A stretch of DNA of 64,000 bases from Takakia lepidozioides (taxonomy: Eukaryota > Plantae > Bryophyta). A program made the translations under genes and the position numbers. The stretch's first letter is position 1. The number at the start of each line of letters is the position of its first letter. The stretch spans positions 77,686,001 to 77,750,000 of the forward strand of contig CM060732.1 of assembly GCA_030704615.1 (NCBI GenBank), written 5' to 3'. Of this stretch, positions 1-64,000 are shown in pieces. A model generated the notes under the pieces. It saw only the letters and a program-made list of their open reading frames with translations. It did no database searches and was not told where the DNA came from.

Positions 1-457
1 GGTAAAACTACAAGAGGAAAGATAAGGAAAAGCTTGTTAAGAAAAGAAAAGACAGAAACAAGAAACAAGAAAAAGAACAAGAAAGAACTCCATGTCCACA
101 AGATGAAATCCCAAGTGCAAAGCAAAAGGAAGAGGGAGAGATAAACCACAATGACCTGTTATCATTTGGTGGCTGTCTCTTGAAGAGGATTGTGAGGACT
201 GGTTTTGGAAAACCTATGTGAAGAAGAACTGAAAGATAGGTTTGGATCTAAGAGAAGCTAACCAGTCAGTCATTTAGAAGAACATCTCAAATTTATAACA
301 TCTAGGGGCGGCCCAAGGGACACAAGTAGAACAACACAGAACCACATGATACAAAGTACAATATAGAGCTAAAGAGGGAACCTGGAGCCTGTACTTCGCT
401 TTTTTCCATGGTGAAAAGAAAAAGAAAGCTGAAGTAGTCGATTGTGCCAAGGAACAG

Positions 458-1971
458 GTGACAGGGAGGAGGGAAAGAGCCAAGCCATTGCCCTTTAAGG
501 TGGAAAAGAGTGGGCCCTGGGGCTTCAGCGGCTCCAATAGCGACACCCCAAAGATCACGACTGGCTTCTACCCGCCTTGCTACTATTACAACAAGTGAGT
601 GTCTCTTCTTGTCTGCTCTCATGTGGAAATTTGTACAGGTTCTCATGGCTGAATCTTTCTCACTTGAGCTGGGGAATCTCCCCAGGTATGTGAGGAGAGT
701 AATCAGAGGGATGGACTGTGATTGCAGGATAGAAATACCTGTGAAGCTTCCATTGTTGGGGGAGAAGACCTGGACGATATTGATATGTTCATTCAACATT
801 CCCATGGCCCCTGGAAAGACACGCTCCATTGTTTGCAGTGCCCGCAATTTCTTCCGCTTTCTCATGCCAGGTCCTGCTTGGTGGCAGGTATGTATTTATA
901 CTTCTCCAGGGTGTCCCATTTCTCTCACTCTATAGTGTCTGAACATAGATCTTTCTCCAGATTGTCCTTTGCTCACTTTTCTTTCCAAAGTCACTGTTTC
1001 CCTGGAGGTTGTGCCAAGCACTCACATCTCTCACATCCTTTGACGGCTTTTGCTGTGTCATACCAATAATGTATGTGCAAGGTTTGAGGTGGCAATGTTG
1101 GTTTTCAGGTGTGCTAATCTATAGAGTTTGTGCAAACAACATGTTACAGGAAACTGACCTTGTTGCTTGGGCTCTGCAGGTAGTGCCACGGTGGTACGAG
1201 CACTGGACATCCAATCTAGTGTATGATGGGGACATGATAGTCCTCCAGGGGCAAGAGAAGGGGTTCTTAGCGCAGGGTGGTGACGTAAATGCCCAATATT
1301 CCAAGATCACTTTCACCCCTACTCAAGCTGATCGCTTTGTACTGGCCTTCCGAAACTGGCTTCGCCGCCATGGTGACCAGCCTGCATGGTTTCCTGAGGT
1401 CAAAGTTGGACAGCCTCTCCCATCCACAGTCTTGTCTAAACAACAGGTGAAGAACATTGGTTGGTCCCAAACTACGTCATGACATGTTTGCCTTCTTTTG
1501 AGGGAGCCTGGGAGAGAGCTTCAATTTTCAGAACTTGCAATTGCACTGTAGCAACTGCATGGCCTTTTTTAGATGGCAGAGTGGACACATAATTGGGCCA
1601 GCATTGCTGAATTGCAGTACTTGTAGTCTTCTGCAGGCACAAAGAGATTTGGAGGTGTTTTCTTGGAGATCTCTGCTTGATGATAACAGGTGTGATTTTG
1701 TACTGTGGGATCTCAGATGCTGGATCGATTTGAGCAGCACACACTGAAGTGTGCATCTTGTAGGAAAGCGCTAGATGGGTTCCGGCTGTGGCAGAAAGTG
1801 CTGTGGGGCAGCACCGTGGTATTGGCTGCAGGTGCAGGTGTTCCACCAGATATGGCACTGCGCTTGTTGTTGGCTGCTGGATCCATTGTCAGTGCTGCCT
1901 TGGCTTATTCCTTGAAAGGAGGAGAGAAGAACTTCACTTTCAGGGACTATGTTCATGCCAAAATTGAGTGA
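458..1971 (+). CDS. PAO: Pheophorbide a oxygenase (Rieske-type), last four exons: 458-594, 728-887, 1180-1446, 1717-1971; 5' exons lie upstream of the window
   Basis: GT-AG exons join in frame to VTGRRERAKPLPFKVEKSGPWGF...CSFNIPMAPGKTRSIVCSARNFF...VVPRWYEHWTSNLVYDGDMIVLQGQEK...FTPTQADRFVLAFRNWLRRHG...MLDRFEQHTLKCASC...FRDYVHAKIE*, the characteristic PAO/ACD1 C-terminal half. Confidence 0.93.
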
Positions 1972-2609
1972 CCCTTTTCGTGGTGTTGTATGTACCATAA
2001 ACACAGAACGTAGGTGTGTAAATTGACATTCTGTATACATTCGTGAGTTTTATCCCATGCAGGATTGCAAAAGCTTATGGTTTACGGTTGACATTCCATA
2101 TACTAGAAAGCAATTTCATCCGTTTTGCTGCTCAGAGATCACCAGGTCCTTGATGGAAAGTCGTCTCTGATATGTCCTTCTGGTCCCCTAGGCAGATGGT
2201 ATTCTCTTCTGGTCTTTCTGTAATTACTTTCTTCTGTGCTCTCATGTTGTGGTCTTCTCTTTATGGTCTTTTGGTGCTGTGGTCTTCTGCTCCTGTGTCT
2301 TTTCATCTTCTATGGTCTTTTGTCCAGCAGTAGTACTCTCTGGGCTGCTGTGGTTGATCTAATCTGCTGGTTGATGAAGATGAATTATTATAGATGATTG
2401 TCCTTCATATTGATTATGATAATGACAATTATGGTGTCAATTATGGAGCTTGCACCTTTGCAGTCTCCGCAGTGCACGTCCAAAAGGTGTCCACTGCGGG
2501 AATGGACGGTGACAAGTTCCCACACCCACCTCCATCTCAGTGCCAAAGAAATTTTTTCAAAATACCCATTTGGGCCCTGTAGATGTTCGAATTCCACTTG
2601 GAAGATTCC

Positions 2610-2838
2610 CTGTCATCGAACCATCTGGAAAATTAAACTCGAAAAAGCTAAAAGGCTTTCCAATGTGACAGCTTTCAGGCTTTCCAATGTGACAGTGTGG
2701 GCTGTGACTGCCGTCGATGTAGCGGTTCTCATTATGGGACCATCGGGCAAAGTTTTTCAATACTGCAACGGTTCAATTGAGGACATGATCATTAGGTATG
2801 CAAATTTAATCCCTGAGGACCGTGACAAGATCGCATGA
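2610..2838 (+). pseudogene. MIKC*-type MADS-box fragment, damaged N-terminal half
   Basis: VDVAVLIMGPSGKVFQYCNGSIEDMIIRYANLIPEDR matches the MADS C-terminal half plus MIKC* I-region; the preceding part contains a short internal duplication (AGGCTTTCCAATGTGACAG x2). Confidence 0.65.
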
Positions 2839-3866
2839 GACGAGGAGCAAATTACTCTCGTTTAGGATCACTCTTGGTATGCCGGTTGCGGGCGACGTGC
2901 AGCACATGTCTCAAAACCGTTGAAATCCACCCGGAGTACGTTACTGGGGCCGAGCTGATTCAAGAGAGGAGAAATATTGCTTCTTCGAGGTAGCCTTCCT
3001 GCTAGTAGGCTGCTCTATGATCTTCATCGGCAACTGCACCCTACCCATGTTATTAATTACTCAACTTCTATATCATCCCGCAATCTGTTGCGTCTGGAGA
3101 ATTACCACCTGTATGTGAGCCAACGAAGTCAAGACATCCCCTACCCCTCGAGCTCACATACTGGTGGTAATTTGTCCAGAGGGAATCAATGTACGCAACT
3201 ACAATCCGACTCCTGCTAGACTCCTGCCACTCAGTTGTAAAGTAAACTTTGAGTTTATATAGTACTTACCTGTACAGGTAGACCGTTTTTGTGAAGCGTT
3301 TGATGCTTTTCTCGGAAAAGCTAAAAATACTCCATGGTTGCCATATATGGCTTTCTCAAAAGATAAATCATTCTGCTTCTGGTTTGTTGCTATCGGCCTG
3401 GCTGCACCCTTATGTTAGTAACCACCTCATTTTGTACACACGTGGGGTTTTCCCACGCAGGAGCTGGGTTTTGTTTTGACACTCTTCTCTCTCTTAAAGT
3501 GCCATTTCATTTCATTTCATTTCATTTCTCTTCTTCCATCCTAGAGGTCCTGCCCTGCACAGCTTGACATAAAATCTGAAGAAGGTGTTCCTTTTGTTCC
3601 GTTGCGATGATGCACCTACTAACCAGGTCTAGTGTCTTCATGGGCCCCTCCGACAGTAAAATTGCAGGGGGCGACTGTGGGCTCACAGCGAGTGTGAGAT
3701 GTAAATAGATTCAACAACAACTGCGTCACATTCACTCTCAAACATCGCAATACAATGTCACATTAGTGAGCAGTAAGTACAGTTGCTCCTCATTTTGCTG
3801 CCCTTGCACTTCATAACAACTCTGGACACTCTATCAATGCATGATGCAACACACGACATTCCTGGA
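2712..3866 (+). repeat. ~1.15-kb segment repeated in inverted orientation at ~52307-53480
   Basis: Reverse-complement match along the whole length; ORFs 2977-3219(+) and 52972-53214(-) differ by one residue. Confidence 0.92.
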
Positions 3867-6399
3867 AATTGTAAGTCTCAAAACTCCCCCTTTTTTGTAA
3901 AATTCGAGGGCTACTTCGGGCCCTCTTCATAAACAAAAGCTCCAAAGTTACATAATTTGAATAATTGCCAAACATTAGGTGAGCTCTACTGCCATCGTGC
4001 TGATGAAAAGGTGACCAACTCAACGTCAGTTTGCTCACATTATACACGCCGTCCCCGTTTCTAGGCCCCAAGTATCTCCTAACTTGTTCTTGCCCAGTGC
4101 TCACTTATTTTGTGGACTCAATTGATGTATGTGAGGAAGGGTACGAGTGCTACTGCATCATTTGAAGCGCACAACGATTAGGGCTTATCTGTCGATCATG
4201 CAATGACAAGTGAGGGCTTGTTCAAGCAGGACTTACCTTGAAATATCGGAGGAAATGTCACTCTCTGCAAGCCGTTCGCCTCTACCCGCATACATAGACA
4301 CTTGGCTCAAATGTAAGATCCAAATTCGTAAGTACTGTACATACTGAGTTTTTGATCGAGTAAGCTATTGGTTCTCTCCTTAGAAATTAGCGATTCTGAA
4401 GTAACGGGTTCAAGATGTATGGTGGGATCTTCTACCATCGATTTGCAGTGTAAGTCATTGTGAAAGTCAAGTGCCCACGCCATTGTCTGCAAAATTCACT
4501 CTCAATTCCCCCTCAATTCCTATAATCGACCGGTACGTATACTTTGTAGAAGTCACTTACACATGCATGACAAATTGATCTGTTACAATGACGGCTGTGC
4601 AGCAAGGTGTTACTGAGGCCGTGATGCAGTATGAGCAAGTGATACCAAGAATTTTGCTTGTGCAAACTCCCTTGCACCATCACTTCCGGATGGTGTGGTG
4701 GTTCCGTCTGAATCCGAGGCGGCGCGTGAGTTTCCTCGTACGTTTGACCTCCCTGGACTTGCACAGAAATGTTTAGCAGCTGTTTTTCAAGCGTAGTTGC
4801 CACTCCAGATTTTCACCCTCACAATAGATTGTGGCAAGTTGGCTTGGTGAGGTTTACAAGGTAGGGAGGATCCACGTAACTAGAAATGGGTAAGTAGCCA
4901 CTCTGTCGCATACTTGTGGAGGATAGACTGTTTTAATGGATCAGTGCGCACAGGGACAGTGTATCAAGATGAGTTACATCGAGGTTGGTGCAGCAGCTGG
5001 GAGACAGACGTGTGCAAGTGGCGACTCTATAAGCATAGGTTGATCTGCTCAGTCGACAAGAGAGGGCCCATCAAGATATTGTAGACTCAGTTTATATCCG
5101 AAGGTATTGCCTCGGAGAACATCTACCTGCGACGGATGCCTCTGCTCTTGAAATTGTAGACATGAACAATGCACGTTTAAAAGGATCCATTCAGATCAAG
5201 TAACCGAGACTCCATTCACATTGTCTCAGGGAGGAAAAGTCCATCTCTATCCTTCTGACCTGCAACTAGAAACGACATTTTTCTATTTTGCCACGTATCA
5301 TGGTTCCTGGAGGGGATGGCTGAGAGGAGAGGGAAGACACCCATCCCGTTTGGGCAATGGAGCTACCTAATATTTTATTGGGAGGCTTCTGGCTAAATGG
5401 GCCCTTTCAATTTGTTCAATGAGATTAGATCTAACCTTTCAGCTGATGTCAACACCACCGGAAATCAATACTTTGACTTCCTCATTCTTCGACGAAAATC
5501 CTTGTAGTGTCAAAGCTAGAAAGCTTCAAATTGAACCAAAAATCAAATCAGCATTTTGGCATGGCATTGAGCTGGTCACTTAGCTCCAGCATCCAACCCC
5601 CTCTTGGCCTCTGGCAAACATCGCCAGAGATGCTCTGTTCTGGAATTTGTTTGGTCATGTGAGAAGAGGCAGAGATGTCGAGTATCATGTTATAATTCCA
5701 GTCATGGGTGGCAGCAGAATGTGAGGTTGCTGCCCACTATTGCCTCCTTCCTTTCTTTCCCTTCCAGCAGCTGTCTTTCTTCATCTGGTCTTGGAAATCT
5801 TCAAAAGAGAGAGGATGTACTCATAAGACGTTGTTTGCTGTAGCCTTGTGGCTATTGACCCCGCGCCCAGTTTGAGCAGAACAGAAAGGGACATAGACTA
5901 CCTTCGTCAGGGGCTGACGCCGGTAGTATGAATTACCTTGGAACAGACAATTGATCCGAGTTTTCCAGATATCCTCTAGAAATCCCTTCACAGAAACAAT
6001 CTGCTGTGTGTGATTTGCCCAATAACTAGACAGAGAGAAATGCCAACATTGGCTGTGAAGCCCTTCATGCAACGGGAAGGACTTTGGCCCACGAGATATG
6101 TGGTGGTGATTGCAAGCACTCTTTAGTCAATAGTTCTATGGTCTCATTAATGAAGTGACTTCCCTGGTCACTGATAACTCTGTGCAATTCAACGAGGGAG
6201 ACAGAGAAATGTACTCCTAGAAATGTTGCCTGTGGACCTCCTAGAGTGGACTTGGGTGACAGCAGGGTATCTGAGTGTCCAAAATCTGGCATGGATACTT
6301 ACCAAATCCAGGCACAATAGCACAATTTGGGTACGAGAGGTACAAGGCCATATGTCTGAACAGGACAGAGATACAGGGACAGGATGGGGTGAGGTATTA

Positions 6400-8839
6400 C
6401 TTTCCGGTAGTCACCATCTGCAAGTTCCTCCACTTTTTTGCCGGCGAGAAAACCTCGACCAAGAGGACTGTAGGGTACAATACCTATACCCAGCTCTCTG
6501 AACATGCAAGGCCAAACCCAGGACAAGTTCACTACAAATCCCAGGAACTTCATGAAAAATGAAGAGCAGCCTTGATCCAGACACAATAGCACAATATGGG
6601 TACGAGAGGTACAAGGCCATCAGTGTTTGATGTACCAGTGGACACAATTACAAGGATGTTCCAGCCCTGTTGCTGTCACCAGCAATTCAACACTGCCAGT
6701 CCACAGTGTCTAAAAAGGACAGAGACACAGGGACAGGATGGGGTGAGGTATTACTTTCCGGTAGTCACCATCTGCTAGTTCCTCCACTTTCTTGCCGGCG
6801 AGAAAACCTCGACCAAGAGGACTGAAGGGTACAATACCTATACCCAGCTCTCTGAACATGCAATACCAAACCCACGATAAATGAGGACAAGTTCAGTACA
6901 AATCCCAGGAACTTCATGAGAAATGAAGAGCAGCCTTGATCAACAGTTCACTCCATGTGACCTAAGAACGCATCAGTTTACTCCAACTTAGACCTTCAGA
7001 GGGCTGGGCAGCTTGGCAGGGATAGGTCACAACTGTTTAAAGGACACAACAATAACATGACAGCTGCCAAATGGAGCAGGAAGACAATCATGCACCTGCA
7101 GGTTGGGATGATGTCGTCTTCCACGTCACAGACCCAGAGAGACCATTCAAGCTGGATCGCGGTGATGGGGTGCACAGCATGAGCGCGCCGAATCTCAGAG
7201 GCAGACGCAGTCCCAAGTACTTCACCTTCCCCTCTTCAACCAGCTTCTTCATTTCCCCAATCTAAAGATCAAAACCAAACCGGGTCATTGTGATTGCAAA
7301 AACTCGATCACAAGCAAGCTTAGACTGGGAGAGGGGTTATCAATAGTATGTAAATCACTAGTATCACTTGACACTGCAGTGTGGCAGTATCTGATATGAC
7401 ACTTGTGTCTGCAACCAGTGATACTAAAGCTTGATCCCCTAAATGGGGCAGCATAGACACAGAGAAAGTTATGGTGGTTCGTGCTGAAATCATCACCTAC
7501 CCCAGAGGGCAGCTGAGAGGTCAATGGCTGGAATGCTACGGATGGCAATGCATACAGTCAGCTAGTTATATTTTTAACAAGAAACATCCAGCAAGATTAA
7601 GGTCACTCCACCCATCACCGTGCTTTGTCATAAAACCGCACAGGTGATCAACTTGCTACAGTGTGCTCAGCAACTTATACTGCACAATCTGGCACAAAAC
7701 CTCCTCACACTTTCGAAGTGGGAGTAAGACCAAGCTCCTCAAAGGTCTTCTAAGTTTCTTGTTACCGAAGTAAAGCAAAACATTTGAGGTATATGCTTCT
7801 TACTCATTGAGCTGATAGGGGAGCCATTAAATGGAGTAATCAGAAGCAGGAGAGAAAAGAACGCACAGTGACTTCAATAGGAACTTTGGTATCGACGCGA
7901 TGCTGGTAGTAGAGATCAATATAGTCAACTTCGAGCCATTTCAAGCTGGCCTCACAGACTGCACGAACGTATTCTGGATCCCCCCTCATGGTCCCGCTCC
8001 TCCCCCTGCTCCCTGGGGGTGTGGCCCCGAATTTGGTGGCAATTTGAACCCCATCCTGGATGCCTTTGATCGCCTGCCAATTCCATAGTCTCCATCCTTG
8101 TCTCAAAAGCCAAGTAAATGCAACGGCAGGGTTGAAGGTCTTGTTTACAGCAATTACAAACTTATATCATACATGTGCGTTTGCCCTTCGGAATCCAAAC
8201 AATCAATCCCCTAACTGTGCAAAAGGTGTGACCAGATCTCCAGATATCACAAGTATTCAGCCATATATGGCCCATTCTCTCATGGTCCCTTCCCCACAAT
8301 CTCACTTCAATTGGTGACAGTGGCATTCAAAAACAGTTGAGTAAGCGGAAAGGTGTGTTACACATTTAATCCACAGTCAAGATAATTTGCCACCCGATCT
8401 CTGTCTCTTTCGCCTCTCTCTCCACCAACAGATTCATGTTTCGAATGACAAGTTCTACATTGGAGAATTGCGTTTTCTTGATATTCAATCCACATTGGCT
8501 GGAAGCACTGTGTCATCTGGAAATCTTCCAGAAGGTGGGACAGTGCGTAGAGAGGAGTAAAAGAGTAACACCCCACACATGCAAAAAAACCAGCTAAGAT
8601 GTGACGAAGCAGATCACCTTCCCAAGGAGGACCTCATTGGTGTGAGGTCCATAGACGTCCGAGGTGTCGAAGAAGGTGATCCCAAGCTCCACAGCATGGC
8701 GGATTATCTCGATCATCTCCTCATCAGGCTTCGCAGGGCCATACAATGCCGACATGCCCATACATCCCAGGCCCTGCGTAGACACCTCCAGGCCCTGAGA
8801 CCCAAGCTTTACACGGGGGATCGCAGGTAGCAATGCCAT
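6400..8839 (-). pseudogene. Aldo-keto reductase paralogue A (pseudogene): exon1 8839-8618, exon2 8073-7867, exon3 ~7261-7076 frameshifted, exon4 present twice (~6851-6755 and ~6497-6400), exon5 deleted
   Basis: [30 protein letters not shown]...FFDTSDVYG; 7-bp deletion in exon 3 relative to copy B; at ~5795 the 3'UTR is fused directly to intron-4 sequence, removing exon 5. Confidence 0.85.
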
Positions 8840-10056
8840 GGCCCGCTCGCTCCCGCTGGAATCTGAATTGTACACAGTACCAGACGCCGCTGTCTTTTGT
8901 ACCCATTTCCCACACCTGCTGGTCCCCTGCCGCATCTTCCATCGTCACGTGCATGAAAGCAGCAGGGAACCTTCTCATGCCATTGGGCAACAGAATTCTA
9001 AGAAACGAACTATTCTAAGCCTCGATTGCTTGCCACACAAGAAACCTTAAATAAACTACAACGGTTCCCGAAGATTAGTCAATGGAGCATATCAAATTAG
9101 AAACCATGCAAGCCATGCAGGCTGGGCTTGCCTCAAACCCATCTCGTGGAAGCATCTCGAGTTCGGCATTGCCAAGCTTAAGGGCCAGTGATCTTTGAAG
9201 AGAATGTGATGAATTTGAGAAAGGGATGGGAAGGAAGATAGAGTCTTTCGATTTAGCTCTATGTAAGATTAGAGAATACAATAAGAAACCTCACAACCTC
9301 TGACCACTGGCATCCACCACCTGGCCATCACTTTATATGCGTGATGACTTGATGGCAGGGGGAGGGAAGGGAAGGACGATACAGTCGGGCGCCTAGATCT
9401 CTGCTCAAAGAGACTGGGTAGATGGGTCCAAGTTCCAACGTCAACACCCATTCTTAAATTCGATCATACAATGCGAATGGATTTACATCGAAAGTCAGCC
9501 TGACCTCACAATCTCTACCCAGCACCTGGCCATCACCTTACCCAATTGCCCGTGTGTTCAACACACAGCTGCTCCATGAGCAATCGAGAGAGATGAAGCC
9601 CAATCAAAAGGCGGTAGCTCTTCACAATCAAGTGATACCATAGAGTCCACATTTTTCACAATGAAGGACTTCTCTCTCGCTGCGGATTTTCAAGTTGGCA
9701 ATGGAGCTCCCTACTATTTTTGAAGTTTTAAAGTTTTGCAATGAGATTTGATCTCACAAACGGGAATATGTAGTCATTCTGACTAAAAATCTAGTGTACT
9801 ACAGTGTCAAAGCTAGAAAGCTTCAATTTGAACTACAACATCAAAATATTGGCATTTGGGCACACACAAATGGCATTGAGCTGGTCGCTGAGGAGCTCTG
9901 TTCTGGAATTTGGTCATGTGAAAAGAGGCAGAGATGTCGAATATCATGTTATAATTCCAGTTTTGGATGGCAGCAGAATGTGAGGTTGCTGCCCACTATT
10001 GCCTCCTTCCTTTCTTTCCCTTGCAGCAGCTGTCTTTCTTCATCTGGTCTTGGAAC

Positions 10057-13760
<3,704 letters not shown>

Positions 13761-15054
13761 TCATCGTCACGTGCACGGAAGCAGCCTGCCTTCTCATGCC
13801 ATTGGGCAACAGAACTTATAAGAAATGAACTATGCTAAGGCCAACACATGAAAGGTTAAATCAACTAACAACAGGTCCGAAAACATAATAAGTTAGATTA
13901 GTCAAAGGAGCACACCAATTAGAAACCATGCAAGCCATTATATTCACTCAAGTTTCAGCGCCAGAGATTTAGGGAGTGATCTTTGAAGAGATATGGCATT
14001 AAAGGAGTGGGGAATTTGAGAAAGGGATGGGAAGGAAGGAGTCCTGCGATTTACAGAGCCTACCTAGAGCTCGACGTAAGATTAGAGAATACAAGAAGAA
14101 ATGAAAGTCCAACCTTGACAACCTCTGACCACTGGCATCCACCACCTGCCCATCACTTTACAAGCGTCTGGCACATGATGGCTAGATGGCAGTGGAAAAA
14201 GGAATTGCAGGTGGGTGCCCATTTGACTGAACGCAGGAAAGTCAGGTTCCCGCTCTGTGACAAGTCATCTTCTAGACCAGCTGAAGTTCGGCTGTGACCG
14301 CTGTTGAGGAGGGGAAAACAATGGAAACTTCAAAGTTCAGCTTCACTCTAATCGCCTCGTCTTCCTGGAAGCCGCCCATACAGCACAACCAGTCCAATCG
14401 TTCCTGACTCTCTATTTCCTGATCTTAAAAGTTCGAAGTGATGAAGCTCCCCCTGTCCAGCTTACCATAACCTTCAACCTGGTGCACACTGCACTCTTTG
14501 TACTGATGGCTGAGGGCCAGGTGTTTTCTAAGGAGGCCAGGATCCTGTCAGAAGGAATTGAGGTTGCCTGTGGGAAACTCCGTGGCGGATCACAAAGGAT
14601 TTGTAGGTTGTAGAATTGTGGAGGTTTGAAAAAATTAAATTCTTCACTCCACCTAGCTTTACGACACAGGTAGCTTCTTAGTTAAGTTTGGTACCAGGAG
14701 AAAGCGTTCTTCACAGGAGACAACATTCATCTTTGAGAAAATGTGGCTCTTTCCAGCTATGCGATCCCTGTCACGCTGCTATAGGGAATGCCCAAGGTCC
14801 ACGATTGTCTTCTCATATGAAAATTTGGAGTGTTGGGGTCCTTCAACACCGGTCGCCAAATTCGCTGGCTTCATTTCTGCTTGTGTCTGGGTTCGAATGA
14901 AGCCGCTTGTTGCTGAGCACAGGTAACCGAAATTTAGGACTCCGAAGAGGTGAGGGCACAGTAGCTGCATAATAGGTGAGCTTTTTTTCGTCCATAGTTT
15001 GTGAAGAGAAACACATCAATGTGGTTTGGGGGTTTAAGCTGCTACGTTTGACTT

Positions 15055-15835
15055 CGTAAATTTGTGGATGAACTTTGTCTTCTACAACAAATGTGTGTAC
15101 CTGGTTGTCAACCTCAATGCAGCTGTGGCCTGGCTCCATTCTCTCAGACGCTAGCATGCAAAACTCCACTTGTGTCTGTCCGCCGTGACCACTTTAATGA
15201 AGAGTCTTTCCTGAGAAAGATGCCGGAGGTACACTGACACCTATCTGTTATATCCACTTGTGTTTTAACTAAAGACAGTGTGCAACTTTCCGTAGGTATT
15301 GAGGACTTCCATGAAGAATCGCATCAGACACATGCCTGTGTGGAGGCAAATGACTCCAGCATGCAGTGGATCGCTCTCAAGAATGTGTTTAGCTGTACAT
15401 TCTGCAAGCTTCACATCACCATGAACTCTGCAGGCACTAAGCAAGGCCCCCCAGACTTAGGCATCTGGCTCGACTGGCATTTTTCTAATGAATTCCTCTG
15501 CCCCATCCAATTGCTCTGCACGGCCAAGAAGGTCCACCAGGCAGCAAAAATGCTCCACTGTCGGTGTGAGGCCATGATATCTAGTCATAGAATTGAAGTA
15601 GTGATAGCCTTCATCCACTAAGCCTGCATGGCTACATGCAGAGAGAAGAGATATAAATGTGACGTTGTTTGGCTTCAAACCTCCTAGTTGCATTTGCTCA
15701 AATAGTTGCAGCCCTACCATACCCATCCTGACCATATCATGTGATCATTGCACTCCACGATATGACATCTTGTTCAGCCATGTTGTCAAAGAATTGTCGA
15801 GCATCTCCTACACTGCCACACTTGGCATACATGTT
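15055..15835 (-). pseudogene. PLS-class PPR protein (E/E+ domain) fragment, 5'-truncated and frameshifted
   Basis: LQLFEQMQLGGLKPNNVTFISLLSACSHAGLVDEGYHYFNSM...HFCCLVDLLGRA...MPVEPD and EPGHSCIEVDNQVHTFVVEDKVHPQ; stops and frameshifts; no intact DYW domain seen. Confidence 0.85.
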
Positions 15836-17949
15836 AACCCTTAAGTTCCCAAGCAACCTGAATCGGGTCACTTTGAATTTGCGGTTCGACCTAATTTTTG
15901 CAGATCTAATCTGATGGGGCCCACTCCTGAAGCTTTAATGACAAGTCTTCGAGTATGATGCAAAAAACAAAATTAAAAAAAAAAAAAGCTGCGACTTACA
16001 AAAAATATCTTAGATCTTTAATTTACGTTTTGGGGCCTGAAAAGGGCTGTTGACCGCTGACATGGCAGGTAAACAAGCCCAAAACAGATTGCACTCCAAA
16101 GGCCATTTTTGGCAGAAAGTTAGCAAATCTGGAAAAAACACTTCACCTTGTGGTGTGTGAGCATTACATACACACATCCGCCGTTAGCTTTTAAAAAATT
16201 TGTAGAAAAAAAAATACTTCATTTGGAGGCACATTTTCTATTGTCAATTTTGAGATTTCAACCCCCATGTAATTGGCAGATGTGTGCCATCCTGGCACCA
16301 TCTCCTCGTCCGTCTCACCATGCCAACGAACTCTTCTATCATCAAGCTCACTTGTGCATGGATTGTGACTCAATCCATCCGCATCCCGCTTGACTATTCC
16401 GACTCGATGCACCACCTGGAAGTCGTATTTTTGAAGCATAAGTGCCCACCGTGCAAGCTTCCCTGTAAGCTTGTTTGACTCCATCAACCACTTCAATGGT
16501 TGATGATCCATGATAAGGGTGAAGAGATTGTCATAGAGATATCATCTGAAATGTGTCACTGCCCATACTGCAGCTAGACACTCTCCTTCATATGAGTTAT
16601 ACTTCGCCTCAGCATCATTGTTCAAGCGGCTAGTATATGCCACTACGAACTCTCTTCCCTCATCATCCACTTGTGTGAGCACTGCTCCAATCCCCAACAT
16701 ACTCCAATCCGTGTATAGCTGGAAAGGCCGCCCCCGAATAGGCACAGAAGTCAATCGAGCCTTGAATTCCTCAAATACTTTCTTTTGCTCTTCCTCGCAC
16801 TGCCACTCCTGAGTCACCTTGGTCAACTTGGTAAAAGCCTTCGCAATACTACTAAATCCTTTGACAAACCGACGATATTAGTTTGTCAACCCCATGAAAG
16901 CACGAACTTTGCTTACATCTATGGGGCGTAGAATGCGTGCAATAGCCTCCACCTTTGTTGTTGAACACCCAATCCTCCAAGGTATATGATGTAGCCCAGA
17001 TACTCAATCTGATCGTGGAAGAACTTGCACTTTCTAGGGTGCAGTTTCAATCCATGCGCCCTCAAGCGCTTAAACACCACCTGAAGGTGTCTCTCATGTT
17101 CCTCAACTGTGGCACTAAAGATGATGATGTCATCAATGTAGCATTGCACGAAGTCTAGCCCTGCAAGAATCCTACCCATGACCCTCTGAAACTCTGCAGG
17201 AGCATTCTTCAACCCAAATGGTAGGAAGCGCCATTGGTACAAACAATCCTTCCCATGCTGATCAATCCCCCAGAATGTCGTTTTTTGCTTGTCAGCCTCT
17301 TTGATTGGCGACTGGTGATAACCCGATCGTAAGTCCAATGTGCTAAACACCTTCGCATGCCCAATGACATCAAAGATTTCATCTAGAGTTGGCATGACAT
17401 ATCTATCGGACTTAGTCTGACGGTTCACAGGACGAGAGTCCCCACACATCCTTCTTTCTATCCAATTGCCATAGATATCATTCTTAACTGGCATCACCGT
17501 TGTCGAGGCATACTCCCCGTCTGACAAATCCAGCTTCGAACAACTTCATAGTCCGTGACTGAATCAATGACCTCTCCATGTCACTATACATGTAGGGCCT
17601 TCGAAAAATTGGCGTATCACTTGTCAAATCAATATGAATCTTTTGGCCCTTCAAACTCCCCAAATCCTTCAAACCGAAGGCAAAGCAATTTCTATAAGCC
17701 TTTAGAAATCGCCGGATCCTCCATCTCTCTCCTCTAGTGACTGTAGGTCCAACATCTGGTTCCCAATTGTCGTCAGTGACTGAAACCTTGGGTACACCAG
17801 GGAGGTGGGAGACGCATCCTTTGAGATAGCAACCTCTTGGGCCTTGTCTTGTCCGCCTACCCTGACTGTGGCGTAGCCTCCACTTGCTCCGCCATAGCCA
17901 CCTTGAGAACATCCTCCGCAAAAGAAACATCATCGACCTCTTCAAGAGC

Positions 17950-18600
17950 CTTGGCCACCTTGGCCTTAGGCCGTACGTGGTTGTCCCAATCGATTGACCA
18001 CCGCCAAAGGTGGACGGTCATCATATCGCACCCTCTGTGGTTGCCTCCCTTGGTCCAAAATGCCCTCAACCGTGAGGTTGGGTGGCCGTTGAATGGAATC
18101 ATAGGCTCTCTTGAACAACTCTAGTGGTGCAAGATTGGTCCACCACAACCTAGGCCTATGTGCCGTGAACCCACTGCAGCTGCATCCAATAATACAGCTG
18201 GTCCAATCTAAGACCGCACCTGATGCACACTAGCCATAACCCTGGCCCGAGAATCCCCCATGAGAGGAACATTCTCCAGGATGTAAGTTAGAGGTTGCAC
18301 TTGCCTCACCTGCAAGTCACGCAACACTCGCAACATCTCCCAAAACAAATGCGACCTCGGCCCAAATCATCTGCCCCCAGCAAAGTAATGTCTGCTGGCA
18401 AGGCCTTTTGGTACCCTTGAATTGCTGAGAAATGCAGCAACTCAGGATACTGGTGTATGAGCAAAGCAACGTGGCGCATAGAAATGCGCCAAGCTCTCTC
18501 ATCATTCTCCTTATACAAGTATTTTTGTACTTTAATCCCAGTTTGCAATACTCCTACAAGCCCAGTGTTCATGCCTCCAAACAGGTCTAGCAAACAAATC
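17950..18600 (-). pseudogene. Degenerate C5-cytosine DNA methyltransferase domain of copy 1
   Basis: LLDLFGGMNTG (motif I), YILENVPL (VI), AHRPRLWWTNL (VIII); motif IV (PC) and motif X are absent relative to copy 2. Confidence 0.82.
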
Positions 18601-19032
18601 CTTGAATCAGGTGGTTGTCAGGTAATGGGCACTGTGTCCAAATGAACTAACTGAGGAGGTCCAGGTGATGTCACTGAACTCCCCTCACTCATCAATGGAA
18701 AGGCCTCCCGCCATGCTTGGTGCACATTCTCGCCTACTACTCGCTGCAAATTCCCAACCGTACCCCACAGTGGAATATGCACAGGCACATGAGGAAGCAA
18801 CTCGGCCTTGTATGCCAGTTGTTTGTCCTCATCAAATGGTGACCTATCATCTGCATGGCTATTGCCCTCCAAGAGCTCACCATCCCAAGCCACCACCCCT
18901 GAGAATGCAGCCAATTGGGCATCATGTTCTTATGATCCACCACTACATTCCCGTACTGGGAGCAGTGCACGTCGGCCATCTCTTGACTGCCACTCCGGCT
19001 TGTAGGATGTCGTTTCCTCCCAAAAGTCCAAA

Positions 19033-20234
19033 TACTACAGGAAAAGGGAGGGTTTTTCGACGCCGGGCCACGCCGCGGCGTCGTAAAGAAATTTGAATTT
19101 CAAAAACTTGTTGACCATTGACTCCGACGTTGACCATTGACTCCGGTTCTGTCTAATGGCGATATGTTCATTGTTCTACATATATCATGCAATGCATACT
19201 TGAACCTAAGACCTCCACGTTATAACATTTCTAAGACACTACAAACTAACCAACACACCTTTTTCGGGCAAGGGGGAAGAACTAAATTTGCGAAGTTCGG
19301 GCGTCGTAAAAAAAACGTCGCAAATTTGCGACCAACGGGGGTCGCAAATAGGCGAAACCGCAATTTGCGATGTCGTCACAATTTGCAACGCCCGAGCGTC
19401 GGAAATATTATATATTTAATTTTTTAATTTTTTTAATTTAAAAAAACATATTCTGCAATGCAGAATTAGCACCGTCCGGGGGTCGCAAAGTTCGACACCC
19501 GGACGTCACAATTTAAGGGGGTACATTTGAATTTAGGCGGGTACATCTATGTATCACAAAAACAATCTATATATATATATATATATATAAAGATTTCCTA
19601 CAAGTTCTTTCGAAGAGGGTCTCTCTTGTGACGTCAGGGAGTTGCAACCTCCACAGCCTTAGCGCCGCCCCAGCGTCGTCGCCGTTATTGCACGCACCCC
19701 CTACCGCCAGGCACCCCAAGTGACGTCCTTGTGATGACCTAAGCTGACCACAACACCATTGCGATCTCCTGTGGCGACGCCGTTACGACCCCCTAGCGTC
19801 GCAACGTTGGGCGTCCCAGCGCGGGGCGCCCCCAGCGACACTTTTGTGAAGTTGAGGCCGCAAAGCCCAAAAAAAAAAAAAAAAAAAAACTCCCACTGTG
19901 GTGATTCTGTTGCGACGCCTTGGCGTCGCAGAGGCGCTGGGACGCCCTTAGTGACGCTTTTGCGACGCTGAGACGTCGTAACGTCAAAAAAACATTAAAA
20001 ATAAATAAAAATAAAAAATTAGATTTCCGACGCCGAGGCGTCGCAAGAAAAAAAATCCGTTGCAGCGAGGGCCCTCTTTCCCCCTTCATACCACCTTACG
20101 ACGGCTGGGCGTCGTAATGCTGTCGCAGTGGGCGATGCAAAAAAGCGCCGCAGGCTTGGCATCGCAAGCTTAGTGCCGCACAGGGCGTAGGGACACGTTT
20201 GGCGTCGCAAACCCCCCCCCTATTTGCTGTAGTG
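19033..20234. mobile_element. Non-autonomous CACTA (En/Spm) element, ~1.2 kb, inserted in the protease region of copy 1
   Basis: TIRs (T)ACTACAG..AAAAGGG / ..TTTGCTGTAGTG; 3-bp TSD AAA; subterminal GCGACG/CGTCGC repeats; host reading frame resumes on both sides (YPMGF|LDFWEE). Confidence 0.88.
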
Positions 20235-20554
20235 AAAAAAAATCCCATGGGGTACAACACAGCCCCACCAACAAGCACATCATAAGACATCGCATCCGTA
20301 ACAATGGCTTTAGCTCTTATGACTGAGCCGTCCGTAGGATGATCCGGCTGCAATCGAATTAAGAGCTCATGGCGTGTAATCCCTCGCGTCTTCTCTGAAC
20401 CACCCAAATATGTTTGAATTTGGAAATGGGAAGGCTCCAAATCCGCCTTTGTAAGGCCCAAGCCTGCAATTGCTACTCTCCACAACATCAATGGCTGTGC
20501 TCCCGAGTCCAACAAGACCCGCAGTGGCCTATACCTCCTCTCGGTTGCAGCAGC

Positions 20555-21854
20555 CACCACTACGTTTGGGGGGGTTAGCGATGCCCCAGCGACCTTCAAC
20601 CGCCGCGATTAGTGACGAAAATACTCTACGGCGCCCGGGGCGCGATGGGGGCATTTAATTATGACGTCGGGAAGTCGCAGAGACGTTGCAGCGACGTCGC
20701 TCCCGGAACGTCGTTGGGAAATCCGGGACCCCCCGGCCACGGCGCCGGCGCGACTTGCGATGTCCAGGCATCGCAAAAAAAACAAAAAATAAAAATAAAA
20801 AATAAAAAAAATCTGCGACATCGCATTAGGGACGTCCGGGGGTCGTAAATGCGACCCCCAGACGTCACAGTAGGGGGGTACATTTGAATTTAGGTGGGAA
20901 AAAAATTTGAATTTGAATTTGAATTTTAAATTTCAAAAACTAGTTGACCATTGTCTCGGCGTTGACCATGGACTCCGGTTTTATCCAATGGCATTCGTGC
21001 ATTGTTCTACATATATTAGGCAATGCATATTTGAACCTAGGACCTCCACATTATAACATTTCTAAGACTGCATACTAAACCAACAAATCTACAATACATC
21101 TATGTATCACAAAAGCAGTCCAAGTATATATATATATATATATATCAAGAGTTAGATCCTAGTGACTACCACTATCTTAATCTTATCATTGTGTTGCAGA
21201 TTATGCGTACTCTACAGGAGCTCTCACAGCTGGAACTTGCACCGAGACTTGTCCCCAGAGTCTTCAAGAACAAATATATATCAATGGCCTAAGTTTTGCA
21301 AAGCTGCATTGCAACTTATTGTTAGACAATGGTTATAGTCTGAGGATGCCAAGCCCATTATGCTCTACAATCTATTCCCAGAATCAATTTTCCGCGACGG
21401 CCCCAGGACGCCGGGGAATCGCAGCGCCGCAGCCCAGCGACGGCCGGGCGCTCCTGCGATGGCGGGGAATCGCAAAAAAAAAAAAAAAAAAAAAAACGTT
21501 TTTTATTTTATTTTTATTTTTCGGGCTTTGCGATTCCCCGCCGTCGCAAAAACGTCGCTGGGCTGCGGCGCTGCGACGCCTCGTTGCAATTCCCCGGCAT
21601 CACAAATCCCGGGGGCATCGTAGCAAATTGTTGCGACGTCAGGGCGTCGCAACCCTCCCAATACGTTGGCGGGGGAATGGGGGTTGGGTCCCTTTCCGGC
21701 AACGGCATGGCATCGCAAGATGCCACAACGTCGTCCGAACGCCGGCATTGCGACGCCCCAACGTTGCAAGTCCCGAGCTGGGCGCCTGTGCGACGCTGCA
21801 GTCTCGGCGCGTCCGGGGTCCTGGCGTCGCTAACCCCCCCTAAACGTAGTAGTG
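20555..21854. mobile_element. Non-autonomous CACTA element, ~1.3 kb, related to the 19033-20234 element
   Basis: TIRs CAC(C)ACTACGTTTGGGGGGGTTAGCG / CGCTAACCCCCCCTAAACGTAGTAGTG; 3-bp TSD AGC; shares an internal block (~20920-21085 vs ~19090-19255). Confidence 0.9.
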
Positions 21855-24124
21855 AGCAGAGTCCAATATATGCAATGGCCCTGCAAGTGCGGCTTCACAC
21901 ATGAAGCCCATATCAATCTGGTCTTCCCTAGGCATATGAGGTTGTGTAGGTGGGGCTTGAACCTCAGGCCTTGGAGTTGGCGCAACATGAGTAGTGGCCA
22001 TGGCAGTAAGACGTTGCTCTAGCTGGGCAAGTCTATCCACCATGTCTTGGTCATGACCTTGACCCTGACCCTGTGCTCCTTGGTTTTGGTTACGACCTCC
22101 ACCTCCTCTACCTCTCTGAACTACATTGTCTCGTCCTCGGCCACCATTGTTCCCTTGGAACTGGCCTGGCCATAGCTCCGGATGCAAGTCATAACAATGG
22201 ACCTCCTCATGCCTATACTCTCCATAATGCCCACAGTGTAGTTGTGCAGGCTGTGCCCGTGCCGACCCTTTGCCTCTCTCCGGGCAATAATTCTTGACAT
22301 GGGGTCTTCTACAATCCCAACATGACACACTCGTCTGTTGCTGGCCTGAGAATGAAGGGAGAGACCTCTGAATCTAAGATCCTCTATGGCCTTCCCTAGG
22401 CTTTGTCTGAGCCTTTGTTGTCTTGAGCACATTCGGGGGTTGGTTGTTGTTGGCTAGGAACTCCACTTCGTTGTGTCTCCTTGCCAAATCGCACCATAAC
22501 CACCCGCTCCTCCACCATATTGAATTCTATCCGCTCTGCCAGCAAAAATACATTTGCTAAGGTGGGTTGGGCTACTTGTAGGAGAGTTGCATCCCGCACC
22601 CTTCTCATCAGCTCTTTGTCCAGGATCCCATACCAGAACTGGACTACCTAAGCTTCTGTAACCCCTTGGATTACGTTTATCAAGCGCCTCATGCAAGTGT
22701 AAGCCTCCCTCAAACTTTCAGTATGCCTTCGTTGGAACTCTTGCAAGCTCTGCAACTTCTCTGTCTTTATCCCTTGGTAGTTTCTCCTCAACTCCTCGAA
22801 GAACTCCACAACTGGGTTAAAGGCAGGCTCGGGTGTTGTGCTACAGCAGGAGCTTGAGTGGATTTCCCAGCTCCTGTACCACTTGTCCCACTACTAGTGC
22901 TTGTTGTTGGGGATGTTGGTGTAGCTGCTGTCGCCGCTGCCCTTGTGCCTCTAGTGATAGAGACATAGTTAGGTGACCAATACTCTCGTCACTCCTCAAT
23001 CTCCACCGCATGTCCCCGCCTAAATTCATGGTAATCATCCATGGGCGGCCCCTCAAGGTGCTGGAATAGCCCCTTCCACGCCATAAAGGGCATAAAACAA
23101 TTGTGGATTGCACATTTGTTGCAAATCACACCAACTGTCAAACTCATGTATGAAGTCATCAAGCTCGATGGTGCCCACAGCTCCAGAGTACCTACGTGGC
23201 CCCTTGGTCACTCCATACATCTCCTCCATCGTGTCCCACAACAATGACTTGCACCCTCGGCGAGAATCCTCCTGACTCCGAGTCTGAACCTTCCTCCGAA
23301 GACATTGAAGGTGAAGGTGGCCTAAACCACACACCTCGTCTTGTGTACCTACTAGTATCGCTGGTGCTCGTACCGGCACTTCCTTCAGCAACTAGTGGCA
23401 CCTCCGTGATGAAAACTCACAACCCAACCGGTTGTCAACCTATTTCTAATCCCCATTTTCCACAAAATAACCGGGTAGAGAACCTGTTGCGGCTAGTGGT
23501 TCAAGCAGGAATAATAGGTTTTTAACGTAGACCTGAACTTGCACGTGCATCCACCGCAAGAACTCATATGGTCTGCTGGTCATCAACCCAGCCTCACCAT
23601 AAGATAAACAATGATGGTCTGACTGGTCATCACCCTAGCCTCACCACCGACAACACGCTCTAGGATTGGCCGGTGATCAAATCCGGACCAACCTCCTATG
23701 AAAACAAGCGCCCACACAAAACTAACATGGCGCACAGTCAAACATGCAGGTGTGGAGGGGATCCAAACACAAGAAAATCAAGACAGCAACTCCCCTACAC
23801 CAAAAATACTCCACAGTGTCGCTCCCGCAATGACACCCCAGCCCAAACCCGGACTGACTCTTGTCTCCACCTACGGAAAGGTTTTGGCCTACAGAGAGGG
23901 TAAAAGACTACAAGGAAGAGAGACTAAAGCAACTCATAATCCCAGCATGCTCTCATCCCACTACCCTATTTCCACACTCTTTTGCTGGTCTCTCAAATAA
24001 CTCTCTAGGAGCCCTCAAGATGTCTCTCAAACAATCTCACTAAGGCTCCCAATCCTTGCACAATGGGACTCCAAAACAGCACACCAAGGCCCCAAGAGCC
24101 TGCCAAAACTTGGCCCTCGAGGAC

Positions 24125-24300
24125 CCCAAATAGTCTTCCAAAGAGCTCCAAACAATCCTCCAAATGGTCTTCCAAGGACTCTCAATAGTCCTCCAAATGG
24201 TCCTCCAAGGACCCCAAACAGTCCTCCAAAGACTCCCAATAGTCCTCCAAATGATACTCCAAGGGCCCTCAAATATCTTCCAAACAATCCTCCAAAGGCC
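24125..24300. repeat. Degenerate ~11-bp tandem array (CCTCCAAAnnn) in the leader of copy 1
   Basis: Recurrent CCTCCAAA/CTTCCAAG units. Confidence 0.8.
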
Positions 24301-24327
24301 CTTAAATTTCACTAGTCCTTTCAATGT

Positions 24328-24635
24328 TGATACCTTAATAGAGGTATAGTCTGAGGTTGCTAGAGTCCCTTATATTGATGATACCTCTACAGAGGTATAG
24401 TATAAGAATGAGGGTTCTGTTTGGTATACTAACAGAGGTATAGTCTGAGCTGATTAGGGTTCACATATGGTGATACCTCAATAGGGGTATAGTAAAAGGG
24501 ACAAGCTCCTGTTTGGTATACTAACAGAGGTATAGTCTGAACTGATTAGGGTTCACATATGGTGATACCTCAGTAGAGGTATAGTAAAATGGACAAGCTC
24601 CTATTTGGTATACTAACAGAGATATAGTCTGAGCA
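24328..24635. repeat. ~92-bp tandem repeat built from alternating ~43/49-bp subunits, each containing AGAGGTATAGT
   Basis: AGAGGTATAGT-like core at ~24340, 24391, 24434, 24483, 24525, 24575, 24618. Confidence 0.85.
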
Positions 24636-26574
24636 TACACTACTAGGGTTTGTAATGAAGAGCTAGAATGCAAGTCCTTGACTTCTATGCTTCTACTCAA
24701 GCAAAAATATGGTCTCTAGGTGGTCAAAAGAGGCATCTTCTTGCTTTCTTCCACCCCAATGTGCAACCAAGAGTGGTCCAACTCAACTTGCAATCATTGG
24801 CCACCAAATCAATCCCCCTTCTAGTCCTTGGGATTTGATTGCAAACTACCATATCTCCATTATCGAACAATCATGCATTTGTCTCCTTATCACTTGCCAA
24901 TTGTTCCAAATCAATACAAATTATCTTAATGTGTAGGAGCAATGTTTGTCACTTACAATATGCTCCCAAGCAATCCACCTTGGATCCCACTCTCACGCCA
25001 TATGCCTCCTTTGGGGTCTTGCACTAATCCATCATCCATGTGCTCCCCTTGGTCATTGAATGCATGTTCCATGACCTCTTGGCCTATGTGTTGCTCTCCT
25101 TCATTGTAACATGAATCAACACCTCTCCACTTCACACACAAATGGATCTCAAGGCCTTCACCTCTTGCTAGTTCAAGAGCTCCCCTTCTCAAACTTGAAC
25201 TTACAAACTCAAGAGAGCATGCTCCACACATGCACAATTTGCTTGCAGGTCAACTATCCACCACAAAGCTCACACTACCAAGAGCATGAATAGCCAAGTA
25301 TTGCCTCCCCCTCTTGTCACATTACATAGTGAGGGTGAAGCTATGCATACATTGAGTGATGATCTCCCTTCAAGGATTTCCCACCATATATTCTCTAAGC
25401 CCTTCCAATGGCGCCCTAAGCTTGGCTCCACACCACCATGATTGGAAGATTTCTTCACATGCTCCCTTTCAAAACCTCTTGAGCTTCTTAGTGCTCTCCA
25501 AGTGCTTGCCCTTGTTGTCTTCAAGCCCAAACATATGTAGCTCCTTGGCTTCTCTTCCACAACATCCACACTTTGAACTTGCTTAACCCTAGCTTGATAG
25601 TGAAATGAGCACTAACAAGCCTTTAGTGACTCTCCACAAGCCATGACACACACCATTGACTCCATACAAAGGATTCTCAAACCCTAAATCCATGCTTCCA
25701 CACACACAAGACTTCATCCTTGCAATCCTTGCAAAATCTTGTGACTCAAGAGCTTTCTTCTCAAGCTCTCCAACTCCTTGGTGCATGCAGCACCCGAGCA
25801 CCCTTCCTTGCAACCCCTTGCATTAAGCCTTGTGATACAAAAGCTAAATTCTCCTAACTCTCAACCTCTTTAACATACAAGTGCAAAACTAATCCTTACA
25901 CTCCACAGTATTCACAAGCATAAGGTGATCTTCTTGTAGTGATAAGAGATGAGAAATGAGCGAAGTGGAAGACAATGAAAGCTCTCAAAGCAATCGCTCT
26001 AAGAACAAGCCCTAGTCCTTCCAAGTGAAATCCACTCTATCACATAAACTAAGTCAAGCCAAGGGCACCTTTGCTAAGGGAATCCACCCTACAAAGCCCT
26101 CAACACACTCCCTCTCAATACCTAGAGCTATGGAAGTGAGAGATGCTCATGGAGGCTCAACTACAAGAAGATGAGCCCTCCTCAACACTCACAAGGGGAA
26201 AACCCCTTTCCCATGTCCCAAGTGAGGATTGATACCTCACTTGGCATATGAGACCAAATGAAGTCCCAACACACAAAATACAAATATAAATATCCAAAAT
26301 GTCCTAGTTAACTAGAAGTAGGTAATTCTAGTTAACCATGACTAAAACCATGACATATATGAAAGTATCTGCTCTTATGAAAGGGGGAACAGCTTACGTT
26401 GAAGTGATGTATATTAAAGAAGAAAACCATGCATGAGTGGAAGTCTTCGCAAATTTATTTGCAAGAATGAATGGTGACTATTGTAAATTGATCAACTTCT
26501 ATGAAAGGGGGCAAGGATCCTTTATATAACATGTGAGCTTTTTTGTGTCCAAAGTTTATGCAGAGAAAGACACT

Positions 26575-28236
26575 TATAAAGGGCCCAGGTTTGGAAGGGG
26601 GTGTGGGGATTGGAGAGTGGTCCAGGAATTTTCAATTAACTAGGGCCCACAGGGAACAGAAAAAACCTGTAAGGCTAAGAAGAGGGCCCGGAAAACTGCA
26701 CCCCATGCCAGGGACGTTAATACATGGATAGTGCGGCAGTGTGTCGTGCACCTAAGCATCGTGCCACAACATACATCGCTGTCCACCACACATTCTAAGC
26801 ATACAATCCTAGAAAGCTATGCCACAATAGATAAGAGATGAGAAATGAGCGAAGTGGAAGACAATGAAAGCTCTCAAACATGAAGCAATCACATTAAGAA
26901 CAAGCCCTAGTCCTTCCAAGTGAAATCCACTCTATCACATAAACTAAGTCAAGCCAAGGGCACCCTTGCTAAGGGAATCCACCCTACAAAGCCCTCAACA
27001 CACTCCCTCTCAATACCTAGAGCTATGGAGGTGAGAGAGGCTCGGCTCAACTACAAGAAGATGAGCCCTCCTCAACACTTACAAGGGGAAAACCCATTTC
27101 CCATGTCCCAAGTGAGGCTTAATACCTCACTTGGCATATGAAACCAAATGAAGTCCCAACACACAAAATACAAATATAAATATCCAAAATGTCCTAGTTA
27201 ACTAGAATTAGGTATTTCTAGTTAACCATGACTAAAACCATGACAAGTGGGATCAGCAACCGTACGCTTGGAGGAATGTACGTGGTGGAGGCAACCTTCT
27301 AGAAGGTCCCACCGCTCAGGGCTCGGTAGGCTTCTAGAAGGTCCCACCTATGAGGGTATATAAAAAGAGTCGGGGCTCTCTTCCCTGCGTCTTACTATTT
27401 GCTCACTTACTACTTACCAGTACCTAGGGGCTCTGCACAGACAGGGCCCCCCAAAAAAACGCAAACCATACATATTAAACTAATAGATGTAGTGGGTGTG
27501 ATGAATAAGGGCCGGGTTTGAAATGGGGTGTGGGGATTAGAGAGTGGTCCAGGAATTAACTGGGGCCCATAGAGAACGGGAAAAGTCTGTATTAAGGCTA
27601 AGAAGAGGGCTCGGAGAGGGCCCCAAAAATTGCACACCCCATGTCAAGGACATTAATACATGGATGGTGCGGCAGTGGGATCCAACAACCATAGGCTCTT
27701 GGAGAAGTGTACGTGGTGGAGACAACCTTCTAGAAGGGTACCGCCGCTGAGGCCTCGGCAGGCTTCTAGAAGGTCCCACCGCCCTGTGAGGGTATATAAA
27801 GAGAGTCGGGGACTCTCTTCCCCTCTCACTTACTACTTACTCACTTACTAGTTACTAGTACCTAGGGGGCTCTGCACACGCAGGGCCCCAAAAAAAAAAA
27901 AAAAAAACCATGACATAATAAATTAATAGAAGTAGAGCAAAGATGAATAAGGGGTCCAAATTCATCACACCCACTACATCTATTAATTTAATATGTCATG
28001 GTTTGCGTTTTTATTTGGGGCCCTGCCCGTGCAAAGCCCCCTGTAAGTAGTAAGTGAGCAAATAGTAAGACGCAGGGAAGAGAGCCCCGGCTTGCTTTAT
28101 ATACCCTCATAGGGCGATGGGACTTCTACAAGCCCGCCAAGCCCTGAGCGGTGGGACCCTTCTAGAAGGTTGCCACTGCCACGTACACTTCTCCAAGCCT
28201 ACGGCTCCTGGTCCCACTGCCGCACCATCCATGTAT
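26575..28236. repeat. ~450-bp repeat unit in two tandem direct copies (first interrupted by the mini-element) plus an inverted partial copy (27961-28236)
   Basis: AAGGGCC..GGGGGTGTGGGGATT..GTGGTCCAGGAATT at ~26580 and ~27507; GGGTATATAAA core; reverse-complement copy begins TTCATCACACCCACTACATC at 27961. Confidence 0.8.
26740..27245 (-). mobile_element. 506-bp non-autonomous mini-derivative of the DNMT retroelement family
   Basis: 26830-27245 is nearly identical to 25941-26355 (5' end of copy 1); 26740-26829 resembles the 3' terminus of copy 2 and ends ACACA; flanked by a 2-bp duplication AG, with an empty site GCGGC-AG-TGGGATC at ~27669-27682. Confidence 0.85.
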
Positions 28237-30096
28237 TTTTATTTATTTATTGAACAGGGGGATTGTAGCCCTGAAAATTTATTAATGAGGTAAGGAAAAA
28301 ATAACCTTACATAGGCCATGACGGCAAAGAGAGAGGTACCACTCCAAACCAACAGATCCAAGAGATAAGGGAGAAGAGGTGGAGTTGACTATTGAAGATG
28401 CTACAGGCTTCAAAACACTTCCCTAAAGAAGGTTAGAAAGTCAGGAGAGGGCTCCAAAGCTTGGAGCAGCAGAGCCAAAACACTACAAACTAGTGCTAGC
28501 CTGCAAGAATAAATAATGAAGCAGCCTAAGCCTTAAAGCTGAAGGAAGATCCGTAGAAAGAGAAGAAGAAAATGTGGCATAAAACCTCACTAATGCTAAG
28601 ATTATGAGCTCCCCCGTTTCCTCTTGGGAGCTTCAAATGACAACTGAGCCTTGGATTTCCCTTTTCAGAGAGAACTTCTCTTATGTCTCCAATTGATCTC
28701 TGAATCCTCCGCATCCACCGGTGAGATCTTATTGGCGACGGGGCTCCCAGCAGGAAGACAAGTCTTCATACCACACAATTCGAGATTCGTCAATTCTCAT
28801 GCAGAAGAACCCACCCTTGCCCCAAGAGTTGTCGAAGGCATTGAGGAGTTGAATCCTTCGCCTATTTCCACTATTTTCAATTGTTGCCACAAGAGTAAGC
28901 CAAGACTTCCGCGCTTTAGACTTCAAGTCTGAGTGAGCTAGGAATAAAACCTTCTGCAAACATGGAACTGCATTCTGAAAAACAACAGAACATCTGAACT
29001 TCCAAATATGCCAAAGAGCAATGCCTCTTAGAGATTCCCAGAAAGGGCAGGAACAAAACACTTTCCCATCCTTTATGTTGAGAAGAAGGGCAGATGTAGA
29101 ATAGTTAAGATTCATGTTCCAGAAGGAGTAAAGAATGGTAACATGGCTCCATACCACCACGGCGAAAGGGCAAGTGATGAGACAGTGCTGCAGAGTCTCT
29201 GGAGAATTCTAATTATAAGTAAGACGAGGAGGGGGTGGGTCAGAGAGATTGCTTCCTACAGGAAGGATCCTGTTAGCAACCCTCCAAAGAAAGGAAGAGA
29301 TTTTTGCAGATCTGTGTTTCTTCCAAGTATCCTTCCAAACCAGATGCCACGGGATGGAGTTCCCCAACAAATGATTCCATTTCTTTGACCATTTCCTGTC
29401 AAACGTTTGTTTAGGCATCAATAGAGAGTATCCCATCTTAATTGTGTAGGAAAAAAAATGATCATGTTTTTTGGTCATCCATAACCACTCGTCGGGATCG
29501 AATTGAAGAAATCTGACTGAGGCAGTGAGGAACCAGACAAGAGAATTGTCAAAATGCTGCAGGTCCATAGGAGGGGAAGGGTTCGATTTAATGGTGCAGA
29601 ACACTCTGATATTGTACCATTATTTAGAGATGGGAAGCTGGAATACTTGGGGGCAGGTTAGGAAGCCAGAATCATGCACTTTGAAGGTGATACCATCAAA
29701 GGATTCTTCATTCAAGGCTGTAACATACACAACTTTAGGACCAGACTCCGAGGGGAAACCCATCTATTTGGGAAGCGCAAACTGCTGACGGTTAGCAAGA
29801 AGGTGGGTCCATCTTTGAGGGAGGTTGCCCATGATTGTGTGCCATCCAGAGTTCACTCGTCTGGAAGAGAAACCAGTAGCTGCGATCTCTAGAGAAATAG
29901 CAGCGCCTGCTTCTATATCCCAAAAATGCAAAAGGTGAGACAGACCTGCTTGCTCCCAATATGACCACATTTTAGAACAAGGGATTAAGGCTTCCGAATC
30001 ACGATTGTAATTGCCAAAAAGCGGTAACCTTATGACCTCATCAAAGGTGGGAGACATCAATTGAACCAAGAACCCTCTCAGCTTGCACCATGCAGC
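28236..30096 (-). mobile_element. L1-type LINE, 3' part of ORF2 and (TAAA)n tail; continuation of 40352-44107
   Basis: AAWCKLRGFL..., SFLWRVANRILPVG, ETLQHCLITCPFAVVVW (zf-RVT/CCHC region), LWHIWKFRCSVVF; tail AATAAATAAATAAAAA at ~28251-28236. Confidence 0.85.
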
Positions 30097-31429
30097 TGTC
30101 AAGTTAGTTTACCACTAGTGTGAAACTAGCTAGGAAATAGCTAGCTTTTACATATTGACATTTGGGATTGGCCCAAGTGTCAATCCAGGGGTCAAGGCAG
30201 ATTTAGGCCCTGGAGTGGTTATCTTCACGGCAAGCGCGGGAGGCTCATCTTTCTCGAGTTGAGCCTCACCGCGCCTAGCTATGGCGCCGTAGTGTGGATT
30301 CCCCATGGCGTGGGGTGGACTTGGCTTGACTTGTATTTGAGTGATGAGGTTATATATGCATGAGTTTATGCTTCAGCTTTGTGAGCTCTCATGAGCTTGT
30401 GCTTGTATTCTTCTTCTTTATCACTCGAGAAAGATGAGCTCGTATCTATGAGTACCAGATACGAGTTAGTTGTAGCACTTGTGGTTTTTGCTTGAGAATG
30501 AGAGAAACCAGGTTGTTATGCAAAGAGCACCGTGGAGCTCTTGGTTGTTAGAAGCGGAGGCGATGTGGGTTACGAGGTGGTAAACCTTGGCATTCGATCT
30601 TCAGCTTCAGAGATGAAAATCATGGTAGATCGTGGTAGATCATGGTAGATCACGGTAATTGTTCCAATCCCAGATTGCGATCTTTTTTTTCTCCCGCCCA
30701 TACTGCAGGTAATTCCAGAGCACCTTGATGGTTTCAGATTGTGTACATGCATGAGCAAGCACGATTGGGAAGAGGACCAGTCAAGAGCAGGTTATAGTGG
30801 CTTTGGTGGCAAAGCTGAGAACTGGACTTGGGAATGCGAGCTTTCATTGTGTGAAGGATGGCAAGACCAAGCGAAAGGGCTGATTTGGCTTGGGGCAAAT
30901 CAGTGCACTTTGTGGAGTATGTTGAGAGTGGGTTTCAATCTCGAGCTTCAGCATTGAGAGGGCTCTTGTCATGGCAAGAGCAGGGCTGGAACAGGAGCTA
31001 AGAGGTGCGGCAAGGCCATGGAATGTGCACCTAGGGTTTCAGAGCTTGGAAGAAGAGCTCTTGCACCACAAAAGGAGTGTCTTGTGGCTGGAAATGTAAG
31101 CCTTAGGGTTTCAGGAATAGGCTATAAGACAGATGCTATGGCCAAAGGAAACGCTTGAATGAGTGCTCACAAGGGCTAGAAACCAGCAAGGATTGGTTGT
31201 TTGCCATTGACTTTAGTGGCGTGTTTGGGGAGTCTAAGTGAGAAAGAAAGCTTGGTTTGTGGCAACCATCTTCCTCATGGCTTAGGGCTACTATTGGTGG
31301 TGTGTGGGAGCCGAAAGAGCAAGAATACCTTGCTGATTTCTTCACAGCCGCCATAGCTTGGTGCAAAGAAGCCTAGAGTCCAAGAGACACAAACCCTAGC
31401 TTGGCGTGGCTAAACCCCTTGGAAAAATG

Positions 31430-31890
31430 GCTGTGATGGGCTGTGACAGGCTGTGCCCTGTGGCCTGTGGGGCTATGACGGGCTGTGAGGGGCTGTGACA
31501 GGCTATGGCGAGCTCTGACAGGCTGTGGCGGGTTGTGACAGGCTGTGGCGAGCTGTGACGGGCTGTGAGGGGTTGTGACAGGCTGTGCCCTGTGGCTTGT
31601 GGGGCTGTGATAGGCTAAGCCCAGTGGCCTGTGGGGTTGTGACGGGCTGTGAGGGGCTGTGACAGGCTGTGGCGAGCTGTGATGGGCTGTGAGGGGCTGT
31701 GACAGGCTGTGGCGAGCTGTGACGGGCTATGAGGGGCTGTGACAGGCTGTGGCGGGCTGTGACAGGCTAAGCCCAGTGGCCTGTGGGGCTGTGACGGGTT
31801 TGTGACAGGCTGTGGCGAGCTGTGACGGGCTGTGAGGGGCTGTGACAGGCTGTGCCCTGTGGCCTGTGTGGGGCTGTGACGGCTGTGATC
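31430..31890. repeat. 10-bp tandem array (GGCTGTGACA/GGCTGTGAGG/GGCTGTGGCG) in the leader of copy 2
   Basis: About 45 degenerate 10-bp units with higher-order recurrence. Confidence 0.92.
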
Positions 31891-32626
31891 AGTGAGCTGT
31901 GTGGGCCTGTGCTGGTCTGTGGTGGCCCGTGTTGACCTGTGGACGGCCTGTGCTGATTCGTGGAGGCACTGGTGGACTGCCTAAGGACTGACATGTGGTC
32001 TTGAAGGCCGAATTTTGAAGCTCGTGGAGGGCGGTTTGAGGAGTATCTTCATGATATTCCCATGGTCATGCAAGTAAGGGAAGAGAGGAGATGAAGAGTG
32101 TTGGGATGAGGGCATGTTGGGGTTAGGCATTGCTTTAGCTTCTCTTCCTCGTAGTTTCCACCCTCTCATTAGGCCAAGACCTTTCCGTAGGTGGAGACAA
32201 GAGTCAGTCCGGGTTTTGGGCTAGGGTGTCCTTGCAGGAGCAACACCGTGGAGTTGTTTTTGGTGTGGGGGAGTTGTCGTTCTGATTTCTTGTGTTTGGA
32301 TCCCCTCCATACCTGCATGCTTGACTGTGCGCCATGCTAGTTTTGTGTGGCGCTTGTTTTTATAGGTGATTGGTCCGGATTTGATCACCACCCAGTCCTA
32401 GAGCATGCTTTCGATGGTGAGGCTGGGGTGATGACCAGCCAGACCATCATTGTTTCTCCTGTGGTGAGGTTGGAGGTGATGACCAGCTGACCATAGGAGT
32501 GCTTGCGGTGGATGCAGGTACAAGTATAGGCTATGTTAGGAACTTAATATTCCAAACAATAAGCCACAACAGGTTCTCTACCCGGTTACCTTGTGGAGAG
32601 GGGTTTAGGGACATGTTCATGACCGG

Positions 32627-34695
32627 TTGAGTGTCAACACGGAGGTGCCACTAGTTACTGGGGACAGTGCCGGTTCGAGCACTAGCGATACTAGTGGGTA
32701 CACGAGACGAGGTGTGCGGTTTAGGCCACCTTCACCTCCTGTGTCTTCTACGGAAGGTTCTGATATTGTGAATCAGGAGGACTCATACCGGCGGTGCAAG
32801 TTGTTTCTTTGCCATTGTTGTGGGACACAATGGAGGAGATGTATGGAGCTACCAAGGGGCCACGAAGGTACTCTGGGGCGGTGGGCACCATCGAGTTGGA
32901 TGATTTTATCCAAGAGTTTGATAGTTGGTGTGATTTGCAGCAAATGCGCAATCCACAACTATTTACGCCTTTCATGGCATGGAAGGGGCTGTTTCAGCAC
33001 CTTGAGGGGCCGCCTATGGATGATTACCATGAGCTCAGGCGGGGGCATGAGGTTGAGATCGAGGAGTGGAGGATGTACTGGTTACCCGACTATGTCTCCA
33101 TTACTAGGGGCACTAGAGCCACGAGGGCAGTGGCTACACCTGCCGCTGCACCGGCAGCTTCAGCAAGTAGCAGTGGGACTAGTGGTACAGTAGCTATGAC
33201 GTCCACCCAAGCTACTATCGCACCAGCACTAGTACCCGTGCTTGCCTTCAACCCTGTTGTGGAGTTCTTCGAAGAGTTGAGAGGGAACTACCAAGGGGTG
33301 AGGACAGAGAAGTTGCGGAGCTTGCAAGAGTTCCAACAAAAGCCGACCGAGAGCTTGAGGGAGGCTTTTACTCGCATGAGGCGCTTAATAAATGTAACCC
33401 AAGGGGTTACGGAAGCTCAGGCAGTCTAATTCTGGTATGGGATATTGGACAAGGAGCTGAGGAGAAGGGTGCGGGATGCAACTCTCCTACAAGTGACCCA
33501 ACCCACCTTAACAAATGTGTTTTTGCTGGCAGAGCGGATAGAGCTCAACATGGTGGAGGAACGAGTGATCATGGTGGGATTTGCTAAGGAGACACCACGG
33601 GGTAGTGGTGCTCCTAGCCAACCACTACCTCAACGTGCTCAAGGCAACAAGGGGGCTCAGGTGAAGCTCAGGGAACGGCAGAGAGGACCTCAGATGCATG
33701 GGTCTCTCCCTTCATTTGCTGGCCAACAATGGGCGGATGTGGTGTGCTGGACATGTGGAGGACCCCATGTCAAGAAGGATTGCCCAGAGGGAGGCAAAGA
33801 GCCGGCACATGCATAGCCCGCACAGTTGCAGTGTGGGCATTGTGGCAAGCACGGGCATGGAGAGGCCCAGTATTATGGTTTGCATCCTGAGTTGCGCCCA
33901 GGCCAGTTCCAATGGAACAATGGTGGCCGGGGGCGAGGTGGAGCAGCCCATAGAGGACGAGGTGGCCAGGCACGAGGTGCAGGCCAAGGGCAAGCTCAAC
34001 ATGGCCAAGGACGCGGAGGTTAGGGTGTTGACCAAGGCATGGCCAACCGGCTTCAGCAGCTAGAGCAGAGGCTCGCTGCCATGGGTACAACTCAGGTGGT
34101 ACCGGCTCCAAGGCCGGATGGTCCACCTCCTGCTCCTGGAGGAGATATGGGAGGCATGGGATTCATGTGAAGAGTAGCACTACCACTAGTGCAGGTGGAG
34201 TCTGCTGCAACCGTGACTCGAGGAGCAGCACGAGTTCCTGAGCCACGAGGTGCAGAGGTGGAGTTGGATCCACAGCGTGGGGAGGCAAGCCATCAGGCTA
34301 GGCTTCCTCAGTCATTCACATTGGCGGAGACAGTGTCGACGCCATCCATGGCACCTAGTTCTCGCCCGATTGTTACCGAGGCGGAGGTTACTATGCCATT
34401 GGGGAGAGCTACACGGGTAGCACCACTACCTAGTGTTGCCAAGGCTACGGCAGCTAGTGTGCTGCTAGGAGCGGCCACATTTGTGTGCCAGGCTCCATTG
34501 TTCTCGGCTACCATGATTGCGACGCCGGGGGTAAGACCAACTGAGGTGTTCAGACTGGCAGCTACACTATGTGAGAGTGGGGAGGTTACTTCATCTTCTG
34601 CGGAGATAGTGGGAGGTGTAGTGCCGGAGGGATCCTCGGATTTGAGGATCAAGACTGCCATGGTGGCGCCATGGCAAGCTGCAGCTGCCAGCTAG
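32627..34695 (+). pseudogene. gag of copy 2 with two CCHC zinc knuckles and an RG-rich region
   Basis: LDDFIQEFDSWCDLQQM...FQQKPTESLREAFTRMRRL; CWTCGGPHVKKDC; CGHCGKHGHGEAQY; in-frame stops at 33427, 33814, 34021, 34168. Confidence 0.8.
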
Positions 34696-34769
34696 GCCAG
34701 CCATTGAGCGCGCCATGGTGACACCTGGAGTTGTCATGTTAGACAACCAGGATGACATTTTCTGTTTGA

Positions 34770-35315
34770 GTGGACCTGGCAAGCAAGAGGTACCGGCCAC
34801 TACGGGTCTTGTTGGACTCGGGAGCTCAGCCATTGATGTTGGGCAGAGCTGCTATTGCAGGCTTGGGCCTCACGGAGGCGGATATGGAGCCTTGTCCTTT
34901 CCAGATACAGACGTCTCTGGGAGGATCGGAGCAGGCTCGGGGCATGACACGGCGTGAGTTGGCTATCAGACTACGGCCGGATCACCCTACAGATGGCTCA
35001 GTGATGCAAGCCAAGGCCATTGTGACAGACGCGGTCTCATACGATGTCCTGGTTAGTGGGGCAGTGTTGTACCCCATGGGCTTCACCCTGGATTTTTGGG
35101 AGGAGTCAGCTTCCTATAGGCCTGCATGGCAGTCAGGGGAGGGCCAACATGTGCAGCTCCCTGTGACGTTCATAGGAGGAGTTGCGGTTGCCCAGCGAGG
35201 CAAGATGCCGACACTAACAGCATTCACAGCGGCAGTGAGTTGGCCTAGAGAGTTGCTTGAGGGCAACACTCATTCAGAGGATGTACAACCTCCGGGAGAG
35301 CTGGATGACATGTAA
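34770..35315 (+). pseudogene. Aspartic protease of copy 2
   Basis: RVLLDSGAQPLML ... YDVLVSG (D-S-G active site and DxLxG flap motif). Confidence 0.85.
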
Positions 35316-35528
35316 GGTATGGCGGAGTTGCCTATCATGGTTGCTCAGACTCCATTGTGGGGCACGAGCAAGGATTTGCAGCGGGAGGCTGATTGACGGG
35401 TGCAACAAGCCTGGGTGGAGGCTTTTGTACCGTCAGGAGAGGAGGAGAGTCCGGGGATTGCACCAGGACCACCTCAGTTGTCTCCATTTGACACCACACT
35501 TATTGTGTGGCAGTATCCGGATGAAGGC

Positions 35529-36480
35529 ATTTGTCTTCTGGACTTGTTTGGCGGGATCAGTACCAGATTGGCTGCTGTGTTATAGGCAGGTGTACGAGTT
35601 CGGCGTTACCTGTATGTGGAGAGGGATGAGACTGCACGACGTGTTTTACTTCGCCATGTTGCTCAGTTGGTGCAGCGGTACCCTGAGTTGTTGTCGGTGT
35701 CTGCAATTCATGGATATCAGTAGGCCTTGCCAACAGACATTTCGTTGCTGGGGGCACAGGATTTGGAGCGGGTTGGCTCCATTAATCTGGTAGTGGCAGG
35801 TTGGCCCTGCCAAGGGCATTCATCAGCCGGACATGGCAATGGATTGCGAGACTTGAGGTCGGGTCTGTTTTGGGAGATGATGCGGGTTTTGCGCCACTTG
35901 CAGCTTCATCAAGCTGTATCTCCAACATACATCTTGGAGAATGTGCCACTGATGGGCGATTCTCGGGCCAGGGTGATGGCCAGTGTGCATCAAGTCCGGT
36001 TGTGGCTTGGGTCAGCAGTGTTGCTAGATGCAGCTACAGTGGAGTCACGGGCTCATCGTCCACGGCTATGGTGGACTAACTTGATGCCACCCGCACTACT
36101 CAAGCGTGCATTTGATGGGGTGCAGCGGCCAGCACATCTCACAGTGGATATCATTCTAGACACAGGGAGGCAGTCTCAGCGTGTGAGACATGATGACCGT
36201 TCGCCTTTGGAAGTGGTCAACAAGGTGGGTCAACCACGAGCAGCATTACCTACATTGCTCAGCTTCCCAGGATCGCATGCTTTCCGGGATAGTGGACCTG
36301 GCCTTCTATGGGATGCTCAGTTGCAGCAGTTAGTGGAGCCTAATGCTGACGAGCATGAGCAGGCAATGGGTTATACCACTGGTACCACGGCGGTGTCGTC
36401 TCTTTCTGAGGCATCACGTCGTCAAGTGTTGGGGCAAGCAATGGATCTCAATTACTTGACCTGGATTATCAGCTTTGCTA
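35529..36480 (+). pseudogene. C5-cytosine DNA methyltransferase domain (DNMT3-like) embedded in Pol of copy 2
   Basis: Motif I LDLFGGIST (~35538), motif II YVERD, motif III DI, motif IV GWPCQG (Cys 35808-35810), RSGLFWEMMRVL, motif VI ENV (35937), motif VIII AHRPRLWWTNL (~36051), motif X RRQVLGQAMD (~36417); same frame as PR and RT; two in-frame TAG stops (35583, 35721). Confidence 0.92.
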
Positions 36481-36935
36481 TGGCTGAGCAACGCAGAATG
36501 CGGAGTACACTTCCCTCGATGGTCTCTTTGCCTACCGAGATGGTATAGGCAGTGAGTGGGGGCAAGCATGTGAGGACCACGGGGTGCAGGCATCCATGAC
36601 ACACGTGGGAGGTGCTTGAGGTTCAGAGGGAGTTGGCAGCCAAGGTGGCGATGAAAGATGAGGTTGGGGATTTTTCTCGGGTGGAGGAAGTCCTTGAGGA
36701 TGAGATAATGGGGCAGGATGAGGCCTTGTCACTGACTGAGCAGGTAGGGAGTACTGCTCAAGAGGTTGCAACATAGCAACCACTGGATGCGTCCTCTACC
36801 TCTAAGTCCACTGGACTTAAGGTTGCAGTTACGGAGGACAATTGGGAGCCTAACATTGGACCCATTGTCACCGGAGGAGAGAGACGACGTATACGGCGGT
36901 TCCTGAGGGCTTACAGGAATTGCTTTGCCTTCAGT

Positions 36936-38350
36936 TTGAAGGACTTGGGAGCACTGAAGGGTCAAGAGATCCGTATTGAGTTGGCCACTGACACGCCAAT
37001 CTTTCGGAGACCCTATAGATACAGTGACATGGAGAGGTCTTTGATTCAGATGAGGACTCAAGATCTCTGGGAGGCAGGTTTGGTGGAGCTCTCTGGTGGA
37101 GAGTATGCTTCAGCCACAGTGATGCCAGCCAAGAAGGATGTCTATGGCAATTGGACGGAGAGAGGTATGTGCGGTGATTACCGGCCTGTAAATCGTCAGA
37201 CCAAGTCCGATAAGTATGCCATGCCAACACCAGAGGAGATCTTTGATGCTATCGGGCATGCTAAGGTCTTTAGCACTTTAGATTTACGATTCGGATATCA
37301 CCAGTTGCCAATCAAGGAGGCGGACCAGCAGAAGACGACATTATGGGGGATCAATGAGCACGGCAAAGATTGCCTATATCAATGGCGGTTCTTACCATTT
37401 GGGCTTAAGAATGCTCCTGCAGAGTTTCAGAGAGTCATGGATAGGATTTTAGCAGGGGTGGACTTTGCTCGGTGCTACATAGATGACATCATCATCTTTA
37501 GTGTTACGATGGAGGAGCATGAGAGACACCTTCAGGTGGTATTGGAGCGCTTGAGAGCGCACGGATTGAAGTTGCATCCGGGGAAGTGCAAGTTTTTCCA
37601 CAACCAGATTGAGTATCTGGGTCACATGATATATCCTGGAGGATTGGGGGTACAGCAGACTAAGGTAGAGGCCATTGCACAAATTCCACGCCCCACGGAT
37701 GTGAGCCGAGTTCGAGCTTTCATGGGGTTGGCAAACTATTATAGACAGTTTGTCAAGGGATTTAGTACCATTGCAAAGGCTCTAACCAAGCTGACCAAGG
37801 TGGACCAGGAGTGGCAGTGGGAAGATGAGCAGGAACGAGCTTTTCAAGAGCTCAAGGCGAGGTTGACCTGGGCGCCTATCCTGAGACGACCTATCAGGGG
37901 GCGTCCCTTTCAGCTGCATACGGATTGGAGCATGCTGGGGCTTGGAGCGGTGCTCACACAGGTGGATGATGAGGGAAGAGAGTTCGTAGTGGCTTATGCT
38001 AGCCGCTCGAACAACGCTGCAGAGGCTAAGTACAGCTCATATGAGGGAGAGTGCTTAGCTGCAGTGTGGGCCGTAACACACTTCAGGTGCTATCTATACG
38101 GCAATCTTTTCACCCTTGTCACGGATCACCAGCCACTCAAGTGGTTGATGGAGTCAGACAAGCTTACGGGGAAGCTTGCACGGTGGGCACTCATACTCCA
38201 AGAATATGACTTTCAGGTTGTGCATCGACCGGGTTTGGTCAATCGGGATGCGGATGGATTGAGTCGTAATCCATGCATGAGCCAGCATGATGACACTGGA
38301 GCTCGGTGGCATGGTGAGACGGACAAGGAGATGGTGCCGGGATGGCACGC
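36936..38350 (+). CDS. Reverse transcriptase and RNase H of copy 2 (open part of Pol)
   Basis: MCGDYRPVN, FSTLDLRFGYHQ, PFGLKNAPAEFQR, YIDDIIIFS, LHTDWS, YEGECLAAVWAV, TDHQPLKWL, DADGLSR. Confidence 0.95.
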
Positions 38351-38639
38351 ATCTGCATTTTTGTGTATCTTGGCATCGGGAGGTCAGGTTGGACCTACAA
38401 CAGGGATGACTGTAGACAGAGTGTCTGGGACCCTGAGGCTAGTGATGAGCCAGGTGGTGCCAGAGATATACATGAGGATTCGGCTGTGTTGGACTACCTC
38501 CGCACGGGAGACACGGCAGCCACTGTGACTGCCAGGGAGAGGGATCGGATCCTGCAATGAGCCAAGAGGTTCAAGTGGGAGGGGATACACCCACTTCGAG
38601 TGTGGGATGATGGTTGAGTGAGGATTGTGCCTCACCCCA

Positions 38640-39720
38640 CACAACGTGCACAGTTAGTGCGGCATGCCCATGATGAGTTGGGGCATTTTGGAGTGCGACG
38701 CACTCACAGTTTACTGCAGGGGTAGTATTGGTGGCGTGGTATGCATACAGAGATGCAACAGTTCGTGGCTAGGTGCATGGTGTGTGACAGGGTGCGTGCT
38801 TCATTCAACGCCCCTACACCACAGTTGCATCCTTTACCAACCATGGGATTGGGCTACAGGTGGAGTCTTGACTTCGTAGGACCGTTGCCACTAACTATGC
38901 GCCACCACATATATGTGTTGGTGATGGTGGAGCACTTCTCCAAGTGGATTGAGTTGGTTCCATTGCCTGATAAGGCTAGTGAGAGGGCTGCGTATTGGAT
39001 CGTGGGCTTAGCCGATTTGGTGCTCCAGCTGAGGTACTCACGGACCAAGGGAGAGAGTTCTTGGGGGAGTTTCAGGCTTTGTGTGATAAAGCCTTGATAG
39101 ACCACCGCACCACTTCTCGGGATCATCCTGAGGCCGATGGCTTAGCAGAGAGAGTTGTTCAGACGGTGAAGAGGGGTTTGCGCAAGTATGGCTTACAGAA
39201 GGGACACCTAGGAGATTGGGATCTTCAGGTTCCTTGGTTAGCCATGGGCTACAGGTTCAGCAAACAAGCATCACTTGCCTCCTTCTCACCATATTTCCTT
39301 CTCTTTGGCCGAGAGCCGGATTTGCCTGCAGCCATTCATAGGGACACTGCTCAAGTCCTTAACCTTGACGATCCGGACGTATGGGTACGTGCATGTGATC
39401 AGCGTGCAGAGTTGTTCAAGAAAGTCATGCCCATGGCTTTTGAGAACCTTGCCATTGCACAACACCGTGATACGTTGAGGTATGCCACTATACGTGGTGG
39501 AGGATATCGTCCTGGGGTTCGGAGGTTTAGCCCTGGTGACTATGTTTATTTGCAGCAGACTGTTCCTACGACTCTGGATGTTACTGCAGGGCGTGTTATT
39601 CTGAGGGTTCGAGAGGTGTTGCCCTTAGGGGTCCTGATCTTGGAGGGTCGGGATGACATGACTTGGAAGGACTATGTGCGTAATTGTGCGCTATGTCACC
39701 TTCCCAATGTCGATGGCAGA
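38640..39720 (+). pseudogene. DDE integrase of copy 2 (frameshifted)
   Basis: HAHDELGHFG...CMVCDR (HHCC), WSLDFVGP, VLTDQGREF, DGLAERVVQTVK, SPYFLLFGREP. Confidence 0.92.
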
Positions 39721-39759
39721 GTTGACCCAAACTTGGCAGTGGTACCTGCAGGTTTGAGG

Positions 39760-39893
39760 TGCATGCTCTGTGGGTCTACCAAAGGGGCAGCCACCATGCT
39801 AGTGTGTGATCGATGCTCAAGGGGTTGGCATATGAGATGCTTGACACCACCTCTTGAGAAAGTTCCTGACGGAGATTGGTTGTGTCCACCTGC
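39760..39893 (+). other. PHD finger (C4HC3) at the integrase C-terminus
   Basis: CMLC...MLVCDRCSRGWHMRCLTPPLEKVPDGDWLCP; the last Cys codon (TGC 39891-39893) is in a shifted frame. Confidence 0.9.
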
Positions 39894-40153
39894 TTGGGAT
39901 AGTGGCAGTGGACATGACTGGATAGGCAGCTAACAAGACATGGGAGGCCAAACTCATAGGAGTCAATACATGAGATCCCAAGCTCAAGTTCACAGGTTGC
40001 AAGACGGCGACTAACGATGGGGCAACTCTTGCACCTGGCCTCTTGATCTATCGAGTTTGAGTGTAGTAGGGATAGTGGTGGAGGACTTAGTGAGGCTATG
40101 GTCACTATCACATCTTGTGGCTACCTGGACTTAGAGGGACCTAAGCACCAACT

Positions 40154-40351
40154 AGGGGGGCGATTGTGTGGACTAGTGACTGCCATAGTGGGCAGCATAG
40201 TGGCAGCCTAGTGACTGACTAGTTGTAGCCTAGTGGTTGGACTAGTGGCTGGACCAGTGGTGGACTAGTGATATACTAGTGTGTGGCGTGCACATGTGTT
40301 GTGTGGTTTTGGACAACGATGTAATTGTGTAGCGATATGTATGCCCACACA
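40154..40351 (+). other. PPT-like tract (AGGGGGG, 40154-40160) followed by a 187-bp 3'-terminal segment TGTGTGG...CCACACA
   Basis: Purine tract a few bases before TG; 7-bp inverted ends; CTAGTG-rich interior; no matching copy seen at the 5' end. Confidence 0.7.
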
Positions 40352-43300
40352 CCCATATGGTCTGCCAAGCTTTTGACCCAACACCTGGGTTAATATTGGA
40401 GCTTCCACCGTGCATCATCCACTTCAGAGAGGCAGGCCACAAAACGCTTGATTTGGGAATTGCCGCAGCCAAATGGTGCCTAACTAATCTGCTCCAAGGA
40501 CTCTGCAGGTGGGTGAAAACCCTAGGTACCCATTTTGCTAGCAAAGCAATAACCTGGGATTGAGGGTCCAGCACCCCAAGGCCCCCATGCTTCCTTTTTT
40601 GAGTGATTTGCGCCCAACTCACAAGAGCTCTTGTATTTGTGGAGATGGAAGTAGCTCCCCAAATGAAGTTACGCACCAGTGATTTAATCTTCTTGATGAT
40701 CAGAGCTCCAGGTGACCAAACAGACGAAGTGAACCAAGAAGAGGCAAGGATGACCTGATTGGCAACAAGAGCTCTGCCCCAAAACACTAGGGAGGATCTA
40801 ATGGAAGTGGAGGGGTCTATGGCGGGAGAGTGGGGGATTTTCAGGCCTAAAGAATCATTTCTCTTATCCATCAGGTGACCCAAGCCATTAGTAGCAATAA
40901 GGAACGGGAATGGAGCTAGAGGACAGCCTTGCTTGACGGATTTAATAAGAGGAAAGCTTTAGACAGGGCTCCATTAACCATCACTCTACTAGAAGCCGAG
41001 GAAAGAAGAATTCCAATCCATGACAGGAAATCGCCGTTGATTCCAGTGGCTTCCAATGCACCCAACAAATATTTCCAGTGGATATTATCAAAAGCTTTTT
41101 GAAAGTCCAACATCAGCAGGGCCAGGGGTTGTTGCGCCACATCCGTGTGAAGGGCTTCATTTGTTAGCAAGATATTGTCAAGTATCATCCTTCTCTTGAG
41201 GAAACCTATTTGCTCCGGCCTTATGAGCTTGGACAGCAGAGGTTGCAGTCTCAGAGCTAGAGCTTTTGCCAGAATTTTGTATGATGAATTCAGCAATATT
41301 ATGGGCCTATAGTTGGAGAGGTTATGACGATCTCCTTTCTTGTATATGAGAGTAATGACTCCTTCCGACATTTGGGAGGGCATGATCCCTTTCTGCAGGA
41401 TGTCATTGGCCATCTTCAAGAAGTCATCTCCTATGCAGTCCCACATTCCCAAGAAGAACTCCACTGGCAGGCCGTCAAGACCAGGGGTCTTCATAGAGCT
41501 CAAGGATTCTGTTGCTTGCAGTAACTCTCTGACAGTGAAGGGCTTGGAAAGCGAAACCTGGTTAGCAGCAGACAGCAAGCAAGGAAATGAGTTGAGGACT
41601 TCGGCTCTTGGAAGTTGAGAGTCTTCATCTTGGGGCTTGAAAAAGAGGGCAGAGAAGAAAGATGCTGCCTCTTCAGCCATTTTCTTTGGTTTGGCCAGAA
41701 CAACACCATCGGAGCCTATCTGAGTTGCCTCTCCCCGCTACTTTGTCTTATGAAAGAAGTAAGCACTCATTTTCTCTCATCTCATTGACTAGTTAACTCC
41801 TGCTCTCATTCTCATAAAGTTCTCCACTTCGGCAGATAAGATGCCCAAGGTTCCTTTTGGAAGTGAGATAAGAGCTCAACATGACAGGATCCTCTCTACT
41901 ATCTCCAATCTCCTTTGACAGTGGGATAAACACTTGGTCAATGCTTTCCTCCTTCTAGTTCTTTCTAGAGCCAATGATCTGGAAAGGGCTTGAGCGAGCT
42001 TCCTTGTGGCCTTAATCTTGTGCAAAAAAGCTATGGTGGGAGACACAAAATTGTTTCCAGCCTCAGTCCAAGCCTGCTTGAGAGATTGAAGATGGTCAGC
42101 ATTCTTCAAAACAGAGGGGTTGAGCTTGAAATAACCCCTCCCTCTGGAGTAAGAAGCAGGAGGTGTGAATGAGACAACGACTGTAGCATGGTCAATATCT
42201 GGTAGAATCGGTCCTTGAGGCAGACATGTGGACCATGACAATGGGGAGCAATAAACCATGTCCAGCCGTGCCATGCTGAGATTAGGGGGAAGACGCATAT
42301 TAGACCAGGTGAATTTCAAGGAATCCGCCGAGACTAAGGAAGCGTCAACCAGCCCCACCAAGAAGCATAGCATGTCCCAAGCAGTTTGTTCGGAGCCAGA
42401 GAGGAGTTGTGAGGAGTGTGCCAAACGGTCATCAAAATTATCCACCATATTGAAGTCCCCCGTGACCACCCAGTTGGTAATGTGTGGAAGATTAATAACT
42501 TTCTCTCGAATGGAGTCCCACAAGGTAGCACGCTCCAAGGAAGAATTCAGAGAATAGATGTTTAGGAAAGCAGTGAGACCAGAGCTAGAATCTGGGAGAG
42601 TAATTGCACATTGCACACGGCCCTGCATCCAAATCTGCACTTCGTGGAGACCATAGCAGGGGAGACCATAATCGCCGTATTACCCCTTGAAGATGTAACA
42701 GTCGGGTTTTACCAACAGAGACTTGGCTGCCAAAAAGAGTTGCCAATAGAGTTGATTTTAGGTAGATCCAACTTCGTTTCTTGAAGGAAGATGATGACTG
42801 ATGAGGATGCCAAGGAAGAGGCCCATTTCTTAATCCTTCTACGCTTCGGTGCCGAGGCATCAGAGCCTATAACCTCGCACGTTCCAGGAATGGAGTGTGC
42901 AAGTCATGGAGGGAACAGGGCGCAGCCCTTGAGCCTATGCTCAAGATTTGACGGCTGAGAAGGATGTCTGCTCTAGTGAAGAGAAAACAAGGAGATCCAT
43001 AGCAAGAAAAAGCATGGGTGATTGGGTCTGGTCCATACCCACTTTTGGGATTGTAACAACTCGGCTATGAGTCTTCGGAGACTGAGGGTTTCTCCATCCC
43101 ATAAGTGGGACTTGTGATTGCAGACAGAACTGTCCATCAGATGATAGAGCCAACTGGGGATGAAGCATGGTTGGAGGTGGGAGCAAATGTTGATATGCCA
43201 GGAAAGGAAATGGCTGCCATCCAGGCAAGAGGTTTGAACATAGACTTCTTTCTCAGTGGGGGAGGTAGCCCTGACCCTCCCATCCCAGCCATCACAAGGT

Positions 43301-44107
43301 GACCCCACAATTAGAAAGGTAGGCCACTGAAAGCAAGAGGAAGATTCAGAGCTCACCTGAGAGGGGGAGGCGATCTCCATATCTGACAGAGTGAAAAATT
43401 GCTCCTCCCAGGGCTCTTCAGACTCGTCTCTTGGGTTTCGTTGATTGTAGAGGATTTGTTCCACAATCAGCATACCTGCCTTGTAAATAGCCTTCAGAAA
43501 GGGTCTGTTACCTGCATCACCAAATTCATCTGGAATTTCCTTCCTAGTTAGCCAGGTAAGAAAAGAGAAGGAAGCATCTTGAAGGCCCAGATCTGAAAGC
43601 CTGAATGTGGGAAGCAGCTGAACGAAGAATTTTCCGGAGGAACACCTATGCAAAAAAGAGCCAAAATAAATAGGTGTGGACGGAGAGATAGTGAGATGAG
43701 GAAGAAGAGAGATGAAGATACTTTGGACCTTGGCAAAAATAACTTCTATCTCTTTGCCAGGGGAAAGAGAGAGGAGGTCCTCTGGAAAAAACTAGGAGCC
43801 TGCAAAGGTGTCACCTCCAGTGGCCAACATGGCAGTGGCTCCTTCAGGGAACCATACACAATTGGAATGACATGAACAGCCACCAGCAGAGGCCCATCTG
43901 GCCTGAAGTCATCAGGGATCCCCAACCTCATAAAGGATTTGAGCCTGCAGCAAAAGGCTCCCAGGTTATCCTCCTCCCCATCAGCTAGCTTGAAAAGGAC
44001 AGCTTCCGCTCTGGATCTCGCAATGAGGTTAAGTGGAGAAGCCAACACATCTCGGGGACTGAGAATGCGCGAGGTAGAAGGTGTAGATAATACTAATTGA
44101 GCCACTA
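40352..44107 (-). mobile_element. L1-type LINE: ORF1 remnant (~44105-42940) and ORF2 APE endonuclease-RT (ATG 42907), degenerate
   Basis: MTCTLHSWNVRG, FLNIYS, VTGDFN, FTWSN, ARLD, DH (APE); KTPGLDGLPVEFF, NYRPIILLNSSYKILAK, LDFQKAFD (RT). Confidence 0.9.
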
Positions 44108-45341
44108 TGAAAAAGATCTTACTCTATCAACACAATATATAATTATAATAGAAGACCATGACATCTTAGAAAAGATTCCACAAGATGAATGATTGAGCGT
44201 AATCATATAAGTCTGCATATACAGTTAATTATAAGGGTTGATTTAGATCCAAATAAAAATAGCATAATCTTTATCATATTACTATAATCCGACATATTCA
44301 AGACTGTATCACATTAGGGCACGACGATTATATGTAAATATGACTATGGACTCGTATCTTCAACAAAAAGAAAAAAGAAATGCTTATACTTTTTGTGCAG
44401 TGATTTTTTTCTTAAATTTGAAAAATAGCACGAGTGGCTACAAGAAATAGCTATATATTCTGTTCATCCATTGAAAATTTGGATAGAATCATCCTCCTAT
44501 GTACTTTCATCCATTTATATCATCCACATTTGGCAAATTCATCCATTATTATTTTTTTCCTTGTAGAAGTTTGGCGATTTCATCCATGAAAAAATTGGGA
44601 ATTTACGACAAAATATTCCATTTTAATGTTTTGAGGTCGCCATTTGGCGATTTTTCGCCAAAAAAAAAACCTTTTGAAGGTAGGATGCACTCTGGTGTTG
44701 ATGATATCATCAAGTGCATAGCTTGTAGCATGAGCTCTAGCTTGCGATCTTAGTTATATGTTGGGGAGGGTGCAAGCAAGGGAGGTCTATCGGTCATGAG
44801 ATGTGCGGGGTCGGGACGGTACGAGTGATGCTGAGTACACAAAAGGACGGTTGCGAGACACAAATAGTAAAGAAAGGAGCCAAAACTGGGCTCGTGACGG
44901 CGAGGGCCACGTCTGCTCAATTGTCTCATGTACGGGGGTCTTCAAGGAAGGCAGCATCTGCTTGGGCAGCACAAGGTATCCACGAGATATCCACTGGGCA
45001 TCCGCGCCCAGGGCGGCTGATTGGATCTTCCGCTACCCTGCATAAGCCCCAGGCCTTGGAGAACTTGCGATCTCATGGGTTCAGTGAAGCCGAGTGATTT
45101 AGTACAGTGGGTTAGAGGCATCTTCCTCGGCTGGTGAGGTATGGTGTGGGGTTGGTTTGATCAAAGTCTATGGGACGAGGTTTGCAGATTGCAGTCTGAG
45201 CAACATGCCAGCAAAGCGCCTCAAGGGAAAGAATTCAGCCCTAGGGCAGAAAGGTTGGATGACGCTGGAGATGAAGAGAAGCGAGGTTAGAGAAGATCGA
45301 TGATGCCGAGGTAGCGCATAGGGCCGTTGAGGAGGAGATTA

Positions 45342-46349
45342 ATGGGTGATTCGGTAGATGATGGGGAAGACTGTAAACCAGCCAGGCTAGCAGGTAAAGA
45401 AGAGGTTGCAGAGGATGTTGTAATTCAAAAAGGGGCTGAAGAGGATGAAGCCGTCAATATAGATGTCTTCAGGTTAGACACGAGTATTGCGAGAGTAGGG
45501 AATGCTGGCATTGAGCAGGGGATTCGAAGTGAGGAAGATCATGGAGAGGACCGAAAATCAACGGTGCTTCCAGTTCGCGCAGAAGAAGCTTTAAATTATT
45601 TTGCAGGGAAAGGAACTCCTCAGGCGGATGGATCCGTGGATATCTTTGGGCACGACAAGGATAGGAGGATGGAGAAGGGGGAGAAGGAGGATGGCCCGGC
45701 TGAAAGTAGGAGAATTCTCTCTCAAAGTGGTGGCGGATGCGTAGGGAGGGATGAGGGAGAGCTGGGCCAGTTGAATGGAAGCCAAAGTGGACGGAAGGAT
45801 GAATTTGGAGGGACAACGTGCTCTACAAGTATAGTAGACTCTGCTGCAAGCAGCTGGAAAGAGGTTGATTTGATCGATTGGGGAGACGACTCCCCACGCC
45901 TTTCAGATGTTAAGGGAGGGATGGAAATTCTTGTTGCAGCCCCAGGGATTGAAGGAGCTCCACACAGACAATTAGAATTAGATTTGCTGGATATGGAGAT
46001 GCACACCCCAGAGAGTGGTGTGGTAGAGAGAGCCGGTAAGAAGGGGATCCCAGTTGCAGAAAAAAGTGATGCATACGGTGGGGAGAGGGTGGGCGGGGAA
46101 GAGTGTGAGACCATGGAGGGGAACCCAGTTGCAGAAGAAGACAGTAAAATATGCAGTGTGGAGAAAGAGAGCGGTGGGCGAGAGAGGAAAAATGACGAGG
46201 GTAACCCAGTGGAAGAAAGTGATGCATGCAATGTGGAGAAGCAAGAGATAGAGAAATCAACGTCATCTCCACGTAGCTGGGCTTTCAGTAAGATCATGGG
46301 GAGGAGTAAGACAATTGGCTCTGCTATGGTAAGTTCCCTTCCTATGTGA
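45342..46349 (+). CDS. Acidic low-complexity ORF (~335 aa), possibly the first exon of an unidentified gene
   Basis: Longest non-TE ORF in the window; purine-rich coding bias; possible donor G|GTAAGT at ~46328; no recognised domain. Confidence 0.35.
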   Translation: MGDSVDDGEDCKPARLAGKEEVAEDVVIQKGAEEDEAVNIDVFRLDTSIARVGNAGIEQGIRSEEDHGEDRKSTVLPVRAEEALNYFAGKGTPQADGSVDIFGHDKDRRMEKGEKEDGPAESRRILSQSGGGCVGRDEGELGQLNGSQSGRKDEFGGTTCSTSIVDSAASSWKEVDLIDWGDDSPRLSDVKGGMEILVAAPGIEGAPHRQLELDLLDMEMHTPESGVVERAGKKGIPVAEKSDAYGGERVGGEECETMEGNPVAEEDSKICSVEKESGGRERKNDEGNPVEESDACNVEKQEIEKSTSSPRSWAFSKIMGRSKTIGSAMVSSLPM

Positions 46350-49300
46350 GGGTGTCCTGCTTTCTTTGACTGAAAACGCCTGTTGTCTGCCTTATGTCCA
46401 GGGAAGTCTCTGTGAGCTGAGGACCCTAGTGGTTCTTAATCAGGCAGTTTGCTTGTTAACCCCACTGTAGCACATGACATTACTGACATTGAAAGTTGGA
46501 AGGGCTTTGGTGCTCAAAATTGTTTTGTCCTGCAGCATTGAGAAAGTGTGGAGTCTTTTAAGGGCAGTGGCCAGTTATGAGATCTGCATGCTGGGAACCA
46601 GCTACTAGATGGTTTGATTAGTCTTTGGCTCCTATACCCAAGTCTGACAAAAAATTTGGATGTGAGTATTCCTATGGCAATGAGCCTCCACCAGAGTTCT
46701 CTGTTCAGACATAGCTCAGGTCCCAGCAGGTATGCTCACACTCCGGTATTGGGACTTACCTTGGTATAAACAACTAGTTCAGGATTTTCCAATATCCTCT
46801 AGAAAGCCCTTCGCACAAGCATCAATCTGCTCTGTGTGAGGAGCGCAAAAGTCAGATCCCAACAGGGCCAGGGCTTTAGGTTCAGCCTCAAGATTTTGGA
46901 AGTTGGTGAACAGAGGTGCCGGGACAATGTTCTCGATCGTCCCTACAACCATATTGGCACACACACCTGTAACCAAAGGACTCAATCCAAACCATGGGCT
47001 TTACTCAAATTTGCAGCTTGCATGGGATTCGGGGACATGCATGTGCGATGTTAGACTTGAGTCTTGTAATTCAGAAACAAGCTACTAACATAATGCAGGC
47101 TTCTTCTTTGCTTGGGGGGCAGAAGAATCACATTATAGGCTTATTCCGGTATCAGACATGTCCCGATAAAGGGTGATAGCTGTGGAGTCTCGAAAGACAA
47201 TTTGAAATCCCCAATGTTCCTCTGGCGACTGCACTGCGATAGCCTTTCAAGAGCATACTAGATTCCCACTCTTAAGGAAAACTCCAAGCATTGATCTAGT
47301 GTCTAATTCATTCTCTGCTTGTCCCTTCCCCATGTGACTCTGGTACTGTGAAACAGGAAAGCAATGAAAGTTTGGACACTCTTGTGCATTCTCTTCAGAA
47401 CCTTGAGCCATTTCCAGTTCTAGCATGAGAATTGGCATCATTGACCACAGCCTGCAGAAACTTGCATAATGCCAATGCTAATAGTTACATCGCAGGTAGT
47501 ACCTTTTTCTACCCTTGTGAAATAAGTATGACTCCAGCAGGCTCACCAAGATTGTCCAGCTTTGCATTGAAAGATCTTACATGTATCACAACGCATAAAA
47601 GAGAAATGGGAAGGGCCCCAAGGAGAGACCACCATGGATTGCGGTCGTTGATATTAGGGTGGAAGACATGTGGCCAGGCGTGAATAAAATCTGCAGTGAC
47701 TGACATATACCTGCCACCATTGTGAGCGGTCTTTGGTCCTGGGACTGCACCTCAACTCTCCAGAGGAAGTCCAGTAATAGTCGTCTTTTACTGCCATGTA
47801 TCTCCACAGAGAGGATACAACACTGTGCAAGTGCTTCTTGGCCAATGCCTCCGAACACCAGCTGGCTTTCCTGTCCCATGGTGAAAGTATTTGACACCAA
47901 AGTTTTTGGAGTGAACACTAAGAAAGGGATATGCCAATCTGCAAGTATGTCTGTTATGTGGAGGGATTTCCTTCAAGGGAGGGCATGGCTTTGAAGATTG
48001 TGTCTGGATATCTTTTGCAGAGTCCAGGTTCGTTTGCACACAAGCCACTGCTGGGGAAGAAACTTGACAAGGACAGCAGTCAACACAACTCCAAGAAGGG
48101 TGCCAAGAAAGCAAAGCAAGAAGTACATGTCAACCTGCAACTTCATGTCAAAATGATGCTATGAATTGATTGATGTCTGTTTGTGGGATGAACACCACGG
48201 TCTCCTCAGGAGCTTATGGCTGAGTACTAACATCCTATTTACCCCATTGACCACTCATGTTAATCTTCCCCTTCAGGGAGGGATAAGAAAAAAGAGTACA
48301 CTAAGTAATTGTAAGGGCAAAGGCAGTATGATAGTATGGTTGGTTCAGTTTTTTGCATGAAAACCCAAGGGGATATCTGGACTACTTATTTGCTTGCAGT
48401 TATACTCCTTGATCCCAGGGTTGATTGAGCTATGTGGTAATGACAGATCCTTGAAACAGACTTCCTCTTTCCAGAATTTCATACTGAGGTCAAAGAGAAG
48501 GATTTTATCAAGTTGGCTACAAAAGGAGGTGCACATTCTGTTGGTGTTAAATATTTGTTATGTGCTCATATTATATGCGGCAAGAGTTCTTGGAGGTTTT
48601 GTGGTGAGAAATGTGGTGGACAATGTAGATTGTTGCTGGCCCTTTTGGTTTTTCTTGTATTGGTATCTCCTTGGACCCCTTGCTGTTACAAAAAGCTCTT
48701 TTGGATGTATACCATGTATATATAATTATTTGCTGGATATATGTGAATTAATGTGGTGAGTGCTCTTAATTGCTGATTATGTGGAATTATTTTGTGGGGG
48801 TGGACGCTTTTGCTGTTGCTGCAATTTCTCGGGATCAGTTCTGAAGCTCTTGACTGTGGTGAGGACTACAGTTTTTTCCCTTAGTTTCATGTGCACAGGG
48901 TGTAGGTTTGTAAGTCACCAAAGTGGTTAAAGAGAGGGACATTTCCTTTTGGAAGATGGAAGGGATATTTTCTCAGGCTCTGGTAGCTTGTTAGAAGCAA
49001 GGTTTGTTACTTGTTTAGACATAGATCAATCTTACAGCTTATATTATGTTTGCTTTATACTCATCATGTGAACCCACCCATTGCATGAAGTTACTGTAGA
49101 CAACAATTCTGCTAATATTCCGTGAACAAACCTATGAGTTTGCTCAACGGTATTTAGAAAAATCTCGGCTATTTCAATCACAAGGGCCTGACAGACAGAT
49201 CTATTCCTATCTTCGAGGCATTATGAAGGCGGCGTTGATCCAAGGAGTGGTGGGAAGAATGTAGGGCTTGTCGGTATCTTAATTTTGGATAGAATTGCCA

Positions 49301-52094
49301 GTTTCTCTGAAGATTTCACAGTTTTTTACTACAAAGTTTTCTGTTGTTATTTTGAAAGCGTCTTGCGTTTGCGCGCTTTTGTGCAGGTGGGCAAATCTCA
49401 GAAAACACAAGCTAGGGTGGACAGTCGGGAGGCCAAAGGTGAGATATCGAACTGAGGGGAGACCTTGCCCTCCGACATTCTGTAGCCTTATGAAGAGATC
49501 CAGCCCAGTAGCTTTGGTTGGTCCCACATTGTCACCATGGAACTTGGGTGTGTTGTGCATAGAGCATAATCAAGAGAACAAAGAGAGAAATGTGTTGTCC
49601 ATAGAAGGTGGGACATATTAGAACTACAAGTGAGATTTTAGCAGACTGAATATTTTTTGCTCAGCTTCACCATAGCATCCTCTATGTCAGGTGGTCCTGT
49701 GCTGTCACGGCACTATGATGTAACAATGGCCAGAGAACTCATTGAGTGTTGCCTAGGTGCTGTGGTGCTGACAATCGCTCCGCGCACTCAGAGCAGCATC
49801 TGACAAGGCTCAATGGGTTGAGCAAGCAGTTCAGCTAGCACTGACCTGCAATCACCAGGGGACCCAAAATTTCAAAGAAAGTAAAGCATTAGACAAGGTA
49901 AAATAATCACTAATTGCCCCTGATTGCACCCAATCTCACACGAATCGATGATTTCAATCTGGTCATTTTGGTTATCAGTACAACCCTGATTCCTTGATGT
50001 GATGGTTGCAAATGAAGTTTCCCGAGTCGGTCTAGACACACGAACACACACACACAGGGGATTCTAAGTAGAGCTAGAACACAGGTTGAGAAAGAGCTGG
50101 ACCAAGAATGACAGTTGATGGAGTTGGAGATTACTGTGAATGAGGTTCTATAGAAGGGTGGCTATGTTCGATTACTAGTGGGTCACTAGTCTGTCACCTG
50201 GTGTGGCTTGCTCATAGAAGTTGGAGGCTTTGTCTGTTACTTTAGGACCTAGCTTACAAGGTAATCCTCTAGCTATACTTCACCGAGTTGTATGATTAAT
50301 GTTAATCTACAGAGTTGAGTGGATGAAGATGGTGTTCAAAATTGACAAGCATGAGCTAATTAATTTAAGGTTTTGTTGGGTGTTGCAGCAGCTTTGAAGA
50401 AGAGCAAGGCTGCCTTCTTGTCCAACTTGATGGGTCCTTCTAATAACGCTGTTGGACTGGAGGCCATAAACACAGCTCCGCGTTATATCCATCCATCCAT
50501 TGCAACAGCCCCACGGTCTCCAGATTGCTTACAACCATTGACTGAGCAGGACTTCCATATCAAATCTCATGTGAGTGCCTAGGACATTCCAACTTCTCTG
50601 TCTTGTGGATTGGAAAAATCTTCTCTTCTGGGAACACACTAGGTCACTGGTTTTGATGAGGTGGTGTTTCAACGAGGATGGACTAAGTGTGGCCTCTCTC
50701 TGTGTGCAGCAACCGGATTTAGGGCCTGGTGGGTCAGTTGCGCAAGATGAGTTTATGCGTGGAAGATCAAGGCTCAGCCATAGGGATGAGGTATGCACTC
50801 ATTTTCATCATATGACAGCGATAAGTGGACCAGAATTATGATTCTCACCTAGATTTCAGGAGGGGCACACTATATTGGAGAGCTCATCAGGTGGCAGGTA
50901 TATTGTAGTTGATGGGCATTTGAGGTAAAGTGCTGGGTGTGAAATTGTTTGCAATAAGCCTTCAATGCAAACTTGTAGTCCTAAGGAAAATTCGTATGCT
51001 GGTTGAAGGACATCATTGAGCATATTTCAGCCAGGAACTCAATGAAGTATCTTCCTGAAAATGATGACATGATTGGCCTGTTAAGAGTGGCAGAGCCTTT
51101 GTCACCAGGTCCTCTTTTGAAGTTACGTCTTCAGACCCAGAGTGCACATGCTGCAATATCAAAGTGCATCGTAGGAAAGCACCACACAGTTTGCATCCAG
51201 ATAATAACCATTGTCAGAATCTGATCACAACAAAATTTGTCTTCAAGAATCGCTTGGAGCTTACATGATGACATGAGTGATGACAGGGATAGGTCTGTGG
51301 GTCTTGCAGGAGGAGGAGGAAATGGGGGGGATGGAGCCGACTCAAATGTTCAGTAATCCAACAGTTTATGATGATGATGCAAGTGATTTTGACGATGACG
51401 ATGATAGTGATGATGACTGAACATGAAATATCAGGGGTATTTAGGCCTTTGTAGTGATAGAGAAATGTGTTCATACTCTGGTGAGTCTTTACAATTGCAA
51501 GCTCATTGGTACAGTGGTGACATCTGTAACAAGGGGCAAGATTAGTCAGTTACATTGGCGAAACCTTTAGACGGGGGACCTGGAGTTTGGTTTCGAGGCA
51601 TAAGGGGCTGCAGTGTGTCCAGGAATTGACCAATTCCACTGTGGGCAGAGCAATCTACCGAGGTTTAACATCCTGAGCAGTGGTCAGGGGCATGTTCCAG
51701 GGCATGTTCCAGGCATTCCATGTAGGGGTGTTGGCATTTAAAACACGTTGTAAAATTTGAACAGAATGTATTTTGCAAACTCACTCTTCGTGATTCCTAC
51801 TCCATGCATTAGAGATCAAATCCTTGGCAGTTATTACCCCAAGTTACTGACGATGTGTGAAAATCTGGAGGTCCTTGCATAAAACAGGAATTCCTTCTTC
51901 AGGACTTTTGTGGCAGAAACAGGGGTAGCCAACTTACTGTACAAGTAGCATTCCAGAAGCAACTTTGGTTTCAGGATTCCATCTGGAACTATCTGCAAGA
52001 CCTTGGAAGAGCCACAACATGCAGCAAGTAATTATCACACTATGATCATGACAAAATGAAATGCTTTGGTGCTCTAACATGGACGCATGCTGAA

Positions 52095-52306
52095 CGTATC
52101 TTACAAAAGCATAGCCAAATCATTGGCTCTGCGCATTCAACCCCTGCTCCCATCTCTTATTCCTACTGGTCAGGCAGGCTTCATTAAGGGCAGATACATC
52201 TTGGACAATGTCCTTTTGGCCCAGGAAGCACCTATCTACGCAAAGAACACTTAACCAAGCGTTAGCTCTATGGCTTCTTGACTTTGAGAAAGCATTTGAT
52301 ACAATG
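52095..52306 (+). mobile_element. LINE reverse-transcriptase fragment
   Basis: AKSLALRIQPLL..GQAGFIKGRYILDNVLLAQEA..LLDFEKAFD. Confidence 0.8.
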
Positions 52307-53480
52307 TCCAGGAATGTCGTGTGTTGCATCATGCATCATGCATTGATAGAGTGTCCAGAGCTGTTATGAAGTGCAAGGGCAGCAAAATGAGGAGCAACTG
52401 TACTTCCTGCTCACTAATGTGACATTGTATTGCGATGTTTGAGAGTGAATGTGACGCAGTTGTTGTTGAATCTATTTACATCTCACACTCGCTGTGAGCC
52501 CACAGTCGCCCCCCTGCAATTTTTCTGTTGGAAGAGCCCATGAAGACAGACCTGGTTATTAGGTGCAGCATCGCAACGGAACAAAAGGAACACCTTCTCC
52601 AGATTTTATGCCAAGCTGTGCAGAGCAGGACCTCTAGGATGGAAGAAGGGAAATGAAATGAAATGAAATGAGATGGTACTTTAAGAGAGAGAAGAGTGTC
52701 AAAACAAAACCCAACTCCTGCGTGGGAAAATCCCACTTGTGTACAAAATGAGGTGGTTACTAACATAAGGGTGCAGCCAGGCCGATAGCAACAAACCAGA
52801 AGGAGAATGAGTTATCTTTTGAGAAAGCCATATATGGCAACCATGGAGTATTTTTAGCTTTTCCGAGAAAAGATGTCCGTGCATCAAACGCTTCACAAAA
52901 ACAGTCACTCTACCTGTACAGGTAAGTACTATATAAACTCAAAGTTTACTTTACAACTGAGTAGCAGGAGTCTAGCAGGAGTCGGATTGTAGTTGCGTAC
53001 ATTGATTGCCTCTGGACAAATTACCACCAGTATGTGAGCTCGAGGGGTAGGGGATGTCTTGACTTCGTTGGCTCACATACAGGTGGTAATTCTCCAGACG
53101 CAACAGATTGCGGGATGATATAGAAGTTGAGTAATTAATAACATGGGTAGGGTGCAGTTGCCAATGAAGATCATAGAGCAGCCTACTAGCAGGAAGGCTA
53201 CCTCGAAGAAGCAATATTTCTCCTCTCTTGAATCAGCTCGGCCCCAGTTACGTACTCCGGGTGGATTTTCAACGGTTTTGAGACATGTGCTGCACGTCGC
53301 CCGCAACCGGCATACCAAGAGTGATCCTAAACGAGAGTAATTTGCTCCTCGTCTCATGCGATCTTGTCACGGTCCTCAGGGATTAAATTTGCATACCTAA
53401 TGATCATGTCCTCAATTGAACCGTTGCAGTATTTGAAAAACTTTGCCCGATGGTCCCATAATGAGAACCGCTACAACGAC
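52307..53480 (-). repeat. Inverted copy of 2712-3866
   Basis: Reverse-complement identity with small indels. Confidence 0.92.
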
Positions 53481-53515
53481 GTCACACAAAGTTGACAACT
53501 CAAACGCTTTTCTCT
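53353..53515 (-). pseudogene. MIKC*-type MADS-box fragment (1-bp frameshift at ~53432)
   Basis: KAFELSTLCDVVVAVLIMGPSGKVF..YCNGSIEDMIIRYANLIPEDRDK; N-terminal MGRVKL part absent. Confidence 0.75.
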
Positions 53516-55449
53516 TTGAAAATTTTCTAACCATATGAATACTTCAAAAAATATTCTTGTCCACAGAGGTACTGTTACATAGACCACCAGAGCTTCGAAT
53601 CACTTCTTCTTCTTGCGACTCACAGGGCTTCGAATCATTTCTTCTTCTCACGTGTTTTGTTTTTTGGTTCAATGGCAAGAAGACATTGTCCACCCTAATC
53701 CAAGGTAGTTCTTACACAATGTATCAAACTAGGCAAGTTAGTCACCAATTCACACCGCACAGGCTTCGATCTCCAAACAATCACCACACCAATCCAATCT
53801 CCAGTCTATTGCACGCCTCCTTGTCTCCCTCACTTCGAAATAAGCACCGCATATGCCTTCTCAGTGCCTCACACGCACTTAAAAGAAAATTGCAAAGGAC
53901 CAATTGAGACACGTGAACTGTCCCAAGCTCCGACACAAGCTCCGACAGCATCGTTGTGTGTTCTGCTGTTTTTGGGAGAATCTCCTCGATCAAGTAGGAC
54001 CAGCAATGAACAATTTGGCGTCACCTTTATCGATTCTAGTGCTTGGCTTACACTGCCTAAGCAACAGTAATGCTGTGCTAAGCATTTTCCAATAGCTGTT
54101 GCCCTTTGACTACTGTCACTTCGTCTTCATAAGTGTCCCCATCGCTTGTTTCTGTGTCTTGCACTTGCACTTGCTAGGTGGCCCACATGCAATGGAGTGA
54201 GACTTTTCCTACCATACAACAACACTTCAAAAGGAGACTTCCAAGTTATGCTTGCATGCTCAGAAGTACCATTGCAAATATTAGTGTGTAGTATAGCATC
54301 CAACATATGGCCTAAAGGTCAGGGCACAACTTAACTCCTGAAGGCCTCCAGCTTTTTCCACCCTTGACTGCAAAATCTGCACCCTTGGCCACCTCTTTAT
54401 TAGTTACTAAGACTGTGCTAAAAGATCTACACAACTTGACAATTCAATCACTTACCTCCACCTCTACTTTCATGAATTTTTCCAATAAGAAGTAGAATCT
54501 CATAACCATTTTGTGAGCACGAAAAATATTCTATTACTTTTGTAGAATAGAATTAAAAATCACACATCTTATCCAATTGAACCCAAATCCCATAAGAATA
54601 TTTCTCGTTATGTTGGGCAGTTTCTCCTAATTTTTTTGATTTTTTGGACAAGATTTGGAGATACCTCCTTTCTAGTTCGGATCCGGAGGGGAGTCAACAC
54701 ATTTCATTTTCAGCACTTTGCCACCCTATTTATTTTAGAAGAAAAAAATGTAGGTTTGTTAGAGCAGTCCCAAAGTTTTCAAAATCAAGTCAGAAAGGTC
54801 CTCACAAAGTTTGGATTGTTTCGATTAACGTAATCCCCATATGATGGGGTTTGCACTAACCCATTGTTTTTTTATGCTTATACAATGGGTCACCTCATTC
54901 CATGCAAAAGCCCCAATCCACTTTGTCCTTCTCGCGCTCGGCTCTCTCACCTGTCAAACAGCCATTTGCATTGGAGTAGACAATCTGGTAGAGTAGATCT
55001 TCCTGCAAACGCTACATGTTGTAGCTTTGGATTTGGTTGAAAATCCATCCAGAGCTTTGCCATTGAAGGGAAACCATGAGCCCATTGGATGGTTGCTTAG
55101 GCGTTGGGGGAAGGCCACCTGGCCTTACGAATTGCATAGGACTCATGGTGGTATGGGATGTTGGATGTCATCCATTTATACCAACCCAACTCTTAAAAGA
55201 TTCGTTTGGTCAACTAACCATGCGGGGACTTTTGGGTCTTTGGGAAGAGTTTTGGGCAACCACGTTCCCTTGGTTATGGTCGGGGTTACAAGGTGTTCAT
55301 CTTTTGAATATAATGTTGTAGTTCTTTAGCGAAGATATATCACACCATTAGTCACACTTTATAAGTCACTCTTCAAGGTGCTTCAACAAGAGTTATTTGA
55401 GTATTCTTCTAATAGGGTGGGGGAGAGGGGGGGGGGGGGGGGGAGGACG

Positions 55450-56120
55450 ACGTAATTGGGTCACATCCCAAACATATGTCGAAGCTCCGGTTGTTTTGCT
55501 GAAACCTCATAAGTGGTTTTGTTAAACCTTTCCAATAAACCCATTACATTGTGGATTATATGTCGAATGAATTAGACAATGTTTCATTCCCATATTAAGA
55601 CACGCCTCTTCCATTACCAAGTTGTTGCTTTTGTCTGTCAGAATTATGATGAATTATGATGAGTGATCTATTGGAAAATATTACCTATCAATGAAATATT
55701 GAACCATACTTCGTCATTGTCCTTACTAATGAGCAAAGGTCAAACTTAATCAACTCATTTCAACACATTCTCAGTGGCCATAGCAATATAAGCTTGCATC
55801 TTAGACGCGGGTTTTAATGATCTGATTAATATATCTAAGCTGACCATTGCAAAGATTGCAGTACATCTCAAATTTTGAATTGCAAAATTCATTGTGAAAT
55901 CAACTTAAAGTCAACATTGCAGCGTTGTCTATACATTCAATGTAAAATCAATGCCAGACCACGGATTTTGATCCAATATTGATTGCACTTAGTGACATTG
56001 GTAGTTGTAAGAATCCATTAATGGCATTGACGCATAAGAAGTCGATTAGATGGATATGCAACATGAGTTCTCATTTGTTGCATACAAATGCTAACATCAA
56101 TTCATAGATACTTTTGTTCT
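55450..56120 (-). mobile_element. Old, AT-rich retrotransposon integrase remnant
   Basis: ILTDK...STYNPQCNG(L)LERFNKT across frameshifts. Confidence 0.55.
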
Positions 56121-56648
56121 TATCAAATAAAATTTTTATGACTATAATTTGCTGAATCCTTATTAAAACAATTTGTTGTTTTGATTAAACTTTAATATGA
56201 AGCCAATGATTTTGTCATCTTTACCCAATTCAAATGGAAAATTATTAAATCAAACATTCTACATGTAAACAATGTACAAACGTAGAAACATAGGTATTAG
56301 TTAATTTATTTAGTTGTGATTTGTCGATTTCATATTTCTTATCTATCTATTCAAACTTTTATACTTTATTATTTTTCATTTAGGGGAATATTTTTACAGT
56401 TTGTAATATGTATAAATACAATACATCATATAATATACCATTAATCTCCAATAAGATGGCTTTTCAGATACATTCATGACGTGTTTTTCATATAAAACAG
56501 GAAAATTGTGCAACTCCCACATGGAATAAAGCAGATCTTTAAAAAAAACAAAAATACAGAATCAAAATATCTTCTATCTATACAGTTCTGGACTATGAGA
56601 TAAGCCTACATGGAACAGTTGGCCAAAAGATATAAAACCTCATTATTG

Positions 56649-57355
56649 TGTAAAACCCAGATTAATAAATAAACCTAACAAACCCTGACAACAAACTTCT
56701 GGGCTATGGACCAGTGAAGATGCCTGTCAAGGACGAGAACATGACTGAACACAAACAAGATATCAGACTAGAGGTACAAGACTAGACAAAGAGTCAAGGT
56801 CGGCGTGGCCAAATGCATGGTGGATAAACATGAATCAAGATGATCTTTATAACAATGGACAAAAGTACAAGATACTGGAACTCGACTCGAATACTAGAAT
56901 GCTGGAAACTGGACTTGGATACCAGATACTGGAAATTGGACTGGAGTACTGGGACTGGGAACAAGAGTAGCTTGAACTTGTGTTGGTGAGACTGAAGAGT
57001 GTCCAGTCTCGCCTCCTATATATACTGGCTACTAAGAAGCTTCCCTAAGAAGCTTCCTCTATGGAGGTTTCTTGCGGAAGAAGTTTCCAAGATTAAACAA
57101 AGGTTTCTTGATGGAGAAGCTTCTTTAAACAAGTGAGGTATCTTGATGGAGAAGTTTCCTCCAAAAGAAGCTTCTTGAGCAGTTTCCCAAGTTACTATTG
57201 GTAATTTGATAAACTCCCGGTAACTTGGTAAGTAATGATAAATCATGGTAGATTATGGTAAATTACGGTAGATCATGGTAATTTTTGGTAACATGGTAAC
57301 TTGCTAACTTTTGGTATTTACTCTTGGTAAGTTCCTCTGGGCTATGTCCGTGACA
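56649..57355 (-). mobile_element. Putative 3' LTR (~700 bp) preceded by a PPT-like tract
   Basis: Minus strand GAGGAGCGGGTGA|TGTCACGG at 57355; possible ...TTTTACA end at 56649; internal short repeats; partner LTR not in window. Confidence 0.45.
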
Positions 57356-58059
57356 TCACCCGCTCCTCTAGCGCCGAGTTTCTCGAGGAGCAGTAAAATC
57401 TTGGACTTGCTTAGAGTTGGAGAAAATCCAAAATCCGACGAATGGTACTTATCAACCGGAACAGCTAAGGCGCGAAAAGCGGCATCGAGTGCGCCGCACG
57501 CGGGGAAGCGCGCGAACGAACACTGTATTCGGCTCTTCGTTCTTGACTCAAATGATTTATAGGTCCTTGCAACCATCGATAGTGTCCAACACGTTGAACT
57601 TGGGACCACACAGTGATTTGAGCATTCTGATTTTCGAAGCTGCCTTCAAACATGATTTCGTTGTCATCTGCGTCCGAAACCTCAACCTCCAACAGAATTA
57701 TCAGACTTTGAGTAGGCTTTACTTGCCGTCGTACGGGGTCAAGACGAGGAAGTATGCGTCGCATTGGTGGCCCATCGTCTTGTGAGCATCGGCGTGATGT
57801 TGAAGGTCGTGAGAGTCGGAACGGCTGATCTGGTAGCTAGTAAGCGACAACTCCAATGTATCTGGTTCCTGTGACTCCATACTACCAATACAATATGCAA
57901 GAGTGCTGGAAGGTAGTTATATATACTGATGTGTGGTGCTCATCTCTCCTTAGTGTGTATCAGGTACATTGAATGTGGAGTCTTCATCTTGAAGCTAACT
58001 TGGTTGACATCATCATTGTGACGTCTTATTGACATGTAGCACGGGGCTTAGCTGGATAT

Positions 58060-58545
58060 CATTGATGAAACTCTTGAACTTTGTTAGATGCATTGGCGAG
58101 GTTGGATGAAGGTTTCCACGTTCGTTCGCAGATGTCGTAGCTTTTTCAATGTACGAAATACTCAAGACGTTTATACTTGATGCGAGAGTCTAAGACTTCA
58201 TCGACTTCATATTCAATTTCCTGATTGACTTCAATTGGTGGAGGTGGTACGGAGACTCTCTCTGGAATATTCGATGGATGATACAACTCCAATAATGAAA
58301 CATAAAAGACTAGATGGATGCGCATACTTCGTGGGAGTTCAAGCCGAAAACTGACTGGATTTATTTGTCGAATAATTTTGAATGGTCCCAGGCGTTGATA
58401 ATCCAACTTCCTTGATGGTCGCAAGGTTTGTATGTCACGTCGAAGAAGCCACACACGATCTCCGACCGTGAACTGGGGTTGGAGTTGGCGACGTTGATCT
58501 ACATACTCTTTGTATTGTTTTTGAGCTTTTGTGTCGCGCACCTCA
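58060..58545 (-). mobile_element. Chromovirus integrase C-terminus (GPF) and chromodomain, older element interrupted by the next element
   Basis: FTVGDRVWL...KLDYQRLGPFKI...IHLVFYVSLLE...EYEVDEVLDSRI...LEYFVH. Confidence 0.85.
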
Positions 58546-58550
58546 CTTCG

Positions 58551-61500
58551 GTAAGCTCCCCTTCAAGTCATAGTTACTCGCTTTGATGCGCGCGCCTGAC
58601 TCCCAACCTGGCCGCCCGGGCCAACTTGGAGCTTCGGCTGCTCACCGGGACATAACGGTCCCTCTTCGCTTCCCACTAAACCCTCCACCTATTTGGGACT
58701 AGGAGAATTCTTTTTGGTAGATGGCAGTCCGGAACAGCTCCCCACTCTTTGGTCGCTTTCCGGCTCGCTCGCTTACTCACTAGTTTTTGGTCCAACGGGC
58801 TTGCACCGTTCTCGGGGTCACTACTCCTATATATATACTTCTGTAGCTGTCCGCGGGGGTTTCACAACCAGCCATGCCATTTTATGGCAACCACCACGAA
58901 AACCCTTGACTCCCGGTGATGAGTCGCGGTGAGTCTTGGCCCACTCACCACGGCCCCTATGGACCGTGATGAGTCCCAAGACTCCCCACGACTCCCACCA
59001 CGAGTCTCCCCCCATGGTGAGTCCTATGCCACCCCCACTAAGTCCCGCTAAGCTACCACCACCCTTGTGGAGCCACCCCACCGCAACCCGGTGTGCGGGG
59101 CTCCACTAGTGAGCGCCTCCGCTTCCCTGAGTGCCTTGGGCACTCAAGGGTGCTTCAGCCCCCCATACCTATCGCTGCCGCTGCCCCCACCACAGGGGCA
59201 GCCCCTCATGTGTCCCGACCCCCTGCCCTCAAGGCAAAGGGCCATGACACACACCCCTACCAACAGGGAGTCGATGTCCTCATCGACTTGTCCATTTTGT
59301 AGAAACGAACATCCAAGTTGTGGCGTCCCACATCAAGGAGTTTGTTTCCGTACCATGGCGTCCCATGGCAAAGAACCAAACCCCACACTTGACTCTACTC
59401 TCTCCACTAGCTAGTTCGGCCGACTTCCTCCAAGTCCGCCAAGGGTGGAGCCTCTCCAGCTCCTCCCAGTGCACTCTTCTTGGCCTACTTCAAGGCCAAG
59501 GAACGATCCTCCCGAGGATTGAATCGCCTTACTGCAACAACATTGCTTGCGACGCATGATGCCGCTTTTGGCATCACCTTGAAGGGTTCCCTGGAACCCT
59601 CTTTGACTAGGAAGATAACCTTGAAACCAACCGTGCGCCCCAATCACTACAATTGGGTCCACCTTGGAATGCTGGCCTGAGGTACGGGAACACGCCGAAG
59701 CCGCACTACGACTTCGTCCCGAGGCTACACGATTATAGTACGTGAACGGAAGCACGTAGCTTCCGCGTTAGCCCGCACTACAAGGCAACCCCCTCGTAGC
59801 GCAGTTATAGTACGCGCACGCGCCAGGTGCGCACTAGCACGTGAACTCCCAAAGAAGCGCAAGTTTCCTTGCCCTTGGATGGGGGTCACCCGATTTCGGC
59901 ACTACGCAAACACACGATTAACCCAATTTACCTCTCCCACTTTTTTAGCTAGCATGCATTCTACACACTAGCCAACCATACCATGCATCACCATTCCAAA
60001 CAAAATAGGACGCACAACATTTGGAACCCATTTCCTTTATAACAAATTTTTGTACAATACAAGTTTTTGTAATCGGATTCCTAAGCTAGCTAAGCCGGGC
60101 TAAGCATGCATTTCCTCCCCCACGCTCCAAGGTTGATGTCCCCATCAACGCTTCTTCCGCTTTTGAGGTCGCCCTTCGAAAGCTGCAACCGCCTCGGATG
60201 CGTTTCCATTTCTGAGGCACGCACCCAAGATGCCTCCACATGATGATAGCCCTTCCATTTGACGAGATACTCCGTTTCTCGGTTCCTAAACCTCCTCGAC
60301 TTAAGTATTGCCTCCACCTCGTACTCAGGTTCATTTTCATGATCCAACACATAGGTGGCGGACGCAACACTTGATGCCGATTCGGACGCGCTTCATCTTT
60401 GAAGTAAGGCTTCAAAAGGGAGACATGGAATACTGGGTGCACCTTGCTGTTTGCCGGCAGCTCCAATTCATACACATCCTCATTCATAACCTTCCGAATG
60501 CGAAAGGGTCCGCATACGGAGGTACGAACTTCGGACTCACTTCCGGAGGTAGTCGGAAATTCTTGATGTTCAACCAGACCTCTGCCTGCCTCAAAACTTC
60601 ACTTCCCTCCGCTTCCGATTCGCCTGCCTTTCATACCGTTTCCTAGCTTTGGCAATATTGTACTTTGCGAGCTTCAACAAACGCTCGCGTTCTTCCAGTA
60701 CCGCCGCTACTGCCGGTTCTCAACTGGGGGCCCTGTCGGCACCAGAGGTGCTTTTCCATAGACCAATACGAAAGGGGAAACTCCGTTGCGGAGTGTTCTG
60801 TGTTATTATAACAGAACTCTGCCGCGTCTAAGTGTTCACCCAGTCTGTTTGGTCTGCCGACACGTAATTCCGCAAGATCTGCTTCACTACGGAATTCACC
60901 TTTTGTTTGGCCGGCGGTCGTAGGTCGGAAGGCGGTGCTCATCTTCAGCCTCGTCCCCATCTTCTTCCAAAGTGCCCTCCAAAATTTACTCGTAAACTTT
61001 GGATCGCGGTCCGAGACAATATCCTTCGGGACTCCATGATTTTAAGACGTGGGCGAAGTAAAGTCGCCCTGTCTCCTGCGCCGTTGCCGTCTCCTTGGTG
61101 GGATGAAATGGCCCATTTTACTGAACCTATCCACCACCACCATGATTGCATCGAATCCTTTTGACAGCGGCATAGCAGTCATGAAATCCATCGAGACGCT
61201 TTCCCAAGTCCCCTCTGGAATCGGCAAGGGTGTAACAGCCCCGCTTGCTTTTTGTACTCGCTCCGGTTTTGTTGGCATGTGGTGCATGTCTTGACATACT
61301 CCTCTGCCTCCTCCCTCAGTTTGGGCCAGAAATACTTTTCTTCAAGAGTGCCGCAGTGCGCTTGGCTCCGCCGTGGCCCGCAAGGGCTATCATGGCATTC
61401 TCTCAAGAGGCTATCTCTGATCCCTCCCTTCGGCACGTAGAGACGTTTTTGCTTATACCGGAGCAGTCCATTTTACAAGTGGAACTGCGATTTAACCCCC

Positions 61501-64000
61501 ATCCTCAAGTCCTGCATCACGGACTTTGCCAGCTCATCCTTCCGGCAAGCCTTCCGGATCTTCCTTTGGAGCGCCGTCTCGCCCTTGTACACCAACAAGA
61601 GCTGCTGCTTTCTACTTAAAGCATCGGCCACCACGTTGTCTCGTCCCGGTTTGTACTGGATATCCACGTCGAACACCGCCAAAGTATCTTGCCACCTAAG
61701 TTGTTTTGGGGACAACTTGGGCTGCGTGGCAAAATACTTCACCGTGACATTGTCCGTGAACACCTTCACTGGGTTGGAACCAACATAGTGGCGCCAAAGC
61801 TCAAGACAATGCACCACCGCCTTCATCTCTTTTCGTGCGTCGGCCACCGTCGCTCCACTTCATTCAGTTTCTTACTTTCGTAAGCCACTGGACGTCCATC
61901 TTGCATCAGTACACCCCCAATCGCGAAGTCCGACGCATCTGTATGTATCTCGAACGGACGATCGAACTCCGGGATTTTCAAGACTGGAGCTTCCGCCATC
62001 CGCTGCTTCAATTCAGCAAAAGCTTGGCCACAAAAGGTGTTCCATACCCAGACTTTGGATTTACACAGAAGGTCTGACAGCGGCCCCGCGATCTTGGCGA
62101 AATTTCTCACATACTTCCGGTAATAGGAGGCGAGTCCTAGGAAGGATCGCACTCCCGGGACGAAGTCGGAGGCTCCCAGTCCAAGATCGCCCTCACCTTT
62201 CTGTCATCCATTTTGATCCCATCCTGTGTAATCACATGCCCAGAACTCCACTTTTGTGACCCCGAATTCGCACTTTGAAGCTTTGGCATACAGCTTCCTT
62301 CTCGCAATTTTTGGAACACCCTTTTGAGGTGCTCCGTGCTCCTCCTTTGTTTTCGAGTACACCAAGATGTCGTCGATGTACACGATCACAAAGTCATCCA
62401 ACCACTCTGGAAAAGGCTGTTCATCAGCGTGCTAAATGTTGCTGGTGCATTGGTGAGCCCAAAAGGCATCACCAAGAACTCATATGAACCATACCTTGTC
62501 CTGCACGCGGTCTTCTCCTCATCTCCTTCCGCCACCCGAATTTGATGATAGCCGGAGCGCAAGTCGATCCGGCTGAAATACTTCGCTCTGCCAACCGATC
62601 GAAGAGGTCGTCGATCCTTGGCAAAGGGTACCGGTTTTTGATAGTCACCTTATTCAGAGCCCTGTAATCGACACACATCCGCAGCGTCCCATCTTCTTGT
62701 CTGCAAATAGCACCGGGGCTCCGTAAGGTGACTTACTCGGCCGGATGTACCCCTTTGACATTAGATCCTTGAGCTGAGTCTTCAGCTCGACCAACTCTCT
62801 GTGGCTCAACCGGTAGGGCGCCTTGGCAGGCGGTTCCGATCCCGGTATCACCTCAATCTTGTGGTCAACTCCTCTTCGCGGTGGCAAGCCGCTTGGTAAA
62901 TCCTCCGGCATCACATCCTGGTTTCTCCAAAATCCCCTTGATCCAATCTGGGCTCGGCTCCCCATCGCCTTCTCTTTCACTTCTCTAATGTAAAGCAAAA
63001 AACTGGGGCTCGTGTGCCTCCTCCACGGCCCACTCCCTTGCTGACAGAAGGTTTATTCGCCCTCCACGGATTTGGGCGTTTCCGACACTCGTAAAACCTC
63101 GCCACCATTCCCACATGGCAGCGTGACTACTCTCTTGCGGCCATCTATGACCGCTCCGGATTTGCTCAAAAAGGTCATCCCCAAAATGAGATCCACTCCA
63201 TCGATCTCGCAGATGGTGAAGTTCTCACGTCCCTCCCAACTCCCCAGTTGAAGAGGAACATCAAACGCCAACCTTGTCGCCAATTGTGGTTCTCCTTTGG
63301 CAGAACGCACCTCAATAGAGGCCCCCACGTCACTTGTCGGAGTCCCAACTTTCGCGCCGCCGCGGCGTCATGAAGGAGTGCGACGCTCCTGTGTCCACCA
63401 ACAACGACACGTTAGTTCCGGATATTATCCCATCCACGAAACAATAACTGACTCCCTTTACGCAGGCGCCAGTTTCCTGATACAACTCACAAGAATAGTT
63501 GCCTACCTTGCAAGTCCTGGCGACCACCGCTTCCACCAAGCGACTGATGGTATCTTCCGACAGCTCCGTGGTTGCCCGAGTCATGTTCAATTGTCGAGGT
63601 TTGTGCACTTCTTGGCCATGTGCCCGGGCTCCCCGCAATTGAAACACACTCCATCAAAGGTCGCCTTCTGTCCGCCATAGCCGCTCCACCGCTTTTCCTT
63701 CGAAGCACCGGGTGCCGCCTTGACGTGTGAAGGCCTCCCTTCGATTTCCACGTGCCATTGTCGCCGCGTGGGCCTATCCCACTTCTTTTCCGGTCGGGAG
63801 GAGTCACCTTCCCGCCGGGTCTCTTGTGGTTCAGCTCCGTACGGCCTTGTCTCTCACCCTAGGGACATCCGAGAAACATTCAGCCCTCTCAATTGCCTCG
63901 TTCAAAGTCTTGGGTGGCTTCTCCTCCAACTTCCGCCTGGCCCATGGGGCCAGTCCCGCCACAAAGTTGAAGACCATTTCTGGTTTGCCATGTCCGCGAC
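58551..64000 (-). mobile_element. Chromoviral Ty3/gypsy element: gag knuckle, PR, RT, RH, INT, chromodomain, PPT (~60121-60112) and ~1.55-kb 3' LTR (~60110-58551); continues beyond the window
   Basis: [88 protein letters not shown]; PPT GGGGGAGGAAA. Confidence 0.9.

Follow-up and report, generated by a model that had tools for sequence, protein, structure and literature searches.

A DNMT3-type methyltransferase and a conserved in-frame stop codon in a Ty3/Gypsy retrotransposon family of land plants

Cytosine methyltransferase (MTase) domains of the DNMT3 type have been described in KnitGypsy-Dnmt3, a Ty3/Gypsy retrotransposon of the alga Klebsormidium nitens, and in SymbioDIRS-Dnmt3, a tyrosine-recombinase element of Symbiodinium (de Mendoza et al. 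2018, PMC5890265). The KnitGypsy-Dnmt3 domain is intronless and non-permuted, lies in the same ORF as reverse transcriptase (RT) and RNase H, and is under purifying selection by a criterion of Ka/Ks under 0.2; the repeats of the element follow a DIRS-like A-coding-B-A-B order. The domain gave no methylation activity in yeast, a result that its authors call inconclusive, and the SymbioDIRS-Dnmt3 enzyme carried out de novo CG methylation in the same host (PMC5890265). EpiLTRs of Cymbomonas and Euglena are LTR elements that pair a cytosine MTase, sister to DNMT4 and accompanied by DAM, with a chromodomain as chromatin reader; the preprint describing them also mentions "streptophytes (Gypsy-DNMT3)" (bioRxiv 10.64898/2026.05.21.726589). 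Tcn1/Tf1-sushi chromoviruses of mosses are predicted to be self-primed and carry a reader at the integrase C-terminus (PMC6317226). True DNMT3 genes exist in non-flowering plants, with introns and a C-terminal DUF3444 (PMC6453930), and according to a 2019 opinion paper, land plants such as tracheophytes lack DNA methylases encoded by transposons (PMC6338049).

The window (the whole 64,000-nt stretch of DNA that was analysed) contains two copies of an element which is a land-plant variant of the KnitGypsy-Dnmt3 kind; it would work alike and differs in having its MTase outside the RT ORF. The two, compared by description and not by sequence, share the Ty3/Gypsy type, the intronless non-permuted domain and purifying selection (dN/dS of 0.18 for the window pair), and the A-coding-B-A-B layout recurs in some, but not most, of the loci related to the window copies. 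Unlike SymbioDIRS-Dnmt3, the present element has a DDE integrase and its relatives have 4-bp target duplications, so that a DIRS/Ngaro tyrosine-recombinase element was ruled out. The pairing of MTase and reader is as in the EpiLTRs, with a PHD finger here in place of the chromodomain; the same holds against the Tcn1 chromoviruses, from which the element further differs in having an MTase, and split repeats rather than two full LTRs. Neither self-priming nor a PHD finger (0 occurrences of PHD) is mentioned in the main text of PMC5890265. The initial annotation had named MTase retrotransposons in dinoflagellates and Klebsormidium, as PMC5890265 confirms, and knew of no land-plant case; none was found in the literature searched, nor were the land-plant range, PHD finger, conserved stop or self-priming of such elements found described there, most subscription papers lying outside that search. 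The supplement of PMC12344493 held no matching mention, and the related literature covered also included PMC10952607, bioRxiv 2021.02.12.428880, PMC9033089 and PMC5784723.

Copy 1 shows the Gypsy order of protease, RT, RNase H and integrase with a DDE core (Table 1), and its frame 34770-38525, which spans protease, MTase, RT and RNase H, has no frameshift and seven internal stops. The gag product is 48% identical to the N-terminus of Marchantia Mp_4g09160. The nearest structures of the PHD finger were CHD4, PHF12, DPF3, KDM5B, ATXR5 and PHF21A, most of which read the unmodified H3 tail. The element starts TGTCA, as related loci do, and ends ...CACA, and positions 40119-40168 match the pre-B region of 11 related loci at 83-90%. 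By analogy, repeat A would be the promoter/R/U5 part of an LTR; no 3' copy of it was found within the window and no clear TATA box precedes the putative self-primer. The earlier account of this locus had noted neither the PHD finger nor the signature of self-priming nor the split repeats at the ends. The Gypsy insertion split a minus-strand LINE encoding endonuclease and RT (42892-40350 and 30096 downward), the reading frame of which resumes on both sides of copy 1 with an imperfect target duplication (CAGC vs CA-C).

Table 1. Positions in the window of the element copies and of the features of copy 1.
Feature	Position	Strand	Remarks
Whole Ty3/Gypsy element, copy 1, decayed	30097..40349 (10.25 kb)	+	layout A-coding-B; sits in LINE ORF
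5' repeat A, 327 nt	30097..30423	+	ends ...TATCA; agrees in length and position with the 337-nt A repeat of related loci
Putative self-primer, predicted transcript 5' end	30243..30258	+	16/16 nt complementary to 30424-30439
Primer-binding position, directly 3' of repeat A	30424..30439	+	complementary to the element's own 5' region
10-nt tandem array, 5' leader	31398..31921	+	
gag, CCHC knuckles	32830..34608	+	Retrotrans_gag E 5e-5; 4 stops and frameshifts before protease (decay)
Aspartic protease, LLDSGA	34785..35144	+	weak Pfam match, E 0.068; relatives match Asp_protease_2
DNMT3-type C5 MTase domain, motifs I-X	35520..36494	+	PF00145, structure matches, translation
In-frame stop TAG-CAA-CCA closing the Gag-protease-MTase frame	36774..36782	+	fits UAG-CAR-YYA
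Predicted stem 3' of stop, weak	36787..36890	+	z -2.95 in window; -0.55 to -2.40 in 5 loci
RT + RNase H	36930..38219	+	same frame as MTase, uninterrupted; RVT_1 E 4e-31, RT_RNaseH E 9e-36
Integrase: H2C2 zinc finger, rve core, C-terminal part	38465..39759	+	frameshifted, with stops
PHD finger at integrase C-terminus	39760..39888	+	PF00628 E 9e-11; last cysteine missing in copy 1
Polypurine tract, then 3' repeat B (about 40165-40349)	40154..40349	+	end resembles B end of related loci
Copy 2	16276..23960	-	73-80% nt identity to copy 1; same domain order, two insertions

Six MTase motifs (LDLFGG, YVERD, GWPCQG, ENV, AHRPRLWWTNL and RRQVLGQAM) were read in one frame, without introns and in the canonical order I-IV-VI-VIII-X, as the initial annotation had them, and the translated frame matched PF00145, as that annotation had proposed to check (E 2.2e-10, 40.9 bits at a cut-off of 22). 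DNMT3A was the top solved structure (E 5e-8 by single sequence, 2e-24 by profile), and DNMT3A/B/C outranked DRM2 (4e-13, profile) and DNMT2/bacterial enzymes. For a naturally open relative of the domain (L003), an AlphaFold model of pLDDT 81 again gave DNMT3A as the top Foldseek match (E 8e-15). By its closest sequence and fold matches the MTase is of the DNMT3 family, in agreement with the earlier reading of DNMT3-like wording; DRM membership was ruled out by the motif order, which is not circularly permuted. The introns and DUF3444 of host plant DNMT3 genes (PMC6453930) are both missing from the element MTase, domain searches of copy 1 and its relatives giving no DUF3444 match. Two stops private to copy 1 lie inside the domain (35583 and 35721). 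Among land-plant loci the key residues are kept (F in 52/54, catalytic C in 49/51, motif VI E in 48/50), and an 11-sequence alignment spanning the green lineage shows no variation at the catalytic Cys, Glu and Arg positions.

Relatives were collected by two protein searches (32 and 118 matches), by a search of representative sequences, the source of the Closterium proteins (the best 150 of 546 clusters passing E 1e-30), and by a metagenome scan, which yielded 56 loci, 54 of the element's family and 2 bacterial-type MTases. Close relatives of ~65-73% identity occur in Marchantia, Calypogeia and Sphagnum (including S. fallax and S. troendelagicum), with 73% over the MTase in Calypogeia fissa and up to 71% over the full domain in many Marchantia gene models; more distant ones occur in Closterium and in the chlorophytes Hariotina, Tetradesmus, Chromochloris, Haematococcus, Monoraphidium and Cymbomonas. 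Two layouts were seen. In the streptophyte type the MTase follows the protease, a position common to liverwort, Sphagnum and Closterium elements. The other is RT-RH-MTase-INT-PHD (37 + 30 more proteins, from chlorophytes where named), with motif IV reading EC in 93 and PC in 44 of 158 rows; elements of this second layout, e.g. P0070, P0098, P0144, P0028 and P0031, were not found described in the literature searched, and in one Hariotina protein a Tudor-like domain is present as well. Gag-PR-MTase ORFs of metagenome assemblies (P0018-P0022, P0082-P0094, P0176) form a sister clade, and these ORFs too end after the MTase. The Marchantia genes Mp_4g09160, Mp_8g17980, Mp_6g11220, Mp_2g26090 and Mp_8g15430, annotated as hypothetical, are pieces of the retrotransposon. 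Viral contigs gave no relative by single-sequence search and only weak phage-type MTase matches of partial length by profile search (E at least 6e-9), and thus no viral donor was seen.

Quick trees with SH-aLRT support, containing no host DNMT3 and no Klebsormidium row, were congruent for MTase and RT: the window copies and those of Marchantia, Calypogeia and Sphagnum formed one clade (SH-aLRT 100 in both), separate from Closterium-type and chlorophyte-type elements. In the MTase tree, which was midpoint-rooted and included two long bacterial rows, the three metagenome loci that were placed grouped with Sphagnum. The window copies branched outside the Marchantia-Sphagnum group, so paralogous families and a different host lineage are both possible.

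Between copy 1 and copy 2, dN/dS was 0.18 for the MTase (211 codons, a value that rests on this one pair), 0.16 for protease, 0.11 for RT and 0.09 for RNase H, with 0.47 in the protease-MTase linker. Comparison of copy 1 with 49 loci gave a median MTase pN of 0.22 and pS of 0.70, near saturation. Among young decayed loci the median dN/dS was 0.66 for MTase and 0.43 for RT, and common MTase variants comprised 33 synonymous and 61 non-synonymous changes, a level at which constraint is not clear. Because its relatives span bryophytes, Closterium and chlorophytes, the sequences identify the MTase as an ancient selected module and not a recent capture. The view that the domain is a family trait, with the proposed check for a dN/dS near 1, therefore held up, given the shared position in relatives and the purifying selection in the window pair.

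The initial annotation had described one shared frame broken only by point stops. Literally this is true, and six of the seven internal stops are private to copy 1, each being shared by 0-5 of 35-54 loci; at two of them, 36546 and 36597, host contigs (run X1) differ in 96% and 99% of depth. As a description of decay it does not extend to the stop at 36774, where, across 534 host contigs (run X1), no difference reaching 2% is listed at any of the 9 nt. Run X8 (organism B) gave no contig over this region. The stop site was reached by 33 of the 38 loci that have the MTase end, or 31 distinct loci after two duplicates were dropped; 30 of the 31 have TAG or TAA at the equivalent position (TAA instead of TAG in 10), and 28 then read CAACCC. 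Elsewhere in the frame, no position has a stop in >30% of loci, and the linker flanking the stop is highly diverged between the related loci and the window family. Copy 2 is without six bases at this spot. RT-free proteins numbered 29 of Gag-PR-MTase and 15 of PR-MTase form, and, truncated ones aside, most of them terminate 49-181 aa past the MTase; Closterium and some other relatives have no stop between MTase and RT. Judged by these sequences, the stop at 36774 is a feature of the family and not decay. It separates MTase from RT and so assigns the MTase to the Gag-protease product, and the earlier placement of the MTase in the same Pol ORF as RT was given up. Hypermutation was dismissed as the origin of the shared stop, since CAG/CGA hot spots are affected in at most 30% of loci and there the sense codon is still the majority. 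Reinitiation at a Met after the stop was likewise rejected, this Met being found in related loci and absent from the window family.

The type I readthrough motif is UAG-CAR-YYA (PMC3542737), and type I contexts give about 6-32% readthrough in plant reporters (PMC2754532). The TAG-CAA-CCA of the window family fits this motif, and the CAA-CCC context of the related moss family agrees at 5/6 positions. RT is thus likely to be made by readthrough, as far as the context predicts. The arrangement shares with TMV replicase a UAG-CAR-YYA context upstream of a polymerase (PMC3542737, PMC2754532); in contrast to TMV-type readthrough, the predicted signal here lies in a retrotransposon between MTase and RT. 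In the predicted stem beyond the stop, two-sided changes were found at 2/20 pairs.

The reading considered probable is that the Gag-PR-DNMT3 frame ends at the stop, that RT-INT-PHD is made by readthrough and that the MTase methylates the element's own cDNA in the particle. The anatomy was read directly; from it we infer enzyme activity, readthrough and cDNA methylation. Readthrough at UAG-CAA-CCA would give a fixed excess of Gag-protease-MTase over RT/integrase and hence many MTase molecules per particle. The protease would free the MTase to methylate double-stranded cDNA there, probably at CG by analogy to the Symbiodinium element enzymes, and new copies would arrive pre-marked, resembling host DNA. 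The PHD finger may then steer integrase to H3K4-unmethylated chromatin. The ADD domain directs animal DNMT3 to such chromatin likewise. Reverse transcription would be self-primed as in Tf1/Tcn1.

The main rival, though an unlikely one, is that the stop is spliced out to express RT-integrase, perhaps together with some or all of the MTase, much as Ogre elements splice (PMC6317226). Both families have, directly behind the stop, a pyrimidine tract ending in AG that could serve as a splice acceptor, and the NCBI models that join MTase to RT in Marchantia and Sphagnum copies, which are predictions, skip the stop segment. The single contig of run X12 that crosses the stop is unspliced, but this run is only guessed to be RNA and the contig speaks for neither side. 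Against splicing, each of the two families keeps MTase and RT in one frame across the stop despite different linker lengths, CAA-CC is conserved, and the pyrimidine stretch has other roles to fill, as it codes for a run of Ser and can pair with a downstream purine run. A mainly nuclear role of the MTase, directed at the insertion site, other copies or host chromatin instead of particle cDNA and serving as self-restraint or a reshaping of local methylation, is judged rather unlikely. Gag-level production would be expected to supply a large enzyme excess, the element encodes a chromatin reader besides, and self-limitation is among the options raised in PMC5890265; the stop and predicted protease cuts, however, would keep MTase and PHD finger from being one protein, and the MTase of chlorophyte relatives, lying between RNase H and integrase, fits action on a cDNA-integrase complex.

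It is doubtful that the domain is kept for nucleic-acid binding or as a decoy with little or no catalysis. The inconclusive yeast result for KnitGypsy-Dnmt3 (PMC5890265) and the EC form of motif IV that prevails in relatives with the MTase after RNase H could be taken in its favour, but the SAM-binding and catalytic residues retained by land-plant loci and the invariant Cys, Glu and Arg of the green-lineage alignment speak for an enzyme. That a retrocopy of a host DNMT3 was captured recently and without selection is largely excluded and would be most improbable: a donor is conceivable, as non-flowering plants have true DNMT3 genes (PMC6453930) that a tree without them does not place, yet the shared position in liverwort, Sphagnum and Closterium elements, the congruent MTase and RT trees, the dN/dS of the window pair and the lack of a DUF3444 match all oppose it.

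Related loci start TGTCA and end (C)GACA, with 4-bp target duplications that are exact in 5/7 and differ by one transition in 2/7, and a polypurine tract precedes B. Of the 13 related loci whose B end is complete, 5, from 4 distinct insertions, have the A-coding-B-A-B layout; the other 8, and copy 1, end at the first B. Loci L022 and L040 have downstream flanks that are 95% alike and yet differ in a B versus a B-A-B ending, a sign that either B copies recombined or the assembly collapsed. Self-pairing 3' of A (at least 9/11 nt at the expected place) was seen in 14/18 related loci, in a sequence differing from that of the window, with the complement lying in A some 30 nt beyond a TATA box. Such pairing is a sequence signature of self-priming.

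If the LTR is B+A, opening a 2-LTR circle at the palindrome GACA-GC-TGTC would yield this layout as a circular permutation. At A|B two LTRs seem joined end to end, and the B|A joint resembles an integrase attachment site; integration by this route would not proceed from linear cDNA ends and would explain A-coding-B-A-B. A more extended proposal, offered tentatively and with less than even confidence, is an overlooked "writer plus reader" clade, spread across the green lineage and surviving in land plants, whose bryophyte members unite a leaky stop, capsid-level DNMT3, cDNA pre-methylation, PHD targeting, self-priming and 2-LTR-circle integration at GACA-GC-TGTC.

The family is abundant in the host of the window and present in Marchantia, Calypogeia and Sphagnum, which contrasts with the statement in PMC6338049 cited above. 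As methylation mutants exist in the genetic model Marchantia, the role of a retrotransposon DNMT3, open since 2018, becomes directly testable. The conserved stop would add a dosage mechanism for the enzyme. With their ends split in this way the elements would escape LTR finders, and the same ends hint at an unusual integration route. Many Marchantia PF00145 "hypothetical proteins" represent these elements, a point to consider when host methyltransferases are counted.

Copy 2 has its MTase at 18599-17969 (minus strand) between protease and RT, where the initial annotation had located it, though frameshifted and with the PC catalytic loop deleted; two related non-coding insertions lie inside this copy (19088-20240 and 20560-21960). 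The family is highly repetitive in the host, a 1.8-kb query drawing 19,606 contigs (run X1), a figure that is not a copy number. The commonest listed differences of host contigs from copy 1 were A>G and T>C, the pattern expected if deamination of methylated C drove the decay of copy 1. A third Gypsy element, a distant one (61188-62681, minus strand; ~30-35% identity in RT, RNase H and integrase), gave no MTase match in its part inside the window. A cluster of direct and inverted repeats at 25941-28218, with units of ~430-900 nt, may consist of solo LTRs or MITEs. The last four exons of a pheophorbide a oxygenase (PAO) gene lie at 437-1968 (plus strand) and are 76-85% identical to Sphagnum, 68-79% to liverworts and 58-76% to angiosperms among 9 matches, a Ceratodon-containing cluster being also near. 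These 9 included no fern, lycophyte or hornwort, and a tree of the gene did not settle its placement; the host is taken to be a non-seed land plant, likely a moss. Tandem, partly decayed gene copies at about 5600-14200 (minus strand) are, by their motifs, presumably aldo-keto reductase-like, and a 1.2-kb inverted duplicate (2709-3873 and 52300-53484, 95.5%) contains what we take to be a MADS-box-like fragment.
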